From positions 64,797 to 128,796 of the forward strand of contig JBDRGY010000004.1 in assembly GCA_043817315.1 (NCBI GenBank): 64,000 nucleotides of DNA, read 5' to 3'. The notes under the pieces are model-generated. The model did not search any database. It had not been told where the DNA came from and was given only the letters and a program-made list of their open reading frames with translations. Positions 1-64,000 of this stretch are shown one piece after another; the first letter of the stretch is position 1, and the number at the start of each line of letters is the position of its first letter. The position numbers were made by a program, and so were the translations under genes. Origin of the DNA: Patescibacteria group bacterium. Lineage in GTDB: Bacteria; Patescibacteriota; Patescibacteriia; JBDRGY01.

Positions 1-58
1 ATTATTAAGATACAGGACTAAATAAGAAGAGGTTCTTTGACAAAGAAGGAGGAGAACC

Positions 59-1324
59 ATGGATAGGCTTATCATTCAGGGGCAGTGCAGACTAGAAGGA
101 GAAGTAGAGGTTCTCGGAGTAAAGAATGGGATTCTTCCTATGATGGCGGCCGCCATACTTGGGTCAAAAGGCCAGACTGTTTTGCACAATGTTCCTGACT
201 TGCGAGACATCCACGTTATGTCGCGCGTGTTGGAGGGGATTGGAGCAAGTGTAGAGCATGACTTGCCCACCAGCACCTTGATGATTGATTGTCAACAGAT
301 CTGCAGTAGTCAGGCTCCATACCATTGGGTAAAGCAGATGAGAGCATCCTTTTTGGTCATGGGACCGTTGGTTGCTCGAACAGGATCGGCTAGCGTTTCC
401 TTGCCAGGTGGCTGCTCCATCGGAGCTCGTAAGGTCGATATGCACCTTGAGGCACTCAGGAAGTTTGGTGCGACAGTTGAACAGCGCAGCGGCATGGTTG
501 TTGCTGAGGCAAAAAAGCTTTCCGGCACAGTTTACTGTTTTGATTTTCCTACGCATACTGGTACCGAAAACATCATGATGGCAGCTTGTCTTGCTGACGG
601 CGACACCACTCTGATAAATGCAGCCTGTGAGCCCGAGGTTAGAGATTTGGGTTGTTTGTTGAACGCGATGGGGGCCAAGGTTAGTGGAGCAGGGACTCCA
701 ATTATCAGGATAGAAGGAGTAGATCAACTCCATGGGGTGGAATACTCGGCGCTACCGTCAAGAATCGAGACAGGTTTCTTCATGATCGCAGCGGCAATTA
801 CTGGTGGGGAGATTGTAATCGGCAATGCGATTACAGATAATCTCGGCATGGTAGTAGATAAGTTGAGACAGATCGGAGTCGAGATTAGAGAATTGGGGGG
901 TAACAGAGCATTGGTGAAGAGGACAGGACGTCTGACCCCAGCCAATATCGTTACCTGGCCATTTCCGGGCTTTCCCACCGATCTTCAGCCCCAAACGATG
1001 GCACTCCTAACGCTAGCCGAAGGTGTAAGTGTCGTGAAGGAAACGGTCTTTGAGAAACGGTTCATGCATGTGGATGAACTGAATCGTCTCGGGGCCAGAA
1101 TAACGACTCGTTTTGATGAAGCTGTGATTGAGGGAGTAAACAACCTGACTGGTGCCCCAGTGATGGCCAGCGATCTTCAAGCTGGCGCTTGTCTAGTATT
1201 GGCGGGTATGGCTGCAGGGGGAGAGACCAGCATTGACCGTGTTTACCACATCGATCGTGGGTATGCGAAGATTGAAGAGCGACTTACTAACATCGGAGCG
1301 GCGATAGAGAGAGTCAGCGTTTAA
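59..1324 (+). CDS. murA: UDP-N-acetylglucosamine 1-carboxyvinyltransferase
   Basis: 421 aa. The N-terminus MDRLIIQGQ..L.GEV.V.G.KN and the overall two-domain length are typical of MurA/EPSP-synthase fold enzymes. A GGAGGA ribosome-binding site lies 8 nt upstream of the ATG. Confidence 0.9.
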   Translation: MDRLIIQGQCRLEGEVEVLGVKNGILPMMAAAILGSKGQTVLHNVPDLRDIHVMSRVLEGIGASVEHDLPTSTLMIDCQQICSSQAPYHWVKQMRASFLVMGPLVARTGSASVSLPGGCSIGARKVDMHLEALRKFGATVEQRSGMVVAEAKKLSGTVYCFDFPTHTGTENIMMAACLADGDTTLINAACEPEVRDLGCLLNAMGAKVSGAGTPIIRIEGVDQLHGVEYSALPSRIETGFFMIAAAITGGEIVIGNAITDNLGMVVDKLRQIGVEIRELGGNRALVKRTGRLTPANIVTWPFPGFPTDLQPQTMALLTLAEGVSVVKETVFEKRFMHVDELNRLGARITTRFDEAVIEGVNNLTGAPVMASDLQAGACLVLAGMAAGGETSIDRVYHIDRGYAKIEERLTNIGAAIERVSV

Positions 1325-1353
1325 TTGTTGGTAGGATTGAAAGGGGGTAGAAG

Positions 1354-3006
1354 GTGTCTGAAGTCGATGTTTTGTTAGTCCTGCCCCCGATGTATCAATC
1401 GGGGAGGATCCCTGACTACAATCCCAAAGAGCCGATGGGATTGATGTATCTGGCTGGAGAATTGCGCCAGAATGGCTACAGTGTCGAGATACTCGATGCG
1501 GATCTACTTGCCTTAACAGTGGGCGAGACGCTTAGGCGGATTCTGGAGAAAAGGGCCAGAGTAATCGGTTTTTCAGTGATGCAGAGAGCTTTGCCTTCAG
1601 TAAAGATGTTGGTCGAAGGTTTAGATGATGTAAAACCTCGATCCCACATCAGCTGTGGTGGTTTTACTGCTACGCTAAGTGCCAGGTATATTCTGCAGAG
1701 CATTCCCCAAGTTGACTCAATAGTGTTAGGAGAGGGTGAGCTAACCTTTACTAACCTGGTTAGCCAGTTACTTGAGGGAAAAACCTGGCAGGAGACAACA
1801 GGAATTGCATATCGACATGACGGGGTTGTAATAGTGAACCCTCCTGGCCACAAGCCGGATCTCGATTCTCTAACACGCCCTACCCGTGAACTGCTACCTG
1901 TTTGTTTAGAGAAGACCAACTATGCAACAGTGTTGGCCAGTAGGGGCTGTTACGGAGTTTGCACTTTCTGTTGCAACTGCAGCTTCGAACGATGCTCGTT
2001 AGGTCCGAATTGGAGAGGAAGAAAACCAGGGGATGTAGTCGATGAACTTGAGGCAATACATCGAGATCATGGTGTGAGAGTTTTCAAGTTCAATGACCCC
2101 AATCTTTTCGGGCCTGGAAGTGAAGGGAGACAACATGTAGTCGAGATATGCCAAGATATCATTAGGCGGGGCCTTGGAGGTCTTCACTTGATGGCTTTTT
2201 GCCGCTCTAATGATATCGACGAAGAAATCGTCCGGCTGATGAAAAAAGCGGGATTTGAAAGGCTTCTCATCGGAATCGAAACGATTTCTGCGGACGCTTT
2301 GAGACTGTTCCGCAAGGGCGAGACACCGGAGACTGTTCGCCGAACAATTCAGATTCTACGTGAATCCGACATCGATCTAGTCCCTGGATTCATGATTTTT
2401 AATCCCTATACCACCATCGAAACGCTCAAGCAAGACCTGGCTTTTTTGCATGAGTATGGACACACTCCTACTTTAGCAAAGGCCTTAAGAGTGTTTGATG
2501 GAATTCCTCTACAGGGCATGTTGGAGTCAGAAGGCCGACTCGTATGGAGGAACCCAATTGAGGGATACCATGAGTACTTGGTAAGTCCTGATGTGGCAGC
2601 CATTTATATGGCACTTAAAACCGTTGCCGTGGAGTGGCTCGACACATTCAAGAAGGCTTACCAGGGAGAGCTTTGGGGGATTAAAAAAGCCCCGTCGTTT
2701 AAGGAGCGGCAGGGGTTTGACATCCTGAATCGATTAACCTTCAACTTGGAATCTAGGCTGCTTACGGCCTTTATCACTTGGATGGAGAGTGGCTTTACTC
2801 TCCAGGATATCGTTGGACTAATGACAGATACCCGACGCCGCTTACGATACCTTGAGGATTTTACCTTGATGGCCTCGGACGAAAATCAGCCCGTTCTTTC
2901 CAGTCAGATTCTGTCCTCAAGAGAACTGGCTGGTAAAATTCACACTATCCTAACCCACAAGGTATATCGTACATTTCCTGAACAATACAGATGGAAAGAT
3001 GATTAG
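1354..3006 (+). CDS. B12-binding-domain radical SAM protein
   Basis: 550 aa. The N-terminus resembles a cobalamin-binding domain (VLLVLPP...PMGLMYLAG...ILDADL). It is followed by a CxxxCxxC radical-SAM cluster motif (RGCYGVCTFC). The substrate is unknown. Confidence 0.7.
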   Translation: MSEVDVLLVLPPMYQSGRIPDYNPKEPMGLMYLAGELRQNGYSVEILDADLLALTVGETLRRILEKRARVIGFSVMQRALPSVKMLVEGLDDVKPRSHISCGGFTATLSARYILQSIPQVDSIVLGEGELTFTNLVSQLLEGKTWQETTGIAYRHDGVVIVNPPGHKPDLDSLTRPTRELLPVCLEKTNYATVLASRGCYGVCTFCCNCSFERCSLGPNWRGRKPGDVVDELEAIHRDHGVRVFKFNDPNLFGPGSEGRQHVVEICQDIIRRGLGGLHLMAFCRSNDIDEEIVRLMKKAGFERLLIGIETISADALRLFRKGETPETVRRTIQILRESDIDLVPGFMIFNPYTTIETLKQDLAFLHEYGHTPTLAKALRVFDGIPLQGMLESEGRLVWRNPIEGYHEYLVSPDVAAIYMALKTVAVEWLDTFKKAYQGELWGIKKAPSFKERQGFDILNRLTFNLESRLLTAFITWMESGFTLQDIVGLMTDTRRRLRYLEDFTLMASDENQPVLSSQILSSRELAGKIHTILTHKVYRTFPEQYRWKDD

Positions 3007-3045
3007 GGCTGTTCAAGTTAATCGCTTGAATAGCCCATTTTTTTT
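3006..3045 (+). terminator. Rho-independent terminator after the radical SAM gene
   Basis: The stem gggctgttcaag/cttgaatagccc is followed by a T8 run. A TATAAT box at 3048-3053 sits just upstream of the next ATG, which suggests a short or leaderless mRNA. Confidence 0.5.
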
Positions 3046-3059
3046 GCTATAATGTATAT

Positions 3060-3614
3060 ATGGAAGACAATATTAAAAAGATCACACAGTACATCTTCTT
3101 AGAATCTAAACCCTGCAAGGCAGACTTGGTATTTATTTTTGGTACTCGCCATAAAGAGGCCCTGAATAAATTTCTGGAACTATATAGTCAAGGTTTGGTC
3201 CAGAAGGTGATTGTTAGTGGAGGCATCAATAAGGTGACTGGTCAGAATGAGGCGGAGGCTATGGCCAGTTTTTTGATTGACAAGGGGGTCCCCAAAGAAG
3301 ATATCATGGTTGAAAATCAATCGAGTAATTCGCTGGAAAACGTTTTACTCTCTAGAAAAATAATTGAAAAAAAGACTAGCTATAGTAACCTTAAAAAAAT
3401 ATTAGTGATTGTTAAGCATTATCATTCCCGAAGAGCCTTGATGACTTTAAAAAAGCATTTTCCTAAAACTGTTAAGTTTATACCAGTTACCTACGAGGTA
3501 TACGGATTTAGCAGAGAAAACTGGTCGACCACAAAATTGGGCAAAGAGAAGGTGATGAGCGAATATCAGAAAGTAAAAGAATACCTCAAGCAAGGCGATT
3601 TGGAAGAATTATAA
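3060..3614 (+). CDS. DUF218 / YdcF(ElyC/SanA)-like protein
   Basis: 184 aa. The pattern VFIFGT.......SGG....G..EAEAMA.FL...GVP...I..E..S.NSLEN matches the DUF218 family. Confidence 0.55.
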   Translation: MEDNIKKITQYIFLESKPCKADLVFIFGTRHKEALNKFLELYSQGLVQKVIVSGGINKVTGQNEAEAMASFLIDKGVPKEDIMVENQSSNSLENVLLSRKIIEKKTSYSNLKKILVIVKHYHSRRALMTLKKHFPKTVKFIPVTYEVYGFSRENWSTTKLGKEKVMSEYQKVKEYLKQGDLEEL

Positions 3615-3641
3615 CTTCAATAACAATTAAGCGACAAAACT

Positions 3642-6600
3642 ATGAACAAAAAAATCTGGCTCAAAATTGTGCTGCCCATTGTGGTTGTGGTTATCGTAGC
3701 AGGAGGGGCAGTTTATTATTTTTATTATTACGAGAAACCGGTTGATGAGGAAGAGGAAAAACCGCCTATTGTGGTTGATGTGGTACACGCCGAAGAAAAT
3801 TTCGATTTGGTTCCTGTTGACAAGGACAGCCTGGGCATAGCCAAAGACACTTCTTTTACTCTTACCAGTGAGGCAGAAATTGATAAGTCAAAAGTTAAAG
3901 AAAGTTTAGCCGTGGAGCCAAAAGTAGAGTTTGCTGTCAAAGAGGTTAGCAGCAAAGAATTTGAGATTACTCCAGAAACAGATTTAACTGACAATGAAGT
4001 TTATCAATTTTCCATTACAACGGAGGCAGTAAATGGTGAGGAGGCCCCAACTCTTAGAGAGTACAACTGGGCTTATCAGACCAAAAACCCTATCAAAGTT
4101 TTAAGCACGTTGCCAAGAGACGAAGGCACCTATGTGCCTACCAATTCCGGTGTTGAAGTTACTTTCTCCAACGGAAATTTTAGTAATTTTGAGGATTATT
4201 TTGAAATAAGTCCCAAGACAAATGGCACTTTTGAGAAGCACAAAAGGACGGCTGTTTTTGCTCCCGAGGCCTTACAGCCAGAAACTCTATACACGGTAAC
4301 TGTGAAAGCTGATCTGCCTTTTTCGGGAACCAGCGACCGGTTGGCTGAAGATTACGTCTTCCAATTCGAAACCGAAGACAACGAACAAACTCCACAACAA
4401 GTTACCTATTTATATTTCAATGCCTATTTACATGATTTTAGCGCTTCTGATATTCCGTCCCTGGAAGTCTATTCCTATCCCGATGGCGTAGAGAGAGATT
4501 ATATTGTCTACCAATATGATACTTTTGATGATTTTGCTGATTCGGTAGATCAGTATGCCGAGCTACCCACCTGGGTCAACTACTCCAGACAAGGCTTCAA
4601 CGTTGCTACTGATGGTTTGACCGAGGCGTTGCGTTTTACCGCTGCCCCCCAAGAGGGCGAATACCGAAAATTTGTTGTCTTGCCAGAATCGCTGCGTAAC
4701 GGTTATTACCTGATTGAGACGGAAGTTAACAATAAGAAGGTACAGGCCTGGATTCAGATTAGTGATCAGGCTTCCTATTTGTCGGTCAGCAAAACCCAAA
4801 CTCTGGTTTGGGTTAACGATTTGGTAAATCAAGAACCTTTTGTTGATGTTACCTTGAACCTCTCCGGGGAAACCGAGACTTTCACTACTAATAGTTACGG
4901 CGTGGCTGCCTTTGATACGCCGGATCAACTTGTCGACCAGACCATGGATGCTTCTTATTATTACGTGGCTACTTCGCCGGACGGCTATAAGACAATCCTT
5001 CCGGCCTTTTCTACCACTAGACGCTATTATTCCGGCATCTGGAGTTGGGGAACTGATTCCGATCATTGGGCCTACCTATATGAAGACAAGCCGCTTTATT
5101 TACCGACCGATACCATCAAATTCTGGGGTTTAGCCAAAGCCAGAACCGGAATAGAACAAACGGAAACAGTCACTGTCAGTTTAGCCGGCTACAGTTACCG
5201 AGATTATAACTATAATGCGGTTAGTCTGGCCGAAACAGAAGTAGAGGTTAACGAATATGGCACCTACCTGGGAGAACTGGCCATCAATGACGTTACCCCA
5301 GGTTACTATACTCTCAGAGCTGAAATCGGGGATCGAACGATTTCTTCTACTAGTATATATGTAAAGACCTACACTAAACCGGCTTACTCCATTGATCTGA
5401 CCACTGATAAACAGGTTTATCTGGATGGAGAGACTGGGACTGCCACTATAGCTTCAGAGTTTTTTGAGGGAACTCCAGTTCCCAGCGTGGATATCTCCCA
5501 TAATGTCGGTGGTGAGGGAGAAATTACTACCAACGAATTAGGACAGGCCGCAGTTGATTTTACCGCCCAATACGATTCCAGTTATTGGGCAAGATATGAC
5601 AGCCAATGGCTAAATGCTTCCAGTAAAATGGCAGAAGAAGGAGACATTAGCTCCAGTCTCTATTATGCCGTTTATCCCTCTAATGTTTACATGGATGTGG
5701 AGACATCCCATGCTGATGAACAGGGGAATGTCAACGTGCAGCTTAATTATCTAGACCTGGAAGCGATGAACGATCCTGATTATTCTATCTGGTCCACTCC
5801 AGTTTTAGGGGCAGTGGTTCCCGATATCAATGTCAGCGGTACAATCGTAGAGAAATACTGGGAAAAAGTGGAAACCGGTTCCTATTATGATTTTATTAAT
5901 AAAGTAACCAGGAAAACTTATCGCTACGAAGAACGACAGAATGATGTCGGCAGTTTCTACGGCACCACTGATGCTGGTGGCAGTTATGATTACAATTTTG
6001 ATGTGGCTGATAAGAAATATTACGAGATTACAGTTAATTATACTGATGCTGCAGGCCGAGAGGTAGAAAGAAGAGCTTGGTTAAGCACCGGTTGGTACTT
6101 TAGTTCTTATAGCTCAGAATCACAGATTAACATAAGGATTGTTGGTGATCAGGTCAATTATCAGTTGGGTGATCAAGTTGACGTGGTTCTTTCCCAGGGT
6201 GACCAAACCTTGCCCAGTGGTACTGAACCCAATAACTATCTGTTTTATAAATCCAGCCTGGGTATTAAGGATTATTGGGTGCATGACAGTCCGGAATATT
6301 CCTTTACCTACGACGAGCAGTTGATGCCTAATGCTTATGTTTTCGGGGTAATGTTTGACGGAGCTCATTATGTCACGGCCCAAGAAAAATACGCTTCCAT
6401 AGAATATGATTCATCAGAGAAAAATCTCAATTTTGAGGTTACTACCGATAAAGAAAGATATCTTCCTGGTGACGAGGTGGATATAACAGTGACAGTAACC
6501 GATCAAAATGATGATCCAGTCCGGGCCAAGCTAAATATTAATCTGGTTGATGAAGCCCTGTTCAAATTACGAGAACAGTCGGTAGATACTCTGACTGGAG

Positions 6601-8957
6601 TTTATCAATCGGTCAAAACCGGAATTCTTAGTTCTTACGTTTCTCACGAAAAGCAGGCCCTAGACGCAGTGGGAGCGGAAGGGGGAGGTTGCTTTGTCAA
6701 AGGAACTCCAGTTTTGATGGAGGGCGGTCAATACAAAAACATCGAAGATATTAAGGTAGGAGATACGGTGCTGACCAAAGTAGCAACCTGGAGTGATCGT
6801 TTGGTCCCGTCTCGGGTGAGTAATACCTTTGAACATCTGGTTAACGAGTATCTTTTGATCAATGACCAACTGGAAATTACTCCCAATCATGTTATTTGGG
6901 TCAACGGTCAGTGGCTGCCAGCCTCGATGATTAGCATTGGCGACAGACTACTGAATAAAGACAGCCAAGAATTTGTGGTTAAATCGATAGAAAAAAAGAC
7001 AGGTAGTATTTATGTCTACAACCTTCACACCGAGAAGTATCATACCTTTATCGCTTCCGATATCTATGTGCACAACGATAAAGGGGGCAACATACGAGAA
7101 AATTTTCAGGATACAGCCCTGTTTCAAGAACTGGAGACTGACCGCAACGGAGAAGCCACCGTAGAATTCGATTTGCCGGATAATATCACTTCCTGGCGGG
7201 TAACCACTCAAGCTATTACCCAGGATCTGGAAGCTGGTCATACCAATAAATTAATTCCGGTCTCCTTGCCCTTTTTCGTGGAAACAACCCTGACAGATCA
7301 GTATCTGACCGGGGATCAGCCGATATTGAAGATCAGGTCATTCGGCACAGCTTTATCGTCATCAGATAGTGTCAGTTATCAGGTGGAATGTGATACTTTG
7401 GGTATAGATGAGACGGTATTAGGACAAGCCTTCACTTCATCTTTCTACTCGTTGCCCAGCCTGACAGCGGGCACGCATGAGATCATTGTTTCCGGTGAAT
7501 CGGGCGATAATGAAGATGCTATTAAAAAGACAATAACGGTTGTTGATTCCCATTGGCAGAAACAGGAAGATAGTTATTATTTGCTGGATGAGGGTTTGGA
7601 GATTACTGGTGCGGAGACGGGTCGGACTACACTAGTCTTTACTGACCAAAACCGTGGTTATTTCTACCGGGATCTGCTTAGAATGTCTTGGTACTGGGGT
7701 CATCGGGTAGACCAGAGATATGCCCAAAAAATGGGAATGGAATTATTGAACCAGTATTTTGAGGAGAACTACGAAATACCGGGTTTTGATGGTAATCAGT
7801 ACCAAACTCCAGACGGAGCCATTGGTATCCTGCCTTATGCTGACCATGACTTAGCCTTATCCGGTCATATGGCCCATCTGGCAGCGGCTGAATTTGACCA
7901 AGTAGCTTTGGCTAATTTCTTCTATGCTTATCTGGACGATGCCAACGCTACTTTAGAAGAAGTCAGCCTGGCCCTGTTCGGCCTGGCCAATCTGGATGAA
8001 CCGGTACTCAACCTGATTATTGACCTGCTTACCAATAATGATTTGGCAGACTCACAAAGAATCTATCTGGCTATCGGGTTGGAAAGATTGGGGGCAGGGG
8101 AGCTGGCCCGGGAGATTTATTATGAAATTTTCGATGAATATGGCGAGGAAATGGAACCGTATATTCGCATCATGTTGGGCGAAGACGAAGATGATTACCT
8201 GCAGTATTCTATTCTGATGGCCATCTTAGCCAATCGTCTCAATGCCAGCGAAGAAGAAATGCTGTTTGGCTACGTGCGTGATCACCATCCCACTGATATT
8301 CTGATCAACGTAGAAAAATTGACCTACCTCCAAGAAGCCATTCCCGAGCTATCCGCCGATCCGGTTAGCTTTGATTATCAATATGGTAGCACCAGCGACA
8401 CAGTTACCCTGGAAAAGGGACAGAAATTTTCCTTGCAGCTGACAGCTGATCAATTGTCCGACCTCGAATTTTCCAATATCTCTGGATCAGTAGGATTGGT
8501 TAGTCATTATGCGGTGGCTGTTTCGCCCTCTTCCATAACTCCTGATACCAACCTGACAGTGACTCGAAGCTACTCGTTGGTCGGTGGCGATACCATGAGT
8601 ACCTTTGCTGACGGCGATATCGTCAAGGTAACTATCAAGCCAACAATTGGTGCTAATGCCATTGATGATTACTATCAAGTGACCGATTATCTGCCGGCTG
8701 GCCTGTCGATCTTGACCAGGCCTTATTCCCGCTTAGGTCAGGGCGCCTACGATGCCAGTTATGCCTACAAGATAAACGGGCAAGTGATTAGTTTCAGAAC
8801 TTATAGAGATTCTACTCAAGATGATATTTATTACTATGCCCGTATCCGCACTCTGGGGACCTATAAAGCTGATTCGGTATTGATGCAATCTTATAACGCC
8901 AAAGACAGCCTCAATATCACGGACACGGACACAATCACCCTGCAACAACCTCTCTAA
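3642..8957 (+). CDS. Membrane-anchored alpha-2-macroglobulin-like giant protein with an inserted Hint domain
   Basis: 1771 aa. There is one N-terminal TM helix (IWLKIVLPIVVVVIVAGGAV). The A2M-family signature reads FQDTALFQELETDRNGEATVEFDLPDNITSWRV (compare the canonical F.ET.FW...TD.NG...V.F.LPDSITTWR). The rest is long and Ig/MG-like and beta-rich. I could not find a CGEQ thioester motif. Confidence 0.8.
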   Translation: MNKKIWLKIVLPIVVVVIVAGGAVYYFYYYEKPVDEEEEKPPIVVDVVHAEENFDLVPVDKDSLGIAKDTSFTLTSEAEIDKSKVKESLAVEPKVEFAVKEVSSKEFEITPETDLTDNEVYQFSITTEAVNGEEAPTLREYNWAYQTKNPIKVLSTLPRDEGTYVPTNSGVEVTFSNGNFSNFEDYFEISPKTNGTFEKHKRTAVFAPEALQPETLYTVTVKADLPFSGTSDRLAEDYVFQFETEDNEQTPQQVTYLYFNAYLHDFSASDIPSLEVYSYPDGVERDYIVYQYDTFDDFADSVDQYAELPTWVNYSRQGFNVATDGLTEALRFTAAPQEGEYRKFVVLPESLRNGYYLIETEVNNKKVQAWIQISDQASYLSVSKTQTLVWVNDLVNQEPFVDVTLNLSGETETFTTNSYGVAAFDTPDQLVDQTMDASYYYVATSPDGYKTILPAFSTTRRYYSGIWSWGTDSDHWAYLYEDKPLYLPTDTIKFWGLAKARTGIEQTETVTVSLAGYSYRDYNYNAVSLAETEVEVNEYGTYLGELAINDVTPGYYTLRAEIGDRTISSTSIYVKTYTKPAYSIDLTTDKQVYLDGETGTATIASEFFEGTPVPSVDISHNVGGEGEITTNELGQAAVDFTAQYDSSYWARYDSQWLNASSKMAEEGDISSSLYYAVYPSNVYMDVETSHADEQGNVNVQLNYLDLEAMNDPDYSIWSTPVLGAVVPDINVSGTIVEKYWEKVETGSYYDFINKVTRKTYRYEERQNDVGSFYGTTDAGGSYDYNFDVADKKYYEITVNYTDAAGREVERRAWLSTGWYFSSYSSESQINIRIVGDQVNYQLGDQVDVVLSQGDQTLPSGTEPNNYLFYKSSLGIKDYWVHDSPEYSFTYDEQLMPNAYVFGVMFDGAHYVTAQEKYASIEYDSSEKNLNFEVTTDKERYLPGDEVDITVTVTDQNDDPVRAKLNINLVDEALFKLREQSVDTLTGVYQSVKTGILSSYVSHEKQALDAVGAEGGGCFVKGTPVLMEGGQYKNIEDIKVGDTVLTKVATWSDRLVPSRVSNTFEHLVNEYLLINDQLEITPNHVIWVNGQWLPASMISIGDRLLNKDSQEFVVKSIEKKTGSIYVYNLHTEKYHTFIASDIYVHNDKGGNIRENFQDTALFQELETDRNGEATVEFDLPDNITSWRVTTQAITQDLEAGHTNKLIPVSLPFFVETTLTDQYLTGDQPILKIRSFGTALSSSDSVSYQVECDTLGIDETVLGQAFTSSFYSLPSLTAGTHEIIVSGESGDNEDAIKKTITVVDSHWQKQEDSYYLLDEGLEITGAETGRTTLVFTDQNRGYFYRDLLRMSWYWGHRVDQRYAQKMGMELLNQYFEENYEIPGFDGNQYQTPDGAIGILPYADHDLALSGHMAHLAAAEFDQVALANFFYAYLDDANATLEEVSLALFGLANLDEPVLNLIIDLLTNNDLADSQRIYLAIGLERLGAGELAREIYYEIFDEYGEEMEPYIRIMLGEDEDDYLQYSILMAILANRLNASEEEMLFGYVRDHHPTDILINVEKLTYLQEAIPELSADPVSFDYQYGSTSDTVTLEKGQKFSLQLTADQLSDLEFSNISGSVGLVSHYAVAVSPSSITPDTNLTVTRSYSLVGGDTMSTFADGDIVKVTIKPTIGANAIDDYYQVTDYLPAGLSILTRPYSRLGQGAYDASYAYKINGQVISFRTYRDSTQDDIYYYARIRTLGTYKADSVLMQSYNAKDSLNITDTDTITLQQPL
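6690..7076 (+). other. Hint (intein / bacterial-intein-like) domain embedded in the A2M-like protein
   Basis: 129 aa, in frame. It begins with Cys1 (CFVKGTPVLM), has a block-B TxxH (ITPNHVIW), and ends with block G (YNLHTEKYHTFIASDIYVHN). The +1 residue after the terminal Asn is Asp, which is not a C/S/T nucleophile. Confidence 0.75.
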
Positions 8958-8959
8958 TA

Positions 8960-9829
8960 ATGCCTAAAAGTAACATAATAATCGCTTGCAGTATTTTAGT
9001 TGTTCTGTTTGGAATTGTTTATATTTGGCAGTGGGCAGTAACAAACGAGACCGTAGTTATCAATAATAACCAGATTAACCCCAGCATTTATTCGGCAGTT
9101 GATTTTGCAGCCAGTACAGAGAAATTAACCTTACCGACTCAGTGCTTTCAAGAGTTTCAAGGAGGGATTGTCACTCATCACGATATAGCCAGTTCTCTGG
9201 TCGGAGAGTTTTTTCAATGTATTTCCAAGAGCAATGCTCCCCGGACGATTATCCTGATCGGCCCCAATCATAGCCAGCAAGGGCCCCCGGTTTTGTCAGC
9301 CAGTCGCGATTGGCATACGCCATTTGGGGACTTGGAGCTGGACCGAGACAAAATGGAAGAGCTTCAAGGTTTATATCAAGTGGACGATGAAGCCCTGATT
9401 GCAGATCACAGCATCAGCTTTATGATTCCCTATATAAAGTACTATTTCCCGGAAGCTAAGGTAATTCCGTTGTTGGTCAAATACAGCTACATCAGGTCGG
9501 AAGCCGATAAGGGGATAGCCTTATTGAAGAAAGTAATTGACGAACAGACATTCATTCTGGGCTCCTTGGATTTTTCGCACTACCTGACCAAGAATCAAGC
9601 TGACAAGAATGATAAAATCAGTAAAGAAATTGTAACCAACTTCGATCTGGATGATGTTTATAATCACGCTGATGGCTTCTACGACTGCGCTCCCGGTCTT
9701 TTTATAATTCTTTCTCTGATGCAGGACCTGGAACATAAAAATATAATTGAATTAAACCACGCCAACTCTTTCGATTTTACCGGGAACCCCTACAACACTA
9801 CCAGTTATTTTAGCTGGTTATTTAGCTAG
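8960..9829 (+). CDS. Memo-family (AmmeMemoRadiSam system protein B-like) protein with an N-terminal TM anchor
   Basis: 289 aa. Conserved Memo blocks are present: ILIGPNHS, TPFGDLELD, DHSISFMIPYI, LGSLDFSHY. The start overlaps the A2M stop (TAATAATG). Confidence 0.65.
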   Translation: MPKSNIIIACSILVVLFGIVYIWQWAVTNETVVINNNQINPSIYSAVDFAASTEKLTLPTQCFQEFQGGIVTHHDIASSLVGEFFQCISKSNAPRTIILIGPNHSQQGPPVLSASRDWHTPFGDLELDRDKMEELQGLYQVDDEALIADHSISFMIPYIKYYFPEAKVIPLLVKYSYIRSEADKGIALLKKVIDEQTFILGSLDFSHYLTKNQADKNDKISKEIVTNFDLDDVYNHADGFYDCAPGLFIILSLMQDLEHKNIIELNHANSFDFTGNPYNTTSYFSWLFS

Positions 9830-9834
9830 AACTT

Positions 9835-9870
9835 AAAAAATATTCTGCCCAAACCGGTAGAATATTTTTT
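9835..9870 (+). terminator. Rho-independent terminator
   Basis: The stem aaaaaatattct...agaatatttttt has the loop gcccaaaccggt. Confidence 0.5.
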
Positions 9871-10089
9871 GTTATCAACTTGACGCAAGGGGGGATTGAC
9901 GATAAACTTAAGTTAGTAATCAGCCGTCGCAGAGAAGTAGCGCCGTCGCATATCGAACCATAAAAAGCAAAAAGAAAATGATATCAGTGCCTCGACAGTA
10001 TGTCAGAAGAATAGCGCCGTCGCCTTGATCTGAGGATAAGTGAATAGAATTGTCTATATGCGGGGAAGAATAATTAATAAATCATAGAA

Positions 10090-10491
10090 ATGAATCTTAA
10101 CAAGGCTGAAGTAATCGGGAATCTGACGCGGGATCCCCAAATCAAAACTTTGCCCTCGGGTACGCCTATCGCCAATTTTTCGGTGGCTACCAATCGCTTT
10201 TGGACCGATTATAAAACAAAGAAAAAAAGAGAATCAACAGAGTATCATAATATTGTAGCCTGGGGTAAATTAGCAGAAATAATCGGCAAGTATCTTAAAA
10301 AGGGAGGAAAAGTCTATGTGGACGGTCGTCTACAAACAAGATCATGGGAAGATAAGAATAAGAATAAAAGAGAAAGAACAGAAATTGTTGCTGATAACTT
10401 GATTATGTTGGGACATTTAAATAAAAAACCGTCAGAAGATCTAGCCAAGGAAGAAATTGATATCGAAGAAGTAGATATTGAGCAAGCCTAA
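10090..10491 (+). CDS. ssb: single-stranded DNA-binding protein
   Basis: 133 aa. It has an OB-fold SSB N-terminus (MNLNKAEVIGNLTRDPQIKTLPSGTPIANFSVATNRFW...YHNIVAWGKLAEI...VYVDGRLQTRSWEDK) and an acidic C-terminal tail ending DIEEVDIEQA. Confidence 0.85.
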   Translation: MNLNKAEVIGNLTRDPQIKTLPSGTPIANFSVATNRFWTDYKTKKKRESTEYHNIVAWGKLAEIIGKYLKKGGKVYVDGRLQTRSWEDKNKNKRERTEIVADNLIMLGHLNKKPSEDLAKEEIDIEEVDIEQA

Positions 10492-10516
10492 AAAGTTAGT
10501 TACCTGAAGGGCTTCT

Positions 10517-10780
10517 TTGGCCAGGATCCCCACAAGAGGCCCTTCGGGTTTAGATAGTATGGAAAAAACGATTCAAATTGGCTCAAAAATCAGAGCAGAA
10601 ATTAACGGGTTAAACAAAGTAATTATCATTGTAGAACAGCAGAACGTTGATCCTGAGAACGGCAAGATTTCTGAATTTTCGCCAGTAGGGGCAGCTCTAA
10701 TTGGGCATGAACAGGGTGATCAGTTCGAAGCAAGATTACCCAGCGGTAAGTACCTTTTTAACATAAAAAGAGTTCTCTAG
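10517..10780 (+). CDS. GreA/GreB C-terminal (FKBP-like) domain protein, stand-alone
   Basis: The motif KISEFSPVGAALIGHEQGDQFE matches the GreA C-terminal consensus IS..SP.G.ALLG...GD.V. The start is either a TTG at 10517 or an ATG at 10559. Confidence 0.6.
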   Translation: MARIPTRGPSGLDSMEKTIQIGSKIRAEINGLNKVIIIVEQQNVDPENGKISEFSPVGAALIGHEQGDQFEARLPSGKYLFNIKRVL

Positions 10781-10975
10781 TTCTCCAACTGCCTATCTTT
10801 TCTTTGGTCGCCCCTTCTTATGGTAAACATCCCCGTCCTCTGTTTATCATCGGATGGGAATTTAAGTAGAGGTAGGCAGATGAAGGATTGGAAACGTTTA
10901 GGACTTTGATTTCGTTTTCGAAGTAAGTTACGTTGTCGTTGTTGGTATGGCTTTCGCTAATTTTTTAGACATATT

Positions 10976-11401
10976 ATGATAGGAGCAATAAAAAATTTCA
11001 AAGATTTAAACGTTTATCAAGATTCATACAAAGCCTCTTTGTTAATCCATAAAGAAATTGTTCCTAATTTACCAAAAGAGGAACAGTACGATTTAACTGA
11101 TCAATTACGCAGGTCAGCCAAGACCATACCCAGATTAATCGCCGAAGATTATGCCAAGAAAGAGCAGGTACATGGTTTTCAAAAATATTTACTGGATGCG
11201 TTTGGCGAAAGTAATGAGACTATAGTATCACTTTCTCATTGTGAAGATTTATATAATGAACATGTCGATACCAAATTGTGCCAACAATTAATTGATATCT
11301 ATGATAAATGTAGTCGTCAATTGTTTAGATTAAGCGAAAGTTGGCAAAGTTTTTCTTATCGACACCAAAAACCAAACCGAAAACGATACGAACTTCCATA
11401 A
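10976..11401 (+). CDS. four-helix-bundle protein (23S rRNA IVS protein / Avd-like family)
   Basis: 141 aa. The N-terminal F.DL.VYQ..Y......H.EIV..LPKEE.Y.L.DQLRRSA..I...IAE fits the TIGR02436 / PF05635 family. Confidence 0.7.
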   Translation: MIGAIKNFKDLNVYQDSYKASLLIHKEIVPNLPKEEQYDLTDQLRRSAKTIPRLIAEDYAKKEQVHGFQKYLLDAFGESNETIVSLSHCEDLYNEHVDTKLCQQLIDIYDKCSRQLFRLSESWQSFSYRHQKPNRKRYELP

Positions 11402-11427
11402 CGAAAACCAGAACATTTTACCATAAA

Positions 11428-11462
11428 AATGACGGGGCAAATCCATGACGGGGTTTGCTCAT
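11428..11462 (+). repeat. Short intergenic repeat, copy 1 (gacggggcaaatccatgacggggtttgctcatt)
   Basis: A near-identical copy lies at 12968-13002 (gacggggcaagcccaagacggggtttgctcatt). Each copy contains an internal direct repeat of gacgggg and can fold as a hairpin ending in gagcaaa. Confidence 0.5.
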
Positions 11463-11578
11463 TGAAACAACAAGATAGCGATTATTGAAAGGGGCTTTGC
11501 TTATGAGTAGTAATCCGGTTTTTGGTTAGCTAACCGAGAGTGTAAAACGAGGTAATTCTGAAAGGAAGGTGTGGAAAA

Positions 11579-12592
11579 ATGAAGCGGACGGCGTACTTAG
11601 GTTTGATGCTGACACTGGTTTGTCTAATCATCTGTTCGGGTTGTTCTGATAATAATCCGACTGGTGTCTCAATGGACGAACAGTCCGAAATAGTGACATT
11701 GGAGTTCGTTGCGTCGATTAGTCTTGATGATCTGATACTGATGAGTGAGAACCACAACCTGACAGTAGAAGAAATTAGATTGGTAATCGGTGACATTACT
11801 GTCGGTTATACAGTCGGCGGTAGATCAATTTCCGAGATCAAGGACGAATTCGTTCAAGAACATGACAAATTCTTGAACTTCTTGTCGGAGAACTGTCAGC
11901 AAGATGACGCTCTGGCGCCGTATCAGGGAATTTGTCATGATATGAAGAGTCAGTCCGATAAGGGCGAGATAGAAGTAAGTATTATCTCTGTCCAGGGTCC
12001 AGTAGATAGGGTTACGATCGAGTCTTTGGGGGCAAAAGTAGAGGAAGAAGTAATTGTATTGCCCACAGATCGGGAAGTAAGCATCAGCCAGATGAATACA
12101 GGAGAACCGGAAGAGTCCGACGAAGAGGTAAGATCCTATTGGCATGAAAGATGGGCTCCGTACGGTGGGCAATCGTTAATCATCCAAGCCTACACGTATC
12201 AAAAGTTCATCTTCAATAATACCAGTGATTTTACCAGCTTGAGGACCTACGAACATGAAACCCAAGTCTACGATCGCAACTTCGCAGATTACACGGGATA
12301 TTGGGCAACCAATATGCCCTACGGCTATAAAGATACCTCTTTCTGCGATAATATTGACAACTTCACGGTTGGCTGCTCAAGGGCAGAACTGTTAACTACC
12401 TATCGGTGGTATTGGACATATATGTCGTTGCGCAGACAGTCCTCGGGAAGCGCCCTTTGCAGAATCAAGGGTCAAATCGGACACCGGATCTTCGGTTGGT
12501 GCTATTCAACTTGGTGTATAGTGGCTGATGCCACTTCCGGCACAATGGCCTATCTTTTGTTGCCGAATTACGGATGTTGTTGGCAGTATTGA
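11579..12592 (+). CDS. putative lipoprotein, function unknown
   Basis: 337 aa. It has a signal peptide with a lipobox-like LIICSGCS, an acidic middle region, and a C-terminal half rich in Trp, Tyr and Cys. Confidence 0.5.
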   Translation: MKRTAYLGLMLTLVCLIICSGCSDNNPTGVSMDEQSEIVTLEFVASISLDDLILMSENHNLTVEEIRLVIGDITVGYTVGGRSISEIKDEFVQEHDKFLNFLSENCQQDDALAPYQGICHDMKSQSDKGEIEVSIISVQGPVDRVTIESLGAKVEEEVIVLPTDREVSISQMNTGEPEESDEEVRSYWHERWAPYGGQSLIIQAYTYQKFIFNNTSDFTSLRTYEHETQVYDRNFADYTGYWATNMPYGYKDTSFCDNIDNFTVGCSRAELLTTYRWYWTYMSLRRQSSGSALCRIKGQIGHRIFGWCYSTWCIVADATSGTMAYLLLPNYGCCWQY

Positions 12593-12639
12593 TCAAGGGG
12601 GGATGATATGTCCCCCCATATAACCTCTTAAATTAAATT

Positions 12640-12948
12640 ATGAAAAACAGAAAGTATCTAACGTTACTGTCAGTCGCAATGTTGTTAATCATCGGCATAA
12701 TTGTGCCGATTTGTTATCAATTTATTCAATTAAGAAACCAGAATATTGCATCAGATTGTCGATCTCAGATACATTTTCTTTTACCTAAATTTGTTAAACC
12801 ATTTATCTTTTATGTGGATATTCAATATGAAAATAATAGTGTGATTGGTATAGCCAGGACATTCTATAATATTCCAATTTATCAAGTGAATTTTCGAACT
12901 CCAGAAGATTGTTCAGCCGGTACAAGAGCAATAATAAAGTCTCTTTAG
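12640..12948 (+). CDS. small membrane protein, hypothetical
   Basis: 102 aa with one N-terminal TM helix. I recognised no domain. Confidence 0.35.
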   Translation: MKNRKYLTLLSVAMLLIIGIIVPICYQFIQLRNQNIASDCRSQIHFLLPKFVKPFIFYVDIQYENNSVIGIARTFYNIPIYQVNFRTPEDCSAGTRAIIKSL

Positions 12949-12967
12949 AAGTAATATATTGGAAGAC

Positions 12968-13002
12968 GGGGCAAGCCCAAGACGGGGTTTGCTCATTACA
13001 AT
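12968..13002 (+). repeat. Short intergenic repeat, copy 2
   Basis: See copy 1 at 11428-11462. The sequence is gacggggcaagcccaagacggggtttgctcatt. Confidence 0.5.
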
Positions 13003-13099
13003 AGGCCCATCTGTTTCTACTATTAAAAACGAGGAGGTGAAGATGGCAGGAATCTCTGGTCATTTTGTTGACCCATAATGTCTTTCAGGAAGGTGGAAA

Positions 13100-13789
13100 A
13101 TGAAAAGGACGATGCTGTTGCTGTTGTGCGTCGTGATTAGTATCACGATGTGTTCACTGGCTTCGGCCACTACGGTGGAAGAGAAAACCTGGGGTACGAT
13201 CAAGGCGTTGTATCGGACAGCTGAAGAAGTTGAGCAGGGTCCGATGTATCGTCCTAGTGCAGCAATTGGAATTGCCTGGCCATTCGGTCGTTGGGATAAT
13301 CCCAATGACTGGGTTGGTTGGCAGGGCGATAGCTACGGAGGAGTATCGGGAAGCTTCTGCGGAGGTCACAGAAATCATACCCATTCGGGAGCCGATCTGA
13401 AAGCCCGAGACCTAAGCAGGAGCGGTTGTAATGGAGTAAGAATCTATGCTGGTTTTACAGGTAAAGTCGTGCAGGTCTATAAGCGGTGTGAAAATAAGAA
13501 AAGTAGTTGCAACGGTGGATACGGCAACACAGTTGTGATCTACGATGTCAATCGCCATGTTGCCATACGTTACTCCCATCTCTCGTATGTAGCTGTTCGT
13601 AAAGGTCAGCGAGTGAGGCGCGGACAGTACCTTGGCAAGGTAGGAAAATCGGGAAATATTACAGGTCCTCATCTCCACCTTGCTGCCTACGAGAACATCG
13701 ACCACTTCGACTCACAGGGATATCCAGTGATTCCAACTCTCTGTGATTCCGAGTGGTACTGTTGTAGGGTATACTTTTACAGCTGGTAG
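13100..13789 (+). CDS. secreted M23 (LytM-type) metallopeptidase
   Basis: 229 aa. It has a signal peptide (MKRTMLLLLCVVISITMCSLASA) and the M23 motifs HTHSGADL and GNITGPHLHL. Confidence 0.75.
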   Translation: MKRTMLLLLCVVISITMCSLASATTVEEKTWGTIKALYRTAEEVEQGPMYRPSAAIGIAWPFGRWDNPNDWVGWQGDSYGGVSGSFCGGHRNHTHSGADLKARDLSRSGCNGVRIYAGFTGKVVQVYKRCENKKSSCNGGYGNTVVIYDVNRHVAIRYSHLSYVAVRKGQRVRRGQYLGKVGKSGNITGPHLHLAAYENIDHFDSQGYPVIPTLCDSEWYCCRVYFYSW

Positions 13790-13870
13790 GGCCTTAACGT
13801 TGGAGGGGATAGTTTCCCCTCCAACCGTTTTAATGATAGTATTGGAGTGGTTGATAATTAGAAAAAAAAT

Positions 13871-15004
13871 ATGAGAAAACCAATGGTCTACATCTCGGCT
13901 ACTGTCGTGGTAGTGGGAATAGGCGTGGGTGGGTGGTATCTTTTCCAGAACTCCCAATCGGAAACAAATACTAATACAAATCAACAAACACTGGCAGAAT
14001 ACCACGATAAATTAGTATATATTAAAGAAACGATCGATGATGTGACGGATAGCTATGATATTTACCTGGCTGATACAAATGGTAGTAGTGAATTAATTCA
14101 TTCCTTCACTAATCCGCCACACCTAGGCTCAACAATGTTTTTAATTTATGGGGATGATCAGATCTTTGCCTTCCGTTATCAAGACGATGAGACGCGTAAA
14201 ATAATCAACTATGATGGAACGGTAATGGATACTGACTTGCCGCTTGATTATGATTTTGCGCTTTCTAATGATCAGTACCGAGTATCCTACCCAGCTCCTG
14301 ATTTAATTGACAATGATTCCAAGTTGGTAATCTATGATGTCCAGAGTGGAACCGGTCGAGAATATGACGCTCACATGGAAGGTGGATTTGGAGTCCCAGG
14401 ACATCTCCGCCCCGTAGCCTGGAGCCCTGATGATTCCACAGTATATGCTGACGTAGTTCTGTATACAGAAGGCTGTCTGGATGGGCTTTACGAAGTGAAT
14501 CCTATCACCGGAGCTACTAAAGCGATACCGGTGTTTGACGAGTTAAATATCTGTGTGCCCACAGTCTATCCTAAAAGAGATTTAGCTTTTGGCTTTGATC
14601 GCAATCTATCGCCCATGGGAGATGAAGAGATTGATGTGGATATTACTTATTATAAAGTAAAACTATCTGATGGCACTTATTCGACGTTAAACCTGGCTAC
14701 ACCTACCTATTATGGTGAATTTTTGCTGGCACCAAGCCAAGACTTGATTGCCTATGCGGATAATGATTTTAACACCTGGATTACTGATTTGTCTGGCGAA
14801 AATGCCGTTTTAGCTACTGAAGGTACCCCCGTGGCCTGGTCTAACAATAACCTGCTAGCTATTGATGAAGACAGTATTACCGATGACCATGAAGAGGTTA
14901 TCAATATATATGACCCGGTTACCCAAACAGTACAAGAAATTGTCAAAACAGCAGGTTTTGATGACAGATTAGAGGTTATCGGCTGGATCCGAGTGCCCGA
15001 ATAA
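13871..15004 (+). CDS. membrane-anchored extracellular protein, hypothetical
   Basis: 377 aa. It has an N-terminal TM helix followed by an Asn/Thr-rich linker (SETNTNTNQQ). No domain was recognised. Confidence 0.5.
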   Translation: MRKPMVYISATVVVVGIGVGGWYLFQNSQSETNTNTNQQTLAEYHDKLVYIKETIDDVTDSYDIYLADTNGSSELIHSFTNPPHLGSTMFLIYGDDQIFAFRYQDDETRKIINYDGTVMDTDLPLDYDFALSNDQYRVSYPAPDLIDNDSKLVIYDVQSGTGREYDAHMEGGFGVPGHLRPVAWSPDDSTVYADVVLYTEGCLDGLYEVNPITGATKAIPVFDELNICVPTVYPKRDLAFGFDRNLSPMGDEEIDVDITYYKVKLSDGTYSTLNLATPTYYGEFLLAPSQDLIAYADNDFNTWITDLSGENAVLATEGTPVAWSNNNLLAIDEDSITDDHEEVINIYDPVTQTVQEIVKTAGFDDRLEVIGWIRVPE

Positions 15005-15023
15005 GTAGAAATATTTTTTAGAG

Positions 15024-15050
15024 GACGGGGCTTTGGCCCCGTCTTTTTAT
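15024..15050 (+). terminator. Rho-independent terminator
   Basis: The sequence gacggggctttggccccgtc is followed by TTTTT. Confidence 0.6.
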
Positions 15051-15115
15051 TGTCCTTTGTTTTCTTAAAGGGGGGTTGCTATATATTTAAGGTGTCATTA
15101 AACTTGAACAAAACT

Positions 15116-15553
15116 ATGGAGACTATCCAAAGAATCGTTGTGGCCGGAATCTTGATCGAGCAAGGGAAAATACTATTAGTCCATCGAGTTGGAAGCCAAA
15201 GCAGCTATCCTGGTAGCTGGGAACTGCCCTCTGGGGAAAAACAAGCAAACGAGGACTGTTTCAATTGCCTGGTCAGGAAGATTCGTAAGGAAGTGGGAAT
15301 AAGTGCCTACGTGGATCGGCCTGTCTCCGTCTTTGATTACCAGATGGAGAGAGGAGATACCAGGATCAAAACCACCCAGATTAATTTTTTGACCAAGAGA
15401 GTTGATAGCCGCCAGCACATCAGGCTAAGTAGTGTCTACCGGCAATATAAGTATTTTGACAGAGATGAATTAGATCGCTGCCAGATTAACCCGGCCATAA
15501 AAAATGTTTTGACTATCACTTTTGATAATCTAGCCAATCCAGCTCGGGTCTAA
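15116..15553 (+). CDS. NUDIX hydrolase
   Basis: The Nudix box reads SGEKQANEDCFNCLVRKIRKEVGI. The reading frame is open from 15050, but the first plausible ATG that gives a domain-sized protein is at 15116. Confidence 0.6.
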   Translation: METIQRIVVAGILIEQGKILLVHRVGSQSSYPGSWELPSGEKQANEDCFNCLVRKIRKEVGISAYVDRPVSVFDYQMERGDTRIKTTQINFLTKRVDSRQHIRLSSVYRQYKYFDRDELDRCQINPAIKNVLTITFDNLANPARV

Positions 15554-15555
15554 TT

Positions 15556-15590
15556 GAAAAAAGCCCAACGGAAGCCGCGGCTTTTTTTAT
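15556..15590 (+). terminator. Rho-independent terminator
   Basis: aaaaaagcccaacggaagccgcggcttttttt. Confidence 0.6.
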
Positions 15591-15653
15591 TGACAACAAA
15601 ACATGGTATATGATAAGTTAAGCAACTAGTCAATATGGTTCTTTAACAAGGAG

Positions 15654-16223
15654 GTGAAAGTGTTCCGTGATCGAAGAGATGTCTGGTACTTCATCAAGGA
15701 TCGGCCCACTATCTGGCTGCCGCCGCTCTTCGCCGTCTGGTCGGTTTTCCTGATGTGCGGTTTTATCGGTTTCTTCGTGCACCGGGAATTCGTCCAGACA
15801 GGTGGACAGGAGAACTTCCTGGGAATCCTCCTCCCCATTTTCGCAGTCATTCTGGGTCTACTCTTCATCTGTGGTTTGATTGGCATGATGCAAGGGGACC
15901 ACATCGCAGTTGGAGCTACGGGCGGCCTGGCCGTAACAATTGGTATGCTGGTTGCCGTGGTCAGTCCGTTCATCTCATGGTACATACTGCGTTTGCTGGC
16001 CCCGGGGCTGCTCAACTTGCCGATTTTGCAGGCCTTGAACTTCCAGTTCCACGAGGCCCCGTATCGCATCTTCGGTAATGTCGGCATTACCGGCTTGTAC
16101 GCAGCCATGATAGTCGGGCCCTACTTCGCCTTCAGCTTGGTCAGCATACCGGTTCATCTGTTGGTCGAACGTTTCCAGCAACGGCGTATTGCCAGTTCAT
16201 CCCTTCAGCCCGCCAAAGCTTAA
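15654..16223 (+). CDS. GC-rich integral membrane protein, hypothetical
   Basis: 189 aa with about 5 TM helices. It uses a GTG start with an AAGGAGGTG ribosome-binding site. The GC content is markedly higher than in neighbouring genes. It is flanked by terminators, including cccgccaa/ttggcggg plus a T-run at 16208-16241. Confidence 0.5.
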   Translation: MKVFRDRRDVWYFIKDRPTIWLPPLFAVWSVFLMCGFIGFFVHREFVQTGGQENFLGILLPIFAVILGLLFICGLIGMMQGDHIAVGATGGLAVTIGMLVAVVSPFISWYILRLLAPGLLNLPILQALNFQFHEAPYRIFGNVGITGLYAAMIVGPYFAFSLVSIPVHLLVERFQQRRIASSSLQPAKA

Positions 16224-16311
16224 ACCCTTGGCGGGTTTTTTAATCTCTTGATTTTTACTAATTATAGTGGTAAGTTGGGGGGAGACGGGAGAAAATAACA
16301 GCGCCAAAGTC

Positions 16312-16977
16312 ATGGATATTAAAAGTATAATATCACTGGTTATAGGTATTTTGATGGCAATAGTCGGCCTATATGTTTTTATCAGGAATCCGAAAGCTAG
16401 GATTAACAAGGCTTTCGGTTTTTTAGTTTTAATATTAGTTCTCTGGGTTGCTGGCAATATTGTGACATCAGAAGTTAATGATGTTAAGATGGCTTCGATA
16501 TGGGCAAAGTACATTTTTAGTGTAGCTCTATTTTTACCGATCACTATAATATATTTTTCTTGGGTTTTTCCTTATGAATCAAAACAAGTTAAGAAACGAG
16601 ATGCATTTCTTTTATTGATACCAGTCGTTTTAGTATTTATTACTTTAACTACTAATTTTGTGGTGAAGGGTTTAGATGGGATTGGTTGGCATGCAAACAC
16701 GATATTCGGATCAGGTTTATATCTATATATATTAATATTCTTAGGATATTGGGTTTGGGCAATTGTCAATCTAGTTAATAAGTTAAATAAGTCAGATGGG
16801 ATTCACCGCTGGCAACTCAAAAACATACTTTGGGGGATTATCCCGACATCAGTCATTGGGATAGTGTCAAGTTTAATACTGCCTTTGTATGGAAATCAAA
16901 ATTTCATTTGGCTGACTTTAGCTGCCTTGTTTATTTTTATCTTTTTCACCAGTTACATAATTTTTAAAAAGCCGTGA
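16312..16977 (+). CDS. stand-alone 7TM sensor domain protein (histidine-kinase N-terminal 7TM-like)
   Basis: About 7 TM helices. It shares the DGIHRWQLK motif and overall architecture with the N-termini of the genes at 18417 and 23448. The frame is open from a GTG at 16267. Confidence 0.55.
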   Translation: MDIKSIISLVIGILMAIVGLYVFIRNPKARINKAFGFLVLILVLWVAGNIVTSEVNDVKMASIWAKYIFSVALFLPITIIYFSWVFPYESKQVKKRDAFLLLIPVVLVFITLTTNFVVKGLDGIGWHANTIFGSGLYLYILIFLGYWVWAIVNLVNKLNKSDGIHRWQLKNILWGIIPTSVIGIVSSLILPLYGNQNFIWLTLAALFIFIFFTSYIIFKKP

Positions 16978-18413
16978 TGCAAATTCAAGGAACAATTTTA
17001 TTATTTTTATCGGTGTTAGTTGCCCTGGCTTTATTTTTATTGGCCATCTTTGTTTTATGGAGGAATCCAAAGAGTAAAACGAATTTATTTTTTTCAATCT
17101 TTTGTTTTACGGTTACCCTTTGGACTGTTGCTAATTATTTCTCATTAAGCGTTGTGAGCCCAAGTTTAATGCTATTTTGGATAAGGGTGGTGATGGCGCT
17201 GGCCGTAATTCTAAGTATCTTATTCTTATTATTCATTAATACCTTTCCGTCATCGAAAATTCAATTAAGCAACAAAAAGTTATTCTCCTTGATATTTCTA
17301 GGAATATTAACAATCATTATATGTTTTACTCCTTTATTATTTAAGTCATTAAAATTGGTAGATGGTCAGAGAACTCCGGTGCCGGGTCTGGGAATATCAG
17401 TTTTTATTATAGTGGCTATAGGCTCAATAATTTACGGTTTTATTCTGTTAGTAATAAAATTTAGGAAAAGCATCGGTTTAAGGAAAGCTCAATTAAGATA
17501 TCTATTAGTTGGGTTTTTACTGATGTTCTTGCTTGTGCTGATATTTAATTTCGCATTTGTTGTATTTTTTGATAATCCAAGTTTCATAAGTCTCGGTCCA
17601 ATTTTTTCCCTACCCTTTATCATTCTTACAACTTTCGCTATTATCAAACACCGTTTGATGGGGATTAGACTGATCATCAGAAAAGGTATTATTTACACGG
17701 TAACTTTAATTGTTTCCTTGATAGTATATGTGGCTTTGATTTTCTTTTTACAATATGTGATTGAATCAACCACTACTATAAATGCTATGGTCATCAATTT
17801 TATGGCGGTTTTGATTATTGCTATTGGCTTTGAACCTCTGCGAAAGTGGCTTAGAAAAATTGTTGATAATATATTTTTTCCCGAGAGAAAAACACTACAG
17901 CAAAGTTTAGTCAGGATCAAGGAAGAATTACCCAAGAAAGTCAGTATTGTTAAGCTGTTTGACATTACAAAGCAAGAGATTATGAAAATTGTGCCGGTCT
18001 CCAATATCCAGTTTCAAATCTTGGACGGAAGAAAAGGGACCTACCAGGATTTAGATGGAAATAAAAAAACGATAGATTTGAGAATAAATAGTCCAATGAT
18101 AAAAATAATGATGGCCCAGAAAGATGTTCTTGTAAGAGAGGAATTAGTGATTCAGGCCGAAGAAAAATCAGAAGTTGAAAAAAAGGAGTTGGAAAAAATT
18201 GGTAAGATTTTAGATAAGTATAAAGTTGCATTAATTATTCCACTTGGTTTAGAAAAACCATCGGGTTTGGTTTTATGTGGCTATAAAAAATCAAAAGAAG
18301 CATTCACTTCTGATGATATTATTTTTATTAATACTTTAAGGACGCAGGCATCAATTGCATTAGAAAATGCCTTGCTATATAAACAAGCGGTGGAGCGGAT
18401 TAGGATAAAATAA
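16977..18413 (+). CDS. 7TM sensor domain plus GAF-like domain protein, no kinase domain
   Basis: 479 aa. The N-terminus MQIQGTILL is identical to the paralog at 18417. It has 7 TM helices and a GAF-like C-terminus ending ALENALLYKQAVERIR. It is a paralog of the N-terminal half of the histidine kinase at 23448. Confidence 0.65.
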   Translation: MQIQGTILLFLSVLVALALFLLAIFVLWRNPKSKTNLFFSIFCFTVTLWTVANYFSLSVVSPSLMLFWIRVVMALAVILSILFLLFINTFPSSKIQLSNKKLFSLIFLGILTIIICFTPLLFKSLKLVDGQRTPVPGLGISVFIIVAIGSIIYGFILLVIKFRKSIGLRKAQLRYLLVGFLLMFLLVLIFNFAFVVFFDNPSFISLGPIFSLPFIILTTFAIIKHRLMGIRLIIRKGIIYTVTLIVSLIVYVALIFFLQYVIESTTTINAMVINFMAVLIIAIGFEPLRKWLRKIVDNIFFPERKTLQQSLVRIKEELPKKVSIVKLFDITKQEIMKIVPVSNIQFQILDGRKGTYQDLDGNKKTIDLRINSPMIKIMMAQKDVLVREELVIQAEEKSEVEKKELEKIGKILDKYKVALIIPLGLEKPSGLVLCGYKKSKEAFTSDDIIFINTLRTQASIALENALLYKQAVERIRIK

Positions 18414-18416
18414 TTT

Positions 18417-19094
18417 ATGCAAATTCAAGGAACAATTTTATTGGTCATTGCCGGAATTGAATTGATTCTAGGTCTTTATCTTTTCTTCCGACATCCCAAG
18501 AACCATATCACCATTTCCTATTTTCTGTTTATTCTCGGTGTTGTCATTTGGGTTATATCCAATGGACTAGCAATTTTCAGAGGAGGTAGTGACATTGTTT
18601 GGTGGAAAATGACTTATGTGGGCGGAGCCTTACTTGCTAGTTCCTTTGTATATTTTGCTATGGTTTTTCCATATTCTAAAAAACAAATTTCAAAATGTCT
18701 AATTAGCTGTTTATATCTGCCAGCCATTTACTTTACAATAGTTCTTTTTTCAACCAATATATTAGTCGAGAGATTAATCAAGAAAGAGAATCAAATCTCT
18801 AACGTTACCTTGGGTCCGTTATATCACCTGTATGTTCTCTTCGTCGTTATTTTTTGCCTTTGGGGATTGTATTATTTATTTACCAAGTTCAAAACATCTG
18901 ACGGTATTCATCGTTGGCAATTAAAATATTTATTGTGGGGGATAGTTATTTCCTCAGTTGTGGCCGTAACCAGTGATTTGGTTATGCCGTTTTTCTCTGA
19001 AAACTATTTGATCAATTATCCCTGGGTTGGTTCGGGTTTTTCTATTGTTTGGCTATTCTTCACTAGTTATGTTGTGTTCAAGAAAGTGAATTGA
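18417..19094 (+). CDS. stand-alone 7TM sensor domain protein
   Basis: 225 aa. The first 27 nt (atgcaaattcaaggaacaattttattg) are almost identical to those of the gene at 16977. It contains the DGIHRWQLKYLLWG motif. Confidence 0.6.
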   Translation: MQIQGTILLVIAGIELILGLYLFFRHPKNHITISYFLFILGVVIWVISNGLAIFRGGSDIVWWKMTYVGGALLASSFVYFAMVFPYSKKQISKCLISCLYLPAIYFTIVLFSTNILVERLIKKENQISNVTLGPLYHLYVLFVVIFCLWGLYYLFTKFKTSDGIHRWQLKYLLWGIVISSVVAVTSDLVMPFFSENYLINYPWVGSGFSIVWLFFTSYVVFKKVN

Positions 19095-19308
19095 TTATTA
19101 TCTATTTTTGTGCTATAATAAAAGTGTCTTAAAAATATAAACAAAAGGGGGATCTTGCACTACTTGATGCAGGATAAAAACACAAACAAATGCCTTTTGT
19201 TTTTGTAACAATTGATTTAGATTTAATAATTAATTACGCTTCTGTTTGAGGTGTTTTTTTAATGATATTAATTATGAGTATTAGATATTAGTAAAATGAA
19301 ACAAAAAC

Positions 19309-20703
19309 ATGACTAATATGCTTCATTACAAAAGAATACTAGTGCTTGGCGGTAGTGGATTGGTTGGACGAAATATCATTGAGACTTTACTAGAGCAAAA
19401 AGTTTATCATCTTGGGGTAGTGGGACTGAAAGGTGAGTCAAACTGGAAAAATTTAGAAAAAATCGAGAAAGATAAAAAAATCAAAATCAATAAATATAGT
19501 GATGATTTATTAATGCCATCACAATTTGGACGATATTCTTTTAAAAAAAGAGAAACTCCAAAAAATATTGGCAATTTAGTTCGTCTACTCAAACAAGGAA
19601 TCCAAAAGAATGAGATCAGAAAAGAACCTTTATATAAAATCGTTCTTGATTTTCGCCCCGATTATATTATTGATAGCGTGAATACCGCCACGCACTGTGC
19701 CTACAACGAAATATCATCAAACATTGTAGAGGGTGTAGGGATTGGTTCTCTTTTACTGTTACGTTACTATCAAATTTTATACCACCTTTTACGTGATGAT
19801 TTTTGGAGAGAAGAAAAAAAGAAGATACGTATTTTAAAGTATATCAAGATAGGGACAACCGGCATCGGTGGGATGGGTTTAGACATCCCTTTTACTCATG
19901 GCGAAGAAAAACCATCTCTACCTTTATTAAAAAAGGTGGCAATGGCCGGTGCCCAGACAAACATTCTGCTTGCTATGCGTAACAGTCATGGAATCGCCAA
20001 TGTTCAGGAAATAATTCCCGCCACCTCTATTTTTCAGCTCTCTGGTTTTAATAATGATCATGGGGAGATAGACGGTGGTGAAAGTCAGGGCTATGCGCTT
20101 GAAGAATTTCGTTTATTAACCCAGCAAAGTCAGATGGGTCTCATTGATGTTAAAGAACTAGCTAAAATAATTGTAGACGCGTTGCAAAAAGAATATAATC
20201 GTCATGATGTTTTAGAAGCATTTAGGCGATCAGCTGTAACTAAATCAACTCTATCAGTCATGGTGCGCAATCGCGCACTTGAGACTTGGACGCAAGATCA
20301 AACCAAGCATGGAGCGTTAAGCGTGGCGCATGGCAATCTCGGACCGTGGCGGACACGGAAATTACTGTTTGAGCTTTTTATTCTACTAAATTGTTACCAT
20401 ACTAATAAAACTAACTTTTGGCGACTGTCAGCTCAAAAAATTCAAAAACACATCAAAACGGATCTTTCAAAAAATATTCCGTTACAAAAAGAAATAAAAC
20501 GATCAGGGTTACGCGTGTCAACTTCAGCTATGCGAGACCAAGTCGTTTCTGATAAACACATTGATTTGTCAACAATAAATATAACAAGATGGCGAAAGGC
20601 CTTGCAATCACTAGGGCTTAAGAATAAGCTTATATCTTTATACGCAGGTGATATATTGGCACAATTAATTGAACAACAACATGACCTTAACGCTATACCA
20701 TAA
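19309..20703 (+). CDS. NAD(P)-binding Rossmann-fold oxidoreductase-like protein
   Basis: 464 aa. It has an N-terminal GxxGxxG (ILVLGGSGLVGRNI) and an AT-rich composition. No finer family assignment is possible by eye. Confidence 0.45.
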   Translation: MTNMLHYKRILVLGGSGLVGRNIIETLLEQKVYHLGVVGLKGESNWKNLEKIEKDKKIKINKYSDDLLMPSQFGRYSFKKRETPKNIGNLVRLLKQGIQKNEIRKEPLYKIVLDFRPDYIIDSVNTATHCAYNEISSNIVEGVGIGSLLLLRYYQILYHLLRDDFWREEKKKIRILKYIKIGTTGIGGMGLDIPFTHGEEKPSLPLLKKVAMAGAQTNILLAMRNSHGIANVQEIIPATSIFQLSGFNNDHGEIDGGESQGYALEEFRLLTQQSQMGLIDVKELAKIIVDALQKEYNRHDVLEAFRRSAVTKSTLSVMVRNRALETWTQDQTKHGALSVAHGNLGPWRTRKLLFELFILLNCYHTNKTNFWRLSAQKIQKHIKTDLSKNIPLQKEIKRSGLRVSTSAMRDQVVSDKHIDLSTINITRWRKALQSLGLKNKLISLYAGDILAQLIEQQHDLNAIP

Positions 20704-20717
20704 AGACTATTTTACCT

Positions 20718-22301
20718 TTGCGGGATATGTTAAGTTTTACATCTATGACTAGTGATAGGAATATATTAAATTTGATTTATAGAAACTCATATAAGGATTT
20801 TATAAATTATTATAGCCTATCTTCGGATAGTTTTTTTAATCTGTTTGCAAAAGAATCACCCGAAAGAATTGAAGATCAAGGACAAAAAATGGCATTGAAG
20901 CTATTTCGTAAAGCCTCAAAACAAATTCCCTCTTATGCCAAGTTTTTAAGAGAAAATGGTGTCAACCCAAAAAATATTAAATCAATAAGAGACTTTAAGT
21001 CTTTACCTATAATCACCAAAAAAAATTATCTCAAGAAATACAACCTTAAAGATCTCAGCTGGGACGGGCTTTTTCAAGATTTGCATTTAGTTTCGGTAAG
21101 CTCTGGTTCAACAGGCGAACCATTTTTTTGGCCAAGGGGCTTGGGTTTGGAATATGAAACCGAGTTGGAGTACGAAATCATTCTTAAAAACATATTTGAA
21201 GCTGATAAAAAAAAGACCCTATTTATAATTGGCTATGCTATGGGAATGTATGTAGCGGGCGTCTTTACACTGAATAGTGTAATGAATTTAGTTAAAAAAG
21301 GATATCCTTTAACTATTGCAACCCCTGGCTCTGATAAAGATTCCATTTTACGTATTATTAGAAATCTTGGAGGTCATTTTGACCAAACTGTCATTGCGGC
21401 CTACCCCCCTGTCCTTAAAGACGTAATTGATAAAGGAGTTAAAGAGAATATTGAATGGAGGAAATACCATTTAAAATTTATTTCTGGCGGAGAAGGGTTT
21501 AGTGAAGAATTCAGAAAATATATTTACGAAAGGATTAGCGCAAAAAATTACTATAGAAGTTTTGTCAATACATATGGCAGTGCTGATGCGGCAATCTTGG
21601 GTCATGAAACGCCTTTATCAATATACATCAGAAAACTCGCTTCGGAAAATGAAAGTTTACGTAGGACTTTATTTAAAGATAACAGACTCCCTTCACTACT
21701 TCAGTATTACCCCCCATTTAAATATTTTGAAGAAGTTGACGGGAGTTTAATTCTTACTACGTACGGAGGAATCCCACTAATCAGATATTCTATCGGAGAC
21801 ACTGGTGGAAAAATTCCTTTTATTAAAATGAGTAATATACTTAAAAGCGCCGGCGTTGATATTGAAAAAGAGATGACCAGGTATGGATGTATGAACACTA
21901 TTACAAAATTACCTTTTGTTTATTTGTTTGGCAGAGCGGACAATACAAAAATATTTTATGGGGCAAATATATATCCGGAACATATTAAGAATTGTCTCGA
22001 GCAAAAAGATATAATTCACCAAGTTACGGGTAAATATTTCACTGATATTCTGTTTGACAAAAATCACAATCAGACTTTTTATATAGCCATTGAATTAGCC
22101 CACGGCGTGAGTATAAGTAACCAGTTAAAAGAAAAAATAGTGAATGTCATACACTATAACCTATTGGCTATTAATGATGAGTATAAATATCTCGCCCAAA
22201 CTATCGGCAAACGTATTTACCCATCGGTTGAAATATTTTCCTATGGTGACCAAAAATATTTTTTACCGAAAATAAAGCCACGATATGTCAAAAAGAATTA
22301 G
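20718..22301 (+). CDS. PaaK / coenzyme F390 synthetase-like adenylate-forming enzyme
   Basis: 527 aa. The N-terminal region (GVNPKNIKSIRDFKSLPIITKKNYLKKY, then SSGSTGEPFFWPR) matches the phenylacetate-CoA ligase family pattern (..GV.P..I.S..DL..LP...K..L, then SSGTTGKP). Confidence 0.6.
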   Translation: MRDMLSFTSMTSDRNILNLIYRNSYKDFINYYSLSSDSFFNLFAKESPERIEDQGQKMALKLFRKASKQIPSYAKFLRENGVNPKNIKSIRDFKSLPIITKKNYLKKYNLKDLSWDGLFQDLHLVSVSSGSTGEPFFWPRGLGLEYETELEYEIILKNIFEADKKKTLFIIGYAMGMYVAGVFTLNSVMNLVKKGYPLTIATPGSDKDSILRIIRNLGGHFDQTVIAAYPPVLKDVIDKGVKENIEWRKYHLKFISGGEGFSEEFRKYIYERISAKNYYRSFVNTYGSADAAILGHETPLSIYIRKLASENESLRRTLFKDNRLPSLLQYYPPFKYFEEVDGSLILTTYGGIPLIRYSIGDTGGKIPFIKMSNILKSAGVDIEKEMTRYGCMNTITKLPFVYLFGRADNTKIFYGANIYPEHIKNCLEQKDIIHQVTGKYFTDILFDKNHNQTFYIAIELAHGVSISNQLKEKIVNVIHYNLLAINDEYKYLAQTIGKRIYPSVEIFSYGDQKYFLPKIKPRYVKKN

Positions 22302-23448
22302 TACATATAAACCACTGATACTTAACCCGAAAAGCAAAGGGGGTCTCAGAAAGTTAGATAAGTTGCTTAAAACTGCAAATTTTGTAGTTGACGAAATTGA
22401 GGGCCAAATGACAGAACTTTTTCAAGTCCGTCATCCAAAAATTTTATTAAGCAAAATAACCAGATCCCAATTATTAGATTTTAAAAACTCATTTTATAAA
22501 GAGAGAGATAAAAAATTCTTTGGTTTTTGGGTATATTATCCTTGGAATAAACATCTCGTACATTTTTTGCACGAGGAACTACACACAGAAATCCGAACTT
22601 CTCGTAACAGAAATTTGATAACCAAAAATGAGCAAGATAAATTCTACAACGCGTCGATTGCTATAGCCGGTTTGAGCGTAGGCAATAGCTCGGTTGCCAC
22701 TCTGTTATACACAGGAGGGCCCAAGAATATGCGTTTGGCGGATCACGATCGTCTTGCTGCCTCGAATATTAATAGAATCAGAACCACTTTTACCAAAGTT
22801 GGCCAAAAGAAAACAGATATAGTAGCACAAGAAATTTATGAAGTCAATCCATACGCTAATTTAAAATTATATAGAAATGGGCTAAACATAAAGAACATTA
22901 GAGATTTTCTATTACAACCAAAACCAGTAGATGTTTTAATAGAAGAAATGGATAATCTCTTTCTAAAAATACAGATCAGACTTTTAGCCCGCAAGTATGG
23001 GATTCCTGTTATTATGGCGGCAGACAACGGAGATAATAATATATTAGATATTGAGAGGTTTGATCTGGAGCCTAACCAGCCCCTTTTGCACGGTGATGTC
23101 CCGGAAGAAGAATTATTAAAAATCACCCCAAATACATCAAAAGTCGACGCGGCAAGAATAATCTCTCGCTGGGTCCATCCCGAAAATGTTATGCCTAGAA
23201 TGCAAAGTTCCTTGTTAGAAATTGGAAACACGTTATTCACCTGGCCGCAACTTGGGAGCGCCGCTTTTCTTGCAGGATGCACCTTAGCGTATACGGCGAG
23301 GAAAATAATTTTGGGCGAGCCAATAAAGCATGGTAAATATGTTATTTCTTTGGATGATATTATAAATCCAGAGTATAAATCGGACAGTTTCCTGCGCAAA
23401 AGAGAGAATCAAACGGAAAAGTTTAAAAAAGCATTAAATTTGAACTAA
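22285..23448 (+). CDS. ThiF/MoeB/E1-like adenylyltransferase family protein
   Basis: 387 aa. The nucleotide-binding pattern IAIAGLSVGNSSVATLLYTGG...L.D.D....SNINRI is typical of the ThiF/HesA family. The start overlaps the previous gene by 17 nt. Confidence 0.6.
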   Translation: MSKRISTYKPLILNPKSKGGLRKLDKLLKTANFVVDEIEGQMTELFQVRHPKILLSKITRSQLLDFKNSFYKERDKKFFGFWVYYPWNKHLVHFLHEELHTEIRTSRNRNLITKNEQDKFYNASIAIAGLSVGNSSVATLLYTGGPKNMRLADHDRLAASNINRIRTTFTKVGQKKTDIVAQEIYEVNPYANLKLYRNGLNIKNIRDFLLQPKPVDVLIEEMDNLFLKIQIRLLARKYGIPVIMAADNGDNNILDIERFDLEPNQPLLHGDVPEEELLKITPNTSKVDAARIISRWVHPENVMPRMQSSLLEIGNTLFTWPQLGSAAFLAGCTLAYTARKIILGEPIKHGKYVISLDDIINPEYKSDSFLRKRENQTEKFKKALNLN

Positions 23449-26255
23449 TGGATTTATATATTCTCATTATCATAGGCGTTGTAAATATCTTATTGGGGTT
23501 ACGTGTATTAATTAATAATTCCCGGTCGGCTACCAATAAACTCTTCTTTCTATTTATCTGTATTACCATTGCCTGGTCGACTGCAAATTATATCGCAACG
23601 TCTTATCTAAATGTACTAAACGTTGAGCAGTCAATTTTTTGGGTACGTTTGACCATGTTCTTTGCCGTACCACAAGCAGTGTCATTTTTCTTCTTAGTGC
23701 ATACTTTTCCCGAATCAAGGATGGTATTGAAGAAAAAATATTTCTTCGGCCTAATCTTTTTCGCCACCGTTACGATGATAGTTGCTCTTTCACCATTCTT
23801 ATTTGTATCTGTCGCTATCCAAGATGGCACTGCAACTCCAAATCCCGGTCCAGGCATGGCTCTTTTTCTTCCCGTCGCAGTGGGATCTGTTATCGCTGGG
23901 TTAATTAAACTAATCAAAAAATATATTAGAGCTTCGAGCTTAGAGAAAATTCAGTTACGGTATATTTTTCTTGGCCTATTTTTTATGTTCTTATTAATAC
24001 TCACATTCAATTTTGGCTTCGTTGTATTTTTAAAGGACATATCTTTTGTAACTTTCGCCCCTCTCTTTACTCTACCGTTTCTTGTCACAATTTTTTACGC
24101 CATCACGCGCCACCGCTTCCTAGACATCCGCGTCATCATTTCCCGTTCCATTATCTACTTCTTCCTAGTCCTAGCTGTCACCTTTGCTTTCTCCGGCACT
24201 ATCTTTGTTTTCGGCGCTTACTTTCAAGGAGTCCTGGGCGGAAATGCTATTCTGACCTCTCTGGCTGTCTCTCTCATCATTGTCCTAGGATTAGAACCAC
24301 TAAAAAGATTTCTGGGCAAAGTGACTGATAGAATTTTCTTTAAGAGTGCAGTGGATTACGGTGTAGTTCTAAAGAAATTGTCGGAAATTTCTTCGCGGGA
24401 AATCGATATCTACAAATTAGTCCGTTCGACTAACAAGAACCTTAATGAATTGCTGAAAATCAGCAGGTCATTGATTATTTTGGAAAACAAGAGTGGTCAT
24501 TTCGAAGCTAAGGAAAAAGTGTATCTGGATGAATATATTATTTTGAAGAAAAACGGGCCCTTGATTTCCTATATCAAGAAAGATAAATCCTTGATTATTC
24601 TGGAAGAATTGGATCGGGAAATATCGGACATGGCTGACGAGAGGAAAAGAGCAGTTCTGGAGAAAGTCAGAGAAGAGATGGAAAAATATCAAATTGACGC
24701 TTGCGTACCCATTACCGCCCAGGACAAGATGAACGCCATTTTGATCTTGGGCCGTAAGCTGTCCGGTGATACTTATTCCAGTGAAGACATTAAATTGCTC
24801 GATGTCTTATCACCGCAAGTCGGATCCGCTATTGAAAAAGCCAAATTGTACGACGAGGTCAAGAGCTTCGGCTTGCGGATGAGAGAAGAAGTGAAGAAAG
24901 CAACCGGGGATTTGCGCCAGGCCAATATCGCTTTGCAGGAGAGAAACCGGTTCTTGACCGCTTTGCAGAAAATCTCCAACATGGTTTCCCATACCTTGGA
25001 TTTTGATAAAGTAACCCAAAACATCGTTGATGCCATTGCCAAAGAAGTTGGTTTTATTGGCGGACTGCTGCTGATGATCGATAAAGAAAATGATCGGATC
25101 TACCCCCAAGCTCTGACCCAGTCTTCCTTGACCAAACAGGTCTTAAAGATTATACCAAAGCCTTTTAGAGAGTATTATTCCAAGTTTTCGACTGATAAAA
25201 CAATAGATGCCATGGCTGCCAAAACCGGCCGCATCAAAATCGGCAGTGGTTTTGAGCAGTTTATCTCACCACCCCTTCCCAAACCGGTTTGTTATGCAGT
25301 CAATAAGATGTTAAAAGTTAAAAGTATCGTGGCTGTGCCCATTTTCTCAGAGAATGAGGTGATTGGAATCATTGATTTCGTTTTAGCCAAGGAAGAGGGT
25401 GAAATTTCCCAACAAGAAATCGAAATGATGAAAGCGATTGCTGACCAAACAGGTATCGTAGCCAGTAACTTGCGTTTGTTTGAACAGATACAGAAAGCCA
25501 ATAACGAATTAGAGAAAGTCAATAAACACTTATTGCAGCTGGATAAAGCCAAGTCCGAGTTTATTTCCATTGCTTCCCATCAGTTAAGAACTCCCATGAC
25601 CGGGATTATGGGCTATCTGTCCATGTTAACTTCTGGCGATTTTGGCAAGATTGATCCCAAGATCAGTGGAATTCTGGCTGATTTATTAAAAGCCTCAAAG
25701 CGAATGATCCGTTTGATCAACCTTTTCTTGAATGTTTCCAGGATTGAGGCTGGTCGTTTTACCCTAGACCTGGCCAAAATCGATATGGTAAACTTGATTG
25801 ACACCGAGATTAAAGAAGTTATCAACATTGCCAAAGAAAAAGGATTGAAGCTGATTTTCAAAAAACCGGTTAAACAAATACCACCCGTAATGGCTGATGA
25901 ATCTAAGGTAGCTGATATAATCTTGAACTTAGTCGATAACGCAATCAAGTATACCCCCAAAGGTAACATCACAGTGACCATTGATCGTTATTATGATGAT
26001 AAAGTGATAGTCAGGGTCAAAGATACCGGCATGGGTATTGATACCGATGAGGCCCATAAGCTGTTTGGTAAGTTTGCCCGCGGGGAGGGGATGGCCAGAG
26101 TCAATCCTGACGGATCGGGCCTGGGCTTGTTTATTGCCAAGCGTGTAGTAGAAGCTCATGACGGAAATATCTGGGCCGAATCAGAGGGCCAGGATAAAGG
26201 ATCAACTTTTCAATTTATTTTACCAATCGATGGACCCAAAAATAAAAAGTTCTAA
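23448..26255 (+). CDS. sensor histidine kinase (7TM, GAF, HisKA, HATPase_c)
   Basis: 935 aa. It has a 7TM N-terminus, a coiled coil, an H-box (SIASHQLRTPMTGIMGY), an N-box (LVDNAIKYT), and G-boxes (DTGMGID, GSGLGLFIAKRVV). Confidence 0.85.
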   Translation: MDLYILIIIGVVNILLGLRVLINNSRSATNKLFFLFICITIAWSTANYIATSYLNVLNVEQSIFWVRLTMFFAVPQAVSFFFLVHTFPESRMVLKKKYFFGLIFFATVTMIVALSPFLFVSVAIQDGTATPNPGPGMALFLPVAVGSVIAGLIKLIKKYIRASSLEKIQLRYIFLGLFFMFLLILTFNFGFVVFLKDISFVTFAPLFTLPFLVTIFYAITRHRFLDIRVIISRSIIYFFLVLAVTFAFSGTIFVFGAYFQGVLGGNAILTSLAVSLIIVLGLEPLKRFLGKVTDRIFFKSAVDYGVVLKKLSEISSREIDIYKLVRSTNKNLNELLKISRSLIILENKSGHFEAKEKVYLDEYIILKKNGPLISYIKKDKSLIILEELDREISDMADERKRAVLEKVREEMEKYQIDACVPITAQDKMNAILILGRKLSGDTYSSEDIKLLDVLSPQVGSAIEKAKLYDEVKSFGLRMREEVKKATGDLRQANIALQERNRFLTALQKISNMVSHTLDFDKVTQNIVDAIAKEVGFIGGLLLMIDKENDRIYPQALTQSSLTKQVLKIIPKPFREYYSKFSTDKTIDAMAAKTGRIKIGSGFEQFISPPLPKPVCYAVNKMLKVKSIVAVPIFSENEVIGIIDFVLAKEEGEISQQEIEMMKAIADQTGIVASNLRLFEQIQKANNELEKVNKHLLQLDKAKSEFISIASHQLRTPMTGIMGYLSMLTSGDFGKIDPKISGILADLLKASKRMIRLINLFLNVSRIEAGRFTLDLAKIDMVNLIDTEIKEVINIAKEKGLKLIFKKPVKQIPPVMADESKVADIILNLVDNAIKYTPKGNITVTIDRYYDDKVIVRVKDTGMGIDTDEAHKLFGKFARGEGMARVNPDGSGLGLFIAKRVVEAHDGNIWAESEGQDKGSTFQFILPIDGPKNKKF

Positions 26256-26655
26256 AAAGAGATCAATTTTAATCGTGGAAGATGAACAGATTATTGCTGA
26301 CATGTATGTCAGGGTGTTTGAGATGAGGCCCTTCAAAGCTTTTGTGGCTAGAAATTATGAAGAAGGCTTGGCACTGTTTGAGAAGGTTTTTCCGTCGTTT
26401 GTCTTGTTGGATTTGTTATTACCACAGCAAGGTGCGATTGAAGCCGATTATGCAGGTGAACCAGTGGGACTTACTTTGCTTCGGAAGATCAGACAGCACC
26501 CCGAAGGGCAGGACACTACAGTTATTGTACTTACCAATTTGGCCCAAGATCTTCACAAAAAGCAGGCGATGAATCTGGGAGCAGATCTGTATTTGGTTAA
26601 AGCAGAAATTGAGCCTGTGCAGTTAGTAAAGAGAGTTGACTCTTTGGCCAGATAG
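26230..26655 (+). CDS. single-domain response regulator (receiver only)
   Basis: A receiver fold is present: ILIVEDEQ, the phospho-acceptor region FVLLDLLLP, and TVIVLTNL. There is no output domain. The start overlaps the histidine kinase stop by 26 nt. Confidence 0.65.
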   Translation: MDPKIKSSKKRSILIVEDEQIIADMYVRVFEMRPFKAFVARNYEEGLALFEKVFPSFVLLDLLLPQQGAIEADYAGEPVGLTLLRKIRQHPEGQDTTVIVLTNLAQDLHKKQAMNLGADLYLVKAEIEPVQLVKRVDSLAR

Positions 26656-26670
26656 TGCGATAATTAGTGC

Positions 26671-27657
26671 ATGACACGGGGGAAATTCTACGAATTTTTA
26701 AATAAACTTAGGAAGGATTTTTTGTTAATCGGCCCCAAAAAAGAAAGGGGCGATTTATTTTTTTCCAAGTTGAATACAGCAAAAGAATTTGCCTTAACCG
26801 ACGAATTTCCTTTTTATCCGCCCAAAAAGTATTTAGTACCTCAAGCTGAGGTGCTTTTTGAGTTCCAGGGACATAAGTTGAAAGAAGTGCTGCCGGTAGT
26901 TAAAAATCAGATCCTGCTGGGGATTAACCTGACTGATTTAAAGGCAGTGATGCTATACGACCAGGTATTTGAAAAAGACCCCTATTATCAAAAAAGGCAG
27001 CAGGAAACAGTTATTACCGGGCAAACAGTCTTACCGGTAGAAAAAGGAACAGCCAATATCTTTGGTGAAAAACTGGAGGAGGATGTCTTGGAACATCTAA
27101 AGTTTGATATCCTTTTCGGAAAGCATAAAGATAAAATTAAATTCTTCACCGGTTCAGAGCAAGGACAGAATATCCTGGATAAATACAAAGTAAAGGATTA
27201 CCAGCACGTAAATTTCCAGGGACCGATTCCGGAACAGGGAGTAGCCGCCAAGGCGATAGCTGATTATAAAAAAGTGAAAAATTCGGCTGCGGCCAATGTC
27301 TGGGAAGAGTTGGGTAAAAAATGTATTGCCTGCGGCAAGTGCACCACGGTCTGTCCTACTTGCTTTTGTTTCCAAATCCTTGATAAGCCTTGTACTCAAC
27401 CCAACACTGGATTACGCTGCCGGGAATGGGATTCCTGTTTTTACAATAATTTTTCCAGGATAGCAGATGATCAAAAATTCCTGAAGTCAGTCAATGAGAG
27501 AATCTATTTTTGGTACCAACATAAATTTGTACGTATTCCTGAAGACTATCAATTTACCGTGCCAGGTTGTATCGGTTGTGGTCGTTGTATTAAAGTCTGC
27601 CCAGTGGGCATTGATATAAAAAAAGTGTTAGACAGTCTGAAACGATATGAAAAATAA
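26671..27657 (+). CDS. hydrogenase/sulfhydrogenase beta-type Fe-S subunit (2x[4Fe-4S]; AsrA/HydB-like)
   Basis: It has two ferredoxin-type Cys clusters, CIACGKCTTVCPTCFC and CIGCGRCIKVCP. It is linked to the gamma, delta and alpha subunits downstream. Confidence 0.6.
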   Translation: MTRGKFYEFLNKLRKDFLLIGPKKERGDLFFSKLNTAKEFALTDEFPFYPPKKYLVPQAEVLFEFQGHKLKEVLPVVKNQILLGINLTDLKAVMLYDQVFEKDPYYQKRQQETVITGQTVLPVEKGTANIFGEKLEEDVLEHLKFDILFGKHKDKIKFFTGSEQGQNILDKYKVKDYQHVNFQGPIPEQGVAAKAIADYKKVKNSAAANVWEELGKKCIACGKCTTVCPTCFCFQILDKPCTQPNTGLRCREWDSCFYNNFSRIADDQKFLKSVNERIYFWYQHKFVRIPEDYQFTVPGCIGCGRCIKVCPVGIDIKKVLDSLKRYEK

Positions 27658-28474
27658 TTACCAAACTAAAGAAGCCAAAATAGTGGATATCAAACCAGAA
27701 GCACCTGGTCTTAACATGTACACTTTACAGTTAATATCGGCGGCCGAACGCAATTCATTCCGCTTTGACCACGGTCAGTTTATGGAATTCAGCTTGCCGG
27801 GTTATGGCGAATCACCGTTTGATGTTTGTTCTACCCAGGAAATTATTAAAAAGAAACTGATCCAAGTTTGCGTTCGTAAGGTAGGTAGAGTTACTGAAAG
27901 GATTCACCAGCTAAAAAAAGGCGATTTAGTGGGGATACGCGGACCATACGGTTACGGTTGGCCTACTATTTCCCAATTGAAAAAGAAAAATGTCTTGGTG
28001 ATTGGCGGTGGCATCGGTTTGATCCCCATGCGCTCAATTGTCGAAGAATTATGCGGACAGCCCGACTGGAAAAAGAAACTGACAGTTTTTTATGGGGCGC
28101 GTAACACCAAGGAATTTATTTTTAAGGACAGGTATAAGTATTGGAAACAGCACTCTGACTTAAGAATCACCATTGATTGCCAAGAAAAAGCCTGGGCCGG
28201 CTGTACCGGAGTAATCACAGTTTTGTTCGACCAATGCGAAGTTAATGAAGATACCTATGCCTTAGTTTGCGGACCGCCTATCATGTTTAAGTTCGTTTTA
28301 GCCAAATTGAAAAAGGCTCGCCTCCCCGAAAAAAACATTTTTCTTTCTCTGGAACGCCGCATGGATTGCGGAGTCGGTATTTGCCAGCACTGTGCTATTG
28401 GTCCCTATTATGTCTGTAAAGACGGACCGGTGTTTCGCTACGACAAAATTAAGAACATAGGAGGAGCTATTTAA
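27647..28474 (+). CDS. hydrogenase gamma-type FAD/NAD(P)-binding subunit with C-terminal [2Fe-2S] (PyrK/HydG-like)
   Basis: 275 aa. It has an FAD-binding beta barrel (RFDHGQFMEF), an NAD-binding motif (VLVIGGGIGLIPM), and a C-terminal CGVGICQHC...C cluster. Confidence 0.65.
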   Translation: MKNNYQTKEAKIVDIKPEAPGLNMYTLQLISAAERNSFRFDHGQFMEFSLPGYGESPFDVCSTQEIIKKKLIQVCVRKVGRVTERIHQLKKGDLVGIRGPYGYGWPTISQLKKKNVLVIGGGIGLIPMRSIVEELCGQPDWKKKLTVFYGARNTKEFIFKDRYKYWKQHSDLRITIDCQEKAWAGCTGVITVLFDQCEVNEDTYALVCGPPIMFKFVLAKLKKARLPEKNIFLSLERRMDCGVGICQHCAIGPYYVCKDGPVFRYDKIKNIGGAI

Positions 28475-28475
28475 A

Positions 28476-28676
28476 ATGTGTTTAGTCATACCCTCACAAG
28501 TAAAAAAAATAAATGAGAAACTAGCGGTTGTTGATCACCAGGGCCAGGAGAAAACGGTTCAGGCCGATTTGGTTAAAGTAAAAGTAGGGGATTGGGTATT
28601 TACCCAGGCCGGGTTTATCGTTAAAAAATTATCAAAATCAGAAGCATTAAAAACATTGGAGTATTATGAAAAATAA
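28476..28676 (+). CDS. hypC: hydrogenase maturation chaperone HypC/HupF family
   Basis: 66 aa. The MCLVIPSQV N-terminus is the hallmark MCL[AG]IP of HypC. Confidence 0.7.
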   Translation: MCLVIPSQVKKINEKLAVVDHQGQEKTVQADLVKVKVGDWVFTQAGFIVKKLSKSEALKTLEYYEK

Positions 28677-29562
28677 AGGTCTTATCTTAGTCTTAACCAC
28701 GGCGATCATCTCCGGCTTTTCTATTTACTTCAACAAGTTTGCCATCAAGATGAATTCACCGTATATTTTTGCCGGTTTGAAAAATCTAATAGTGGGCATA
28801 TTTTTTATCGCCTTGACCACAGGGGTCGGTCAATTAGTGGAATTCCGTAAATTGAAGAAGCAAGATTGGTTAAAGCTTGTACTGATCGGCTTGATCGGCG
28901 GTTCCATTCCCTTTCTGCTATTTTTTCAAGGCCTATCCATGACCACAGCTGCTTCAGCCTCATTTATTCACAAAACAATGTTTCTATGGGTGGGGTTGCT
29001 GGCCATTTGGTTTCTAAAAGAGAAATTAAACAAGAATCTGTGGATAGCCATCCTGTCCATCTTGGTCGGTAACGTCTTGCTGCTCAAGATGCAAAATATC
29101 AGTTTAAACTGGGGCGATGGTTTAATTTTGTTGGCCACTTTATTTTGGGCCGCGGAGATCACTTATTCTAAAAAAGTACTTACCAAGTTATCACCCAGAA
29201 TGGTCAGCTTTGGCCGCATGTTCTTCGGCAGTTTGTTTATTCTGGCCTTTTTGGCAGTCACTGGCCAACTAACTTTAATTGGCAGCTTAAGTACGGCTCA
29301 ATGGGGTTGGGTGATGTTTACCTCGGTGTTTTTAATCGGCTACGTGGGTACTTTTTATCACGGTTTGAAATGGGTCAAAGCTTCTACAGCTACTGCCATT
29401 TTAGCCTTGGGTGCGCCCATTACAGCAGTCTTACAGGCTATCTTCAGCCACCAAATATTGATAAACATGCAGTGGCTGGGCCTGGGTCTGATCGGTTTAG
29501 GTACAGCCTTTTTTATTGTTCAACAAATTAAGACAAACGGATGGAAGTTACCCAACAACTAA
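28666..29562 (+). CDS. EamA-family (DMT superfamily) transporter
   Basis: 298 aa with about 10 TM helices arranged as two EamA-like repeats. Confidence 0.65.
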   Translation: MKNKGLILVLTTAIISGFSIYFNKFAIKMNSPYIFAGLKNLIVGIFFIALTTGVGQLVEFRKLKKQDWLKLVLIGLIGGSIPFLLFFQGLSMTTAASASFIHKTMFLWVGLLAIWFLKEKLNKNLWIAILSILVGNVLLLKMQNISLNWGDGLILLATLFWAAEITYSKKVLTKLSPRMVSFGRMFFGSLFILAFLAVTGQLTLIGSLSTAQWGWVMFTSVFLIGYVGTFYHGLKWVKASTATAILALGAPITAVLQAIFSHQILINMQWLGLGLIGLGTAFFIVQQIKTNGWKLPNN

Positions 29563-30317
29563 TTAAAAATTTAGCCCGAGCGCGTCTATCCGCTTATCCG
29601 AATTTTGAAAAGATTGAACTGGATCCTGCGGCAATGGTTATTTTAACCCGTTTGTTTTTGAATCCCGACTGCATTTCCGACATTGATTTGGGGAAGCTAA
29701 CCACCCAAGCCACTGTTAAGTTGTGTGATTTAGCCAAGCATATTGTAACAGCCGCACCGGTGACCATTGCCCAATACTGCGAGCAACACAACAAGTTGCT
29801 GGTAACGGAAAAAGACATGATTCTCTGTTTCGGTTTGGATCATATTGATTCGGTTTTTAGGAACAAAGTGCATGAGTCGGACAATCCCCAAGTGGCTCTG
29901 GCCCACATCCTGACTGCCGGCAAAGTAAAATCAATTAAAAAAAATTTAGTAACCATGATTGTTCAGCTGGGTGAAGAAAAATCAGTCGAGCTGAAAAATG
30001 TCCTGATTCCCCGGGAGCTGACTATCAAAAAAGGCCAGACAGTTTGGCAGCATTACGGGGTGGTCATCGAAAAAGCGGAAGGCGATCTGGCGGAACAAGT
30101 CCGTTTTGGCCAGAAAGAAATCGGCTATTTCCAGAAAATACTGGGCCAAAACAACAAGAAAGTGATTGATTTCTCCGACCGTTCCATTTTCCAAAAAGAT
30201 CTTATTGGCGCTATTTTGTCCGAAGAAAGAGCCCTCAAGGCCAAAAAAAGTTTCAATGCCAAAAAGAAATTGGTTACCAATATTGATAAAGATATTAAGT
30301 TTGCCCAAGATGCCTAA
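29541..30317 (+). CDS. hypothetical protein
   Basis: 258 aa, soluble. It overlaps both neighbours. No motif was recognised. Confidence 0.4.
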   Translation: MEVTQQLIKNLARARLSAYPNFEKIELDPAAMVILTRLFLNPDCISDIDLGKLTTQATVKLCDLAKHIVTAAPVTIAQYCEQHNKLLVTEKDMILCFGLDHIDSVFRNKVHESDNPQVALAHILTAGKVKSIKKNLVTMIVQLGEEKSVELKNVLIPRELTIKKGQTVWQHYGVVIEKAEGDLAEQVRFGQKEIGYFQKILGQNNKKVIDFSDRSIFQKDLIGAILSEERALKAKKSFNAKKKLVTNIDKDIKFAQDA

Positions 30318-31098
30318 GAAGAAACCAGTTGTTGCCCTAGTCTCTCTATCCTGTTGCGAAGGATGTCTCTTTGCTATCTTCGATTTGCACGAGAGGTTTT
30401 TCAGTTTAGTCAAAGACTACGCCGAGATAGGGGAGTCGCAAATTACCCGCGAAACTTTCGGTAAAGGACCGTATGACATTGCTATCGTGGAAGGCACTCC
30501 CATTACCAAAGGCAACATCCAAGTTCTCAAAGAAGTCAGAAAACGTTCTAAAATATTAATTGCTTTGGGTGATTGTGCCACTCATGGTTGTGTTCAGTCT
30601 ATAAAAAACTACGTTGATAAAGAAAAAGCCATTAAGCACGTTTATAAAGACAGAAAGGGCATTGATAACCCGGATATCAAACCGATTAAAGACTTTGTTA
30701 AAGTAGATTATGAAATCCTGGGTTGCCCGGTTAACGCCGAAGAATTTATGGAAGCCTTCTTAGAATTAAGAGAAGGCCGGATGCCCAAGGCCCCAACCCC
30801 GCGTTCGGTTTGTTATGAATGCCAGGAAAGAGAAATTGAGTGTCTATTACAGCAAGGTGAAGCGTGTTTGGGTCCGGCTATCATTGGTGGCTGCGGTGCT
30901 ACTTGCCCCGAAGCCAAATATCGCTGCGAAGGCTGCCGCGGTGTGATCAAAGATAATCCAGGCTTACTAAATTTTGTTAAGCAACTGAAAAAAGTAGCTA
31001 CTCAAAAAGAGATAAATCATATATTAGAGAAGTTTGGGATTAGAAAAGAGTGGGAGGAAGAAATTAATAAAAGAAAGGAGAAAAAAAATGAAATATGA
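30310..31098 (+). CDS. [NiFe]-hydrogenase small (delta) subunit, group-3-like
   Basis: The NuoB-like N-terminus VALVSLSCCEGC is followed by distal Fe-S cysteines CYECQ...C....C and CGATCPEAKYRCEGC. The frame is open from 30166, but the ATG at 30310 gives the expected N-terminus. Confidence 0.7.
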   Translation: MPKKKPVVALVSLSCCEGCLFAIFDLHERFFSLVKDYAEIGESQITRETFGKGPYDIAIVEGTPITKGNIQVLKEVRKRSKILIALGDCATHGCVQSIKNYVDKEKAIKHVYKDRKGIDNPDIKPIKDFVKVDYEILGCPVNAEEFMEAFLELREGRMPKAPTPRSVCYECQEREIECLLQQGEACLGPAIIGGCGATCPEAKYRCEGCRGVIKDNPGLLNFVKQLKKVATQKEINHILEKFGIRKEWEEEINKRKEKKNEI

Positions 31099-31303
31099 CT
31101 GGAAAAATTGTTATAATTTATTTAAACCGATAAACACCCCGATATATTTGGGATTGGGTGTTATTTTTTTTCTGATCAGTCAAATACTGTTTATTCCTAT
31201 TTTTTTCTTCTTATCATTTTTTTTGGTATTTTTTGGATTTATTTCCCTTATATTAAATTTATTAGTTTTTCTATTTAGGGAGCGCAAGGTTAAAAAGAAG
31301 TAA
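31088..31303 (+). CDS. small hydrophobic protein, doubtful
   Basis: 71 aa, low complexity and Phe/Leu-rich. An AAAGGAG ribosome-binding site lies upstream. It may not be a real gene. Confidence 0.25.
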   Translation: MKYDWKNCYNLFKPINTPIYLGLGVIFFLISQILFIPIFFFLSFFLVFFGFISLILNLLVFLFRERKVKKK

Positions 31304-31318
31304 TTAATTTCTTATTTT

Positions 31319-32632
31319 ATGACCAACCAACCAAAAGGGAAAAGTCTGGTCGCTACGATCATAATTGTGGTTGCTTTGATTGCTATCGGCGTCGGTATTT
31401 ATCTCATTGACCAAAGCCGAACCAATGAAAACAGCAACAGCAACACTAACAACAACACTAACACTGCTGTAGTTACTAAGATTGACGATTCCCAAGCCAC
31501 TCCGGCCATGGTGGAAGAAGTAGTTGCAGGCATCAACGATTTTACTTTTGATCTTTATGCAAAACTTCAGGAGGAAGAGGGCAATCTTTTTTTCTCCCCC
31601 TACAGTATCTCTACCTGTTTAGCTATGACTTATGAAGGGGCTGAAGGCCAGACTGCCACTGAAATGCAAAAAGTCTTTAATTTCCCGACCGATGATACCA
31701 CCCGACAAGCCGGCTATGCTAGTATCTATAATGAAATAAACAAAGAAGACAAGGAATACACTCTAAGCACAGCCAACGCCCTCTGGGCTCAATTAGATTT
31801 CACTTTTCTAGATAAATATTTTGATCTGGTTGGAAAATACTATGGTGGCCGGGTTACCAATCTTGATTTTATTGACGACACCGAAAATTCCCGTGTCACT
31901 ATTAACGACTGGGTGGAAGATCAGACTAACGGTAAAATCACCGATCTGATTGCTCGCGGCGCAGTGGGTCCAGCCACCAGACTGGTTTTGACTAATGCTA
32001 TCTATTTTTACGGGGAATGGCTTAAGGAATTCCAGGAAGAAGATACCGAAGATGACGATTTTAGATTGACTCCAGAAAATACGATTCAGATTCCCATGAT
32101 GAAGAAAACCGGTACCAGTTTTAACTACGCTGAAAATGACCAATTGGAGCTACTAGAATTACCTTACAAAGGCGAAGAGCTGTCTATGATTTTCCTTCTT
32201 CCTCAAAATGATGACCTGTCCGGACTGCAGGAAACCTTAAGCGATGAACAGTTAATCGCTTGGAAAGATGACTTATTCAAGCAAAAAGTAAATATTTATA
32301 TACCCAAGTTTAAATTTGAAAAAAGTATTTCTCTAACTAATACATTGAAAGAAATGGGTATGCCCACCGCTTTCAATCGGGTCTTTGCCGATTTTTCCCA
32401 GATGAGTGAAGAAGAGCCATTGATGATAACAGACGTTGTTCATAAGGCCTTTGTAGAGGTCAATGAGAAGGGAACGGAAGCAGCGGCAGCAACCGGGACT
32501 ACGATAGGTATAGCAACCTCTGTTGAGCCACCTACTCCAGTTTTCCGGGCTGATCATCCTTTCCTCTTCCTGATTCAGCAGACTGACACTGGCAACATTC
32601 TGTTCCTGGGCCGGGTGTCAGATCCTCGTTAA
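31319..32632 (+). CDS. serpin-family serine protease inhibitor, membrane-anchored
   Basis: 437 aa. It has a TM helix, an Asn-rich linker (NENSNSNTNNNTNT), and a serpin body with the hinge and reactive-centre loop EKGTEAAAATGTTIGIATSV and the C-terminal FRADHPFLFLI. Confidence 0.85.
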   Translation: MTNQPKGKSLVATIIIVVALIAIGVGIYLIDQSRTNENSNSNTNNNTNTAVVTKIDDSQATPAMVEEVVAGINDFTFDLYAKLQEEEGNLFFSPYSISTCLAMTYEGAEGQTATEMQKVFNFPTDDTTRQAGYASIYNEINKEDKEYTLSTANALWAQLDFTFLDKYFDLVGKYYGGRVTNLDFIDDTENSRVTINDWVEDQTNGKITDLIARGAVGPATRLVLTNAIYFYGEWLKEFQEEDTEDDDFRLTPENTIQIPMMKKTGTSFNYAENDQLELLELPYKGEELSMIFLLPQNDDLSGLQETLSDEQLIAWKDDLFKQKVNIYIPKFKFEKSISLTNTLKEMGMPTAFNRVFADFSQMSEEEPLMITDVVHKAFVEVNEKGTEAAAATGTTIGIATSVEPPTPVFRADHPFLFLIQQTDTGNILFLGRVSDPR

Positions 32633-32647
32633 TTATTTCATAAAAAT

Positions 32648-34390
32648 ATGACTAGTAAACTCAAAAAAAACAGCAAGGTAATAATTATTGTCACTGTGGT
32701 TATTGTTGTTTTGGTCGGAGGGGCAATTTATTTGTTAAGTCGAAAAACGGAAACTGCTGAAGAAATTGTTAATTCCGTAGCCATTGTCAACGAAACTATA
32801 AATACTAATGATAATCTTAACAATCAATCTGTAAATCTGAACACCAACCAAGCGTTGAATCAAAATACCAATCAAGCGGTAAGTGCTTCCAGTCAATATC
32901 CGGCCAATGATTGGGCGGTCTATAATGATGTAAATTATGATTATTCATTGATGTATCCGGCAGACTGGACGGATGAAAGAGCAGCCGTTGCTTCGGCAGT
33001 AGAGATTAATTCAAATGTTCTTAATACAAATTCTGATGTGTATTTTGAGCAATATTTTATGGATCAAGGTGAAAAATATGGAGAATTTATTATTGTCGAG
33101 GGATCAAATTGGACCCCATCCCTAAAAGGCAATTGGAGTTCCCAAGAATCAGAAATGGAAGTGGGGGGAATAGCAGCAACCAAAACAATTTACACCCCTA
33201 CCGACTTAGAAGAATGGGATACTAATCCTGGCACCAAGACCAAAATAGTTTTTACTGAACCGTTGCCGATCGATAAGACTATTGAAATCGGCCTGGAGAA
33301 TAAAAATAACAGCCAGATTACAGCCGATGTGCTAGCCGGCATATTATCCTCTTTTCAGTTTGATTATCGATTCCCAGCCGTTAGTTCCTTTTGGATCAGG
33401 ACTCTCGGGGATGTTGAAACAGGTTCAAGTTTAGGCACCTTTGATTTAACTACTGGTGAAATTATAGAGTCAAGAGTCTATCCAACTCAAACTATGTTTT
33501 CTTTCAATATTATTCCCAATCCTGAAGCGGGCAAAGTTGCATACTACCAATACAACAGTGAAGAAGAGTCGTACGATATTATTTTGTCAGATACCAAAGG
33601 ATTGGAAGATAAAATTATTGCTAATGGAGTTGTCTGTGTAGATGGTCCTTGTGATTTTGAGAATGCAGTGGCTCTAGGAGAATTATCTAAGGATGGAAAC
33701 TACTTTTCTTATTTTGATCACAATGAAGTTAAAGTGCAGAATTTGATAACCGATGAGGTTACTGTATTGCCTGATTCTTATTCAACAAGCACCAGTTTTT
33801 CACCTATGGGTAATTATATTTTTTCTAGATGGCAAAGAGAATATGACTCTGCTATTCAATACAGCAAAATTTCAGATATAAGTACGACCAAAATTGAAGG
33901 AACAGAATGGAATACAGCTTTTTCTTTTAATGAAAAATATTTAGCTTCGTCTAAGCAACAATATGATTCAGAAACAGAGGGTCATTCTGTAGATATTTAT
34001 CTTTACAACGTACTCACGGGTGATCTGGTTGATCAAATGACCATAGCTGATTATTCACAAACAGGAACAACTAATCTGGCCTGGTTGACCAATGACCGGT
34101 TCGTAGTACTTGCCGAAAAGGATAATTCGACTAAAGAAGCTTTTTTGATAGAAATTATTAATAATAAAATGGTAAGAAGAAGTTTGTCTACTAGTACGGG
34201 AGAGAAGGTAAAGGGGGAGAGAATTTTCCGTATAGACTCAGATAGCGTGTTGCTAGACTACATGGTCGATAATAAATATTCCATATATTCTTACGATATA
34301 AACGGTGATAAGGAAATAATATTTGAAGACGTTACTGATGGTGAAAAATGGTATTCTTATAAATACTATCTTCTGGGTCCAAACGATTAA
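32648..34390 (+). CDS. membrane-anchored extracellular protein, hypothetical
   Basis: 580 aa. It has a TM helix, an Asn/Gln-rich linker, and a large beta-rich domain. Confidence 0.5.
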   Translation: MTSKLKKNSKVIIIVTVVIVVLVGGAIYLLSRKTETAEEIVNSVAIVNETINTNDNLNNQSVNLNTNQALNQNTNQAVSASSQYPANDWAVYNDVNYDYSLMYPADWTDERAAVASAVEINSNVLNTNSDVYFEQYFMDQGEKYGEFIIVEGSNWTPSLKGNWSSQESEMEVGGIAATKTIYTPTDLEEWDTNPGTKTKIVFTEPLPIDKTIEIGLENKNNSQITADVLAGILSSFQFDYRFPAVSSFWIRTLGDVETGSSLGTFDLTTGEIIESRVYPTQTMFSFNIIPNPEAGKVAYYQYNSEEESYDIILSDTKGLEDKIIANGVVCVDGPCDFENAVALGELSKDGNYFSYFDHNEVKVQNLITDEVTVLPDSYSTSTSFSPMGNYIFSRWQREYDSAIQYSKISDISTTKIEGTEWNTAFSFNEKYLASSKQQYDSETEGHSVDIYLYNVLTGDLVDQMTIADYSQTGTTNLAWLTNDRFVVLAEKDNSTKEAFLIEIINNKMVRRSLSTSTGEKVKGERIFRIDSDSVLLDYMVDNKYSIYSYDINGDKEIIFEDVTDGEKWYSYKYYLLGPND

Positions 34391-34408
34391 GAATTTATAA
34401 AAAATATT

Positions 34409-35506
34409 ATGAATGAACAACAACCAGCCAGCAAAAACAACAAATCAATAATTATCATTGTCATTGTGGTAGTGGTGCTGGCTTTGGGATTCGGGGTGTA
34501 CTTTTATTTTTTCCGGGCAGATGAAACTAACGAGAATGCTAATACCAACACCAATACAGTAGCCAACCAAAATCAAAATATAAATCAGAATGTTAACGCC
34601 AGCTTGCCAGCTTTTACCAAAACTTGTGATTACGACACGGACTGTGAATTAAGACTAGGCTGTACAGAAGCTGATTGTTATAACGTAGCTGCAGCAGAAG
34701 TTCTTTATGATTGTGACAAGACGTTAAACCCCATAGTAACTGACAATCTGTCATGCGTTTGTGCTGAAAAAGAATGTACGGTTTCAGAAGAAGAGGAGAC
34801 AACCAATACCAATCAAAACGCCAACACTAATCAGTCAGTCAATGCTAATACCAATCAAGATGTGGAAGCCACTGGCTCGACAACAACACCAATAGATTCT
34901 ACCTGGAATCTATACACCAATAATGATCTGGGGTTTTCTATCAATATTCCGGTTGAAGCTTATTTCTATTACGCTTCCTGTGACTGGCGAGATGATTCTT
35001 ACCGGCCAGGGAGTGGTATGGTACCGGTCAGTACTTTTGCCACAGATGACTCAGTATATATCAATCAAGAATATTTATATGAACTAGGCGGAGCAACCGA
35101 GGTTGGTGGTATAACTAATTATTCTGAATGCAACCGGGTGGAAAATTCGGTTTCCCGTTTATCGTCAGAAATTCGCACCTGGAACATTAAAGTAGCCACA
35201 GTGGAAGATGAAGTTGTCTTGGAAGATTTTATCAATGATACTTTCGGCGAAGGTGGTTGTAGTCTAGGCGATCAAACTGCCTGGGAGCATCAAGATGGAG
35301 TTTATGAGGTTCGGATTGAAACTGATGGTTTAGACCCAGAAGAATCGCGTTGTTTTATTAATTACGCGGTAAATATTTTCTACTATCCGGCCGGCAATAA
35401 AGTAATGACTTGGGATTTAGGACAGGATATTTCTTTCCCAGCTGACAGTGCTGTCTCTGCCTTCTACGATACTGATATGACGAATAGTTTTCGATTTTTG
35501 GAATAA
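34409..35506 (+). CDS. membrane-anchored Cys-rich extracellular protein (paralog A)
   Basis: It has a TM helix, an NTNTN linker, and the module KTCDYDTDCELRLGCTEADCY...YDCDKTL...LSCVCAEKECTVSEEEE. Confidence 0.5.
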   Translation: MNEQQPASKNNKSIIIIVIVVVVLALGFGVYFYFFRADETNENANTNTNTVANQNQNINQNVNASLPAFTKTCDYDTDCELRLGCTEADCYNVAAAEVLYDCDKTLNPIVTDNLSCVCAEKECTVSEEEETTNTNQNANTNQSVNANTNQDVEATGSTTTPIDSTWNLYTNNDLGFSINIPVEAYFYYASCDWRDDSYRPGSGMVPVSTFATDDSVYINQEYLYELGGATEVGGITNYSECNRVENSVSRLSSEIRTWNIKVATVEDEVVLEDFINDTFGEGGCSLGDQTAWEHQDGVYEVRIETDGLDPEESRCFINYAVNIFYYPAGNKVMTWDLGQDISFPADSAVSAFYDTDMTNSFRFLE

Positions 35507-35522
35507 TTAACCAAAAATATAT

Positions 35523-36341
35523 ATGAGTATGACCACCAAAGGATTCAACGCAGTTATCGGGGTGATTGTGGTCTTGGTTCTGGGTATCGGTGTAGCGGTT
35601 AGTTACTACGTCTATTACCAGAGTACTGAGGTTGAAGTAAATACCGTCGACACCAATACAACGGTAAATCAGAATACCAATACCAGTTTGCCAGCCGGAA
35701 CCAAAACTTGTAAGCACAACTTTGACTGTGAAGTAAAATATGATTGTGAACAATATGATTGTTATCATAAAGATGCACCACCCGAGTTTAAATGTGATCC
35801 TACCCTAGTGGATGTTCCCAGCTCATCAAATTATTACTGCGTTTGTGCCGAGAAGGAGTGTGCTTTAGTAGAAGAAGATGATGTCACAGCTGATTGGCAG
35901 ACGTATGCTAGCGAGGATTATGGCTATTCAATCAAATACCCAAACGATTGGCTAACGAACATGGAATACATCAATCAGAGCAATCTGTATTTATTAACTC
36001 AAGAAAGAAAACAAGACCTAGATGACGGAAGAATTGTTAGAGTTTTTGACGTAATGGTTAAAGTATATGGAACTGCTGTCGAACTTCCCCATAATTCTGA
36101 TGATCAATTGAATTTTGAAAATTGGATTGATCAGAAGGCTGATACCTGGGGTTTTATTAACCGAGAATCCGTACTGATTGATGGTATAACTGGTTATCAA
36201 GGAATTGGTTCTGGTGATGGAACTAGCTATATTAGTTATATTGAAAAGGATGGCTATATTTATGAAATTCAAACAGGTGATACTGATGTTCCAACAGAAA
36301 CAGAACAGTTAGTTATTGACTCTTTCCAATTCACTGACTAA
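35523..36341 (+). CDS. membrane-anchored Cys-rich extracellular protein (paralog B)
   Basis: It has the same module as paralog A: KTCKHNFDCEVKYDCEQYDCY...FKCDPTL...YYCVCAEKECALVEEDD. Confidence 0.5.
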   Translation: MSMTTKGFNAVIGVIVVLVLGIGVAVSYYVYYQSTEVEVNTVDTNTTVNQNTNTSLPAGTKTCKHNFDCEVKYDCEQYDCYHKDAPPEFKCDPTLVDVPSSSNYYCVCAEKECALVEEDDVTADWQTYASEDYGYSIKYPNDWLTNMEYINQSNLYLLTQERKQDLDDGRIVRVFDVMVKVYGTAVELPHNSDDQLNFENWIDQKADTWGFINRESVLIDGITGYQGIGSGDGTSYISYIEKDGYIYEIQTGDTDVPTETEQLVIDSFQFTD

Positions 36342-36349
36342 AAAAACCA

Positions 36350-37606
36350 ATGAAAATAAAAATTGACCACATCTGTAAAATAGAAGGACACGCTGATTTT
36401 ATCGCTGACATTGAACGTGGTGATGTTAAAACAGCGCGGTTTCGGACCCTGGAAGGCGCCCGCCTGATTGAGGGTATTCTGATTGGCCGCAAATACATCG
36501 AACCGACCATAATTACCCCCAGAATCTGCGGTATTTGCCCGGTAGTGCACAATTTAACCTCGACTAAGGCGATTGAGGCTTGTTTCGATATCGAGCCCAC
36601 AGAACAGGTTATTTTACTGCGAAAAATCTTAGAATTGGCCCAGTTTATCCATTCTCACGGCATTCATCTATTCTTCCTGACCTTGCCTGATTTCTTCAAG
36701 ATAAAAACAGAATTAAAGATGTTAGAAAAATTTCCTAAAGAAGCCCAGATGGCTATCCGGGTTCGTAATTTCGGAGTGGATCTGGTCAAAGTAATCGGCG
36801 GTCGGACCGTTCATCCAATTACCACAGAAATCGGCGGCATTAAGCGCCTGCCCGACCGCAAGGCCCTACACGAGATATTAAGCCGTTATGATTCAGTAAT
36901 GGAAGATGCCTTAGCTTTGGCTAAAGTGTTTGCCGGATTAGAATATCCAGAACTGTTCCGCAAACAGGACTACATGTCTTTACACAATTCTTCGGAATAC
37001 GCCATCTACGACGGCGATGTGATGTCATTGCACGGAACCAAAATTCCGGCCAGTAAATTCATGCACAGTATTGAAGAAGTGAAGCGACCTTATGAATTAA
37101 TCAAGCACGCCAAGTATCGTGGCGATTCCTATTTTGTAGGTGCCATTGCCCGAATAAATAACAACCAAAGTCAACTGAACCCAGTAGCTACAAAAGTGTT
37201 GCGCAGTAGCGGCCTCAAATTCCCTTCATATAACAATTTTCACAACATCATGTGCCAGGCCATTGAGTTAGTACACTGTCTCGAGGAATCTAAAAAGTTA
37301 CTAAACCAGTATTTTAAACAACGCAGTCAGAAGCTAAACGTACCGGTTAAGGTCAAAGCCGGCAGGGGAGTGGGAGCGGTTGAAGCACCGCGCGGTACTT
37401 TGTATCATTATTACGAAACGGACAAGAACGGTTTCATCACCGATTGTAATATTATTACCCCGACTGCCCAGCAAGTTCCCAACCTGGAACAGGATCTAAA
37501 AACCTGGATTCCCAATGTGATGCAGTTGGACGAGAAGACTAGAGTCCAGGAAATCCGCAAGTTGATTCGGGCTTATGACCCCTGCATGACTTGTGCTACT
37601 CATTAA
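36350..37606 (+). CDS. [NiFe]-hydrogenase large (alpha) subunit, group-3-like
   Basis: 418 aa. It has the L1 motif RICGICPVVH and the C-terminal L2 motif DPCMTCATH. Confidence 0.85.
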   Translation: MKIKIDHICKIEGHADFIADIERGDVKTARFRTLEGARLIEGILIGRKYIEPTIITPRICGICPVVHNLTSTKAIEACFDIEPTEQVILLRKILELAQFIHSHGIHLFFLTLPDFFKIKTELKMLEKFPKEAQMAIRVRNFGVDLVKVIGGRTVHPITTEIGGIKRLPDRKALHEILSRYDSVMEDALALAKVFAGLEYPELFRKQDYMSLHNSSEYAIYDGDVMSLHGTKIPASKFMHSIEEVKRPYELIKHAKYRGDSYFVGAIARINNNQSQLNPVATKVLRSSGLKFPSYNNFHNIMCQAIELVHCLEESKKLLNQYFKQRSQKLNVPVKVKAGRGVGAVEAPRGTLYHYYETDKNGFITDCNIITPTAQQVPNLEQDLKTWIPNVMQLDEKTRVQEIRKLIRAYDPCMTCATH

Positions 37607-37616
37607 TAATCATACC

Positions 37617-37695
37617 ATTGCGATCCCGCGCCAGCGGGAGAAGCAATCCCGTTACTACACCGGGATCGCCACGCCCCTATGGGGCTCGCGATGGT
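37617..37695 (+). promoter_or_regulatory. GC-rich structured intergenic element with nested inverted repeats
   Basis: gcgatcccg pairs with cgggatcgc. There are inner stems cccgc/gcggg and gcccc-tat-ggggc. The element lies between hydA and the hypA-like gene in an otherwise AT-rich context. Confidence 0.3.
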
Positions 37696-37709
37696 AGGAA
37701 GAAAACAAT

Positions 37710-37964
37710 ATGCACGATTTAATGGCAGCTCAAGAGTTACTAAAAACAGCATTAGAAGTAGCTCGCGACAAAAAATTAAAGAAGATTACCAAGATTATTG
37801 TTGAGCTTGGCACTGTTATCGATCACGACGAAGAAATTACCGAGGAGAACATCAGTTTTAATCTAAAGAACCTCAGCGTCGGAACAGAGGCTGAGGGGGC
37901 TTCTGTTATTGTCCACAAAGTTGCCGGTAATCATTACATTCTCAAAGAGATCGAGGGTGACTAA
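37710..37964 (+). CDS. HypA-like protein lacking the zinc-finger
   Basis: 84 aa. The N-terminus MHDLMAAQELLKTALEVARDKKLKKITKIIVELGTV resembles HypA (MHE.S.A..I........A......V..V.L.IG). There is no CxxC...CxxC motif. Confidence 0.4.
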   Translation: MHDLMAAQELLKTALEVARDKKLKKITKIIVELGTVIDHDEEITEENISFNLKNLSVGTEAEGASVIVHKVAGNHYILKEIEGD

Positions 37965-37979
37965 TTACAATAGAATTAT

Positions 37980-38834
37980 ATGGCCTTTATACTAGTCGGA
38001 TTTTTTATCTTGGTATCGGGGGTCATTTATATAGCTATCTACCACTTCCTTCATCCACGGCGTCAGCCCAAACAAGCCATTCCGGAGGACTATGGGGTTA
38101 AGTATGAGGATGTCACTTTCCAGGCTGAAGACGCTTTTGAGTTGCGGGGTTGGTTTATTCCGGCAGCAAATCCTACAGATAAAGTGATTATTATTTGTCA
38201 CGGTTATCGTGGTAATAAGACACATACTTTGGAATGGGGGCTTTTTTTAAGGGATAAATATAATTTATTTTACTTTGATTTTCGGACTCACGGTAAAAGC
38301 CAGGGGAAAGTAACCACCTTTGGTTACCACGAAAGGAAGGATGTTGAGGCGGCTATTTGCTACCTGAGAACCCGGTCCGGTATTGATCATAACCAAATCG
38401 GAGTGATGGGGCTTTCTATGGGAGCCAGGACTGCACTATTGAGCTCCATAAAGAATCAGGAAATCAAAGCCATAGTAGCTGATAGTACCCCTCTAGACTT
38501 TGAAGGAATAATCAAAGTTTTTCGCAACTACTATTTTATAAAGTGGCCCCTGATAAAACTGGCCCGTTTTTATTCTAATAAATTTCTACACTTCAGCCTT
38601 GATGAAATGTCCCTGAAGAGAAAAGCTAAAAAGATCAAAATTCCGGTCTTGATGATTCATGCCAAGAATGATCCGGTGGTTCATGCTTACAATTCCCAAA
38701 TGGTTTATCAGAATTTAGGCGGGCCCAAAGAACTTTGGATGACTGATTGTTTTGAACACGGCCGTTCCTATTTTTCGTTTAAGCGAGATTACCAGGAAAA
38801 AGTGCTGCAGTTTTTCGGTCGATACATCAGATAG
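37980..38834 (+). CDS. alpha/beta-hydrolase fold protein with N-terminal TM helix
   Basis: It has the nucleophile elbow GLSMGA and the motifs HGYRGN and MIHAKNDPVV. Confidence 0.6.
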   Translation: MAFILVGFFILVSGVIYIAIYHFLHPRRQPKQAIPEDYGVKYEDVTFQAEDAFELRGWFIPAANPTDKVIIICHGYRGNKTHTLEWGLFLRDKYNLFYFDFRTHGKSQGKVTTFGYHERKDVEAAICYLRTRSGIDHNQIGVMGLSMGARTALLSSIKNQEIKAIVADSTPLDFEGIIKVFRNYYFIKWPLIKLARFYSNKFLHFSLDEMSLKRKAKKIKIPVLMIHAKNDPVVHAYNSQMVYQNLGGPKELWMTDCFEHGRSYFSFKRDYQEKVLQFFGRYIR

Positions 38835-38908
38835 CCTTTTTGGCCCTATTTCGCAGGATATGGGGCCTTTTTAATTCGCCCAAAAAGTGTTATAATAAAA
38901 AGGAATTT

Positions 38909-40084
38909 ATGAAGCTGAAATCATATATATCAGCGCAGCTCGGCGGGAAAACAGTTATCCTGCGGGTAGCTTATGAAACACCGGTAAAAATGGCAGGGAA
39001 TAGTTTTATGGTGGAAGATGATAACAGACTAAAAGCCTCGTTGCCCACCATTAATTACTTAGTAAAGAAAGAATGCAAGATAGTTCTGGTTTCTTACAAC
39101 GGTAGACCCAAGGGCGAAGAAGAGAAATTGAAAATGGATCCCCAGGCCAAGCGATTGAGTGTGATGTTGGGCAGGAAAATTGATAAATTAGATGATTGTG
39201 TCGGTCCTAAAGTGGAAGAATTTGTGGCTAAGATGCAACCGAAAGAGATTGTTCTTTTAGAAAATACCAGGTTTCATCCGGAAGAAAAGAAAAATAATTC
39301 TGCCTTTGCCAAGAAGCTGGCCAAATTGGGGCAGGTTTTTATTAATGACGCTTTTGCCCAGAGCTATGAACCACACGCTTCAACGACTGCCATTACCAAA
39401 TTCTTGCCGTCTTATGCCGGACCACTATTAATCCAAGAAGTTGAGAATCTTTCTAAAGTGGTACAAAATCCCAAACGGCCCTTTGTGGCCATTATCGGGG
39501 GAGCTAAAATATCCAACAAGATAAAAGTAATTAATAAATTATTAGAGAAGGCGGATTATGTTTTATTGGGTGGCGCCCTGGCCAATACTATTTTGATCGC
39601 CCAAGGCATTCAAGTGGGAACATCTTTGATTGAAGAAGAATATGTAACTATCGCTAAGAAGCTGCCCATTACCAGTTTAAAGCTAAAAATCCCGGTAGAC
39701 GTTCTGGTTGCTTCAACCGCCTTAAGCTCCCAAAGTCTTCCCCGTCCGGTGGGGTCGGTCAAGCCCCAAGAAAAAATCTTGGATATCGGACCGGACACCA
39801 TCGATCTTTACGAAAGAATTATTGCCACAGCCAAGACCATAGTATGGAATGGACCGATGGGGATGTACGAGAAATCCCAGTTCTCCTATGGAACTACCAA
39901 GATTGCCCAGGCAGTAGCCAAGGCCCGGGCCAAAAGCTACGTTGGAGGAGGGGAGACAGTTGATTTTATCAGGGACAATAAATTGGAAAAGCAGATAGAT
40001 TTTATTTCCACCGGCGGCGGCGCCATGTTGCAGTTTATTAAAGACGGAACCTTGCCAGCTTTAAAACCATTAACCATAAAATAA
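38909..40084 (+). CDS. pgk: phosphoglycerate kinase
   Basis: The N-terminus reads LGGKTVILRVAYETP. The C-terminus reads ISTGGGAMLQFIKDG. The frame is open from 38840. Confidence 0.85.
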   Translation: MKLKSYISAQLGGKTVILRVAYETPVKMAGNSFMVEDDNRLKASLPTINYLVKKECKIVLVSYNGRPKGEEEKLKMDPQAKRLSVMLGRKIDKLDDCVGPKVEEFVAKMQPKEIVLLENTRFHPEEKKNNSAFAKKLAKLGQVFINDAFAQSYEPHASTTAITKFLPSYAGPLLIQEVENLSKVVQNPKRPFVAIIGGAKISNKIKVINKLLEKADYVLLGGALANTILIAQGIQVGTSLIEEEYVTIAKKLPITSLKLKIPVDVLVASTALSSQSLPRPVGSVKPQEKILDIGPDTIDLYERIIATAKTIVWNGPMGMYEKSQFSYGTTKIAQAVAKARAKSYVGGGETVDFIRDNKLEKQIDFISTGGGAMLQFIKDGTLPALKPLTIK

Positions 40085-41352
40085 TGAGCAAAATTGCTAA
40101 AATCCACTCTTTGGAAATTTTAGATAGCCGGGGCTATCCCACTATCAAAGCCAAAGTCTATTTGGAAAACGGCGTTTGGGGCGGTGCCTCGGTACCGGCC
40201 GGTGCTTCCAAGGGAAAAAGTGAATCGACTGAACTTCGAGACGGTGACACAAGACGTTATCAGGGTAAGGGGGTGAAAAAGGCCATTTCTATAATAAATA
40301 CCCGCATTCAGCGCTTATTAAAGGGCGTGGACATCAATCTGATGCGGGAGATTGATAATAAAATGATCGAAAGTGACGGCACCAAGACCAAATCGGATAT
40401 GGGGGCCAACACCATCTTGGCCGTTTCTCTGGCCTGTGCCCGGGCCGGTGCTCTGCAAAATCAGAAACCGCTGCACCAGCACATCCGGGAAGTCTATGGC
40501 CTTGGTTTCAAAGACTATCAGTTACCCCTGCCCATGATTAATATTATTAACGGGGGCAAACACGCTGACAGCCGGACTAATATCCAGGAATATATGATAA
40601 TACCCAAGGCTGATAAATATTCGGAAATCATCCGCTACGGGGCTGAGGTTTTTCATCAGCTCAAAGAGATTCTAAGAGCCAAAGGGTTGTCAACCGGAGT
40701 GGGAGACGAAGGAGGATACGCTCCCCATTTTGAAAGCAATGAAATGCCTTTTCAGTTAATCCTGGAAGCGGTTTCTCAAGCCAACATGACAGCCGGAGAA
40801 CAGATTACTCTTGGCATCGATGCCGCGGCCGATAATTTTTATAACCAAGAGCAGAAAAAATATTTTCTGGAATTAGAAAATTCTTCACTGACTTCAGAGC
40901 AGCTGGCCGCCCTCTATTCGGAATGGGCCAACAAGTATCCGATTATTTCTGTGGAAGACGGTTTAGCTGAAGAAGACTTGGATGGCTGGGCCCTGCTCAA
41001 TAGTAAGCTGGGCAATAATATTTTGGTGGTAGGAGATGATCTCTTTGTTACTGATCAAGAAAGATTGAAAATAGGAGTAGCCAAGTCATTAGCCAACGCC
41101 ATCATTATCAAGCCCAATCAAGTGGGCACCCTGACGGAGACAATCGATTGTGTCCAGTTGGCTCAAGCCAACAAGTTTAAAGTAATTGTCTCAAACCGGT
41201 CTGGAGAGACCTGTGACAACTTTATTGCCGATCTGGCCATTGCGGTCAAAGCTGATTTTATCAAAACCGGTTCAATGTGCAGAGGGGAAAGAATAAGTAA
41301 ATATAATCGACTATTGGAAATCGAGGAGGAACTAACTCAAAATGAAGGCTAA
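40084..41352 (+). CDS. eno: enolase
   Basis: 422 aa. It has ILDSRGYPT, SVPAGASKGKSESTELRDGD, and the enolase metal- and substrate-binding layout. Confidence 0.9.
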   Translation: MSKIAKIHSLEILDSRGYPTIKAKVYLENGVWGGASVPAGASKGKSESTELRDGDTRRYQGKGVKKAISIINTRIQRLLKGVDINLMREIDNKMIESDGTKTKSDMGANTILAVSLACARAGALQNQKPLHQHIREVYGLGFKDYQLPLPMINIINGGKHADSRTNIQEYMIIPKADKYSEIIRYGAEVFHQLKEILRAKGLSTGVGDEGGYAPHFESNEMPFQLILEAVSQANMTAGEQITLGIDAAADNFYNQEQKKYFLELENSSLTSEQLAALYSEWANKYPIISVEDGLAEEDLDGWALLNSKLGNNILVVGDDLFVTDQERLKIGVAKSLANAIIIKPNQVGTLTETIDCVQLAQANKFKVIVSNRSGETCDNFIADLAIAVKADFIKTGSMCRGERISKYNRLLEIEEELTQNEG

Positions 41353-42904
41353 TAGACCTTTTTTACTTCTGATCTTAGACGGCTGGGGGATTGCTCCGGC
41401 CAGCAAGGGTAATGCTATTAATCTGGCTAAAACTCCTGTCATCGACCGGCTAAGTAAGAAATACCCCCATACTACCCTGTGTGCCTCAGGTCCTTGTGCT
41501 GGTCTACCCAAAAACCAGGTGGGTAATTCTGAAGCCGGGCATATGAATATCGGGAGCGGAAGGGTAGTGGATCAGGAAGAGATGATCATTACCGAAAGCG
41601 TTGACGACGGTACTTTTTTCAGAAACCCGGCTTTTATAGAGGCGGTTAATCATGTCAAAAGGAACAAAACCAGTCTCCATATCATGGGACTATTGACCTA
41701 TGACCAGAGTCCCCATGCCGACCCAGAACATTTAATGGCTATTATCAAGTTGGCCCGCCAGCACCATTTACCCAAAGTAGTGCTACATTTATTTACTGAT
41801 GGCCGTGATTCACCCCAATTCGCTGCTATCAAGATTGTAAAGGATCTGGAAAAAAAGCTTTATAGTAATGAGATGATCGCTACTATAATGGGCCGTTTTT
41901 ATGCCATGGACCGTAATAAAGCCTGGAAGCGTACCGAAAAAGCGTATAACGCTATGGTTTTAGGCAAGGGGATCAAGGCTGGCTCAGCCGAAGAAGCTAT
42001 TTTGCATGCCTATAACCGTAAAGAGACAGATGAATACATCCAGCCCACAATCTTGATGCAGGACCACAAACCACCTCAAACCATACAAAACGGTGACTCC
42101 ATAATATTCTTCAATTTTCGGTCTGATAGAGCCAGGCAGATTACCAAAGCTTTCGTTCAAAAGAAATTCAACAAGATGAACCCAGGTTCATTCATCCGCA
42201 AAAAAGCCTTACGGGATTTACGGTTTATTGCTATGACTGATTTTGGTCCTGATCTGGACAATGTCTTGACTGCCTTTCCTTCTGAAGACCTGGAAGAAAC
42301 TCTGCCCATGCAATTAGCTGATTTAAAACAACTCTATACTTCGGAAAGCGAGAAGTTCGCGCATGTTACTTACTTTTTTAACGGAGGGTATGCTGATCCG
42401 GTAGGTGGTGAATCCAGGATTATGATACCCTCACCTTCTGTTGAATCATATGCTGAGGTTCCAGAGATGAATATTGAAAAATTGACCAAGGCAGTCCTCA
42501 AACATATCAAAAATGATGAATTCGATTTTATCACCTGCAATTTCCCCAATCCCGATATGGTGGGACATACGGGTAATCTTAAGGCCGGCATCCAAGCCGC
42601 TGAGGCAGTTGATAAGCATACGGGACTTTTGGTAAGGGAGGTACAGGCAAAAAATGGGAAGGCAATTATTACTGCTGATCATGGCAACTTGGAAAACATG
42701 ATAAATCTAAAAACGCAGGAAGTCCATACGGAACACACTACCAACCCAGTACCTTTTATAGTGGTAAGCCAGGACAGTAAGGGGTTCTCTTTAGGCAAAA
42801 AGGGTATCTTGGCCAATATTGCCCCGACAATTTTAGACTTGATGGAGAGAGATATCCCCAAACAGATGAAGAGTAAGAGTTTGATCAGAAAGAAAGCAAG
42901 ATAA
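41342..42904 (+). CDS. gpmI: 2,3-bisphosphoglycerate-independent phosphoglycerate mutase, copy 1
   Basis: 520 aa. It has LLILDGWGIAP, NSEAGHMNIGSGRVV, and a C-terminal MVGHTGN. Confidence 0.85.
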   Translation: MKANRPFLLLILDGWGIAPASKGNAINLAKTPVIDRLSKKYPHTTLCASGPCAGLPKNQVGNSEAGHMNIGSGRVVDQEEMIITESVDDGTFFRNPAFIEAVNHVKRNKTSLHIMGLLTYDQSPHADPEHLMAIIKLARQHHLPKVVLHLFTDGRDSPQFAAIKIVKDLEKKLYSNEMIATIMGRFYAMDRNKAWKRTEKAYNAMVLGKGIKAGSAEEAILHAYNRKETDEYIQPTILMQDHKPPQTIQNGDSIIFFNFRSDRARQITKAFVQKKFNKMNPGSFIRKKALRDLRFIAMTDFGPDLDNVLTAFPSEDLEETLPMQLADLKQLYTSESEKFAHVTYFFNGGYADPVGGESRIMIPSPSVESYAEVPEMNIEKLTKAVLKHIKNDEFDFITCNFPNPDMVGHTGNLKAGIQAAEAVDKHTGLLVREVQAKNGKAIITADHGNLENMINLKTQEVHTEHTTNPVPFIVVSQDSKGFSLGKKGILANIAPTILDLMERDIPKQMKSKSLIRKKAR

Positions 42905-44485
42905 ATGAATAAAAAACCTTTTCTCTTAATTATCCTAGACGGTTGGGGAGTGGCCTCTCCTTCCAGGGGCAATGGCATCAGTTTGTCTAATACCCCCAAC
43001 TTTACCAATTTGGTACAGACTTTTCCCACTTTGACTTTGCAAGCCTCGGGAGAAGCCGTAGGTTTGTCCTGGGGAGAAATGGGAAATTCCGAAGTGGGCC
43101 ACATGAACCTGGGCGGAGGCAAAGTGATTTTTCAGGAATTACCCAGAATTACACGTGCCATTTCTGACGGCAGCTTCCAAGAAAATCAGGGGCTCAATAG
43201 TGCCATAGAGCATGTCAAAAAAAATAATTCTAAATTGCATCTTTTAGGTTTGGTCAGCAACGGTGGAATTCATAGTTTTAATGAACACCTGTATGCCCTG
43301 GTGGAATTAGCCAAACAAAAGGAAATTAATCAGGTTTTTATCCATGTCTTTTTAGACGGGCGAGACACTCCCCACAACAGCGGTTTGACCTTTATTCAGA
43401 AATTACAGAATCATCTCAATGAAGTCGGGGTGGGCAAAATTGCCACAATATCAGGGCGTTTTTACGCTATGGATCGGGATAATCGTTGGGAGCGTACCCA
43501 GAAGGCCTACCTGGCCCTAGCCGAGGGGCAGGCCGATAATAAAGCGGATAATCCGGTTACCGCAGTTGAGCAATCATATAATCAAAAAATATATGATGAA
43601 GAATTTATCCCAACTATGATTATGGAAAACGGCCAGACAGTGGCCAAGATTGATGATAACGACGCCTTAATTTACTTTAATTTCAGGGCGGATAGGGCCC
43701 GGCAACTTACCAAAGCACTGATTTTGCCAGGATTTGAAAAATTTCAACGCCCCAGATCCTTAAAAAATCTGCACCTGGTTACTATGACCAAATATGAGAA
43801 AGATTTACCGGTGACCGTAGCCTTTCCCAAAGAAACAATTGAAAACCCGCTTGGCAAAGTGCTAGCTGCTAATAAAATGACTCAGTTTCATATTGCCGAG
43901 ACAGAAAAATATGCCCACGTTACTTTCTTCTTCAATTGCGGTAAGGAAGATCCTTTCAAGGGAGAGACCCGAGCTCTGGTTCCTTCTCCATCTGTGGCTT
44001 CATACGATCAAAAGCCAGGAATGAGTGCCAACGAAGTCAAAGACCGCTTGATCCAGGAAATTAATTCCGGTAAGCAAGATTTTCTGGTGGTTAATTTTGC
44101 TAACGCCGATATGGTCGGCCATACCGGTAATCTAGAGGCGGTGATCGAGGCTGTCGGTAAAATTGACGTTTATCTGGGAGAAGTGATCAAGGCTGTTTTA
44201 AAAACTGGAGGGTCCGCTATCGTTACAGCCGATCACGGTAATGCGGAAGAATTGGTCAACTTGCAAACAGGCGAAATTCACAAAGAGCACACCACCAATC
44301 CAGTTCCCTGTATCATTGTAGGAGAAGGCTGGAGGAAAACTTCTCCGAACGTAAAATCCGATGATCTAAGCAAGGTTGTCCCTATCGGAGTTTTGTCAGA
44401 CGTGGCTCCCACTATCTTGAGTATTATGGGTAAAGAGAAGCATCCGGAGATGACAGGGAGAGATTTATTGAACTATATTAAATAA
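42905..44485 (+). CDS. gpmI: 2,3-bisphosphoglycerate-independent phosphoglycerate mutase, copy 2
   Basis: 526 aa. It has LLIILDGWGVASP, NSEVGHMNLGGGKVI, and MVGHTGN. It is a tandem paralog of copy 1. Confidence 0.85.
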   Translation: MNKKPFLLIILDGWGVASPSRGNGISLSNTPNFTNLVQTFPTLTLQASGEAVGLSWGEMGNSEVGHMNLGGGKVIFQELPRITRAISDGSFQENQGLNSAIEHVKKNNSKLHLLGLVSNGGIHSFNEHLYALVELAKQKEINQVFIHVFLDGRDTPHNSGLTFIQKLQNHLNEVGVGKIATISGRFYAMDRDNRWERTQKAYLALAEGQADNKADNPVTAVEQSYNQKIYDEEFIPTMIMENGQTVAKIDDNDALIYFNFRADRARQLTKALILPGFEKFQRPRSLKNLHLVTMTKYEKDLPVTVAFPKETIENPLGKVLAANKMTQFHIAETEKYAHVTFFFNCGKEDPFKGETRALVPSPSVASYDQKPGMSANEVKDRLIQEINSGKQDFLVVNFANADMVGHTGNLEAVIEAVGKIDVYLGEVIKAVLKTGGSAIVTADHGNAEELVNLQTGEIHKEHTTNPVPCIIVGEGWRKTSPNVKSDDLSKVVPIGVLSDVAPTILSIMGKEKHPEMTGRDLLNYIK

Positions 44486-44499
44486 TTAATATTAGATAT

Positions 44500-45528
44500 A
44501 TGACCAAGAGAAAATTTCAAGTGGTAACTATCGGTGGGGCTACCAGGGATATCACTTTCCGAACTGATGACGGTGAATTGATTGATACACCTCATCTTTT
44601 GACCAAACAAAAATTGCTGGCTTTCGAGTACGGGGCTAAAATAATCAGCCGGCAGTGTCATTATACCTTGGGGGGTGGAGGAACTAATGCCGCCGTGGGC
44701 TTAACCCGTTTGGGTCTCAAGGTGGCCAGCTTTGTCAACGTGGGCAGTGACAATCTGGGTGGTCAAGTTATTAAAAATCTCCAAGAGCATAAGATCAACA
44801 CCAGTTTAGTCAAAAGGGATAAAAAGGCCATGACCGGATTTTCTCTTCTGGTAATTTCTGGCCAAGCCAAAGACCACGTGGCCTTTTTGTATCGGGGAGC
44901 CAATGACAACATCAGTATTGAGCCTAAAGACATAAAAAAATTCAGTACCGATTGGTTTTATATCACCTCTTTATCGGGTTTACATTGGCCCAAATTGATG
45001 AAGGAAATAATTGAAGCCAAAAAGAAGAAAATAATTAAAATTGGCTGGAATCCCGGTGAGACTCAATTAAAAGCAGGTAAAAAGGGGTTAATTGCTTTAA
45101 TTAAGGAAACTGATGTTTTTATTCTTAATAAAGATGAGACTATCGAACTGATACTCTCAGACCCCAAATTGCCTTCAAAAATCAAGAAAGACACCAGGAA
45201 AATCAATAACGTCAATTTTCTGATAAAGCGGTTGCACAGCTGGGGACCCAAGATAGTGGTACTAACTGACGGTAAAAAGGGTGCTTACGCTTATGACGGA
45301 GAAAAGATATATTTTTCAGAAATTTTGGACACTCCGGTCAAAGATACCACTGGAGCTGGTGATTGTTTCGGTTCCAGCTTTTTAGCCGGGCTGATTCTAT
45401 TCCACGATGATATTGATAAAGCGATCAAGCTGGGCATTGTCAACACTTCCTATTTAGTACAGAAAGTAGGAGCCCAAGAAGGATTGATGAACAAGCAACA
45501 AATTAAAAAACATTTTAAGAAAAAATAA
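44500..45528 (+). CDS. PfkB-family (ribokinase-like) carbohydrate kinase
   Basis: It has GGGGTNAAVGLTRLG and a C-terminal DTTGAGDCFGSSFLAG. Confidence 0.7.
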   Translation: MTKRKFQVVTIGGATRDITFRTDDGELIDTPHLLTKQKLLAFEYGAKIISRQCHYTLGGGGTNAAVGLTRLGLKVASFVNVGSDNLGGQVIKNLQEHKINTSLVKRDKKAMTGFSLLVISGQAKDHVAFLYRGANDNISIEPKDIKKFSTDWFYITSLSGLHWPKLMKEIIEAKKKKIIKIGWNPGETQLKAGKKGLIALIKETDVFILNKDETIELILSDPKLPSKIKKDTRKINNVNFLIKRLHSWGPKIVVLTDGKKGAYAYDGEKIYFSEILDTPVKDTTGAGDCFGSSFLAGLILFHDDIDKAIKLGIVNTSYLVQKVGAQEGLMNKQQIKKHFKKK

Positions 45529-45529
45529 T

Positions 45530-46105
45530 ATGAAGACTCCCATAGCCATATCGGCTCGTCATATACACCTTTGTCAGAAAGATTTAGAACAACTTTTCGG
45601 AAAAGGTTATCAATTGACTAAAGCCAAAGACCTCAAACAAAAAGGGGAATTCGCCTCCAAGGAAACAGTAACTCTAAAAGGACCGAAAGGGGATCTGGAT
45701 GGAGTAAGAATTTTGGGGCCAGTCAGGGAGCAGAGTCAGGTAGAGATCAGCAAAACTGACGCCAGACGGTTGGGAATAGTGGCGCCAGTTCGTCTGTCAG
45801 GAAATCTATCAGGTTCTGGCTCAATTAATATGGTTGGTCCGAAGTCCTCACTTGATTTAAAAGAAGGGGTAATTGTGGCCAAAAGACATATTCACCTTTC
45901 AGAGAAAGAGGCCAAGAAAAACAATATCGCTAATGACCAGATTGTTTCCGTCAAGGTAGAAGGTGATAGGGAATTAATTTTTAATCAGGTAGTGGTTCGA
46001 GTTTCCGATCGGTACCAGCTGGAGATGCACCTGGATACTGATGAGGCTAACGCGGCAGATCTGGGTAATAAGGGAGAAGGGGAGATCTTGATTAATGTTG
46101 CTTAG
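45530..46105 (+). CDS. pduL: PduL-type phosphate acyltransferase (phosphotransacetylase)
   Basis: 191 aa. It has two internal repeats, each with an RHIHL motif (ISARHIHLCQKDLEQLFG and VAKRHIHLSEKEAKK). Confidence 0.7.
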   Translation: MKTPIAISARHIHLCQKDLEQLFGKGYQLTKAKDLKQKGEFASKETVTLKGPKGDLDGVRILGPVREQSQVEISKTDARRLGIVAPVRLSGNLSGSGSINMVGPKSSLDLKEGVIVAKRHIHLSEKEAKKNNIANDQIVSVKVEGDRELIFNQVVVRVSDRYQLEMHLDTDEANAADLGNKGEGEILINVA

Positions 46106-46391
46106 ATTTCCAGACAAGTTAAAGCAAAACCCGATAGTGGTAATGAGGAAATTTGGATATTACCCCCTACCGGACCCCAAAGCAAAACAGCTCAGTTTCG
46201 TCCGGCGCTTGGGCGCCAACTATTATCCCCGTTGGCATGCCTATCTAAACAAAGAAATGACCGGGATAAAACTGCATCTTGATATGAAAAAACCAAGTTA
46301 CGCAGGACACCACGCCCATTCCGGGGAATATGACAGTGATTTGGTCAAAGAAGAGGGGGAGAGAATCAGGCAATTAATGAGGAATATATGA
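46095..46391 (+). CDS. hypothetical small protein
   Basis: 98 aa. It bridges pduL and ackA with overlapping start and stop. No domain was recognised. Confidence 0.3.
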   Translation: MLLRFPDKLKQNPIVVMRKFGYYPLPDPKAKQLSFVRRLGANYYPRWHAYLNKEMTGIKLHLDMKKPSYAGHHAHSGEYDSDLVKEEGERIRQLMRNI

Positions 46392-47551
46392 ACAATAATA
46401 TACTGGTGATCAATTCTGGCAGCACCACCTTGAAATTTTCGGTATACAACTCTCGACTACAAAAATTGCTAGCCGGCAATTTGGAAGGAATTGGTTTACC
46501 GGGTTCTTTCCTAAGCTACAAGATCGGCAGCCGAACCAAAGTAGTTAAATTTAACGGCCAAATCAAAAATCACCAGCAGGCCCTATCTTTTATTTTTAAG
46601 AATGTAGATTTTTCCTTTGCTGAAATTAAATTAGTAGGACACCGAGTGGCTATCGGAGGGCATCGTTATAAGCAGACCATGCAAGTTTCCAAGAATATTT
46701 TTAAAGAGCTAAAAAAGAATAACGAACTTGCTCCTCTGCACAATCCAGCCAATATGATGGGTCTGGCTGCCTGTTTCCAGTTACTAAAAAAAGCTAAGAA
46801 CTTCGCCATTTTTGATACTTCCTTTTATAAAAACCTGCCGGATTACGCCTATACCTATGCTTTACCTTATGCCCTTGCCAAGAAGTGGCACATCCGCCGC
46901 AACGGTTTTCATGGAACTTCCCACCACTACGTGGCTCAACAAGCAGCTGTCCAATTAAAAAAGTCTTTGAAGAAATTAAACCTGATTACTTGCCATCTGG
47001 GTGGAGGGTGTTCTATTACAGCAATCCGCTCCGGAAAGGCAGTTGACACTTCATTGGGATTTTCCCCCTTGGAAGGATTAGTAATGGGAACCAGACCAGG
47101 AGATCTAGATCCGGCCACCATTCCCTACCTGATGGACAAGATGAAATTATCAACCAAACAGATTTCTCATCTGCTCAATTTTCAATCAGGCTTAATCGGA
47201 ATTTTCGGCAAGAGCAGCGACTTGCGTGAAGTACTTGTTGCCGCCGGTCATCGTGTCCCCGGTTTTAGGAGTAGCTATAAATATAATAAGATTTCCAGAC
47301 AGAAAGCCAAGCTGGCTTTAGCTGTCTACATTTACCGGATCCAAAAATATATTTCTGCCTACGCAGGAATACTGGGCAAGGTAGACGCAATAATTTTTAC
47401 CGCGGGAACCGGAGAAAGAAATCCCGATGTGCGTCGCTTGATAATGAAAGATCTGAAGATGTTAAGGGGCGTTAAAGTTTTGCCCATCCATACTGATGAG
47501 CAATTGATGATAGCCCGGGAGGTAAAGAAGCATGCGCACCCAAAAAGATAA
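46388..47551 (+). CDS. ackA: acetate kinase
   Basis: 387 aa. It has ILVINSGSTTLKF, GHRVAIGG, GFHGTSH, and ITCHLGGGCSITAI. Confidence 0.9.
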   Translation: MNNNILVINSGSTTLKFSVYNSRLQKLLAGNLEGIGLPGSFLSYKIGSRTKVVKFNGQIKNHQQALSFIFKNVDFSFAEIKLVGHRVAIGGHRYKQTMQVSKNIFKELKKNNELAPLHNPANMMGLAACFQLLKKAKNFAIFDTSFYKNLPDYAYTYALPYALAKKWHIRRNGFHGTSHHYVAQQAAVQLKKSLKKLNLITCHLGGGCSITAIRSGKAVDTSLGFSPLEGLVMGTRPGDLDPATIPYLMDKMKLSTKQISHLLNFQSGLIGIFGKSSDLREVLVAAGHRVPGFRSSYKYNKISRQKAKLALAVYIYRIQKYISAYAGILGKVDAIIFTAGTGERNPDVRRLIMKDLKMLRGVKVLPIHTDEQLMIAREVKKHAHPKR

Positions 47552-47951
47552 AAGTGCCGGAGCCATCGTGGTTAATAAACAAAATCAGTTCTTGCTGTTA
47601 TTTCAAAACCAAAATGAATTCTGGGAATTTCCCAAGGGGGAACAGGAAAAGGGAGAAACCGAAAAACAGGCCCTGTGCCGGGAATTATTTGAGGAAACCG
47701 GCATCAAAAAATTCCAGTACCTTCCTGGATTTAAGCAAAAGAGCCATTACCGGTTTCAGCTAAAAGGAGTGCTCCACCAAAAAGAAGTTATCTTTTACTT
47801 AATTCGGACCGAAGATAAGGTGCATTTGTCTGACGAGCATATCAGTTACCGTTGGATACCGTACTCCGGAGCCATCAAGCTGTTAAAACATAAAAATTTG
47901 AGAGATTTATTGAAATCAGCCCAGCAATTTCTTAAATTGTCAGCTAAATAA
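47532..47951 (+). CDS. NUDIX hydrolase
   Basis: The Nudix box reads PKGEQEKGETEKQALCRELFEETGI. Confidence 0.65.
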   Translation: MRTQKDKSAGAIVVNKQNQFLLLFQNQNEFWEFPKGEQEKGETEKQALCRELFEETGIKKFQYLPGFKQKSHYRFQLKGVLHQKEVIFYLIRTEDKVHLSDEHISYRWIPYSGAIKLLKHKNLRDLLKSAQQFLKLSAK

Positions 47952-47972
47952 AACTATATTATAATAAAGACA

Positions 47973-49046
47973 ATGAAAAAGACTAAAAATTCCGGAAAAA
48001 GAGTACTAGCTATAGGCAATGAAGCAGTAGTCAGGGCCGCTTTAGCAGCGGGGGCCACTGCTTTTTTCGGTTATCCTATTACACCGGCCACGGAAATTAT
48101 TGCTTTGTGGCCCAAGTACCAGCCTAAATTTAAAACCAAGTTTTTACAAACCGAAGACGAACCTTCAGCCGGTTTCACCTTGATCGGGGCGGTATTGGCC
48201 GGGGCCAAAGCCTTTACGGCCACAGCCGGACCAGGCACAGTCTTGATGCAAGATGCCTTTTCCATGGCTGAAGCCATGAGGATTCCGACTGTTGCTGTCA
48301 TCGTACAGCGAGGCGGTCCCTCAACCGGTACAGTGATCTACAGTCAACAGGAAGTGCTGCTGACCTGCTTCGGAGGGAATGGTGAGGGCTTTCGGGTAGT
48401 TTATTCTCCTTCCAATTTACAGGAGCTCTACGATTTGACCATTCAAGCCTTTAATACAGCTTGGCAATACCGTTTTCCCACTTTTGTACTCACTGACGGT
48501 TATCTGGGCAAAATGAGAGGCTTAGTGGAATTTTACGATCCCAAAAAGAAAAGAATGAAATTAGTGCCACCGGAACCGATCCTGCTCAACCCCAAGAAGA
48601 AAAAGGGTACCTATGTTAACATGGCTAATTGTGTCAATCTGGAAGAAGATATTTTTCAGATTAATGAAAAGATCAGAAAAGATTTTCAGAAATACCGCCC
48701 CCAAATCGAGCAGTACCAAGAATACAAAACTAAAGATGCTGAGATATTAATAATTGCTCACAGTATTGTGGGAGCGGCCGCTCAGTCAGCCATCGACACC
48801 TTGAGACAGCAGGGGATTAAAGTTGGTTTATTCCGACCGATTACTCTGCAGCCTTTCCCGGCCAAGGCGGCCCTGCAATTGGCCAAGTCAGTTAAAAAGA
48901 TTGTGATACCGGAATCCTCAGTTGGCCAGTTTATCAAAATTGTAAAAGAAGCTCTATACGGACTGAAAGTACCTATACAACATTACGCACGTCCTGCTCT
49001 GGGGATCACTGCCGAAGAGATTGTGGCTTTGATCAAGAAAAAATGA
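47973..49046 (+). CDS. 2-oxoacid:ferredoxin oxidoreductase alpha subunit
   Basis: 357 aa. The N-terminus reads GNEAVVRAALAAGATAFFGYPITPATEII. Confidence 0.8.
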   Translation: MKKTKNSGKRVLAIGNEAVVRAALAAGATAFFGYPITPATEIIALWPKYQPKFKTKFLQTEDEPSAGFTLIGAVLAGAKAFTATAGPGTVLMQDAFSMAEAMRIPTVAVIVQRGGPSTGTVIYSQQEVLLTCFGGNGEGFRVVYSPSNLQELYDLTIQAFNTAWQYRFPTFVLTDGYLGKMRGLVEFYDPKKKRMKLVPPEPILLNPKKKKGTYVNMANCVNLEEDIFQINEKIRKDFQKYRPQIEQYQEYKTKDAEILIIAHSIVGAAAQSAIDTLRQQGIKVGLFRPITLQPFPAKAALQLAKSVKKIVIPESSVGQFIKIVKEALYGLKVPIQHYARPALGITAEEIVALIKKK

Positions 49047-49609
49047 GCAGAAGAGGATTCACTCTAGTGGAGCTGTTGGTAGTAATTGCTATTATCGGTT
49101 TGCTGGCAACTCTGGCCTTCGTAAGTTTGAACCGGGCCCGGTCTCAGGCTCGGGATACAGTCCGAATGCAAGACCTTAGTGGTATCACTAAGGCCCTGGA
49201 GCTCTATTATTCAGAAAATGAAAGATATCCCAGCAGCGCTGATTGCTTTTGTGATGCAACATGTACCGATATTTGTGTATCCCTTTCAGATGACTGGATT
49301 CCTGATATGCAAAAACATATGCCCCAACTTCCCCTGGATCCTTTATATGGTCAACAGTCAGGAGGCGAATCCCTTCATTATGAATATAGGAGTTTTTATC
49401 CTGAAGCGAACCATTATTGTGAAGTATATGCCAGTGCCAGAGATTGTTTTGAAGATTCTGCTGATCTCGTAGATACTGATGGTATTCATTTGCCATTTTC
49501 CCCCTATCTTTTATGCCTGGTACTGGAAACCGATGTTGAACCAGATAATTATTATCGAATGGTTGGTACCAACTCATATAAATATTGCACCGGGCAATTC
49601 GAGCCCTAA
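49043..49609 (+). CDS. type IV pilin / pseudopilin-like protein 1
   Basis: It has the prepilin motif MSRRG|FTLVELLVVIAIIGLLA with a Glu at +5. The ATG overlaps the korA stop (ATGA). The C-terminus carries Cys pairs and LPLDPL. Confidence 0.75.
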   Translation: MSRRGFTLVELLVVIAIIGLLATLAFVSLNRARSQARDTVRMQDLSGITKALELYYSENERYPSSADCFCDATCTDICVSLSDDWIPDMQKHMPQLPLDPLYGQQSGGESLHYEYRSFYPEANHYCEVYASARDCFEDSADLVDTDGIHLPFSPYLLCLVLETDVEPDNYYRMVGTNSYKYCTGQFEP

Positions 49610-49641
49610 TAATTAAATTACGGTTTCGGTGGTAAGAAATA

Positions 49642-50217
49642 ATGGAACAAAAAAACAAAAAAGGATTTACCCTGATGGAACTGCTGATTATTGTGGGCAT
49701 AATCGGGATTTTGGCCTCGTTGGTTTTTTTTCGTCTCAATGTTGCCAGGGCTAAAGCACGAGATGCCATGCGGCTGACAGATATCGATGCCATTAAGAAA
49801 GCTTTGAGCCTGTACGACGCCGAATATTTCAAGTACCCCAGCAGCGCTAATTGCGACGGTTCCAATATGCATATATGTGAGTCTTCAGTAGAAAATTCTA
49901 CCTGGTTGGCTGATTTGGATCAGTATATGCCCAAACAGCCCCATGACCCCTTGCAGGCCCAAAATCCCCAGGCCTATCGTTACCGCTACCAGAGTTTTTA
50001 CGAGCACCTGCCCATTTATTGTGTAGATTTGCCAGATGATCTTTGTTGGTATCAGGAAACCCCGTATCCTTATTTCAAAAGATTAGACGGTGGTAAAGAG
50101 GAATTGGAACCCAGCCCTTTTATCTTGTGTTTCAAGCTAGAAACCAACATGAGGCCCACCCCCAATGTTTATCAGATTTGGGACAATCATGACCTTTACT
50201 GCACCGGTGAATGGTAA
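49642..50217 (+). CDS. type IV pilin / pseudopilin-like protein 2
   Basis: It has KKG|FTLMELLIIVGIIGILAS and the motifs LPxDPL (as PHDPL) and FILCFKLETN. Confidence 0.75.
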   Translation: MEQKNKKGFTLMELLIIVGIIGILASLVFFRLNVARAKARDAMRLTDIDAIKKALSLYDAEYFKYPSSANCDGSNMHICESSVENSTWLADLDQYMPKQPHDPLQAQNPQAYRYRYQSFYEHLPIYCVDLPDDLCWYQETPYPYFKRLDGGKEELEPSPFILCFKLETNMRPTPNVYQIWDNHDLYCTGEW

Positions 50218-50241
50218 AAAAATGTTACTTTGATATTTAAT

Positions 50242-50736
50242 ATGATAAAAAAACAAAAAGGGTTTACCCTCGTTGAATTACTAGTAGTTATCGGTATTAT
50301 CGGTATCTTGGCTACCCTCGTTTTTGTTAACTTGTCCTCCTCTAGGGCCCAAGCCAGAAATTCCGTCAGGTTAGCTGCTGTTGATGCTATGGTCAAAGCC
50401 CTTGAAGCCTATTATCAGGACTATGAATACTATCCTAGCAGCATGACAGCTGCTTGCCCTGTGACCTTCATATGCAATAGCACTGATGCAAATGTCTGGA
50501 TACCTGGATTGGCCGACTATATCAATAGCCTACCCCACGACCCTCTAGAAGAACGGTTTCTGGGATTTCTCTATATGTACACTACTAATCCCATATATAA
50601 TTTCATAGTTGGTGGGGATTTCCATTACATCTTGTTCTATTATCTGGAAGGTGAGGATCATCGGCAATTCCGGGGGAACTTATTGCAAGTTACAGCAGGT
50701 AATTCGTTTTACTATTATCATGTGCCCCTGGAGTAA
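50242..50736 (+). CDS. type IV pilin / pseudopilin-like protein 3
   Basis: It has MIKKQKG|FTLVELLVVIGIIGILAT and LPHDPLEE. The frame is open from a TTG at 50230. Confidence 0.7.
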   Translation: MIKKQKGFTLVELLVVIGIIGILATLVFVNLSSSRAQARNSVRLAAVDAMVKALEAYYQDYEYYPSSMTAACPVTFICNSTDANVWIPGLADYINSLPHDPLEERFLGFLYMYTTNPIYNFIVGGDFHYILFYYLEGEDHRQFRGNLLQVTAGNSFYYYHVPLE

Positions 50737-50759
50737 AAAAAATTGATTAACGATATTTA

Positions 50760-51248
50760 ATGAGGAAAAAACAAAAAGGATTCACTTTAGTCGAATTATT
50801 AGTAGTAATAGCCATTATCGGGCTTTTGGCCACGCTGGCTTTTGTTAGTCTGAATAGGGCGCGAGCCCAGGCCAGAAATGCCGTCCGGTTAGCTGATATT
50901 GATGTCCTGGTCAAATCCATGGAGGCCTACTATCATGAAAATGAAAAATATCCGCATGAGGATATTGGTGATGATTGCTATAACAGTACTTGTGCCAGTA
51001 CCTCAGGCGACAATTGGCTTCCTGGCTTAGATGAATTTATTAATCGCCTTCCCCATGATCCGCTTGAAGAAACAGGTGGAATGTTTTATATGTATGGGAC
51101 TAACCCTGGTTGGAACTTTTTAACAGGTGAAGACTTCCATTATCTCATATTATATTTTCTGGAGGGAGAAAACCACTCAGAATTTCGAGGAAATTTCTGG
51201 CAAGTTTCAGGAAGCAATTCGGTATATTACTACTATGTGCCACGGTGA
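50760..51248 (+). CDS. type IV pilin / pseudopilin-like protein 4
   Basis: It has MRKKQKG|FTLVELLVVIAIIGLLAT and LPHDPLEE. Confidence 0.75.
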   Translation: MRKKQKGFTLVELLVVIAIIGLLATLAFVSLNRARAQARNAVRLADIDVLVKSMEAYYHENEKYPHEDIGDDCYNSTCASTSGDNWLPGLDEFINRLPHDPLEETGGMFYMYGTNPGWNFLTGEDFHYLILYFLEGENHSEFRGNFWQVSGSNSVYYYYVPR

Positions 51249-51277
51249 TAATCAAAACCCTTTGATATTTATTTTAG

Positions 51278-51799
51278 ATGAAAAGCAAACCTAAAGGTTA
51301 CGTCTTGGTTGAGCTATTGGTAGTAATCACCATTATTGGTATAATATCAACAGTCGCTTTTGTTTCTTTAAACTCAGCCAGAATTCAGGCCAGGGATGCT
51401 ACCCGTCTGCACGATATCGATAATCTGATGAAATCTTTTGAAGTCTACTACGCCGGGGAAGAGGGATATCCCAGTAGTGTGGGGTGTAATTTTAGCGGGA
51501 CCTGTCCGCCAGACTGGAATTGCGCCGATATCTGCGGGTCTAATGGTCAAGACGATTGGTTACCAGACATGAATATCTATCTGGAAAAATTGCCATCTGA
51601 TCTGTTGAATGAAAGAGGATTTCCTTACCACTACTTCTACCTTAATCCTACCCAGGGTTGGCTAGATACCTCCGGTAATCCTATTCCCGATAGTCCCTAT
51701 CTTCTCTGCTTTGTCCTAGAAAAAGAAATGGAACTGGATAATGCCCACCGCCATCAACAATTAGGTAATAATTTATACTGTAAAGGATTATTTCAATAA
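51278..51799 (+). CDS. type IV pilin / pseudopilin-like protein 5
   Basis: It has MKSKPKG|YVLVELLVVITIIGIIST with a Glu at +5, LPSDLLNE, and YLLCFVLEKE. Confidence 0.7.
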   Translation: MKSKPKGYVLVELLVVITIIGIISTVAFVSLNSARIQARDATRLHDIDNLMKSFEVYYAGEEGYPSSVGCNFSGTCPPDWNCADICGSNGQDDWLPDMNIYLEKLPSDLLNERGFPYHYFYLNPTQGWLDTSGNPIPDSPYLLCFVLEKEMELDNAHRHQQLGNNLYCKGLFQ

Positions 51800-51800
51800 A

Positions 51801-52526
51801 ATGATAGAACCCAAGTTTCCTAAATCAGTCAAAGCCGCTTCCAAGCCTCACAATTTTTGTCCGGGCTGCGGCCACCCCATCGTCTTACAGGCGATCGGGG
51901 AGATTATTGATGAATTAGGTCTGCAGGACAAAACAGTAGTCGGTCTGGATATCGGCTGTTCACTGCTAGCCTGGGACTTTTTTGACATTGATTCTACCCA
52001 AACGCATCATGGCCGGACCGGTCCGGTTATCTCAGGGTTCAAGAAAGTGAAACCGGAGAGTATTGGCATTATTTACATGGGAGATGGTGGTGCTTATGCT
52101 ATCGGGGCACAGCATCTGGTCAACGAAGCCATGCGCAATGAACCGGTAACTGTCATCGTGGTCAATAATTCCCTGTATGGAATGACCGGCGGACAGGAAG
52201 CACCCACCTCCATGCCTGATCAGGTAACCACTACAACCCCCTTTGGCGCTGACCAGAATTTTCTCAAAGGTCCGGAGATGGTGGCTGGTTTGACCAACAG
52301 CGAAGCTTATGTGGCCAGGGGCACTATCGATAACCCTATTCAGCTGAAATCTTTCATCAAAAAAGCGATTAAAAATCAGATGAAGGGAAAAGGCTTTTCT
52401 TTTGTGGAAGCGCTTTCGGTTTGTCCCACCAACTGGAAAACCGATGCCAAAGAGACATTTCAGTTTCTCAAAAAGATGAAAGCCACTTTTCCGGTCCAAG
52501 AGTTTAAAATTCCCAAAGGTTTATGA
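51801..52526 (+). CDS. 2-oxoacid:ferredoxin oxidoreductase beta (TPP-binding) subunit
   Basis: It has CPGCGHPIV and a TPP-binding motif (GDGG-type). Confidence 0.8.
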   Translation: MIEPKFPKSVKAASKPHNFCPGCGHPIVLQAIGEIIDELGLQDKTVVGLDIGCSLLAWDFFDIDSTQTHHGRTGPVISGFKKVKPESIGIIYMGDGGAYAIGAQHLVNEAMRNEPVTVIVVNNSLYGMTGGQEAPTSMPDQVTTTTPFGADQNFLKGPEMVAGLTNSEAYVARGTIDNPIQLKSFIKKAIKNQMKGKGFSFVEALSVCPTNWKTDAKETFQFLKKMKATFPVQEFKIPKGL

Positions 52527-53098
52527 ACCAAGATAAATATAAAATCGTAATAGCCGGTGAGGGCGGCCAAGGCGGTCAGACTATAGCCAAGATATTACTG
52601 GAAGCCGCCTACCGCAAGAAAATGGAAGTTTCTTACATTCCTAATTTTGGTGTAGAACAAAGAGGTGGAGTTTCTGTCGCCTTTGTCCTCTTAAGCAAAG
52701 AAGAGCCGATTGTCTATCCCAAATTTGATAAAGGAGATATCGTTGTTATCCTATCGGAACGATCGGTTAAGAGGACGCTGCGCTACGTAGACAAGAAAAC
52801 GACAGTTATCTACAACAGTACCTTTATTAAAAACTCCAAACCGATCAAGAAAGCAGCTAAAACGGTTATCGGCATTGATGCCACTACTATCGCCAAAGAA
52901 CAGCTGTCACCTAGAGTGTTTAATACAATAATATTGGGCAGTATAGCTGCCCAGCTGCAAGTAATCACCTTAAAGCAGATTCAGTCGGCGGTAAAAACCA
53001 CCTTAGGTCATAAATTCAAACAGAAACCCAAGTTGGAACAGCTAAATTTGCAGGCCGTAGAACTGGGATATGATTTAGTTACCAAGAATAAAAAATGA
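52523..53098 (+). CDS. 2-oxoacid:ferredoxin oxidoreductase gamma subunit
   Basis: 191 aa. The N-terminus VIAGEGGQGGQTIAKIL is typical of the POR/KOR gamma subunit. Confidence 0.7.
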   Translation: MNQDKYKIVIAGEGGQGGQTIAKILLEAAYRKKMEVSYIPNFGVEQRGGVSVAFVLLSKEEPIVYPKFDKGDIVVILSERSVKRTLRYVDKKTTVIYNSTFIKNSKPIKKAAKTVIGIDATTIAKEQLSPRVFNTIILGSIAAQLQVITLKQIQSAVKTTLGHKFKQKPKLEQLNLQAVELGYDLVTKNKK

Positions 53099-53361
53099 AA
53101 AACTTTAAGCCAACTTCAGAGGAAAACGACAAAGTCAAACACATAAGATTTTTAGGATTATGTAAGAGCTGCGGTATTTGCATAGAAAAGTGCCCCGCTA
53201 AATGTTTACGTTTCTCCGATGATAAAGTTGGCTATTACGGCTTACCCGCTATTGATGTCGATATTGAAAAATGTACTATTTGCATGACTTGCCAAAGAAG
53301 CTGTCCCGAGCAGGCAATAACGGTAGAACGTAAAGAGGCAAAACAGGTAAAGAAAAAATAA
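53095..53361 (+). CDS. 2-oxoacid:ferredoxin oxidoreductase delta subunit (2x[4Fe-4S] ferredoxin)
   Basis: 88 aa with the clusters CKSCGICIEKCP and CTICMTCQRSCP. Confidence 0.75.
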   Translation: MKNFKPTSEENDKVKHIRFLGLCKSCGICIEKCPAKCLRFSDDKVGYYGLPAIDVDIEKCTICMTCQRSCPEQAITVERKEAKQVKKK

Positions 53362-53379
53362 GCTAATTTAGTTAATGGA

Positions 53380-53404
53380 GACGGGGCCCAACCCGTTTTT
53401 TGAT
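53380..53404 (+). terminator. Rho-independent terminator
   Basis: gacggggcccaacccgtttttt. Confidence 0.55.
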
Positions 53405-53418
53405 TAACCGCAGGAAAG

Positions 53419-55149
53419 ATGATAAAATTTAAAGGTATGAGTAAAATTTGGAAGATAAAACCAAAAATTTCCAAAGAGTCTCAAAATAATTTCCCGGAAA
53501 TTAATCCGGTTGTTTTACAATTGCTTTATAACCGTGGCTTATCAAATCAAGAAGCCATTGACGAATTCTTAAATCCCGACTACAGCCAAGATGTTCATGA
53601 TCCCTTTTTGTTTCAAGATATGCAAAAGGCTGTAGATCGTATTGTCAAAGCCGTCAGCTCGGAAAAGAAAATAGTTGTCCACGGAGACTATGATGCTGAT
53701 GGGGTTTCTGCTTCGGCAGTATTGGTCGAGGTCTTGCGAAAACTGGGCATCAAGCAGGAGAACTTATACATTTATATTCCTCACCGTAACACCGAAGGAT
53801 ATGGATTGTCAGAAGAAACCGTAAATAACTTAGTCAAATCAAAAACAGATTTAATAATTACAGCTGATTGCGGGATCAGCAATGTCAATGAAGTAAATCT
53901 GGCTCAGCAGAAAGGGATTGACGTGATTATTACCGATCATCATACAGTACCGTCCGAGCTGCCGAAATCTTTTGCCATTATCAACCCTAAAGTAAAATCG
54001 GATAAATATCCCTTTGCAGAACTGAGTGGAGTAGGAGTGGCCTTCAAATTGGTTCAAGCTCTACGGCGTCATCAAAAAATCGAAGGAGGATTTGAAAAAT
54101 GGCTGCTGGATTTGGTGGCCCTGGGCACAGTAGCTGATTCAGTTCCTCTTTTGGGGGAGAATCGGACTTTAGTTAAATACGGCTTAATAGTCTTGAACAA
54201 GACCAGGCGGCTAGGATTGCGTCGCCTCTATAGTGTAGCCAGAATTGAACTAGGCGAGATAAATGCCCGTTCCATCAGTTTCCAGATTGCCCCCCGTCTA
54301 AATGCTGCCGGTCGGCTCGAACATGCCAATACTGCTTATCAGCTTCTGATCTCCGAAGAAAAACAAGCCACCGAAGATCTGGCCAATCAGCTGAACAATA
54401 CCAATTTTCAAAGACAGCAGATAACAGATAGTTTAAAGAAAGAAGCCTTTAATCAGATAGGGGACAAGGTGGAAGATCTGGTCATATTTGTTCACGGCCA
54501 GGATCAGAGGTGGCAACCGGGTATTATCGGCTTAATCGCCGGTAGAGTCTCTGACCAGTATTTTCGTCCCGCTTTTGTAATCTGTCAGCAGGACAATCTA
54601 TTTATTGGATCGGGGCGTTCCATTGAGCAGTTGGATATCATGGAAGTATTGGCAGATTGCAGGCAGTATCTTCAAAAGTTTGGCGGGCATGCTCAGGCTT
54701 GTGGTTTTACCCTGGAAGGAGAAGCTAACCTGGAGGGGTTTAAAAAAATGGCTACTGAAATTATCAATCAGAAGCTGCAGGGACAGGATCTGCGTCCCCA
54801 GATAGAAATTGAATCGGCCATCCGTTTATCCGATATTGACTGGGACCTTTTCGAGGAATTAGATAATTTTTCCCCCTTTGGTGAAGGTAATCGTCAACCG
54901 ATATTTCTAACCAAACAAGTTAAGCTAGACCAGATGGAAAAAGTGGGGGCCGACAAGCGACATTTGAGATTGGCCCTGTCTCAGGGTAGCAAAAAGTTCC
55001 ACAAGACTATCGGTTTTGGGATGGGGGACTGGGCTGACAAATTGAAACTGGGTGATACCGTTGACGTTGTTTATACGGTTGATGTAAATGAATGGAACGG
55101 CAATCGAGAGCTTCAACTCAAATTAATAGACATAAAACCGAATGGCTAA
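53419..55149 (+). CDS. recJ: single-stranded-DNA-specific exonuclease RecJ
   Basis: 576 aa. It has the DHH motifs VVHGDYDADGVSASAV and ITDHH, followed by a DHHA1-like C-terminus. Confidence 0.8.
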   Translation: MIKFKGMSKIWKIKPKISKESQNNFPEINPVVLQLLYNRGLSNQEAIDEFLNPDYSQDVHDPFLFQDMQKAVDRIVKAVSSEKKIVVHGDYDADGVSASAVLVEVLRKLGIKQENLYIYIPHRNTEGYGLSEETVNNLVKSKTDLIITADCGISNVNEVNLAQQKGIDVIITDHHTVPSELPKSFAIINPKVKSDKYPFAELSGVGVAFKLVQALRRHQKIEGGFEKWLLDLVALGTVADSVPLLGENRTLVKYGLIVLNKTRRLGLRRLYSVARIELGEINARSISFQIAPRLNAAGRLEHANTAYQLLISEEKQATEDLANQLNNTNFQRQQITDSLKKEAFNQIGDKVEDLVIFVHGQDQRWQPGIIGLIAGRVSDQYFRPAFVICQQDNLFIGSGRSIEQLDIMEVLADCRQYLQKFGGHAQACGFTLEGEANLEGFKKMATEIINQKLQGQDLRPQIEIESAIRLSDIDWDLFEELDNFSPFGEGNRQPIFLTKQVKLDQMEKVGADKRHLRLALSQGSKKFHKTIGFGMGDWADKLKLGDTVDVVYTVDVNEWNGNRELQLKLIDIKPNG

Positions 55150-56632
55150 AAAAATCAGACCCAGTCTAATGTATCTATTTGTTTTTTTGACTGGGGCAGT
55201 CATTATGGCGATTGAGTTAGCTGCTTCGCGGATTTTGGCGCCCTATTTTGGAAGTTCGATTTTTGTGTGGGGCAATATTATCGGAGTTGTTATGATTGCT
55301 CTGTCACTGGGTTACTATATCGGTGGTAAACTGGTCGACCGGCAACCCAGTTTGGCCCTATTAATGTACGGAGTACTGCTGGCTGGGATATTGATTGCCT
55401 TCGTTCCTTATTTGACCAAACCTCTTTCGGAAAACATCTTACCGCAACAGGCTTTTAGTTTCCAAATTTTCCTGATATTAGGTTCCTTTCTGGCCATGTT
55501 CATTCTGTTTGCTATTCCCATTTTTATCCTGGGCATGGTTTCTCCTTTTGTTATTCGCTTATTAATTGACGATGTTAATAAATCAGGACAAGTAGCTGGG
55601 TCGGTTTATGCTTCCTCTACCGTCGGCAGTATTTTGGGCACTTTTCTAGCGGCCTATTGGATAATTCCTTTTGTGGGCAGTCGGGAGACTTTACTGATTT
55701 GTTCTTTTTTGTTGATCATAATTAGCGGTTTCGGCTTGATTAAAAAACCTTGGTTTTTTACCCTACTACTGATTCCTGTATTGATATATTTTCTCAGCTC
55801 ACAAGTGGCACTTTCCCGCGAAGAATACTTAATCTATGAAGAAGAATCCGCCTACAATCTTATCCAGGTAGTCAGAGATGGCCAAAGAATAAATCTGAAA
55901 TTCAATGAAGGATTTGGAATACAAACGATTTATATCCCGGGCCAACCGTTGGTGTCTTCTTATTACGACTATTATTCGATATTACCTTATCTGGTTGAAC
56001 AAAAACAAAAGGAAGTACTGATGATCGGAGTGGGCGGAGGAGCTATTCCTAATATGTATCTGAAACTGCTGGCAGAAGAATTTGATTTCAACATTGATGC
56101 CGTAGAGATTGACCAGGAGGTAATCAGTACCGCCCAAACCTATTTTGAATATCCTACTGACCAGATTAACACTATTATCAGCGACGGTCGGTTTTTCCTC
56201 CGTCAAACTGAAAAGAAATATGATATAATAATTGTTGATGCTTACGCTCAGAGTCTATATATTCCCTGGCATCTTACCACAGCAGAATTTTTCCAGAATA
56301 CCGCTTCCCACCTTAATCCTTCGGGACTACTAGCCATAAATGTCAATTCTGTAGATTACTCTGACAAAATCCTGCAATCAATCAGTCAAACTATCAGAAC
56401 GGTTTTTGAGAAGGTCTATATAGTGCCCATAAAGTTTTCGGCCAACTACATGATCGTGGCCGGCAACCAAACCCTAGATTTTAATAGTGATGGCATCGGC
56501 AACCCTGACATAAAGATGTACATGGAGGATGCCTGGCGCTATAATGAGTTGGTAGAGCAGCAGGGGAGTGGGCTTATCCTTACCGACAATAAAGCTCCAA
56601 TCGAATTTTATACCGAGGCTAGCTTTTTATAA
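55142..56632 (+). CDS. membrane-domain-fused spermidine-synthase-like aminopropyl/methyl-transferase
   Basis: 496 aa. It has about 7 N-terminal TM helices and a C-terminal domain with the SAM/dcSAM-binding layout VLMIGVGGGAIP...DAVEIDQEV...IIVDAY. Confidence 0.6.
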   Translation: MAKKIRPSLMYLFVFLTGAVIMAIELAASRILAPYFGSSIFVWGNIIGVVMIALSLGYYIGGKLVDRQPSLALLMYGVLLAGILIAFVPYLTKPLSENILPQQAFSFQIFLILGSFLAMFILFAIPIFILGMVSPFVIRLLIDDVNKSGQVAGSVYASSTVGSILGTFLAAYWIIPFVGSRETLLICSFLLIIISGFGLIKKPWFFTLLLIPVLIYFLSSQVALSREEYLIYEEESAYNLIQVVRDGQRINLKFNEGFGIQTIYIPGQPLVSSYYDYYSILPYLVEQKQKEVLMIGVGGGAIPNMYLKLLAEEFDFNIDAVEIDQEVISTAQTYFEYPTDQINTIISDGRFFLRQTEKKYDIIIVDAYAQSLYIPWHLTTAEFFQNTASHLNPSGLLAINVNSVDYSDKILQSISQTIRTVFEKVYIVPIKFSANYMIVAGNQTLDFNSDGIGNPDIKMYMEDAWRYNELVEQQGSGLILTDNKAPIEFYTEASFL

Positions 56633-56648
56633 ACTAAATTAAGTAATT

Positions 56649-57083
56649 ATGAAAAACAGCAAAATCAAAATTTTCACTGACGGTGGATCCAGAGGCAACC
56701 CAGGACCTGCAGCTGTTGGAGTGGTATTTAAAGATCTGCAAGATAAAACTATAAATGAATTTTCCGACTTTATCGGGGAGACTACCAATGGTCAGGCAGA
56801 ATATCAGGCCATCATCTTGGGATTAAAGAAAGCTAAAAGCCTAAAGTATAAGATAGTAGAGTTATTTGCGGACAGTCAGTTTATAATAGAGCAACTAAAT
56901 GGTAATTATAAGATAAAAGAGGCGGGAATTGTTCCACTTTTCATTCAAGCCTGGAATTTGCACCTGGATTTTGATGAAATTAAGTTTATTTTCATTCCAC
57001 GGGAACAAAACCAGGAAGCGGATAAACTGGTGAATATTGTACTTAATAGCCGCCAGCGAGTAAAAAAGATACCCGGACTCTAA
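56649..57083 (+). CDS. RNase H (type 1) family protein
   Basis: It has IFTDGGSRGNPGPAAVGVV and TNGQAEYQAIILGL. The catalytic DEDD arrangement looks plausible. Confidence 0.7.
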   Translation: MKNSKIKIFTDGGSRGNPGPAAVGVVFKDLQDKTINEFSDFIGETTNGQAEYQAIILGLKKAKSLKYKIVELFADSQFIIEQLNGNYKIKEAGIVPLFIQAWNLHLDFDEIKFIFIPREQNQEADKLVNIVLNSRQRVKKIPGL

Positions 57084-57116
57084 ACTTTTTCGGAAAATTG
57101 TCCCCATTAAATTTGG

Positions 57117-57148
57117 CTAAAATTAGCGAAAATATCGCTAATTTTAAG
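57117..57148 (+). promoter_or_regulatory. Near-perfect 32-nt palindrome (ctaaaattagcgaaaatatcgctaattttaag)
   Basis: It is an inverted repeat, ttagcga-N6-tcgctaa, with extended arms. It is followed by a T-rich stretch. It could be the rnhA terminator or an operator for the downstream aldolase-like gene. Confidence 0.35.
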
Positions 57149-57245
57149 TTTGTCGTAAATTAGTCCCTATTTGTGAGCAGCATATTAGGGAAAAATGATA
57201 GCCATAGTTAGTTTTAGCAGCAGTTCTTTTACAAAGGGGTCTTCC

Positions 57246-57896
57246 ATGAGTGAGAAGTTTAGGGGAACCAGTTTCTCCGAGTGGACCTACGTGCCGGGAG
57301 AAATCAGCAACGGCTATTACAGTCAACTGGCCGAGCTAGCAGTTTTGGGCCGTTTCTTGATCGGAATATTGCCCATTCCGCCAGGGGATATTGCCAATGC
57401 CGGTAATCTCAGCTTTCGCACTGAAAAGGGCTGTGTGATTACCCGGTCAGGCTGTAGTATCAAGCATCTGGATCCTGAAGATCTGGTAGAGGTGATAGGC
57501 TGGGATGAGCCGGCCTGGAAACCGACTTGCCGCAGCCCAGCACCCAACGAACCGTCTTCTGAGACCGGTGCTCATCTGGCCATCTACAAAGCCAGACCAG
57601 AGGCAAACGTAATCGTCCATCTGCACAGTCAAGAGATGGTAGCTTGGGCTGTGACTATCGGGGCAGCGATGACCCAGCAAGAATTTCCCTATGGCACGCT
57701 GGAGTTTGTCCGCGAGATAATCAGAGTGCTGAAGCAGCACGATATTGTCTGCCTCTGCGGACCAGAACACATCGGTTTCTTTGCCCTAGGGAGAGACTTC
57801 AAGCAGGTCAAACAAGCCATCGAGCAAGCGCTGGCCAAGATAGCGGAGTCTCGTTCTCACCTCGGATCGGTTGCGACACCCCCATGTCGTTCCTAA
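57246..57896 (+). CDS. class II aldolase/adducin-family protein
   Basis: It aligns by eye to FucA/MtnB-type proteins: ANAGNLSFR, PSSETGAHLAIYKARPEANVIVHLHS (compare PSSEW..H...Y..RPDANAVVHNHA), and GPEHIGFFALG. The frame is open from 57195. Nearly all third-codon positions in this gene are G or C, so it is GC-rich. Confidence 0.7.
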   Translation: MSEKFRGTSFSEWTYVPGEISNGYYSQLAELAVLGRFLIGILPIPPGDIANAGNLSFRTEKGCVITRSGCSIKHLDPEDLVEVIGWDEPAWKPTCRSPAPNEPSSETGAHLAIYKARPEANVIVHLHSQEMVAWAVTIGAAMTQQEFPYGTLEFVREIIRVLKQHDIVCLCGPEHIGFFALGRDFKQVKQAIEQALAKIAESRSHLGSVATPPCRS

Positions 57897-57973
57897 ACCG
57901 CAAAAGACGGAAGACCCCACCTTCCGTCACTAATTGACAAATTTCAATATTTTTGTAAAATTAGGTTAAACCT

Positions 57974-59839
57974 ATGATCGAAAGAATGGTAATGAATAGT
58001 GAGAGCCTCCAGGAGAAACTGCCGGATGTTTACAGAGAGTTTTTTTCTAAGTCAGAAGTTGTCTGTTCTACGTCTGGAAATTTTTACTGGGTAGGTGATC
58101 ACGCTGTAACTTATGGAGGGCTTAGTATCGTCCAAAAACTACCGCTTAGGGCCCGGGTAGGACTGGAGCCAACATCCGATAACAAAATAGTTTTCGGTGA
58201 TTGGCTTTTTTTAGTTCCTTCCAAGGGTATTTTTGAAAAAAAGGATATTGGCAGAACCATAGAAAGTAAAATATCCAAATTACTAAAACAGGAGATCGCC
58301 AGTAAAATTGGACAGGATAATTATACAGGTTTTAAAATCCATTGTTTGGTAGAGATACCAACTGAATGCGGCCTTCACTCATCAGGGGCTATTGCCTCCT
58401 CCATTGCTTTGGCAATATTTATAAAATTTGGCTTGGCCCGGGAAGAAGAAATTGCTCAATGGAAAAACATCAATTCCCGCCAACTGGCTTCCGATAAAAA
58501 GAATAAATTTGACGCGATTTTCCGTCTGGCCTGGAAGATAGAATCAGTTTTCCACGCTGATGCCTCTTCAGGACACGGCCCTTTTTCTTCACTATTGGAT
58601 TCTACTTATCCGGTAGTCTATTTTACTGAACCCAGATCGGGTGATTATGATGAGCATCCCTGGACTAGAATGCCCTCTAATCTAAAGGGAAATTATGACC
58701 TATTAGACGATATGCAGTACTGGGGTTATCGCATGAATGACATATTTGATCTAAAAAAGCTGGATTCCTGGCCCATTGAATTTGGCCTGATTTACAGCGG
58801 TGTCAGAAATAACACTTCAGCCATCATCCGATCCATGAGTGATCTTAAGGGTCGTCTGGAGGACATTTCTTCTAACATGAAGAATTTATTGGAAGAAAAT
58901 GCGGATCTTTCCAAAGTAAAGCCGATTCTTTATGACATGGTAGTTAAACAGGGGGGTTACGGCTATTGGAAAAGATGGGTGGAATCGCTGTCAATAATTT
59001 CTTCCAAAACCCTGATTTCTTTTATGGAACTTTTCAAGCAGGGTTCCACTGACCGTGTCTTAAAGAGCTTATTTGATTCTTTAAACCAGTATCATGAAAT
59101 GCTGCATTTATTTGAAGCCTCCAAGCCGTTTCTAGATAATTTATGCAATTCCCTGAGAAATTTCGGCCAGGAATATCTCGGTGAAACTATTGCCGCTAAA
59201 CTGACGGGTGCTGGTCGCGGCGGTGACGTACTATTTGCGGCTCCCTATGGCACCTTTTACGATTCTATCAGCAAATTGATGGTCAATTTAAAGAAAGACT
59301 GCGGTGAGGATATTTGGTTGGATTATGCTTCTTGGCGCGATGGAATAGGCGGTGAAGGCGGAACCGTCGATCAAGACCTGTCTCATAAGATTTATTCTGA
59401 CTTTGTTTCCGAAGGATCAGTTTTTATCAGAATCTGGGAAAACAATCATACCCCCAAGACAGAGGTAATAACCCTTGAAGAATTTGATAACCTAAAAGAA
59501 GAAATTGATTTGTTGGTGGATAAATCTGCCAATAAAGTCTATGTCAAAGGGGAGCTCCTGACCTCCAAAGAAATCCATTCATCCAAAGTAACAGTAGAAG
59601 TATTGGATATATTGTTAAAAAATATTTCTAAACAAGTACCGGCTTCTCAATTTCCCCCATCATCATACATTGATCGTAACGAGATGCAGTCCAAAATCGT
59701 GTCGCCATTAATCAACGTTATTAAGAAAAAAATGAATAAAACTCTGCCCCTGGTTATTCGCGGCGGCTTGCGCAAGAATTTCTATATGAAGATTGACCCC
59801 GATGATCTGACTATTGCTTTAATCGATAAAAAGTTCTAA
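57974..59839 (+). CDS. large GHMP-kinase-family protein
   Basis: 621 aa. It has GHMP motif II (PTECGLHSSGAIASSIALA) and motif III (AKLTGAGRGGDVLFAAP). An insert of roughly 250 aa sits between the two motifs, and the C-terminus is long. Confidence 0.55.
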   Translation: MIERMVMNSESLQEKLPDVYREFFSKSEVVCSTSGNFYWVGDHAVTYGGLSIVQKLPLRARVGLEPTSDNKIVFGDWLFLVPSKGIFEKKDIGRTIESKISKLLKQEIASKIGQDNYTGFKIHCLVEIPTECGLHSSGAIASSIALAIFIKFGLAREEEIAQWKNINSRQLASDKKNKFDAIFRLAWKIESVFHADASSGHGPFSSLLDSTYPVVYFTEPRSGDYDEHPWTRMPSNLKGNYDLLDDMQYWGYRMNDIFDLKKLDSWPIEFGLIYSGVRNNTSAIIRSMSDLKGRLEDISSNMKNLLEENADLSKVKPILYDMVVKQGGYGYWKRWVESLSIISSKTLISFMELFKQGSTDRVLKSLFDSLNQYHEMLHLFEASKPFLDNLCNSLRNFGQEYLGETIAAKLTGAGRGGDVLFAAPYGTFYDSISKLMVNLKKDCGEDIWLDYASWRDGIGGEGGTVDQDLSHKIYSDFVSEGSVFIRIWENNHTPKTEVITLEEFDNLKEEIDLLVDKSANKVYVKGELLTSKEIHSSKVTVEVLDILLKNISKQVPASQFPPSSYIDRNEMQSKIVSPLINVIKKKMNKTLPLVIRGGLRKNFYMKIDPDDLTIALIDKKF

Positions 59840-59862
59840 TTTAATTAAACTTTTCCCATAGA

Positions 59863-59888
59863 AACGGGCCTTTAGGTCCGTTTTTTGA
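59863..59888 (+). terminator. Rho-independent terminator
   Basis: acgggcctttaggtccgttttttg. Confidence 0.55.
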
Positions 59889-59971
59889 TTTGTCTTTTCT
59901 TTTTTCCACTTCCGTCTCTATTTGTCCTTATGAGGTAAAGGGAGAATGAAACTGGTAATAATTTTTCTATT

Positions 59972-60199
59972 ATGATCAAACCAAAAGTCAATTTAGGTTC
60001 CAGGGTGTTGGTGGAGACAGTGGGGCGCCATTACCGTTTCCACATTGTTGATAGCCAGAAAGCTGATCCCACTAACGGTAAGATTTCCGGAGAATCGCCA
60101 ATAGGCCGTGCCCTGCTGGGCCACGGACGCCGGGAAAAGGTTAAAGTCAACCTGTTCAACGGGGAAACAGTTGATTATAAGATCGTCCGAGTCTATTAA
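59972..60199 (+). CDS. GreA/GreB C-terminal domain protein, stand-alone (second copy)
   Basis: 75 aa. KISGESPIGRALLGHGRREKVKV matches the GreA C-terminal consensus. Confidence 0.6.
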   Translation: MIKPKVNLGSRVLVETVGRHYRFHIVDSQKADPTNGKISGESPIGRALLGHGRREKVKVNLFNGETVDYKIVRVY

Positions 60200-60244
60200 A
60201 AACACCGGTTTTCAATATGTAGCTCTTTGAAAAAGGAGGTGAAA

Positions 60245-60367
60245 ATGCTGAATGGTTGTTTGCCGCAGTACTGCCAAAGGTGCGATTCCAGGCTATTGGG
60301 CATGGCTCCCTGTGTGGAGATCTGTCGCCATTGCCTAAAGAGGCTTAAAGATGCGGGGAGGTATTAA
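60245..60367 (+). CDS. small Cys-rich protein, 40 aa (sORF1)
   Basis: MLNGCLPQYCQRCDSRLLGMAPCVEICRHCLKRLKDAGRY has 8 Cys arranged as CxxxxCxxC...CxxxCxxC. A strong AAAGGAGGTG ribosome-binding site lies 5 nt upstream. Confidence 0.5.
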   Translation: MLNGCLPQYCQRCDSRLLGMAPCVEICRHCLKRLKDAGRY

Positions 60368-60368
60368 A

Positions 60369-60467
60369 ATGGCAGACCCAGGATTGGAAGAAATCGTGGA
60401 AGCGCTCTGGGAGACAGTGACCTTGCCGATCAAGATCATCTCCGAGATTCTTGGTGGCGATGAATAG
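60369..60467 (+). CDS. small acidic peptide, 32 aa (sORF2)
   Basis: MADPGLEEIVEALWETVTLPIKIISEILGGDE. It starts 1 nt after the sORF1 stop, which suggests translational coupling. Confidence 0.35.
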   Translation: MADPGLEEIVEALWETVTLPIKIISEILGGDE

Positions 60468-60540
60468 TGTTCGCCTAGTGACGTAGATTGGGGACATGGG
60501 CCCTACCCATGTTGGGATAGCCACTGGAAAGGAGTTGGAA

Positions 60541-60717
60541 ATGGATTTTACCTTTACTCCCCCGGAGAACTGTAAACAATGCATCAGATTTTCCAGGGCT
60601 GATGGTAATGTTTGCCCCGACCAGTACAGTTGTCCCCACGAAGGTACAGACCCTGGTCGCATCGTTAAGCGGCCCAAACCGCCACCCGATCATATGGGAA
60701 TCTTTCGGGATTATTAA
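60541..60717 (+). CDS. small Cys-containing protein, 58 aa (sORF3)
   Basis: A GGAAAGGAG ribosome-binding site lies upstream. The sequence is MDFTFTPPENCKQCIRFSRADGNVCPDQYSCPHEG.... It is followed by a terminator hairpin. Confidence 0.45.
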   Translation: MDFTFTPPENCKQCIRFSRADGNVCPDQYSCPHEGTDPGRIVKRPKPPPDHMGIFRDY

Positions 60718-60736
60718 ACTCTGTAACCTGTGGATG

Positions 60737-60780
60737 GAGCTGTTCATCTCAACCAGAACTGAACAGCTGGCTTCTTTTTG
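60737..60780 (+). terminator. terminator hairpin (copy 1 of a repeated element)
   Basis: ggagctgttca...tgaacagctggcttcttttt. Confidence 0.5.
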
Positions 60781-60821
60781 GGCCAAGTTACCGCTAAATC
60801 ACAATCCGAAAGGAGACGGAA

Positions 60822-61109
60822 ATGGAGAGCTACTCCGTAGAAGTCAGTCATGAATGGGGCATGTCTCACCCCTGGCACGGCGAGCCTGATCCTTGTCAGA
60901 TGTGCAGCAGGGGAGCCATGTTCGGTTGTGTCGGCTGCTACTACTATCATGAGAGGCGCGAGCCCAATCCCTACGAGCCCTGGCCCTATCCCAAGCCATA
61001 CGAACCTTATCCCAGGCCGTATGGCCCGGGTCCTTTTCCCGATTGGCGGGTGCCGCATTATGCCCAGCCGTTCGGGATGACGGTTTCCGCTGGAATGACC
61101 TGTTATTGA
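60822..61109 (+). CDS. small Cys- and Pro/Tyr-rich protein, 95 aa (sORF4)
   Basis: An AAAGGAGACGG ribosome-binding site lies upstream. It has CQMCSRGAMFGCVGC followed by the proline/tyrosine repeat PYEPWPYPKPYEPYPRPYGPGPFP. Confidence 0.45.
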   Translation: MESYSVEVSHEWGMSHPWHGEPDPCQMCSRGAMFGCVGCYYYHERREPNPYEPWPYPKPYEPYPRPYGPGPFPDWRVPHYAQPFGMTVSAGMTCY

Positions 61110-61119
61110 TCGATTTATA

Positions 61120-61165
61120 GAGCTGTTTACCTCAAGCAGAGCCAAACAGCTGGCTTGTAACTTGA
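61120..61165 (+). terminator. hairpin (copy 2 of the repeated element), a weaker terminator
   Basis: agagctgttta...ccaaacagctggcttgtaa. It is homologous to copy 1 with compensatory changes in the stem. Confidence 0.4.
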
Positions 61166-61207
61166 GCCAAGTCACTGACTAGCGGTAGTACTCTAAGGGA
61201 GGATAGA

Positions 61208-61507
61208 ATGGCTCCGACGGCTGCGGGCTTTGGTGGCCCGCTGGTTCCGGGAGGTCCGAGTGGTCCGATGAATCCTTATGATTCCGGACCGGTTTTCCAC
61301 CAGGCTGATCAGTTCGATTGTCACGTTGACGTTTTTGGAAACGTCGGTGTGATGGGACGCGATACGGCCTATATGGAGACTCCCAACTTCATCGTCGAGG
61401 ACACCTTCGTTGGCAGCTTCATGCAGGGTTCTCAGGCCTTCGATGACACCAGAGACCTGGAGATCATGGGTCCGGGTGCCAGACTTACCTCGATCACTCC
61501 GCTCTAG
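61208..61507 (+). CDS. small Gly/Pro-rich protein, 99 aa (sORF5)
   Basis: A TAAGGGAGG ribosome-binding site lies upstream. The N-terminus is MAPTAAGFGGPLVPGGPSGP and the C-terminal half is acidic. Confidence 0.45.
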   Translation: MAPTAAGFGGPLVPGGPSGPMNPYDSGPVFHQADQFDCHVDVFGNVGVMGRDTAYMETPNFIVEDTFVGSFMQGSQAFDDTRDLEIMGPGARLTSITPL

Positions 61508-61519
61508 GGGTTTTCCGGG

Positions 61520-61552
61520 GTTCGGGGCAGCATCAATATGCTGCCCCTATTT
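61520..61552 (+). terminator. Rho-independent terminator
   Basis: ggggcagcatcaatatgctgcccc followed by tatttttatt. Confidence 0.65.
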
Positions 61553-61555
61553 TTA

Positions 61556-61583
61556 TTGACAAAATCGGGTTTTCTGGTATGAT
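61556..61583 (+). promoter_or_regulatory. sigma70-like promoter for rnpB
   Basis: TTGACA, a 16-nt spacer, then TATGAT. The predicted transcription start is about 7 nt upstream of the RNase P P1 stem. Confidence 0.6.
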
Positions 61584-61590
61584 ACATTGT

Positions 61591-62071
61591 GCCCAAGTAG
61601 GCTGGATGATCGCCCCGCCCAATTCTTGAATCTTAACCTTTTAACGCTAGGATGCAGGAATTGGGCGGGGAGGAAAGTCCGAACACCCCCTGTATCGTAA
61701 GATGCGGGGAAGTAGACAGTCTGGAAATCAGACCGGGAGTAGATAAAGTTAGAAGTCCTATAGCCTTCTAGTTTTTTCAAAGCCCAGGGAAAGTGTCACA
61801 GAGACTACACTGCCGATGATCCCGTTCGGCTCTGCCGAGAGGGAAACAGGTGATGGTGAAAAGAGTGGGGTAAGAGCCCACAATCTGACCTGGTAACAGA
61901 TCAGAGCTGATAAACCCTGTCTGGTGCAAGACCGAATAGGCCCCTTGACCCAAAAGGGTCTACGGGGCGGGTAGGTCGCTTGACCCTTAAGTCCAGCTTG
62001 CTGGACCGGGGCTAGATAGATGATCGTCACCCCTTCGGGGTACAGAATTCGGCTTATAGGCCTGCTTGGGC
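61591..62071 (+). ncRNA. rnpB: RNase P RNA (bacterial type A)
   Basis: The P1 stem pairs gcccaagtaggc with gcctgcttgggc. The P4 5' strand is GGAGGAAAGTCCGAAC and the P4 3' strand is ACAGAATTCGGCTTATAG. The conserved GGTGAAAAGAGTGGGGTAAGAGCCCAC...GGTAACAGA block is present. Confidence 0.8.
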
Positions 62072-62085
62072 TAATTTGAGATTTT

Positions 62086-63477
62086 ATGAAAAAATCAGAA
62101 TTATTTTTCAGCGCCTTATTGGTGCCAGTTGATTACCTGATGATCGTACTGGCGGCTTTAGCTGCTTACGGTTTGCGGTTCGGATCTGCTTTTACCGACA
62201 TCATACCGGTAATCTACGAAATTCCCTTTCGGGAGTTTTTTAATATTGTGTTAATAGTAGCTGTTGGTTGGATAGCTATCTTCGCTCTGTCAGGCCTTTA
62301 CAACATGAGAGGCCAAAGAAAGAACTTCCAAGAGATTTCCAAGATATTTTTTGCTTGCTCGACAGCCATCATGGCGGTTATCATTTTTATATTTTTTCGA
62401 CGTGAGTTTTTTTCCTCTCGTTTTATAATTTTGTCTACCTGGTTTTTTAGCATCTTCTTTGTCAGCTTGGCTCACTTGATCATCAGGGCGATCCAGTCCG
62501 GATTTTATCGACGGGGGATCGGAATTCATCGACTTGTTGTGATCGGGCAAGATACTGTAGCTGAGGATTTTATCAAACAGATTTACCGCAAGCCCAATCT
62601 GGGACTAAAAATTGTGGAGCGCTATCCCCAGTTTGACGATAAGGTTAAGAATAGAATGAGGGAAATGGCCGAGGACGATAAAATCGATGAGGTTATTCTA
62701 GCTGATGCTAATATGGTCAAAGAAACAACTTTGGATTTGATCGACTTTTGTGATGAATACCATCTGGTCTTTAAATACGCCGCTGATCTTTTCGAAGCCC
62801 AAGCCACTAATCTGGAAGTGCAAACCATCGCCGGCATTCCCATAATTGAAATTAAGAAGACTTCTTTGGAGGGTTGGGGTAAGGTCAGCAAGAGAATGTT
62901 CGATATCTTCTTTTCGGTGATTATCGGATTGATCCTGTCACCAATTTTTCTTTTAATTGGAATAATCATCAAGATTGATTCCAAGGGTCCTATACTGGTA
63001 CAGCTACAGCGGGTCGGGAAGGGAGGTAAAGTGTTTACCCTTTATAAATTTCGCTCCATGATCAAAGATGCCCACTCTTTAAAAAAAGATTTATTGAGAT
63101 TTAACGAAAGAAGAGACGGGCCTTTATTTAAAATGAAACATGATCCTCGAATAACCAGGGTGGGGCGCTTTCTTCGCAAATCCAGTTTGGATGAATTTCC
63201 GCAACTGATCAATGTGATCAAGGGTCAGATGAGTATGGTGGGGCCACGTCCCCATGAGCCAGAAGAGGTGGCAAGATACGATAAGCATCATAAGAAGCTA
63301 CTGGCTATTAAACCGGGCTTGACCGGATTGGCCCAAGTATCAGGCCGTTCTGATTTAGGTTTCGAGCAAGAGGTAAAATTGGACACCTATTATATTGAAA
63401 ATTGGTCGGTCAGACTAGATCTGCAAATCATATTTAGAACTCCTTTTATATTAGTAATACCCAGGAAGGCTCCCTAA
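62086..63477 (+). CDS. polyprenyl-phosphate sugar phosphotransferase (bacterial sugar transferase, WbaP/CpsE-like)
   Basis: 463 aa. It has N-terminal TM helices and the C-terminal family block KRMFDI...KIDSKGPILVQLQRVGKGGKVFTLYKFRSM...DGPLFKMKHDPRITRVGRFLRKSSLDEFPQLINVIKGQMSMVGPRP. Confidence 0.85.
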   Translation: MKKSELFFSALLVPVDYLMIVLAALAAYGLRFGSAFTDIIPVIYEIPFREFFNIVLIVAVGWIAIFALSGLYNMRGQRKNFQEISKIFFACSTAIMAVIIFIFFRREFFSSRFIILSTWFFSIFFVSLAHLIIRAIQSGFYRRGIGIHRLVVIGQDTVAEDFIKQIYRKPNLGLKIVERYPQFDDKVKNRMREMAEDDKIDEVILADANMVKETTLDLIDFCDEYHLVFKYAADLFEAQATNLEVQTIAGIPIIEIKKTSLEGWGKVSKRMFDIFFSVIIGLILSPIFLLIGIIIKIDSKGPILVQLQRVGKGGKVFTLYKFRSMIKDAHSLKKDLLRFNERRDGPLFKMKHDPRITRVGRFLRKSSLDEFPQLINVIKGQMSMVGPRPHEPEEVARYDKHHKKLLAIKPGLTGLAQVSGRSDLGFEQEVKLDTYYIENWSVRLDLQIIFRTPFILVIPRKAP

Positions 63478-64000
63478 TGAAAGTCGCTTTACTTCATGAT
63501 CACCTCAATCAGATAGGGGGAGCGGAAAAAGTGTTGATGGCTTTCCATGAGCTTTTTCCTTCAGCCCCGGTTTTTACTCTGGTTTATGATGCCAAAAAAA
63601 CGGAAGGTTTTTTTTCTGATCTGGATATCAAGACTTCATTTATCCAAAGACTGCCTTTTGGCCAGTCACGCTTTAAGTGGTATCTGCCCTGGATGCCGGT
63701 GGCGGTTGAAAATTTCGATTTGTCAGAATATGATCTGGTTTTGTCCGACTGCTCGGCATTGATCAAAGGAGTAGTAACCAAATCAAACGCCCTGCACATC
63801 TGTTATTGTCATACTCCAACTCGCTACTTATGGAGTGATACCCATCAGTATACTGAAGAGTTAAACCAACCAATCCTGGTCAAGAAGATATTACCTTTCT
63901 ACTTAAAGAAATTAAGAATGTGGGATCGCCTGGCTGCCGAGCGTGTCGACAAGTACATTGCCAATTCACAGTTTGTTAAAGACAGAATAAAAAAATATTA
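63477..64000 (+). CDS. GT4-family glycosyltransferase (N-terminal part; runs off the window)
   Basis: MKVALLHDHLNQIGGAEKVL... is the typical start of a glycosyl transferase group 1 protein. The ATG overlaps the previous stop (TAATG). It is partial at the 3' end. Confidence 0.6.
   Translation, partial: MKVALLHDHLNQIGGAEKVLMAFHELFPSAPVFTLVYDAKKTEGFFSDLDIKTSFIQRLPFGQSRFKWYLPWMPVAVENFDLSEYDLVLSDCSALIKGVVTKSNALHICYCHTPTRYLWSDTHQYTEELNQPILVKKILPFYLKKLRMWDRLAAERVDKYIANSQFVKDRIKKY

Follow-up and report, generated by a model that had tools for sequence, protein, structure and literature searches.

Five small genes with strong ribosome-binding sites between GreA-C and rnpB in a Patescibacteria genome: candidate cargo of a slot beside a kinase-like winged-helix protein

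Our analysis of a 64,000-nucleotide stretch of an uncultured Patescibacteria metagenome-assembled genome (the window, to whose positions all coordinates refer) places a same-strand tandem of five small open-reading frames at 60245-61507, seen in the ORF list and its translations, which in series tile 78% of 1.26 kb (Table 1). Their coordinates and lengths (40, 32, 58, 95 and 99 aa), as well as their location between a GreA-C gene and rnpB, are as the initial annotation had them. Two independent assemblies, each from another sample, match the window over 59917-60995 (L013, 99.4%) and 61099-62378 (L001, 99.6%), which confirms that GreA-C, the cluster and rnpB adjoin one another in the genome and are not joined by an assembly artefact. 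ENA ERZ24794676 and ERZ24794679 contain the same strain. Within the ORFs these assemblies differ from the window by one synonymous and one non-synonymous polymorphism, the latter being D50N of ORF3 in L013, too few for dN/dS; ORF1 is identical in L013 and L014. In the source record (PGAP) ORF4 and ORF5 are annotated and ORF1-3 are not.

Table 1 Features of the cluster and of its flanks, in window positions.
Feature	Position	Strand	Description
Putative operator, copy 1	57148..57180	+	5' of the aldolase-kinase genes; TTTGTCGTAAATTAGTCCCTATTTGTGAG
Class II aldolase-family gene	57195..57896	+	Pfam Aldolase_II E 7e-21; GC3 0.57; without SD
GHMP-kinase-like protein	57974..59839	+	621 aa, C-terminal winged helix; GHMP_kinases_N/C, weak mevalonate-kinase matches
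Intrinsic terminator, kinase gene	59860..59885	+	fold z = -3.4
Putative operator, copy 2	59889..59930	+	about four T-rich direct-repeat units, period ~11 bp
Stand-alone GreA-C	59972..60199	+	75 aa; Pfam GreA_GreB PF01272 E 5e-16, positions 4-75 of 77
ORF1	60245..60367	+	40 aa; SD AAGGAGGTG; C5, C10xxC13, C23, C27xxC30; C-terminal Tyr
ORF2	60369..60467	+	32 aa, acidic, probably helical; SD GGGAGGT within ORF1 3' end
Hairpin, ORF2-ORF3 gap	60493..60513	+	fold not significant alone, z = 0.26
ORF3	60541..60717	+	58 aa; SD AAGGAG; C11xxC14...C25x5C31, Pro/Lys-rich tail, C-terminal Tyr
Two-hairpin spacer, copy 1	60737..60784	+	H1 60738-60768, H2 60769-60784, then T-run; z = -2.75
ORF4 (ABIB97_03400)	60822..61109	+	95 aa; SD AAGGAG; C25xxC28-x7-C36xxC39; ends Cys-Tyr
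Two-hairpin spacer, copy 2	61120..61168	+	H1 61121-61151, H2 61152-61168; homologous to copy 1
ORF5 (ABIB97_03405)	61208..61507	+	99 aa; SD GGGAGG; family search and AF2 model
Intrinsic terminator closing the unit	61524..61557 (also given as 61524-61547)	+	strong; 10-bp stem and T-tract; z = -3.0
rnpB	61594-62072; with promoter 61556..62072	+	184 bits; neighbour, outside the unit

The five ORFs share a Shine-Dalgarno (SD) and GC signature that is atypical for the host genome. An SD match of at least 6 nt precedes four of the five, with GGGAGG before the fifth; of the 48 long ORFs in the window, just 2 have such a match. Strong sites had been claimed for four ORFs, which holds, but ORF2 has one too, making five of five. 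Long antisense ORFs are also present in the cluster region, none with an SD. The region is GC-rich, as previously noted (0.49-0.58 vs. ~0.40 in the host), and third-position GC reaches 0.61-0.65 (about 0.62) in ORF1, ORF2, ORF4 and ORF5 vs. ~0.43 in host genes; ORF3 carries no GC3 signal.

Family searches with the small ORFs in Pfam, NCBIfam, PHROGs and PADLOC returned no match. The paired-knuckle layouts of ORF1, ORF3 and ORF4 make it plausible, from their cysteine spacing, that these are zinc- or metal-binding knuckle proteins. The zinc-ribbon suggestion of the initial annotation therefore stands as regards layout and fails as regards a profile match: the 40-aa ORF1, in which we count six cysteines rather than the eight reported, matched no zinc ribbon or other family in Pfam or NCBIfam (best DUF7577 at E 0.8) and nothing in the PDB, and a PDB sequence search with the knuckle ORFs was likewise empty. 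ORF2 does start 1 nt past the ORF1 stop, and an alternative start at 60351 gives a 38-aa form, which is the one called on the independent contig L013. Its C-terminus, ...ILGGDE, leaves only two residues (DE) after the GG, so ORF2 is without a core peptide. ORF3 weakly resembles the N-terminus of a 95-aa ORF in another locus, L015 (E 0.06). In ORF4 the repeat PYEPWPYPKPYEPYPRPYGPGPFP is present as described, within a repeated, Pro/Tyr-rich tail that follows the cysteine knuckles. ORF3 and ORF4 form a duplicated cassette, with a shared SD/start region and a two-hairpin spacer of ~65 nt. An alignment of ORF1, ORF3 and ORF4 shares P-x-x-C-x-x-C and the terminal Tyr alone, which is suggestive of paralogy without demonstrating it.

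Cross-genome conservation divides the cluster. ORF1-3 have no relatives among the 51 related loci fetched, and for ORF4 a search of 5.8 billion proteins by word index returned nothing but itself. An ORF of similar architecture (CxxC...CxxC plus a Pro/Tyr tail) lies at L043:1781-1978 (L043_65), its match to ORF4 being compositional (E 8.9), and we do not count it as a homologue. ORF5 also found only itself in the word-indexed search of 5.8 billion proteins; it does have relatives in an exhaustive HMMER search (P0018, P0020 and P0021; E 5e-5 to 4e-4, 35-41% identity), and it is a member of a rare, horizontally scattered family of small beta proteins. Its residues 1-22 are predicted to be a disordered Gly/Pro stretch and its core to be all-beta (AF2, pLDDT 82-85 over residues 30-70), a fold to which nothing in the PDB came significantly close (best E 0.47). 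The contig with P0018 has a high GC content and places it beside a Prim-Pol/D5 primase-helicase and a ParB-methyltransferase, and P0020 stands in a run of ORFs on one strand that includes Cys-rich ones 95, 67 and 121 aa long; a metagenome scan for the family re-found the P0018 contig and nothing else. A Gly/Pro family in L002 and L043 looks like ORF5 by eye, and was set aside as kin at BLAST E 0.9 and an hhalign probability below 1%.

The GreA-C gene is 80% identical in L002, from the closest relative, GCA_018818805.1, and NCBIfam matches of its product span only model positions about 80-157. We found no terminator between 59885 and 61524. The two-hairpin spacers following ORF3 and ORF4 differ by a compensatory change, C-G in copy 1 to T-A in copy 2. 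Downstream of the closing terminator, rnpB has its own near-consensus promoter (TTGACA-16-TATGAT). Rfam covariance models gave no match over 59800-61600 at E up to 1, and beyond the discrete hairpins the spacers fold no better than usual, on which grounds a structured RNA was rejected.

Upstream, the aldolase gene is 61% identical in L002, where gene order is kept, and it precedes the gene of the kinase-like protein. Profile and modelled fold show the C-terminal domain of the latter, at residues about 478-621, to be an OmpR/PhoB-type winged helix: against the PDB the profile matched DNA-binding response regulators only (E 0.026), Pfam itself gave no match to the domain, and the AF2 model (pLDDT 91) had BaeR, SaeR, AdeR-DNA, ToxR-DNA and PhoP as its top Foldseek matches, with BfmR also matched, these OmpR-type matches being consistent but modest (prob up to 0.96, E 0.013-0.5). 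No PqqD-type domain (RRE) was among the top matches. As the C-terminus matches OmpR/PhoB DNA-binding domains and not an RRE, the protein resembles a transcription factor rather than a modifying enzyme; the idea that the upstream kinase participates is thus retained in that the gene seems linked to the cluster, probably as regulator, and dropped in that a modifying enzyme was meant. The family of the kinase-like protein occurs in 35 Patescibacteria loci of GTDB, whose representative set contains neither the source genome nor its 74% relative, and our literature search found no description of a GHMP-kinase/OmpR winged-helix fusion.

De novo motif discovery followed by a held-out positional test over 41 loci shows a position-specific direct-repeat element next to the kinase gene. 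In the window it is present as two putative operator copies, of which copy 2 consists of the units TTTGTCT / TTTTTCC / CCGTCTC / TTTGTCC. Against an expectation of 0.03, the window contains two copies of the core GTCYCTATTTGT and no more, the 12-mer core of copy 2 being at 59914, and the block of copy 1 is conserved in L002. With a position weight matrix built from relatives only, 59909 ranks fifth of 128,000 positions; in the held-out test the window's own putative operator is marginal (p about 0.08), the motif being T-rich and adjoining terminators.

The arrangement downstream of the kinase gene recurs across Patescibacteria. Most lineages have the kinase gene, then a tandem direct-repeat element, then variable SD-led small ORFs, and such ORFs are 6.7-fold enriched downstream of kinase orthologues, with at least one in 15 of 40 loci. 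This shows that the slot itself is recurrent, while its contents vary: elsewhere they are GC-elevated, SD-led genes for zinc-ribbon-like proteins, GreA-C domains and sometimes a radical SAM enzyme. Small-ORF families downstream of kinase orthologues are conserved (in L005/L020/L026/L021, L009/L018, L002/L043 and L007/L035). In L018 the order is kinase, stand-alone GreA-C, zinc-ribbon-like ORF, and the zinc-ribbon matches of the positional analogues in L043 and L018 are sub-threshold only. In L005 and L025 the slot has a small ORF and, next after it, a gene for a radical SAM enzyme; the L005 enzyme has a Cys-rich C-terminus that may be SPASM-like. In L002 no homologues of ORF4 or ORF5 are among the called proteins, the contigs ending right after GreA-C, and synteny with the window stops directly past the GreA-C stop codon.

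We consider it somewhat probable that ORF1-5 are genuine small-protein genes, which together with GreA-C form an operon that is lineage-specific cargo in a kinase-regulated slot. GreA-C, as first gene, and ORF1-5 would be one transcription unit of about 59.95-61.55 kb, in which a strong ribosome-binding site may drive each ORF, in a genome otherwise hardly using such sites, and the hairpin modules between ORFs probably tune their relative expression, by stabilising the mRNA or by partial termination. ORF2 would be an acidic peptide with translation coupled to that of ORF1, and ORF1, ORF3 and ORF4 would be metal-binding knuckle proteins, two of them with Pro-rich tails. The kinase-like protein may sense a small phosphorylatable metabolite, its winged helix may bind the direct repeats at 59889-59930 and upstream of its own aldolase-kinase operon, and it would thereby control expression of the small-protein cargo. 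As GreA-C recurs in the slot, we favour an RNA-polymerase-associated or host-interaction role for the products. A wider and distinctly more tentative proposal, which we offer as a possibility that may well fail, is that of a phylum-wide one-component GHMP-kinase/OmpR regulator, often with several paralogues per genome, which would bind tandem direct repeats beside its own gene and switch on a hypervariable, horizontally exchanged island of strongly translated mini-proteins (zinc-knuckle proteins, stand-alone GreA-C domains and small beta proteins among them); these would retune RNA polymerase or mediate contact with the host cell, and the five ORFs would be the cargo of a single lineage.

The cluster could instead be a remnant or cargo of a mobile element or phage, inserted beside rnpB in the manner of a 'moron', horizontally acquired and functionally unconnected to the kinase-like gene. 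Its SD usage and GC3 are indeed foreign to the host, the family of ORF5 reaches into the high-GC contig with the Prim-Pol/D5 and ParB-methyltransferase genes and into the phage-like array of small unknown genes around P0020, and both the missing ORF4 and ORF5 of L002 and its break in synteny would suit an insertion. No integrase, however, no att-like repeat and no other gene of a mobile element lies in the neighbourhood, and nothing matched among phage genomes (tblastn with ORF5), viral contigs (scanned with ORF4, the ORF5 family and an L015 protein), PHROGs and plasmids (blastn with the cluster). That SD-led small ORFs stand downstream of the kinase orthologue in many lineages points to a defined slot and away from insertion at random, and a horizontal origin of the cargo would fit both accounts, which in part overlap; we regard an unconnected insertion as unlikely. 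We give still less weight to the view that ORF1-4 are untranslated, as structured RNA, an rnpB-associated leader or trailer, or decaying sequence, with ORF5 the sole gene. In AT-rich genomes structured RNAs typically stand out as islands of high GC, and this view could draw on the lack of a homologue of ORF4 and, in the fetched loci, of ORF1-3, on the PGAP calls of ORF4 and ORF5 alone, on the missing GC3 signal of ORF3 and on the antisense ORFs. Yet every ORF has a correctly spaced SD, a rarity in this genome, and none of the antisense ORFs has one, the ORF1-ORF2 arrangement suits translational coupling, Rfam is empty at a permissive threshold and the spacers are unremarkable apart from their hairpins, rnpB has a promoter of its own 3' of a strong terminator, and analogous SD-led small ORFs of other lineages are conserved as proteins.

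The initial annotation had also raised precursor peptides of a RiPP-like system, and in this account the GHMP-kinase-like protein, perhaps with the aldolase, would modify the products, the winged helix being a peptide-recognition element. The Cys-rich products, the radical SAM enzymes in the slots of L005 and L025 and the consistent adjacency of kinase gene and small ORFs speak for it, as does the C-terminal Tyr of ORF1, ORF3 and ORF4, reminiscent of precursors with C-terminal processing such as mycofactocin MftA. That no recognisable partner lies adjacent was correctly stated: Pfam annotation of some 40 genes in the window turned up no such partner in the vicinity. Between 36 kb and the end of the window there is no radical SAM, YcaO, LanB/M, C39 peptidase or ABC exporter, and the only radical SAM among the scanned genes, which cover 0-30 kb and 36 kb onwards, is a B12-binding one at 1354-3003, 57 kb away. 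NCBIfam holds no RiPP precursor family that matches the small ORFs, ORF1, ORF3 and ORF4 have no common leader and the products are mutually unrelated in sequence, the GG of ORF2 is too near its end, and ORF4 and ORF5 are 95-99 aa with ORF5 predicted to be folded. The kinase C-terminus, moreover, matches OmpR/PhoB domains, including the DNA-bound AdeR and ToxR, and is accompanied by the direct-repeat element. With no modifying enzyme, protease or transporter among the scanned genes within 35 kb and no leader/core architecture, the precursor reading is not supported, and we think it improbable that it applies here.

Tiny genomes and an episymbiotic life mark the Patescibacteria, which are abundant and mostly uncultured; little is known of how they regulate their genes or of the factors by which they interact with hosts. 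The locus offers a handle on both, with a phylum-wide candidate regulator that has an uncommon putative sensor domain and a putative operator that can be recognised, and beside it a variable set of small proteins set apart by an atypical translation signal, and the analysis corrects a tempting natural-product reading of the cluster. If confirmed, the cargo interpretation would open a way into conditional gene expression in this phylum, and would supply a criterion for recognising real small-protein genes overlooked by annotation pipelines, as ORF1-3 were in the source record.

Several known systems resemble parts of the locus. Like zinc ribbons (DZR, Zn_Ribbon_1, zn-ribbon_14), ORF1, ORF3 and ORF4 are small (40-95 aa) and carry paired CxxC-type knuckles with a spacing of 7-13 residues, whereas ORF4 and L043_65 differ by their Pro/Tyr-rich repeat tail and ORF1 by two extra cysteines. 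As in RiPP clusters (SCIFF/ranthipeptides, sactipeptides, mycofactocin) there are tandem Cys-rich ORFs, three with a C-terminal Tyr, and two other lineages hold a radical SAM enzyme in the slot, but this locus is without maturase, protease and exporter. Integron cassette arrays come to mind in the repeated unit of ribosome-binding site, small ORF and imperfect hairpin, with conserved flanks and divergent coding parts; only two cluster units share flanks, however, and we rejected the idea, as no integrase is among the neighbours and the hairpins, read from sequence, have no attC R''/R' cores (GTTRRRY/RYYYAAC). The stand-alone GreA-C protein, like that of L018, clearly shares the C-terminal globular domain of the secondary-channel factors GreA/GreB and Rnk. 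The N-terminal coiled coil of GreA reaches the RNA polymerase active site; the 75-aa protein lacks this coiled coil with its acidic tip, and so cannot be a canonical cleavage factor. Finally, the C-terminal ~110 aa of the kinase-like protein are alike, by profile and predicted fold, to OmpR/PhoB factors (PhoB, BaeR, AdeR, ToxR), which bind tandem direct repeats, and here a repeat element of ~11-bp period, the putative site, adjoins the kinase gene. Unlike two-component response regulators the protein has no N-terminal phospho-receiver, in the place of which stand ~470 GHMP-kinase-like residues, and with this input domain replacing the receiver it would be a one-component regulator.

The five small ORFs are real but orphan genes. 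They lie where the initial annotation had placed them, with the GreA-C gene, a stand-alone GreA C-terminal domain of 75 aa (Pfam E 5e-16), on their 5' side and rnpB on their 3' side. It had credited four of the five with a Shine-Dalgarno (SD) sequence, rightly for those four, but a good SD (GGGAGGT) precedes ORF2 too, which makes the whole set SD-led; the eight Cys it counted in ORF1 are six. ORF2 starts 1 nt past the ORF1 stop with its SD within ORF1, 78% of the 1.26 kb cluster is tiled by ORFs in series, and the unit is closed by a terminator with a 10-bp stem. The host genome is nearly SD-less: an SD match of at least 6 nt occurs in just 2 of the 48 long ORFs of the window, and the flanking RNase H, aldolase, kinase, GreA-C and sugar transferase genes have none. 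GC3 is 0.61–0.65 in ORF1, 2, 4 and 5 vs. ~0.43 in host genes. Antisense ORFs of the cluster carry no SD, and an Rfam search of the region at a permissive threshold matched no family. The source annotation, of a Patescibacteria MAG, includes ORF4 and ORF5, with a single locus tag from the kinase to ORF4, and ORF1–3 therefore appear unannotated. Two short contigs from other samples match 59917-60995 and 61099-62378 at >99% identity, so the cluster is not a chimera. Downstream, the rnpB match (479 nt against a 367-position model) indicates an RNase P RNA with sizeable lineage-specific insertions; its promoter has two between-sample polymorphisms (61577 and 61581).

Features of the small-ORF locus, of the kinase-downstream region in related lineages and of other window genes
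Feature	Position or loci	Detail
GTCYCTATTTGT copy	57163-57174	upstream of aldolase-kinase genes; conserved in relative
GTCYCTATTTGT copy	59914-59925	upstream of GreA-C
ORF1	60245-60367	40 aa
ORF2	60369-60467	32 aa
ORF3	60541-60717	58 aa
ORF4	60822-61109	95 aa; annotated ABIB97_03400
ORF5	61208-61507	99 aa; annotated ABIB97_03405
rnpB	61594-62072	own near-consensus promoter; downstream of ORF5
Pyruvate:ferredoxin oxidoreductase, POR_N/PFOR_II	47973
Pyruvate:ferredoxin oxidoreductase, TPP_enzyme_C and POR	51801-53095
Conserved family	L005, L020, L026, L021	Cys-rich, 80-94 aa
Conserved family	L009, L018	Cys-rich, 72 aa
Conserved family	L002, L043	Gly/Pro-rich, 56-64 aa
Conserved family	L007, L035	78-89 aa

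ORF3 and ORF4 share an SD and start region, and each is followed by a homologous ~65-nt two-hairpin module, the copies differing by a compensatory C-G to T-A change, so that SD, ORF and hairpins together resemble a cassette that was duplicated and diverged in its coding part; there is no third copy of the module elsewhere in the window. Features common to ORF1, ORF3 and ORF4 are limited to P-x-x-C-x-x-C, a second Cys pair and a C-terminal Tyr (...AGRY, 60362-60364; ...FRDY, 60712-60714; ...MTCY, 61104-61106).

The initial annotation had proposed RiPP-like precursors as one possibility, and we searched for the partners it named. A Pfam scan of ~40 window genes returned central metabolism, pilins, PFOR, hydrogenase and histidine kinases, but no YcaO, LanB/M, C39 peptidase or exporter; the single radical SAM protein is of the B12-binding type, 57 kb from the ORFs. 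As NCBIfam precursor families also gave no match and ORF2 has only two residues past its GG, the window cluster is not a RiPP cluster. A radical SAM gene does occupy the equivalent position in two other lineages (L005 and L025), where the slot, the region directly downstream of the kinase gene, holds a small ORF and then the enzyme (L005:9912-11443 and L025:6523-8276); these look like better RiPP candidates. The small ORF of L005 contains 11 Cys; the Cys-rich C-terminus of the radical SAM enzyme there may be SPASM-like.

The upstream kinase (621 aa), raised earlier as a possible participant in peptide modification, does seem linked to the small-ORF slot, but its C-terminus looks DNA-binding. 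Orthologues occur across Patescibacteria (35 GTDB loci plus metagenome contigs), with two or three copies in some genomes, and the protein, which has a predicted C-terminal OmpR/PhoB-type winged helix, is conserved across classes (window 57974-59839; loci L017-L051). Paralogues were seen in Berkelbacteria (L017 and L029) and in one Saccharibacteria MAG (L026, L035 and L039), and L034 carries two copies side by side in tandem. In the PDB, a profile of the C-terminal 144 aa matched solely DNA-binding response regulators of the OmpR/PhoB type (E 0.026), and a confident model (pLDDT 91) matches BaeR, SaeR, AdeR-DNA, ToxR-DNA, PhoP, BfmR and PmrA with modest yet consistent E values (0.013–0.5). Profile and model together indicate that the protein is probably a transcription factor.

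Within 1.2 kb 3' of the kinase gene, SD-led small ORFs are 6.7-fold enriched (0.50/kb vs. 0.074/kb), with at least one at 15 of 40 loci, whilst a comparable SD occurs in only 15% of long genes at kinase loci. Several of these small ORFs belong to families conserved across lineages in this place. The likeness to the window is especially close at two loci: L018 has the order of the window, kinase, GreA-C (Pfam E 9e-12) and a zinc-ribbon-like ORF, and L043 encodes a protein that joins a CxxC...CxxC part to a Pro/Tyr-rich tail, the architecture of ORF4, though homology is not demonstrable. The closest relative (74% identity) keeps the RNase H, aldolase, kinase, GreA-C order and has a different SD-led, GC-rich ORF (56 aa) between kinase and GreA-C. 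Its three assemblies stop ~40–50 bp past GreA-C (L002:3648-3685, L003, L004:3555-3603), the exact point where the window's cluster starts; strain-to-strain variation of the slot could explain this, though the three may share reads.

Tandem T-rich direct repeats (period ~11 bp) occur immediately 3' of the kinase gene at most loci. Under held-out testing, the 200-nt stretch past the kinase gene outscored every other stretch of its locus in 14 of 41 cases and reached p<0.05 in 21 of 41, against ~2 expected. The window's own element (59889-59930) reached only p ~0.08, and ranks 5th among 128,000 positions with a PWM from relatives only. The 12-nt core GTCYCTATTTGT has exactly two copies in 64 kb, against 0.03 expected. 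These promoter-proximal sites, one on either side of the aldolase-kinase genes, suggest both autoregulation and control of the unit downstream.

ORF4 and ORF5 returned only self-matches among 5.8 billion proteins, and an exhaustive HMMER search found three relatives of ORF5 (70–77 aa, E 5e-5 to 4e-4, 35–41% identity) sharing VDxFGNV...SRAF...QIxGP...T.L; a fourth match, a repeat protein, was spurious. For ORF5, the prediction is a beta-meander core (pLDDT ~82–85, residues 30–70) behind a disordered Gly/Pro N-terminus, with no significant structural neighbour. One relative (P0018) adjoins a Prim-Pol/D5 primase and a ParB-methyltransferase on a high-GC contig, another (P0020) lies in an array of nine unknown small ORFs on one strand, three with many CxxC motifs. 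This AT-rich 4.1 kb contig (L015:1-4122) consists solely of such ORFs, without Pfam or PHROG matches; its CxxC-rich proteins have 9, 4 and 14 Cys, and a Gly/Pro-rich ORF adjoining the ORF5 homologue ends ...TGRY. It could be a piece of an uncharacterised mobile element or a second small-protein island. Phage, viral-contig, plasmid, PHROG and PADLOC searches gave no match. The foreign SD/GC signature, like the scattered ORF5 family, suggests horizontal exchange of the small-protein cargo. The main rival, that the cluster is a mobile-element remnant without relation to the kinase, thus partly overlaps with the explanation by a regulated cargo.

Elsewhere in the window, a 187-aa ORF (15660-16223) with a perfect SD (AAGGAGGTG), GC3 of 0.68 and no Pfam match shares the cluster's atypical signature and may be another acquired gene, possibly a membrane protein given its hydrophobic-looking N-terminus. 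One run of genes (16267-26252) encodes three proteins with HisKA_7TM only and a 7TM-GAF histidine kinase of 935 aa, interspersed with two unknown ~500-aa proteins and a member of the ThiF family; L008 likewise has a ThiF gene, downstream of its kinase orthologue. Paralogues of cofactor-independent phosphoglycerate mutase (520 and 526 aa) are adjacent at 41342-44482. Between the pyruvate:ferredoxin oxidoreductase subunit genes (47973-53095) lie one unknown gene and four genes in tandem (49043-51245) whose N-terminal methylation motifs resemble those of type IV pilins.

In the favoured, regulated-cargo reading, a putative operator would precede a small-protein operon of variable content, here GreA-C plus ORF1–5, taken as one operon because no terminator lies between; co-transcription, DNA binding, metal binding and the cellular role of the locus are what we infer. 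A literature search found no paper describing a kinase-winged-helix fusion or a small-protein island. The regulatory module around the small ORFs appears undescribed so far, and its kinase-like protein would be a one-component regulator whose input part is GHMP-kinase-like and whose output part is of the OmpR type.
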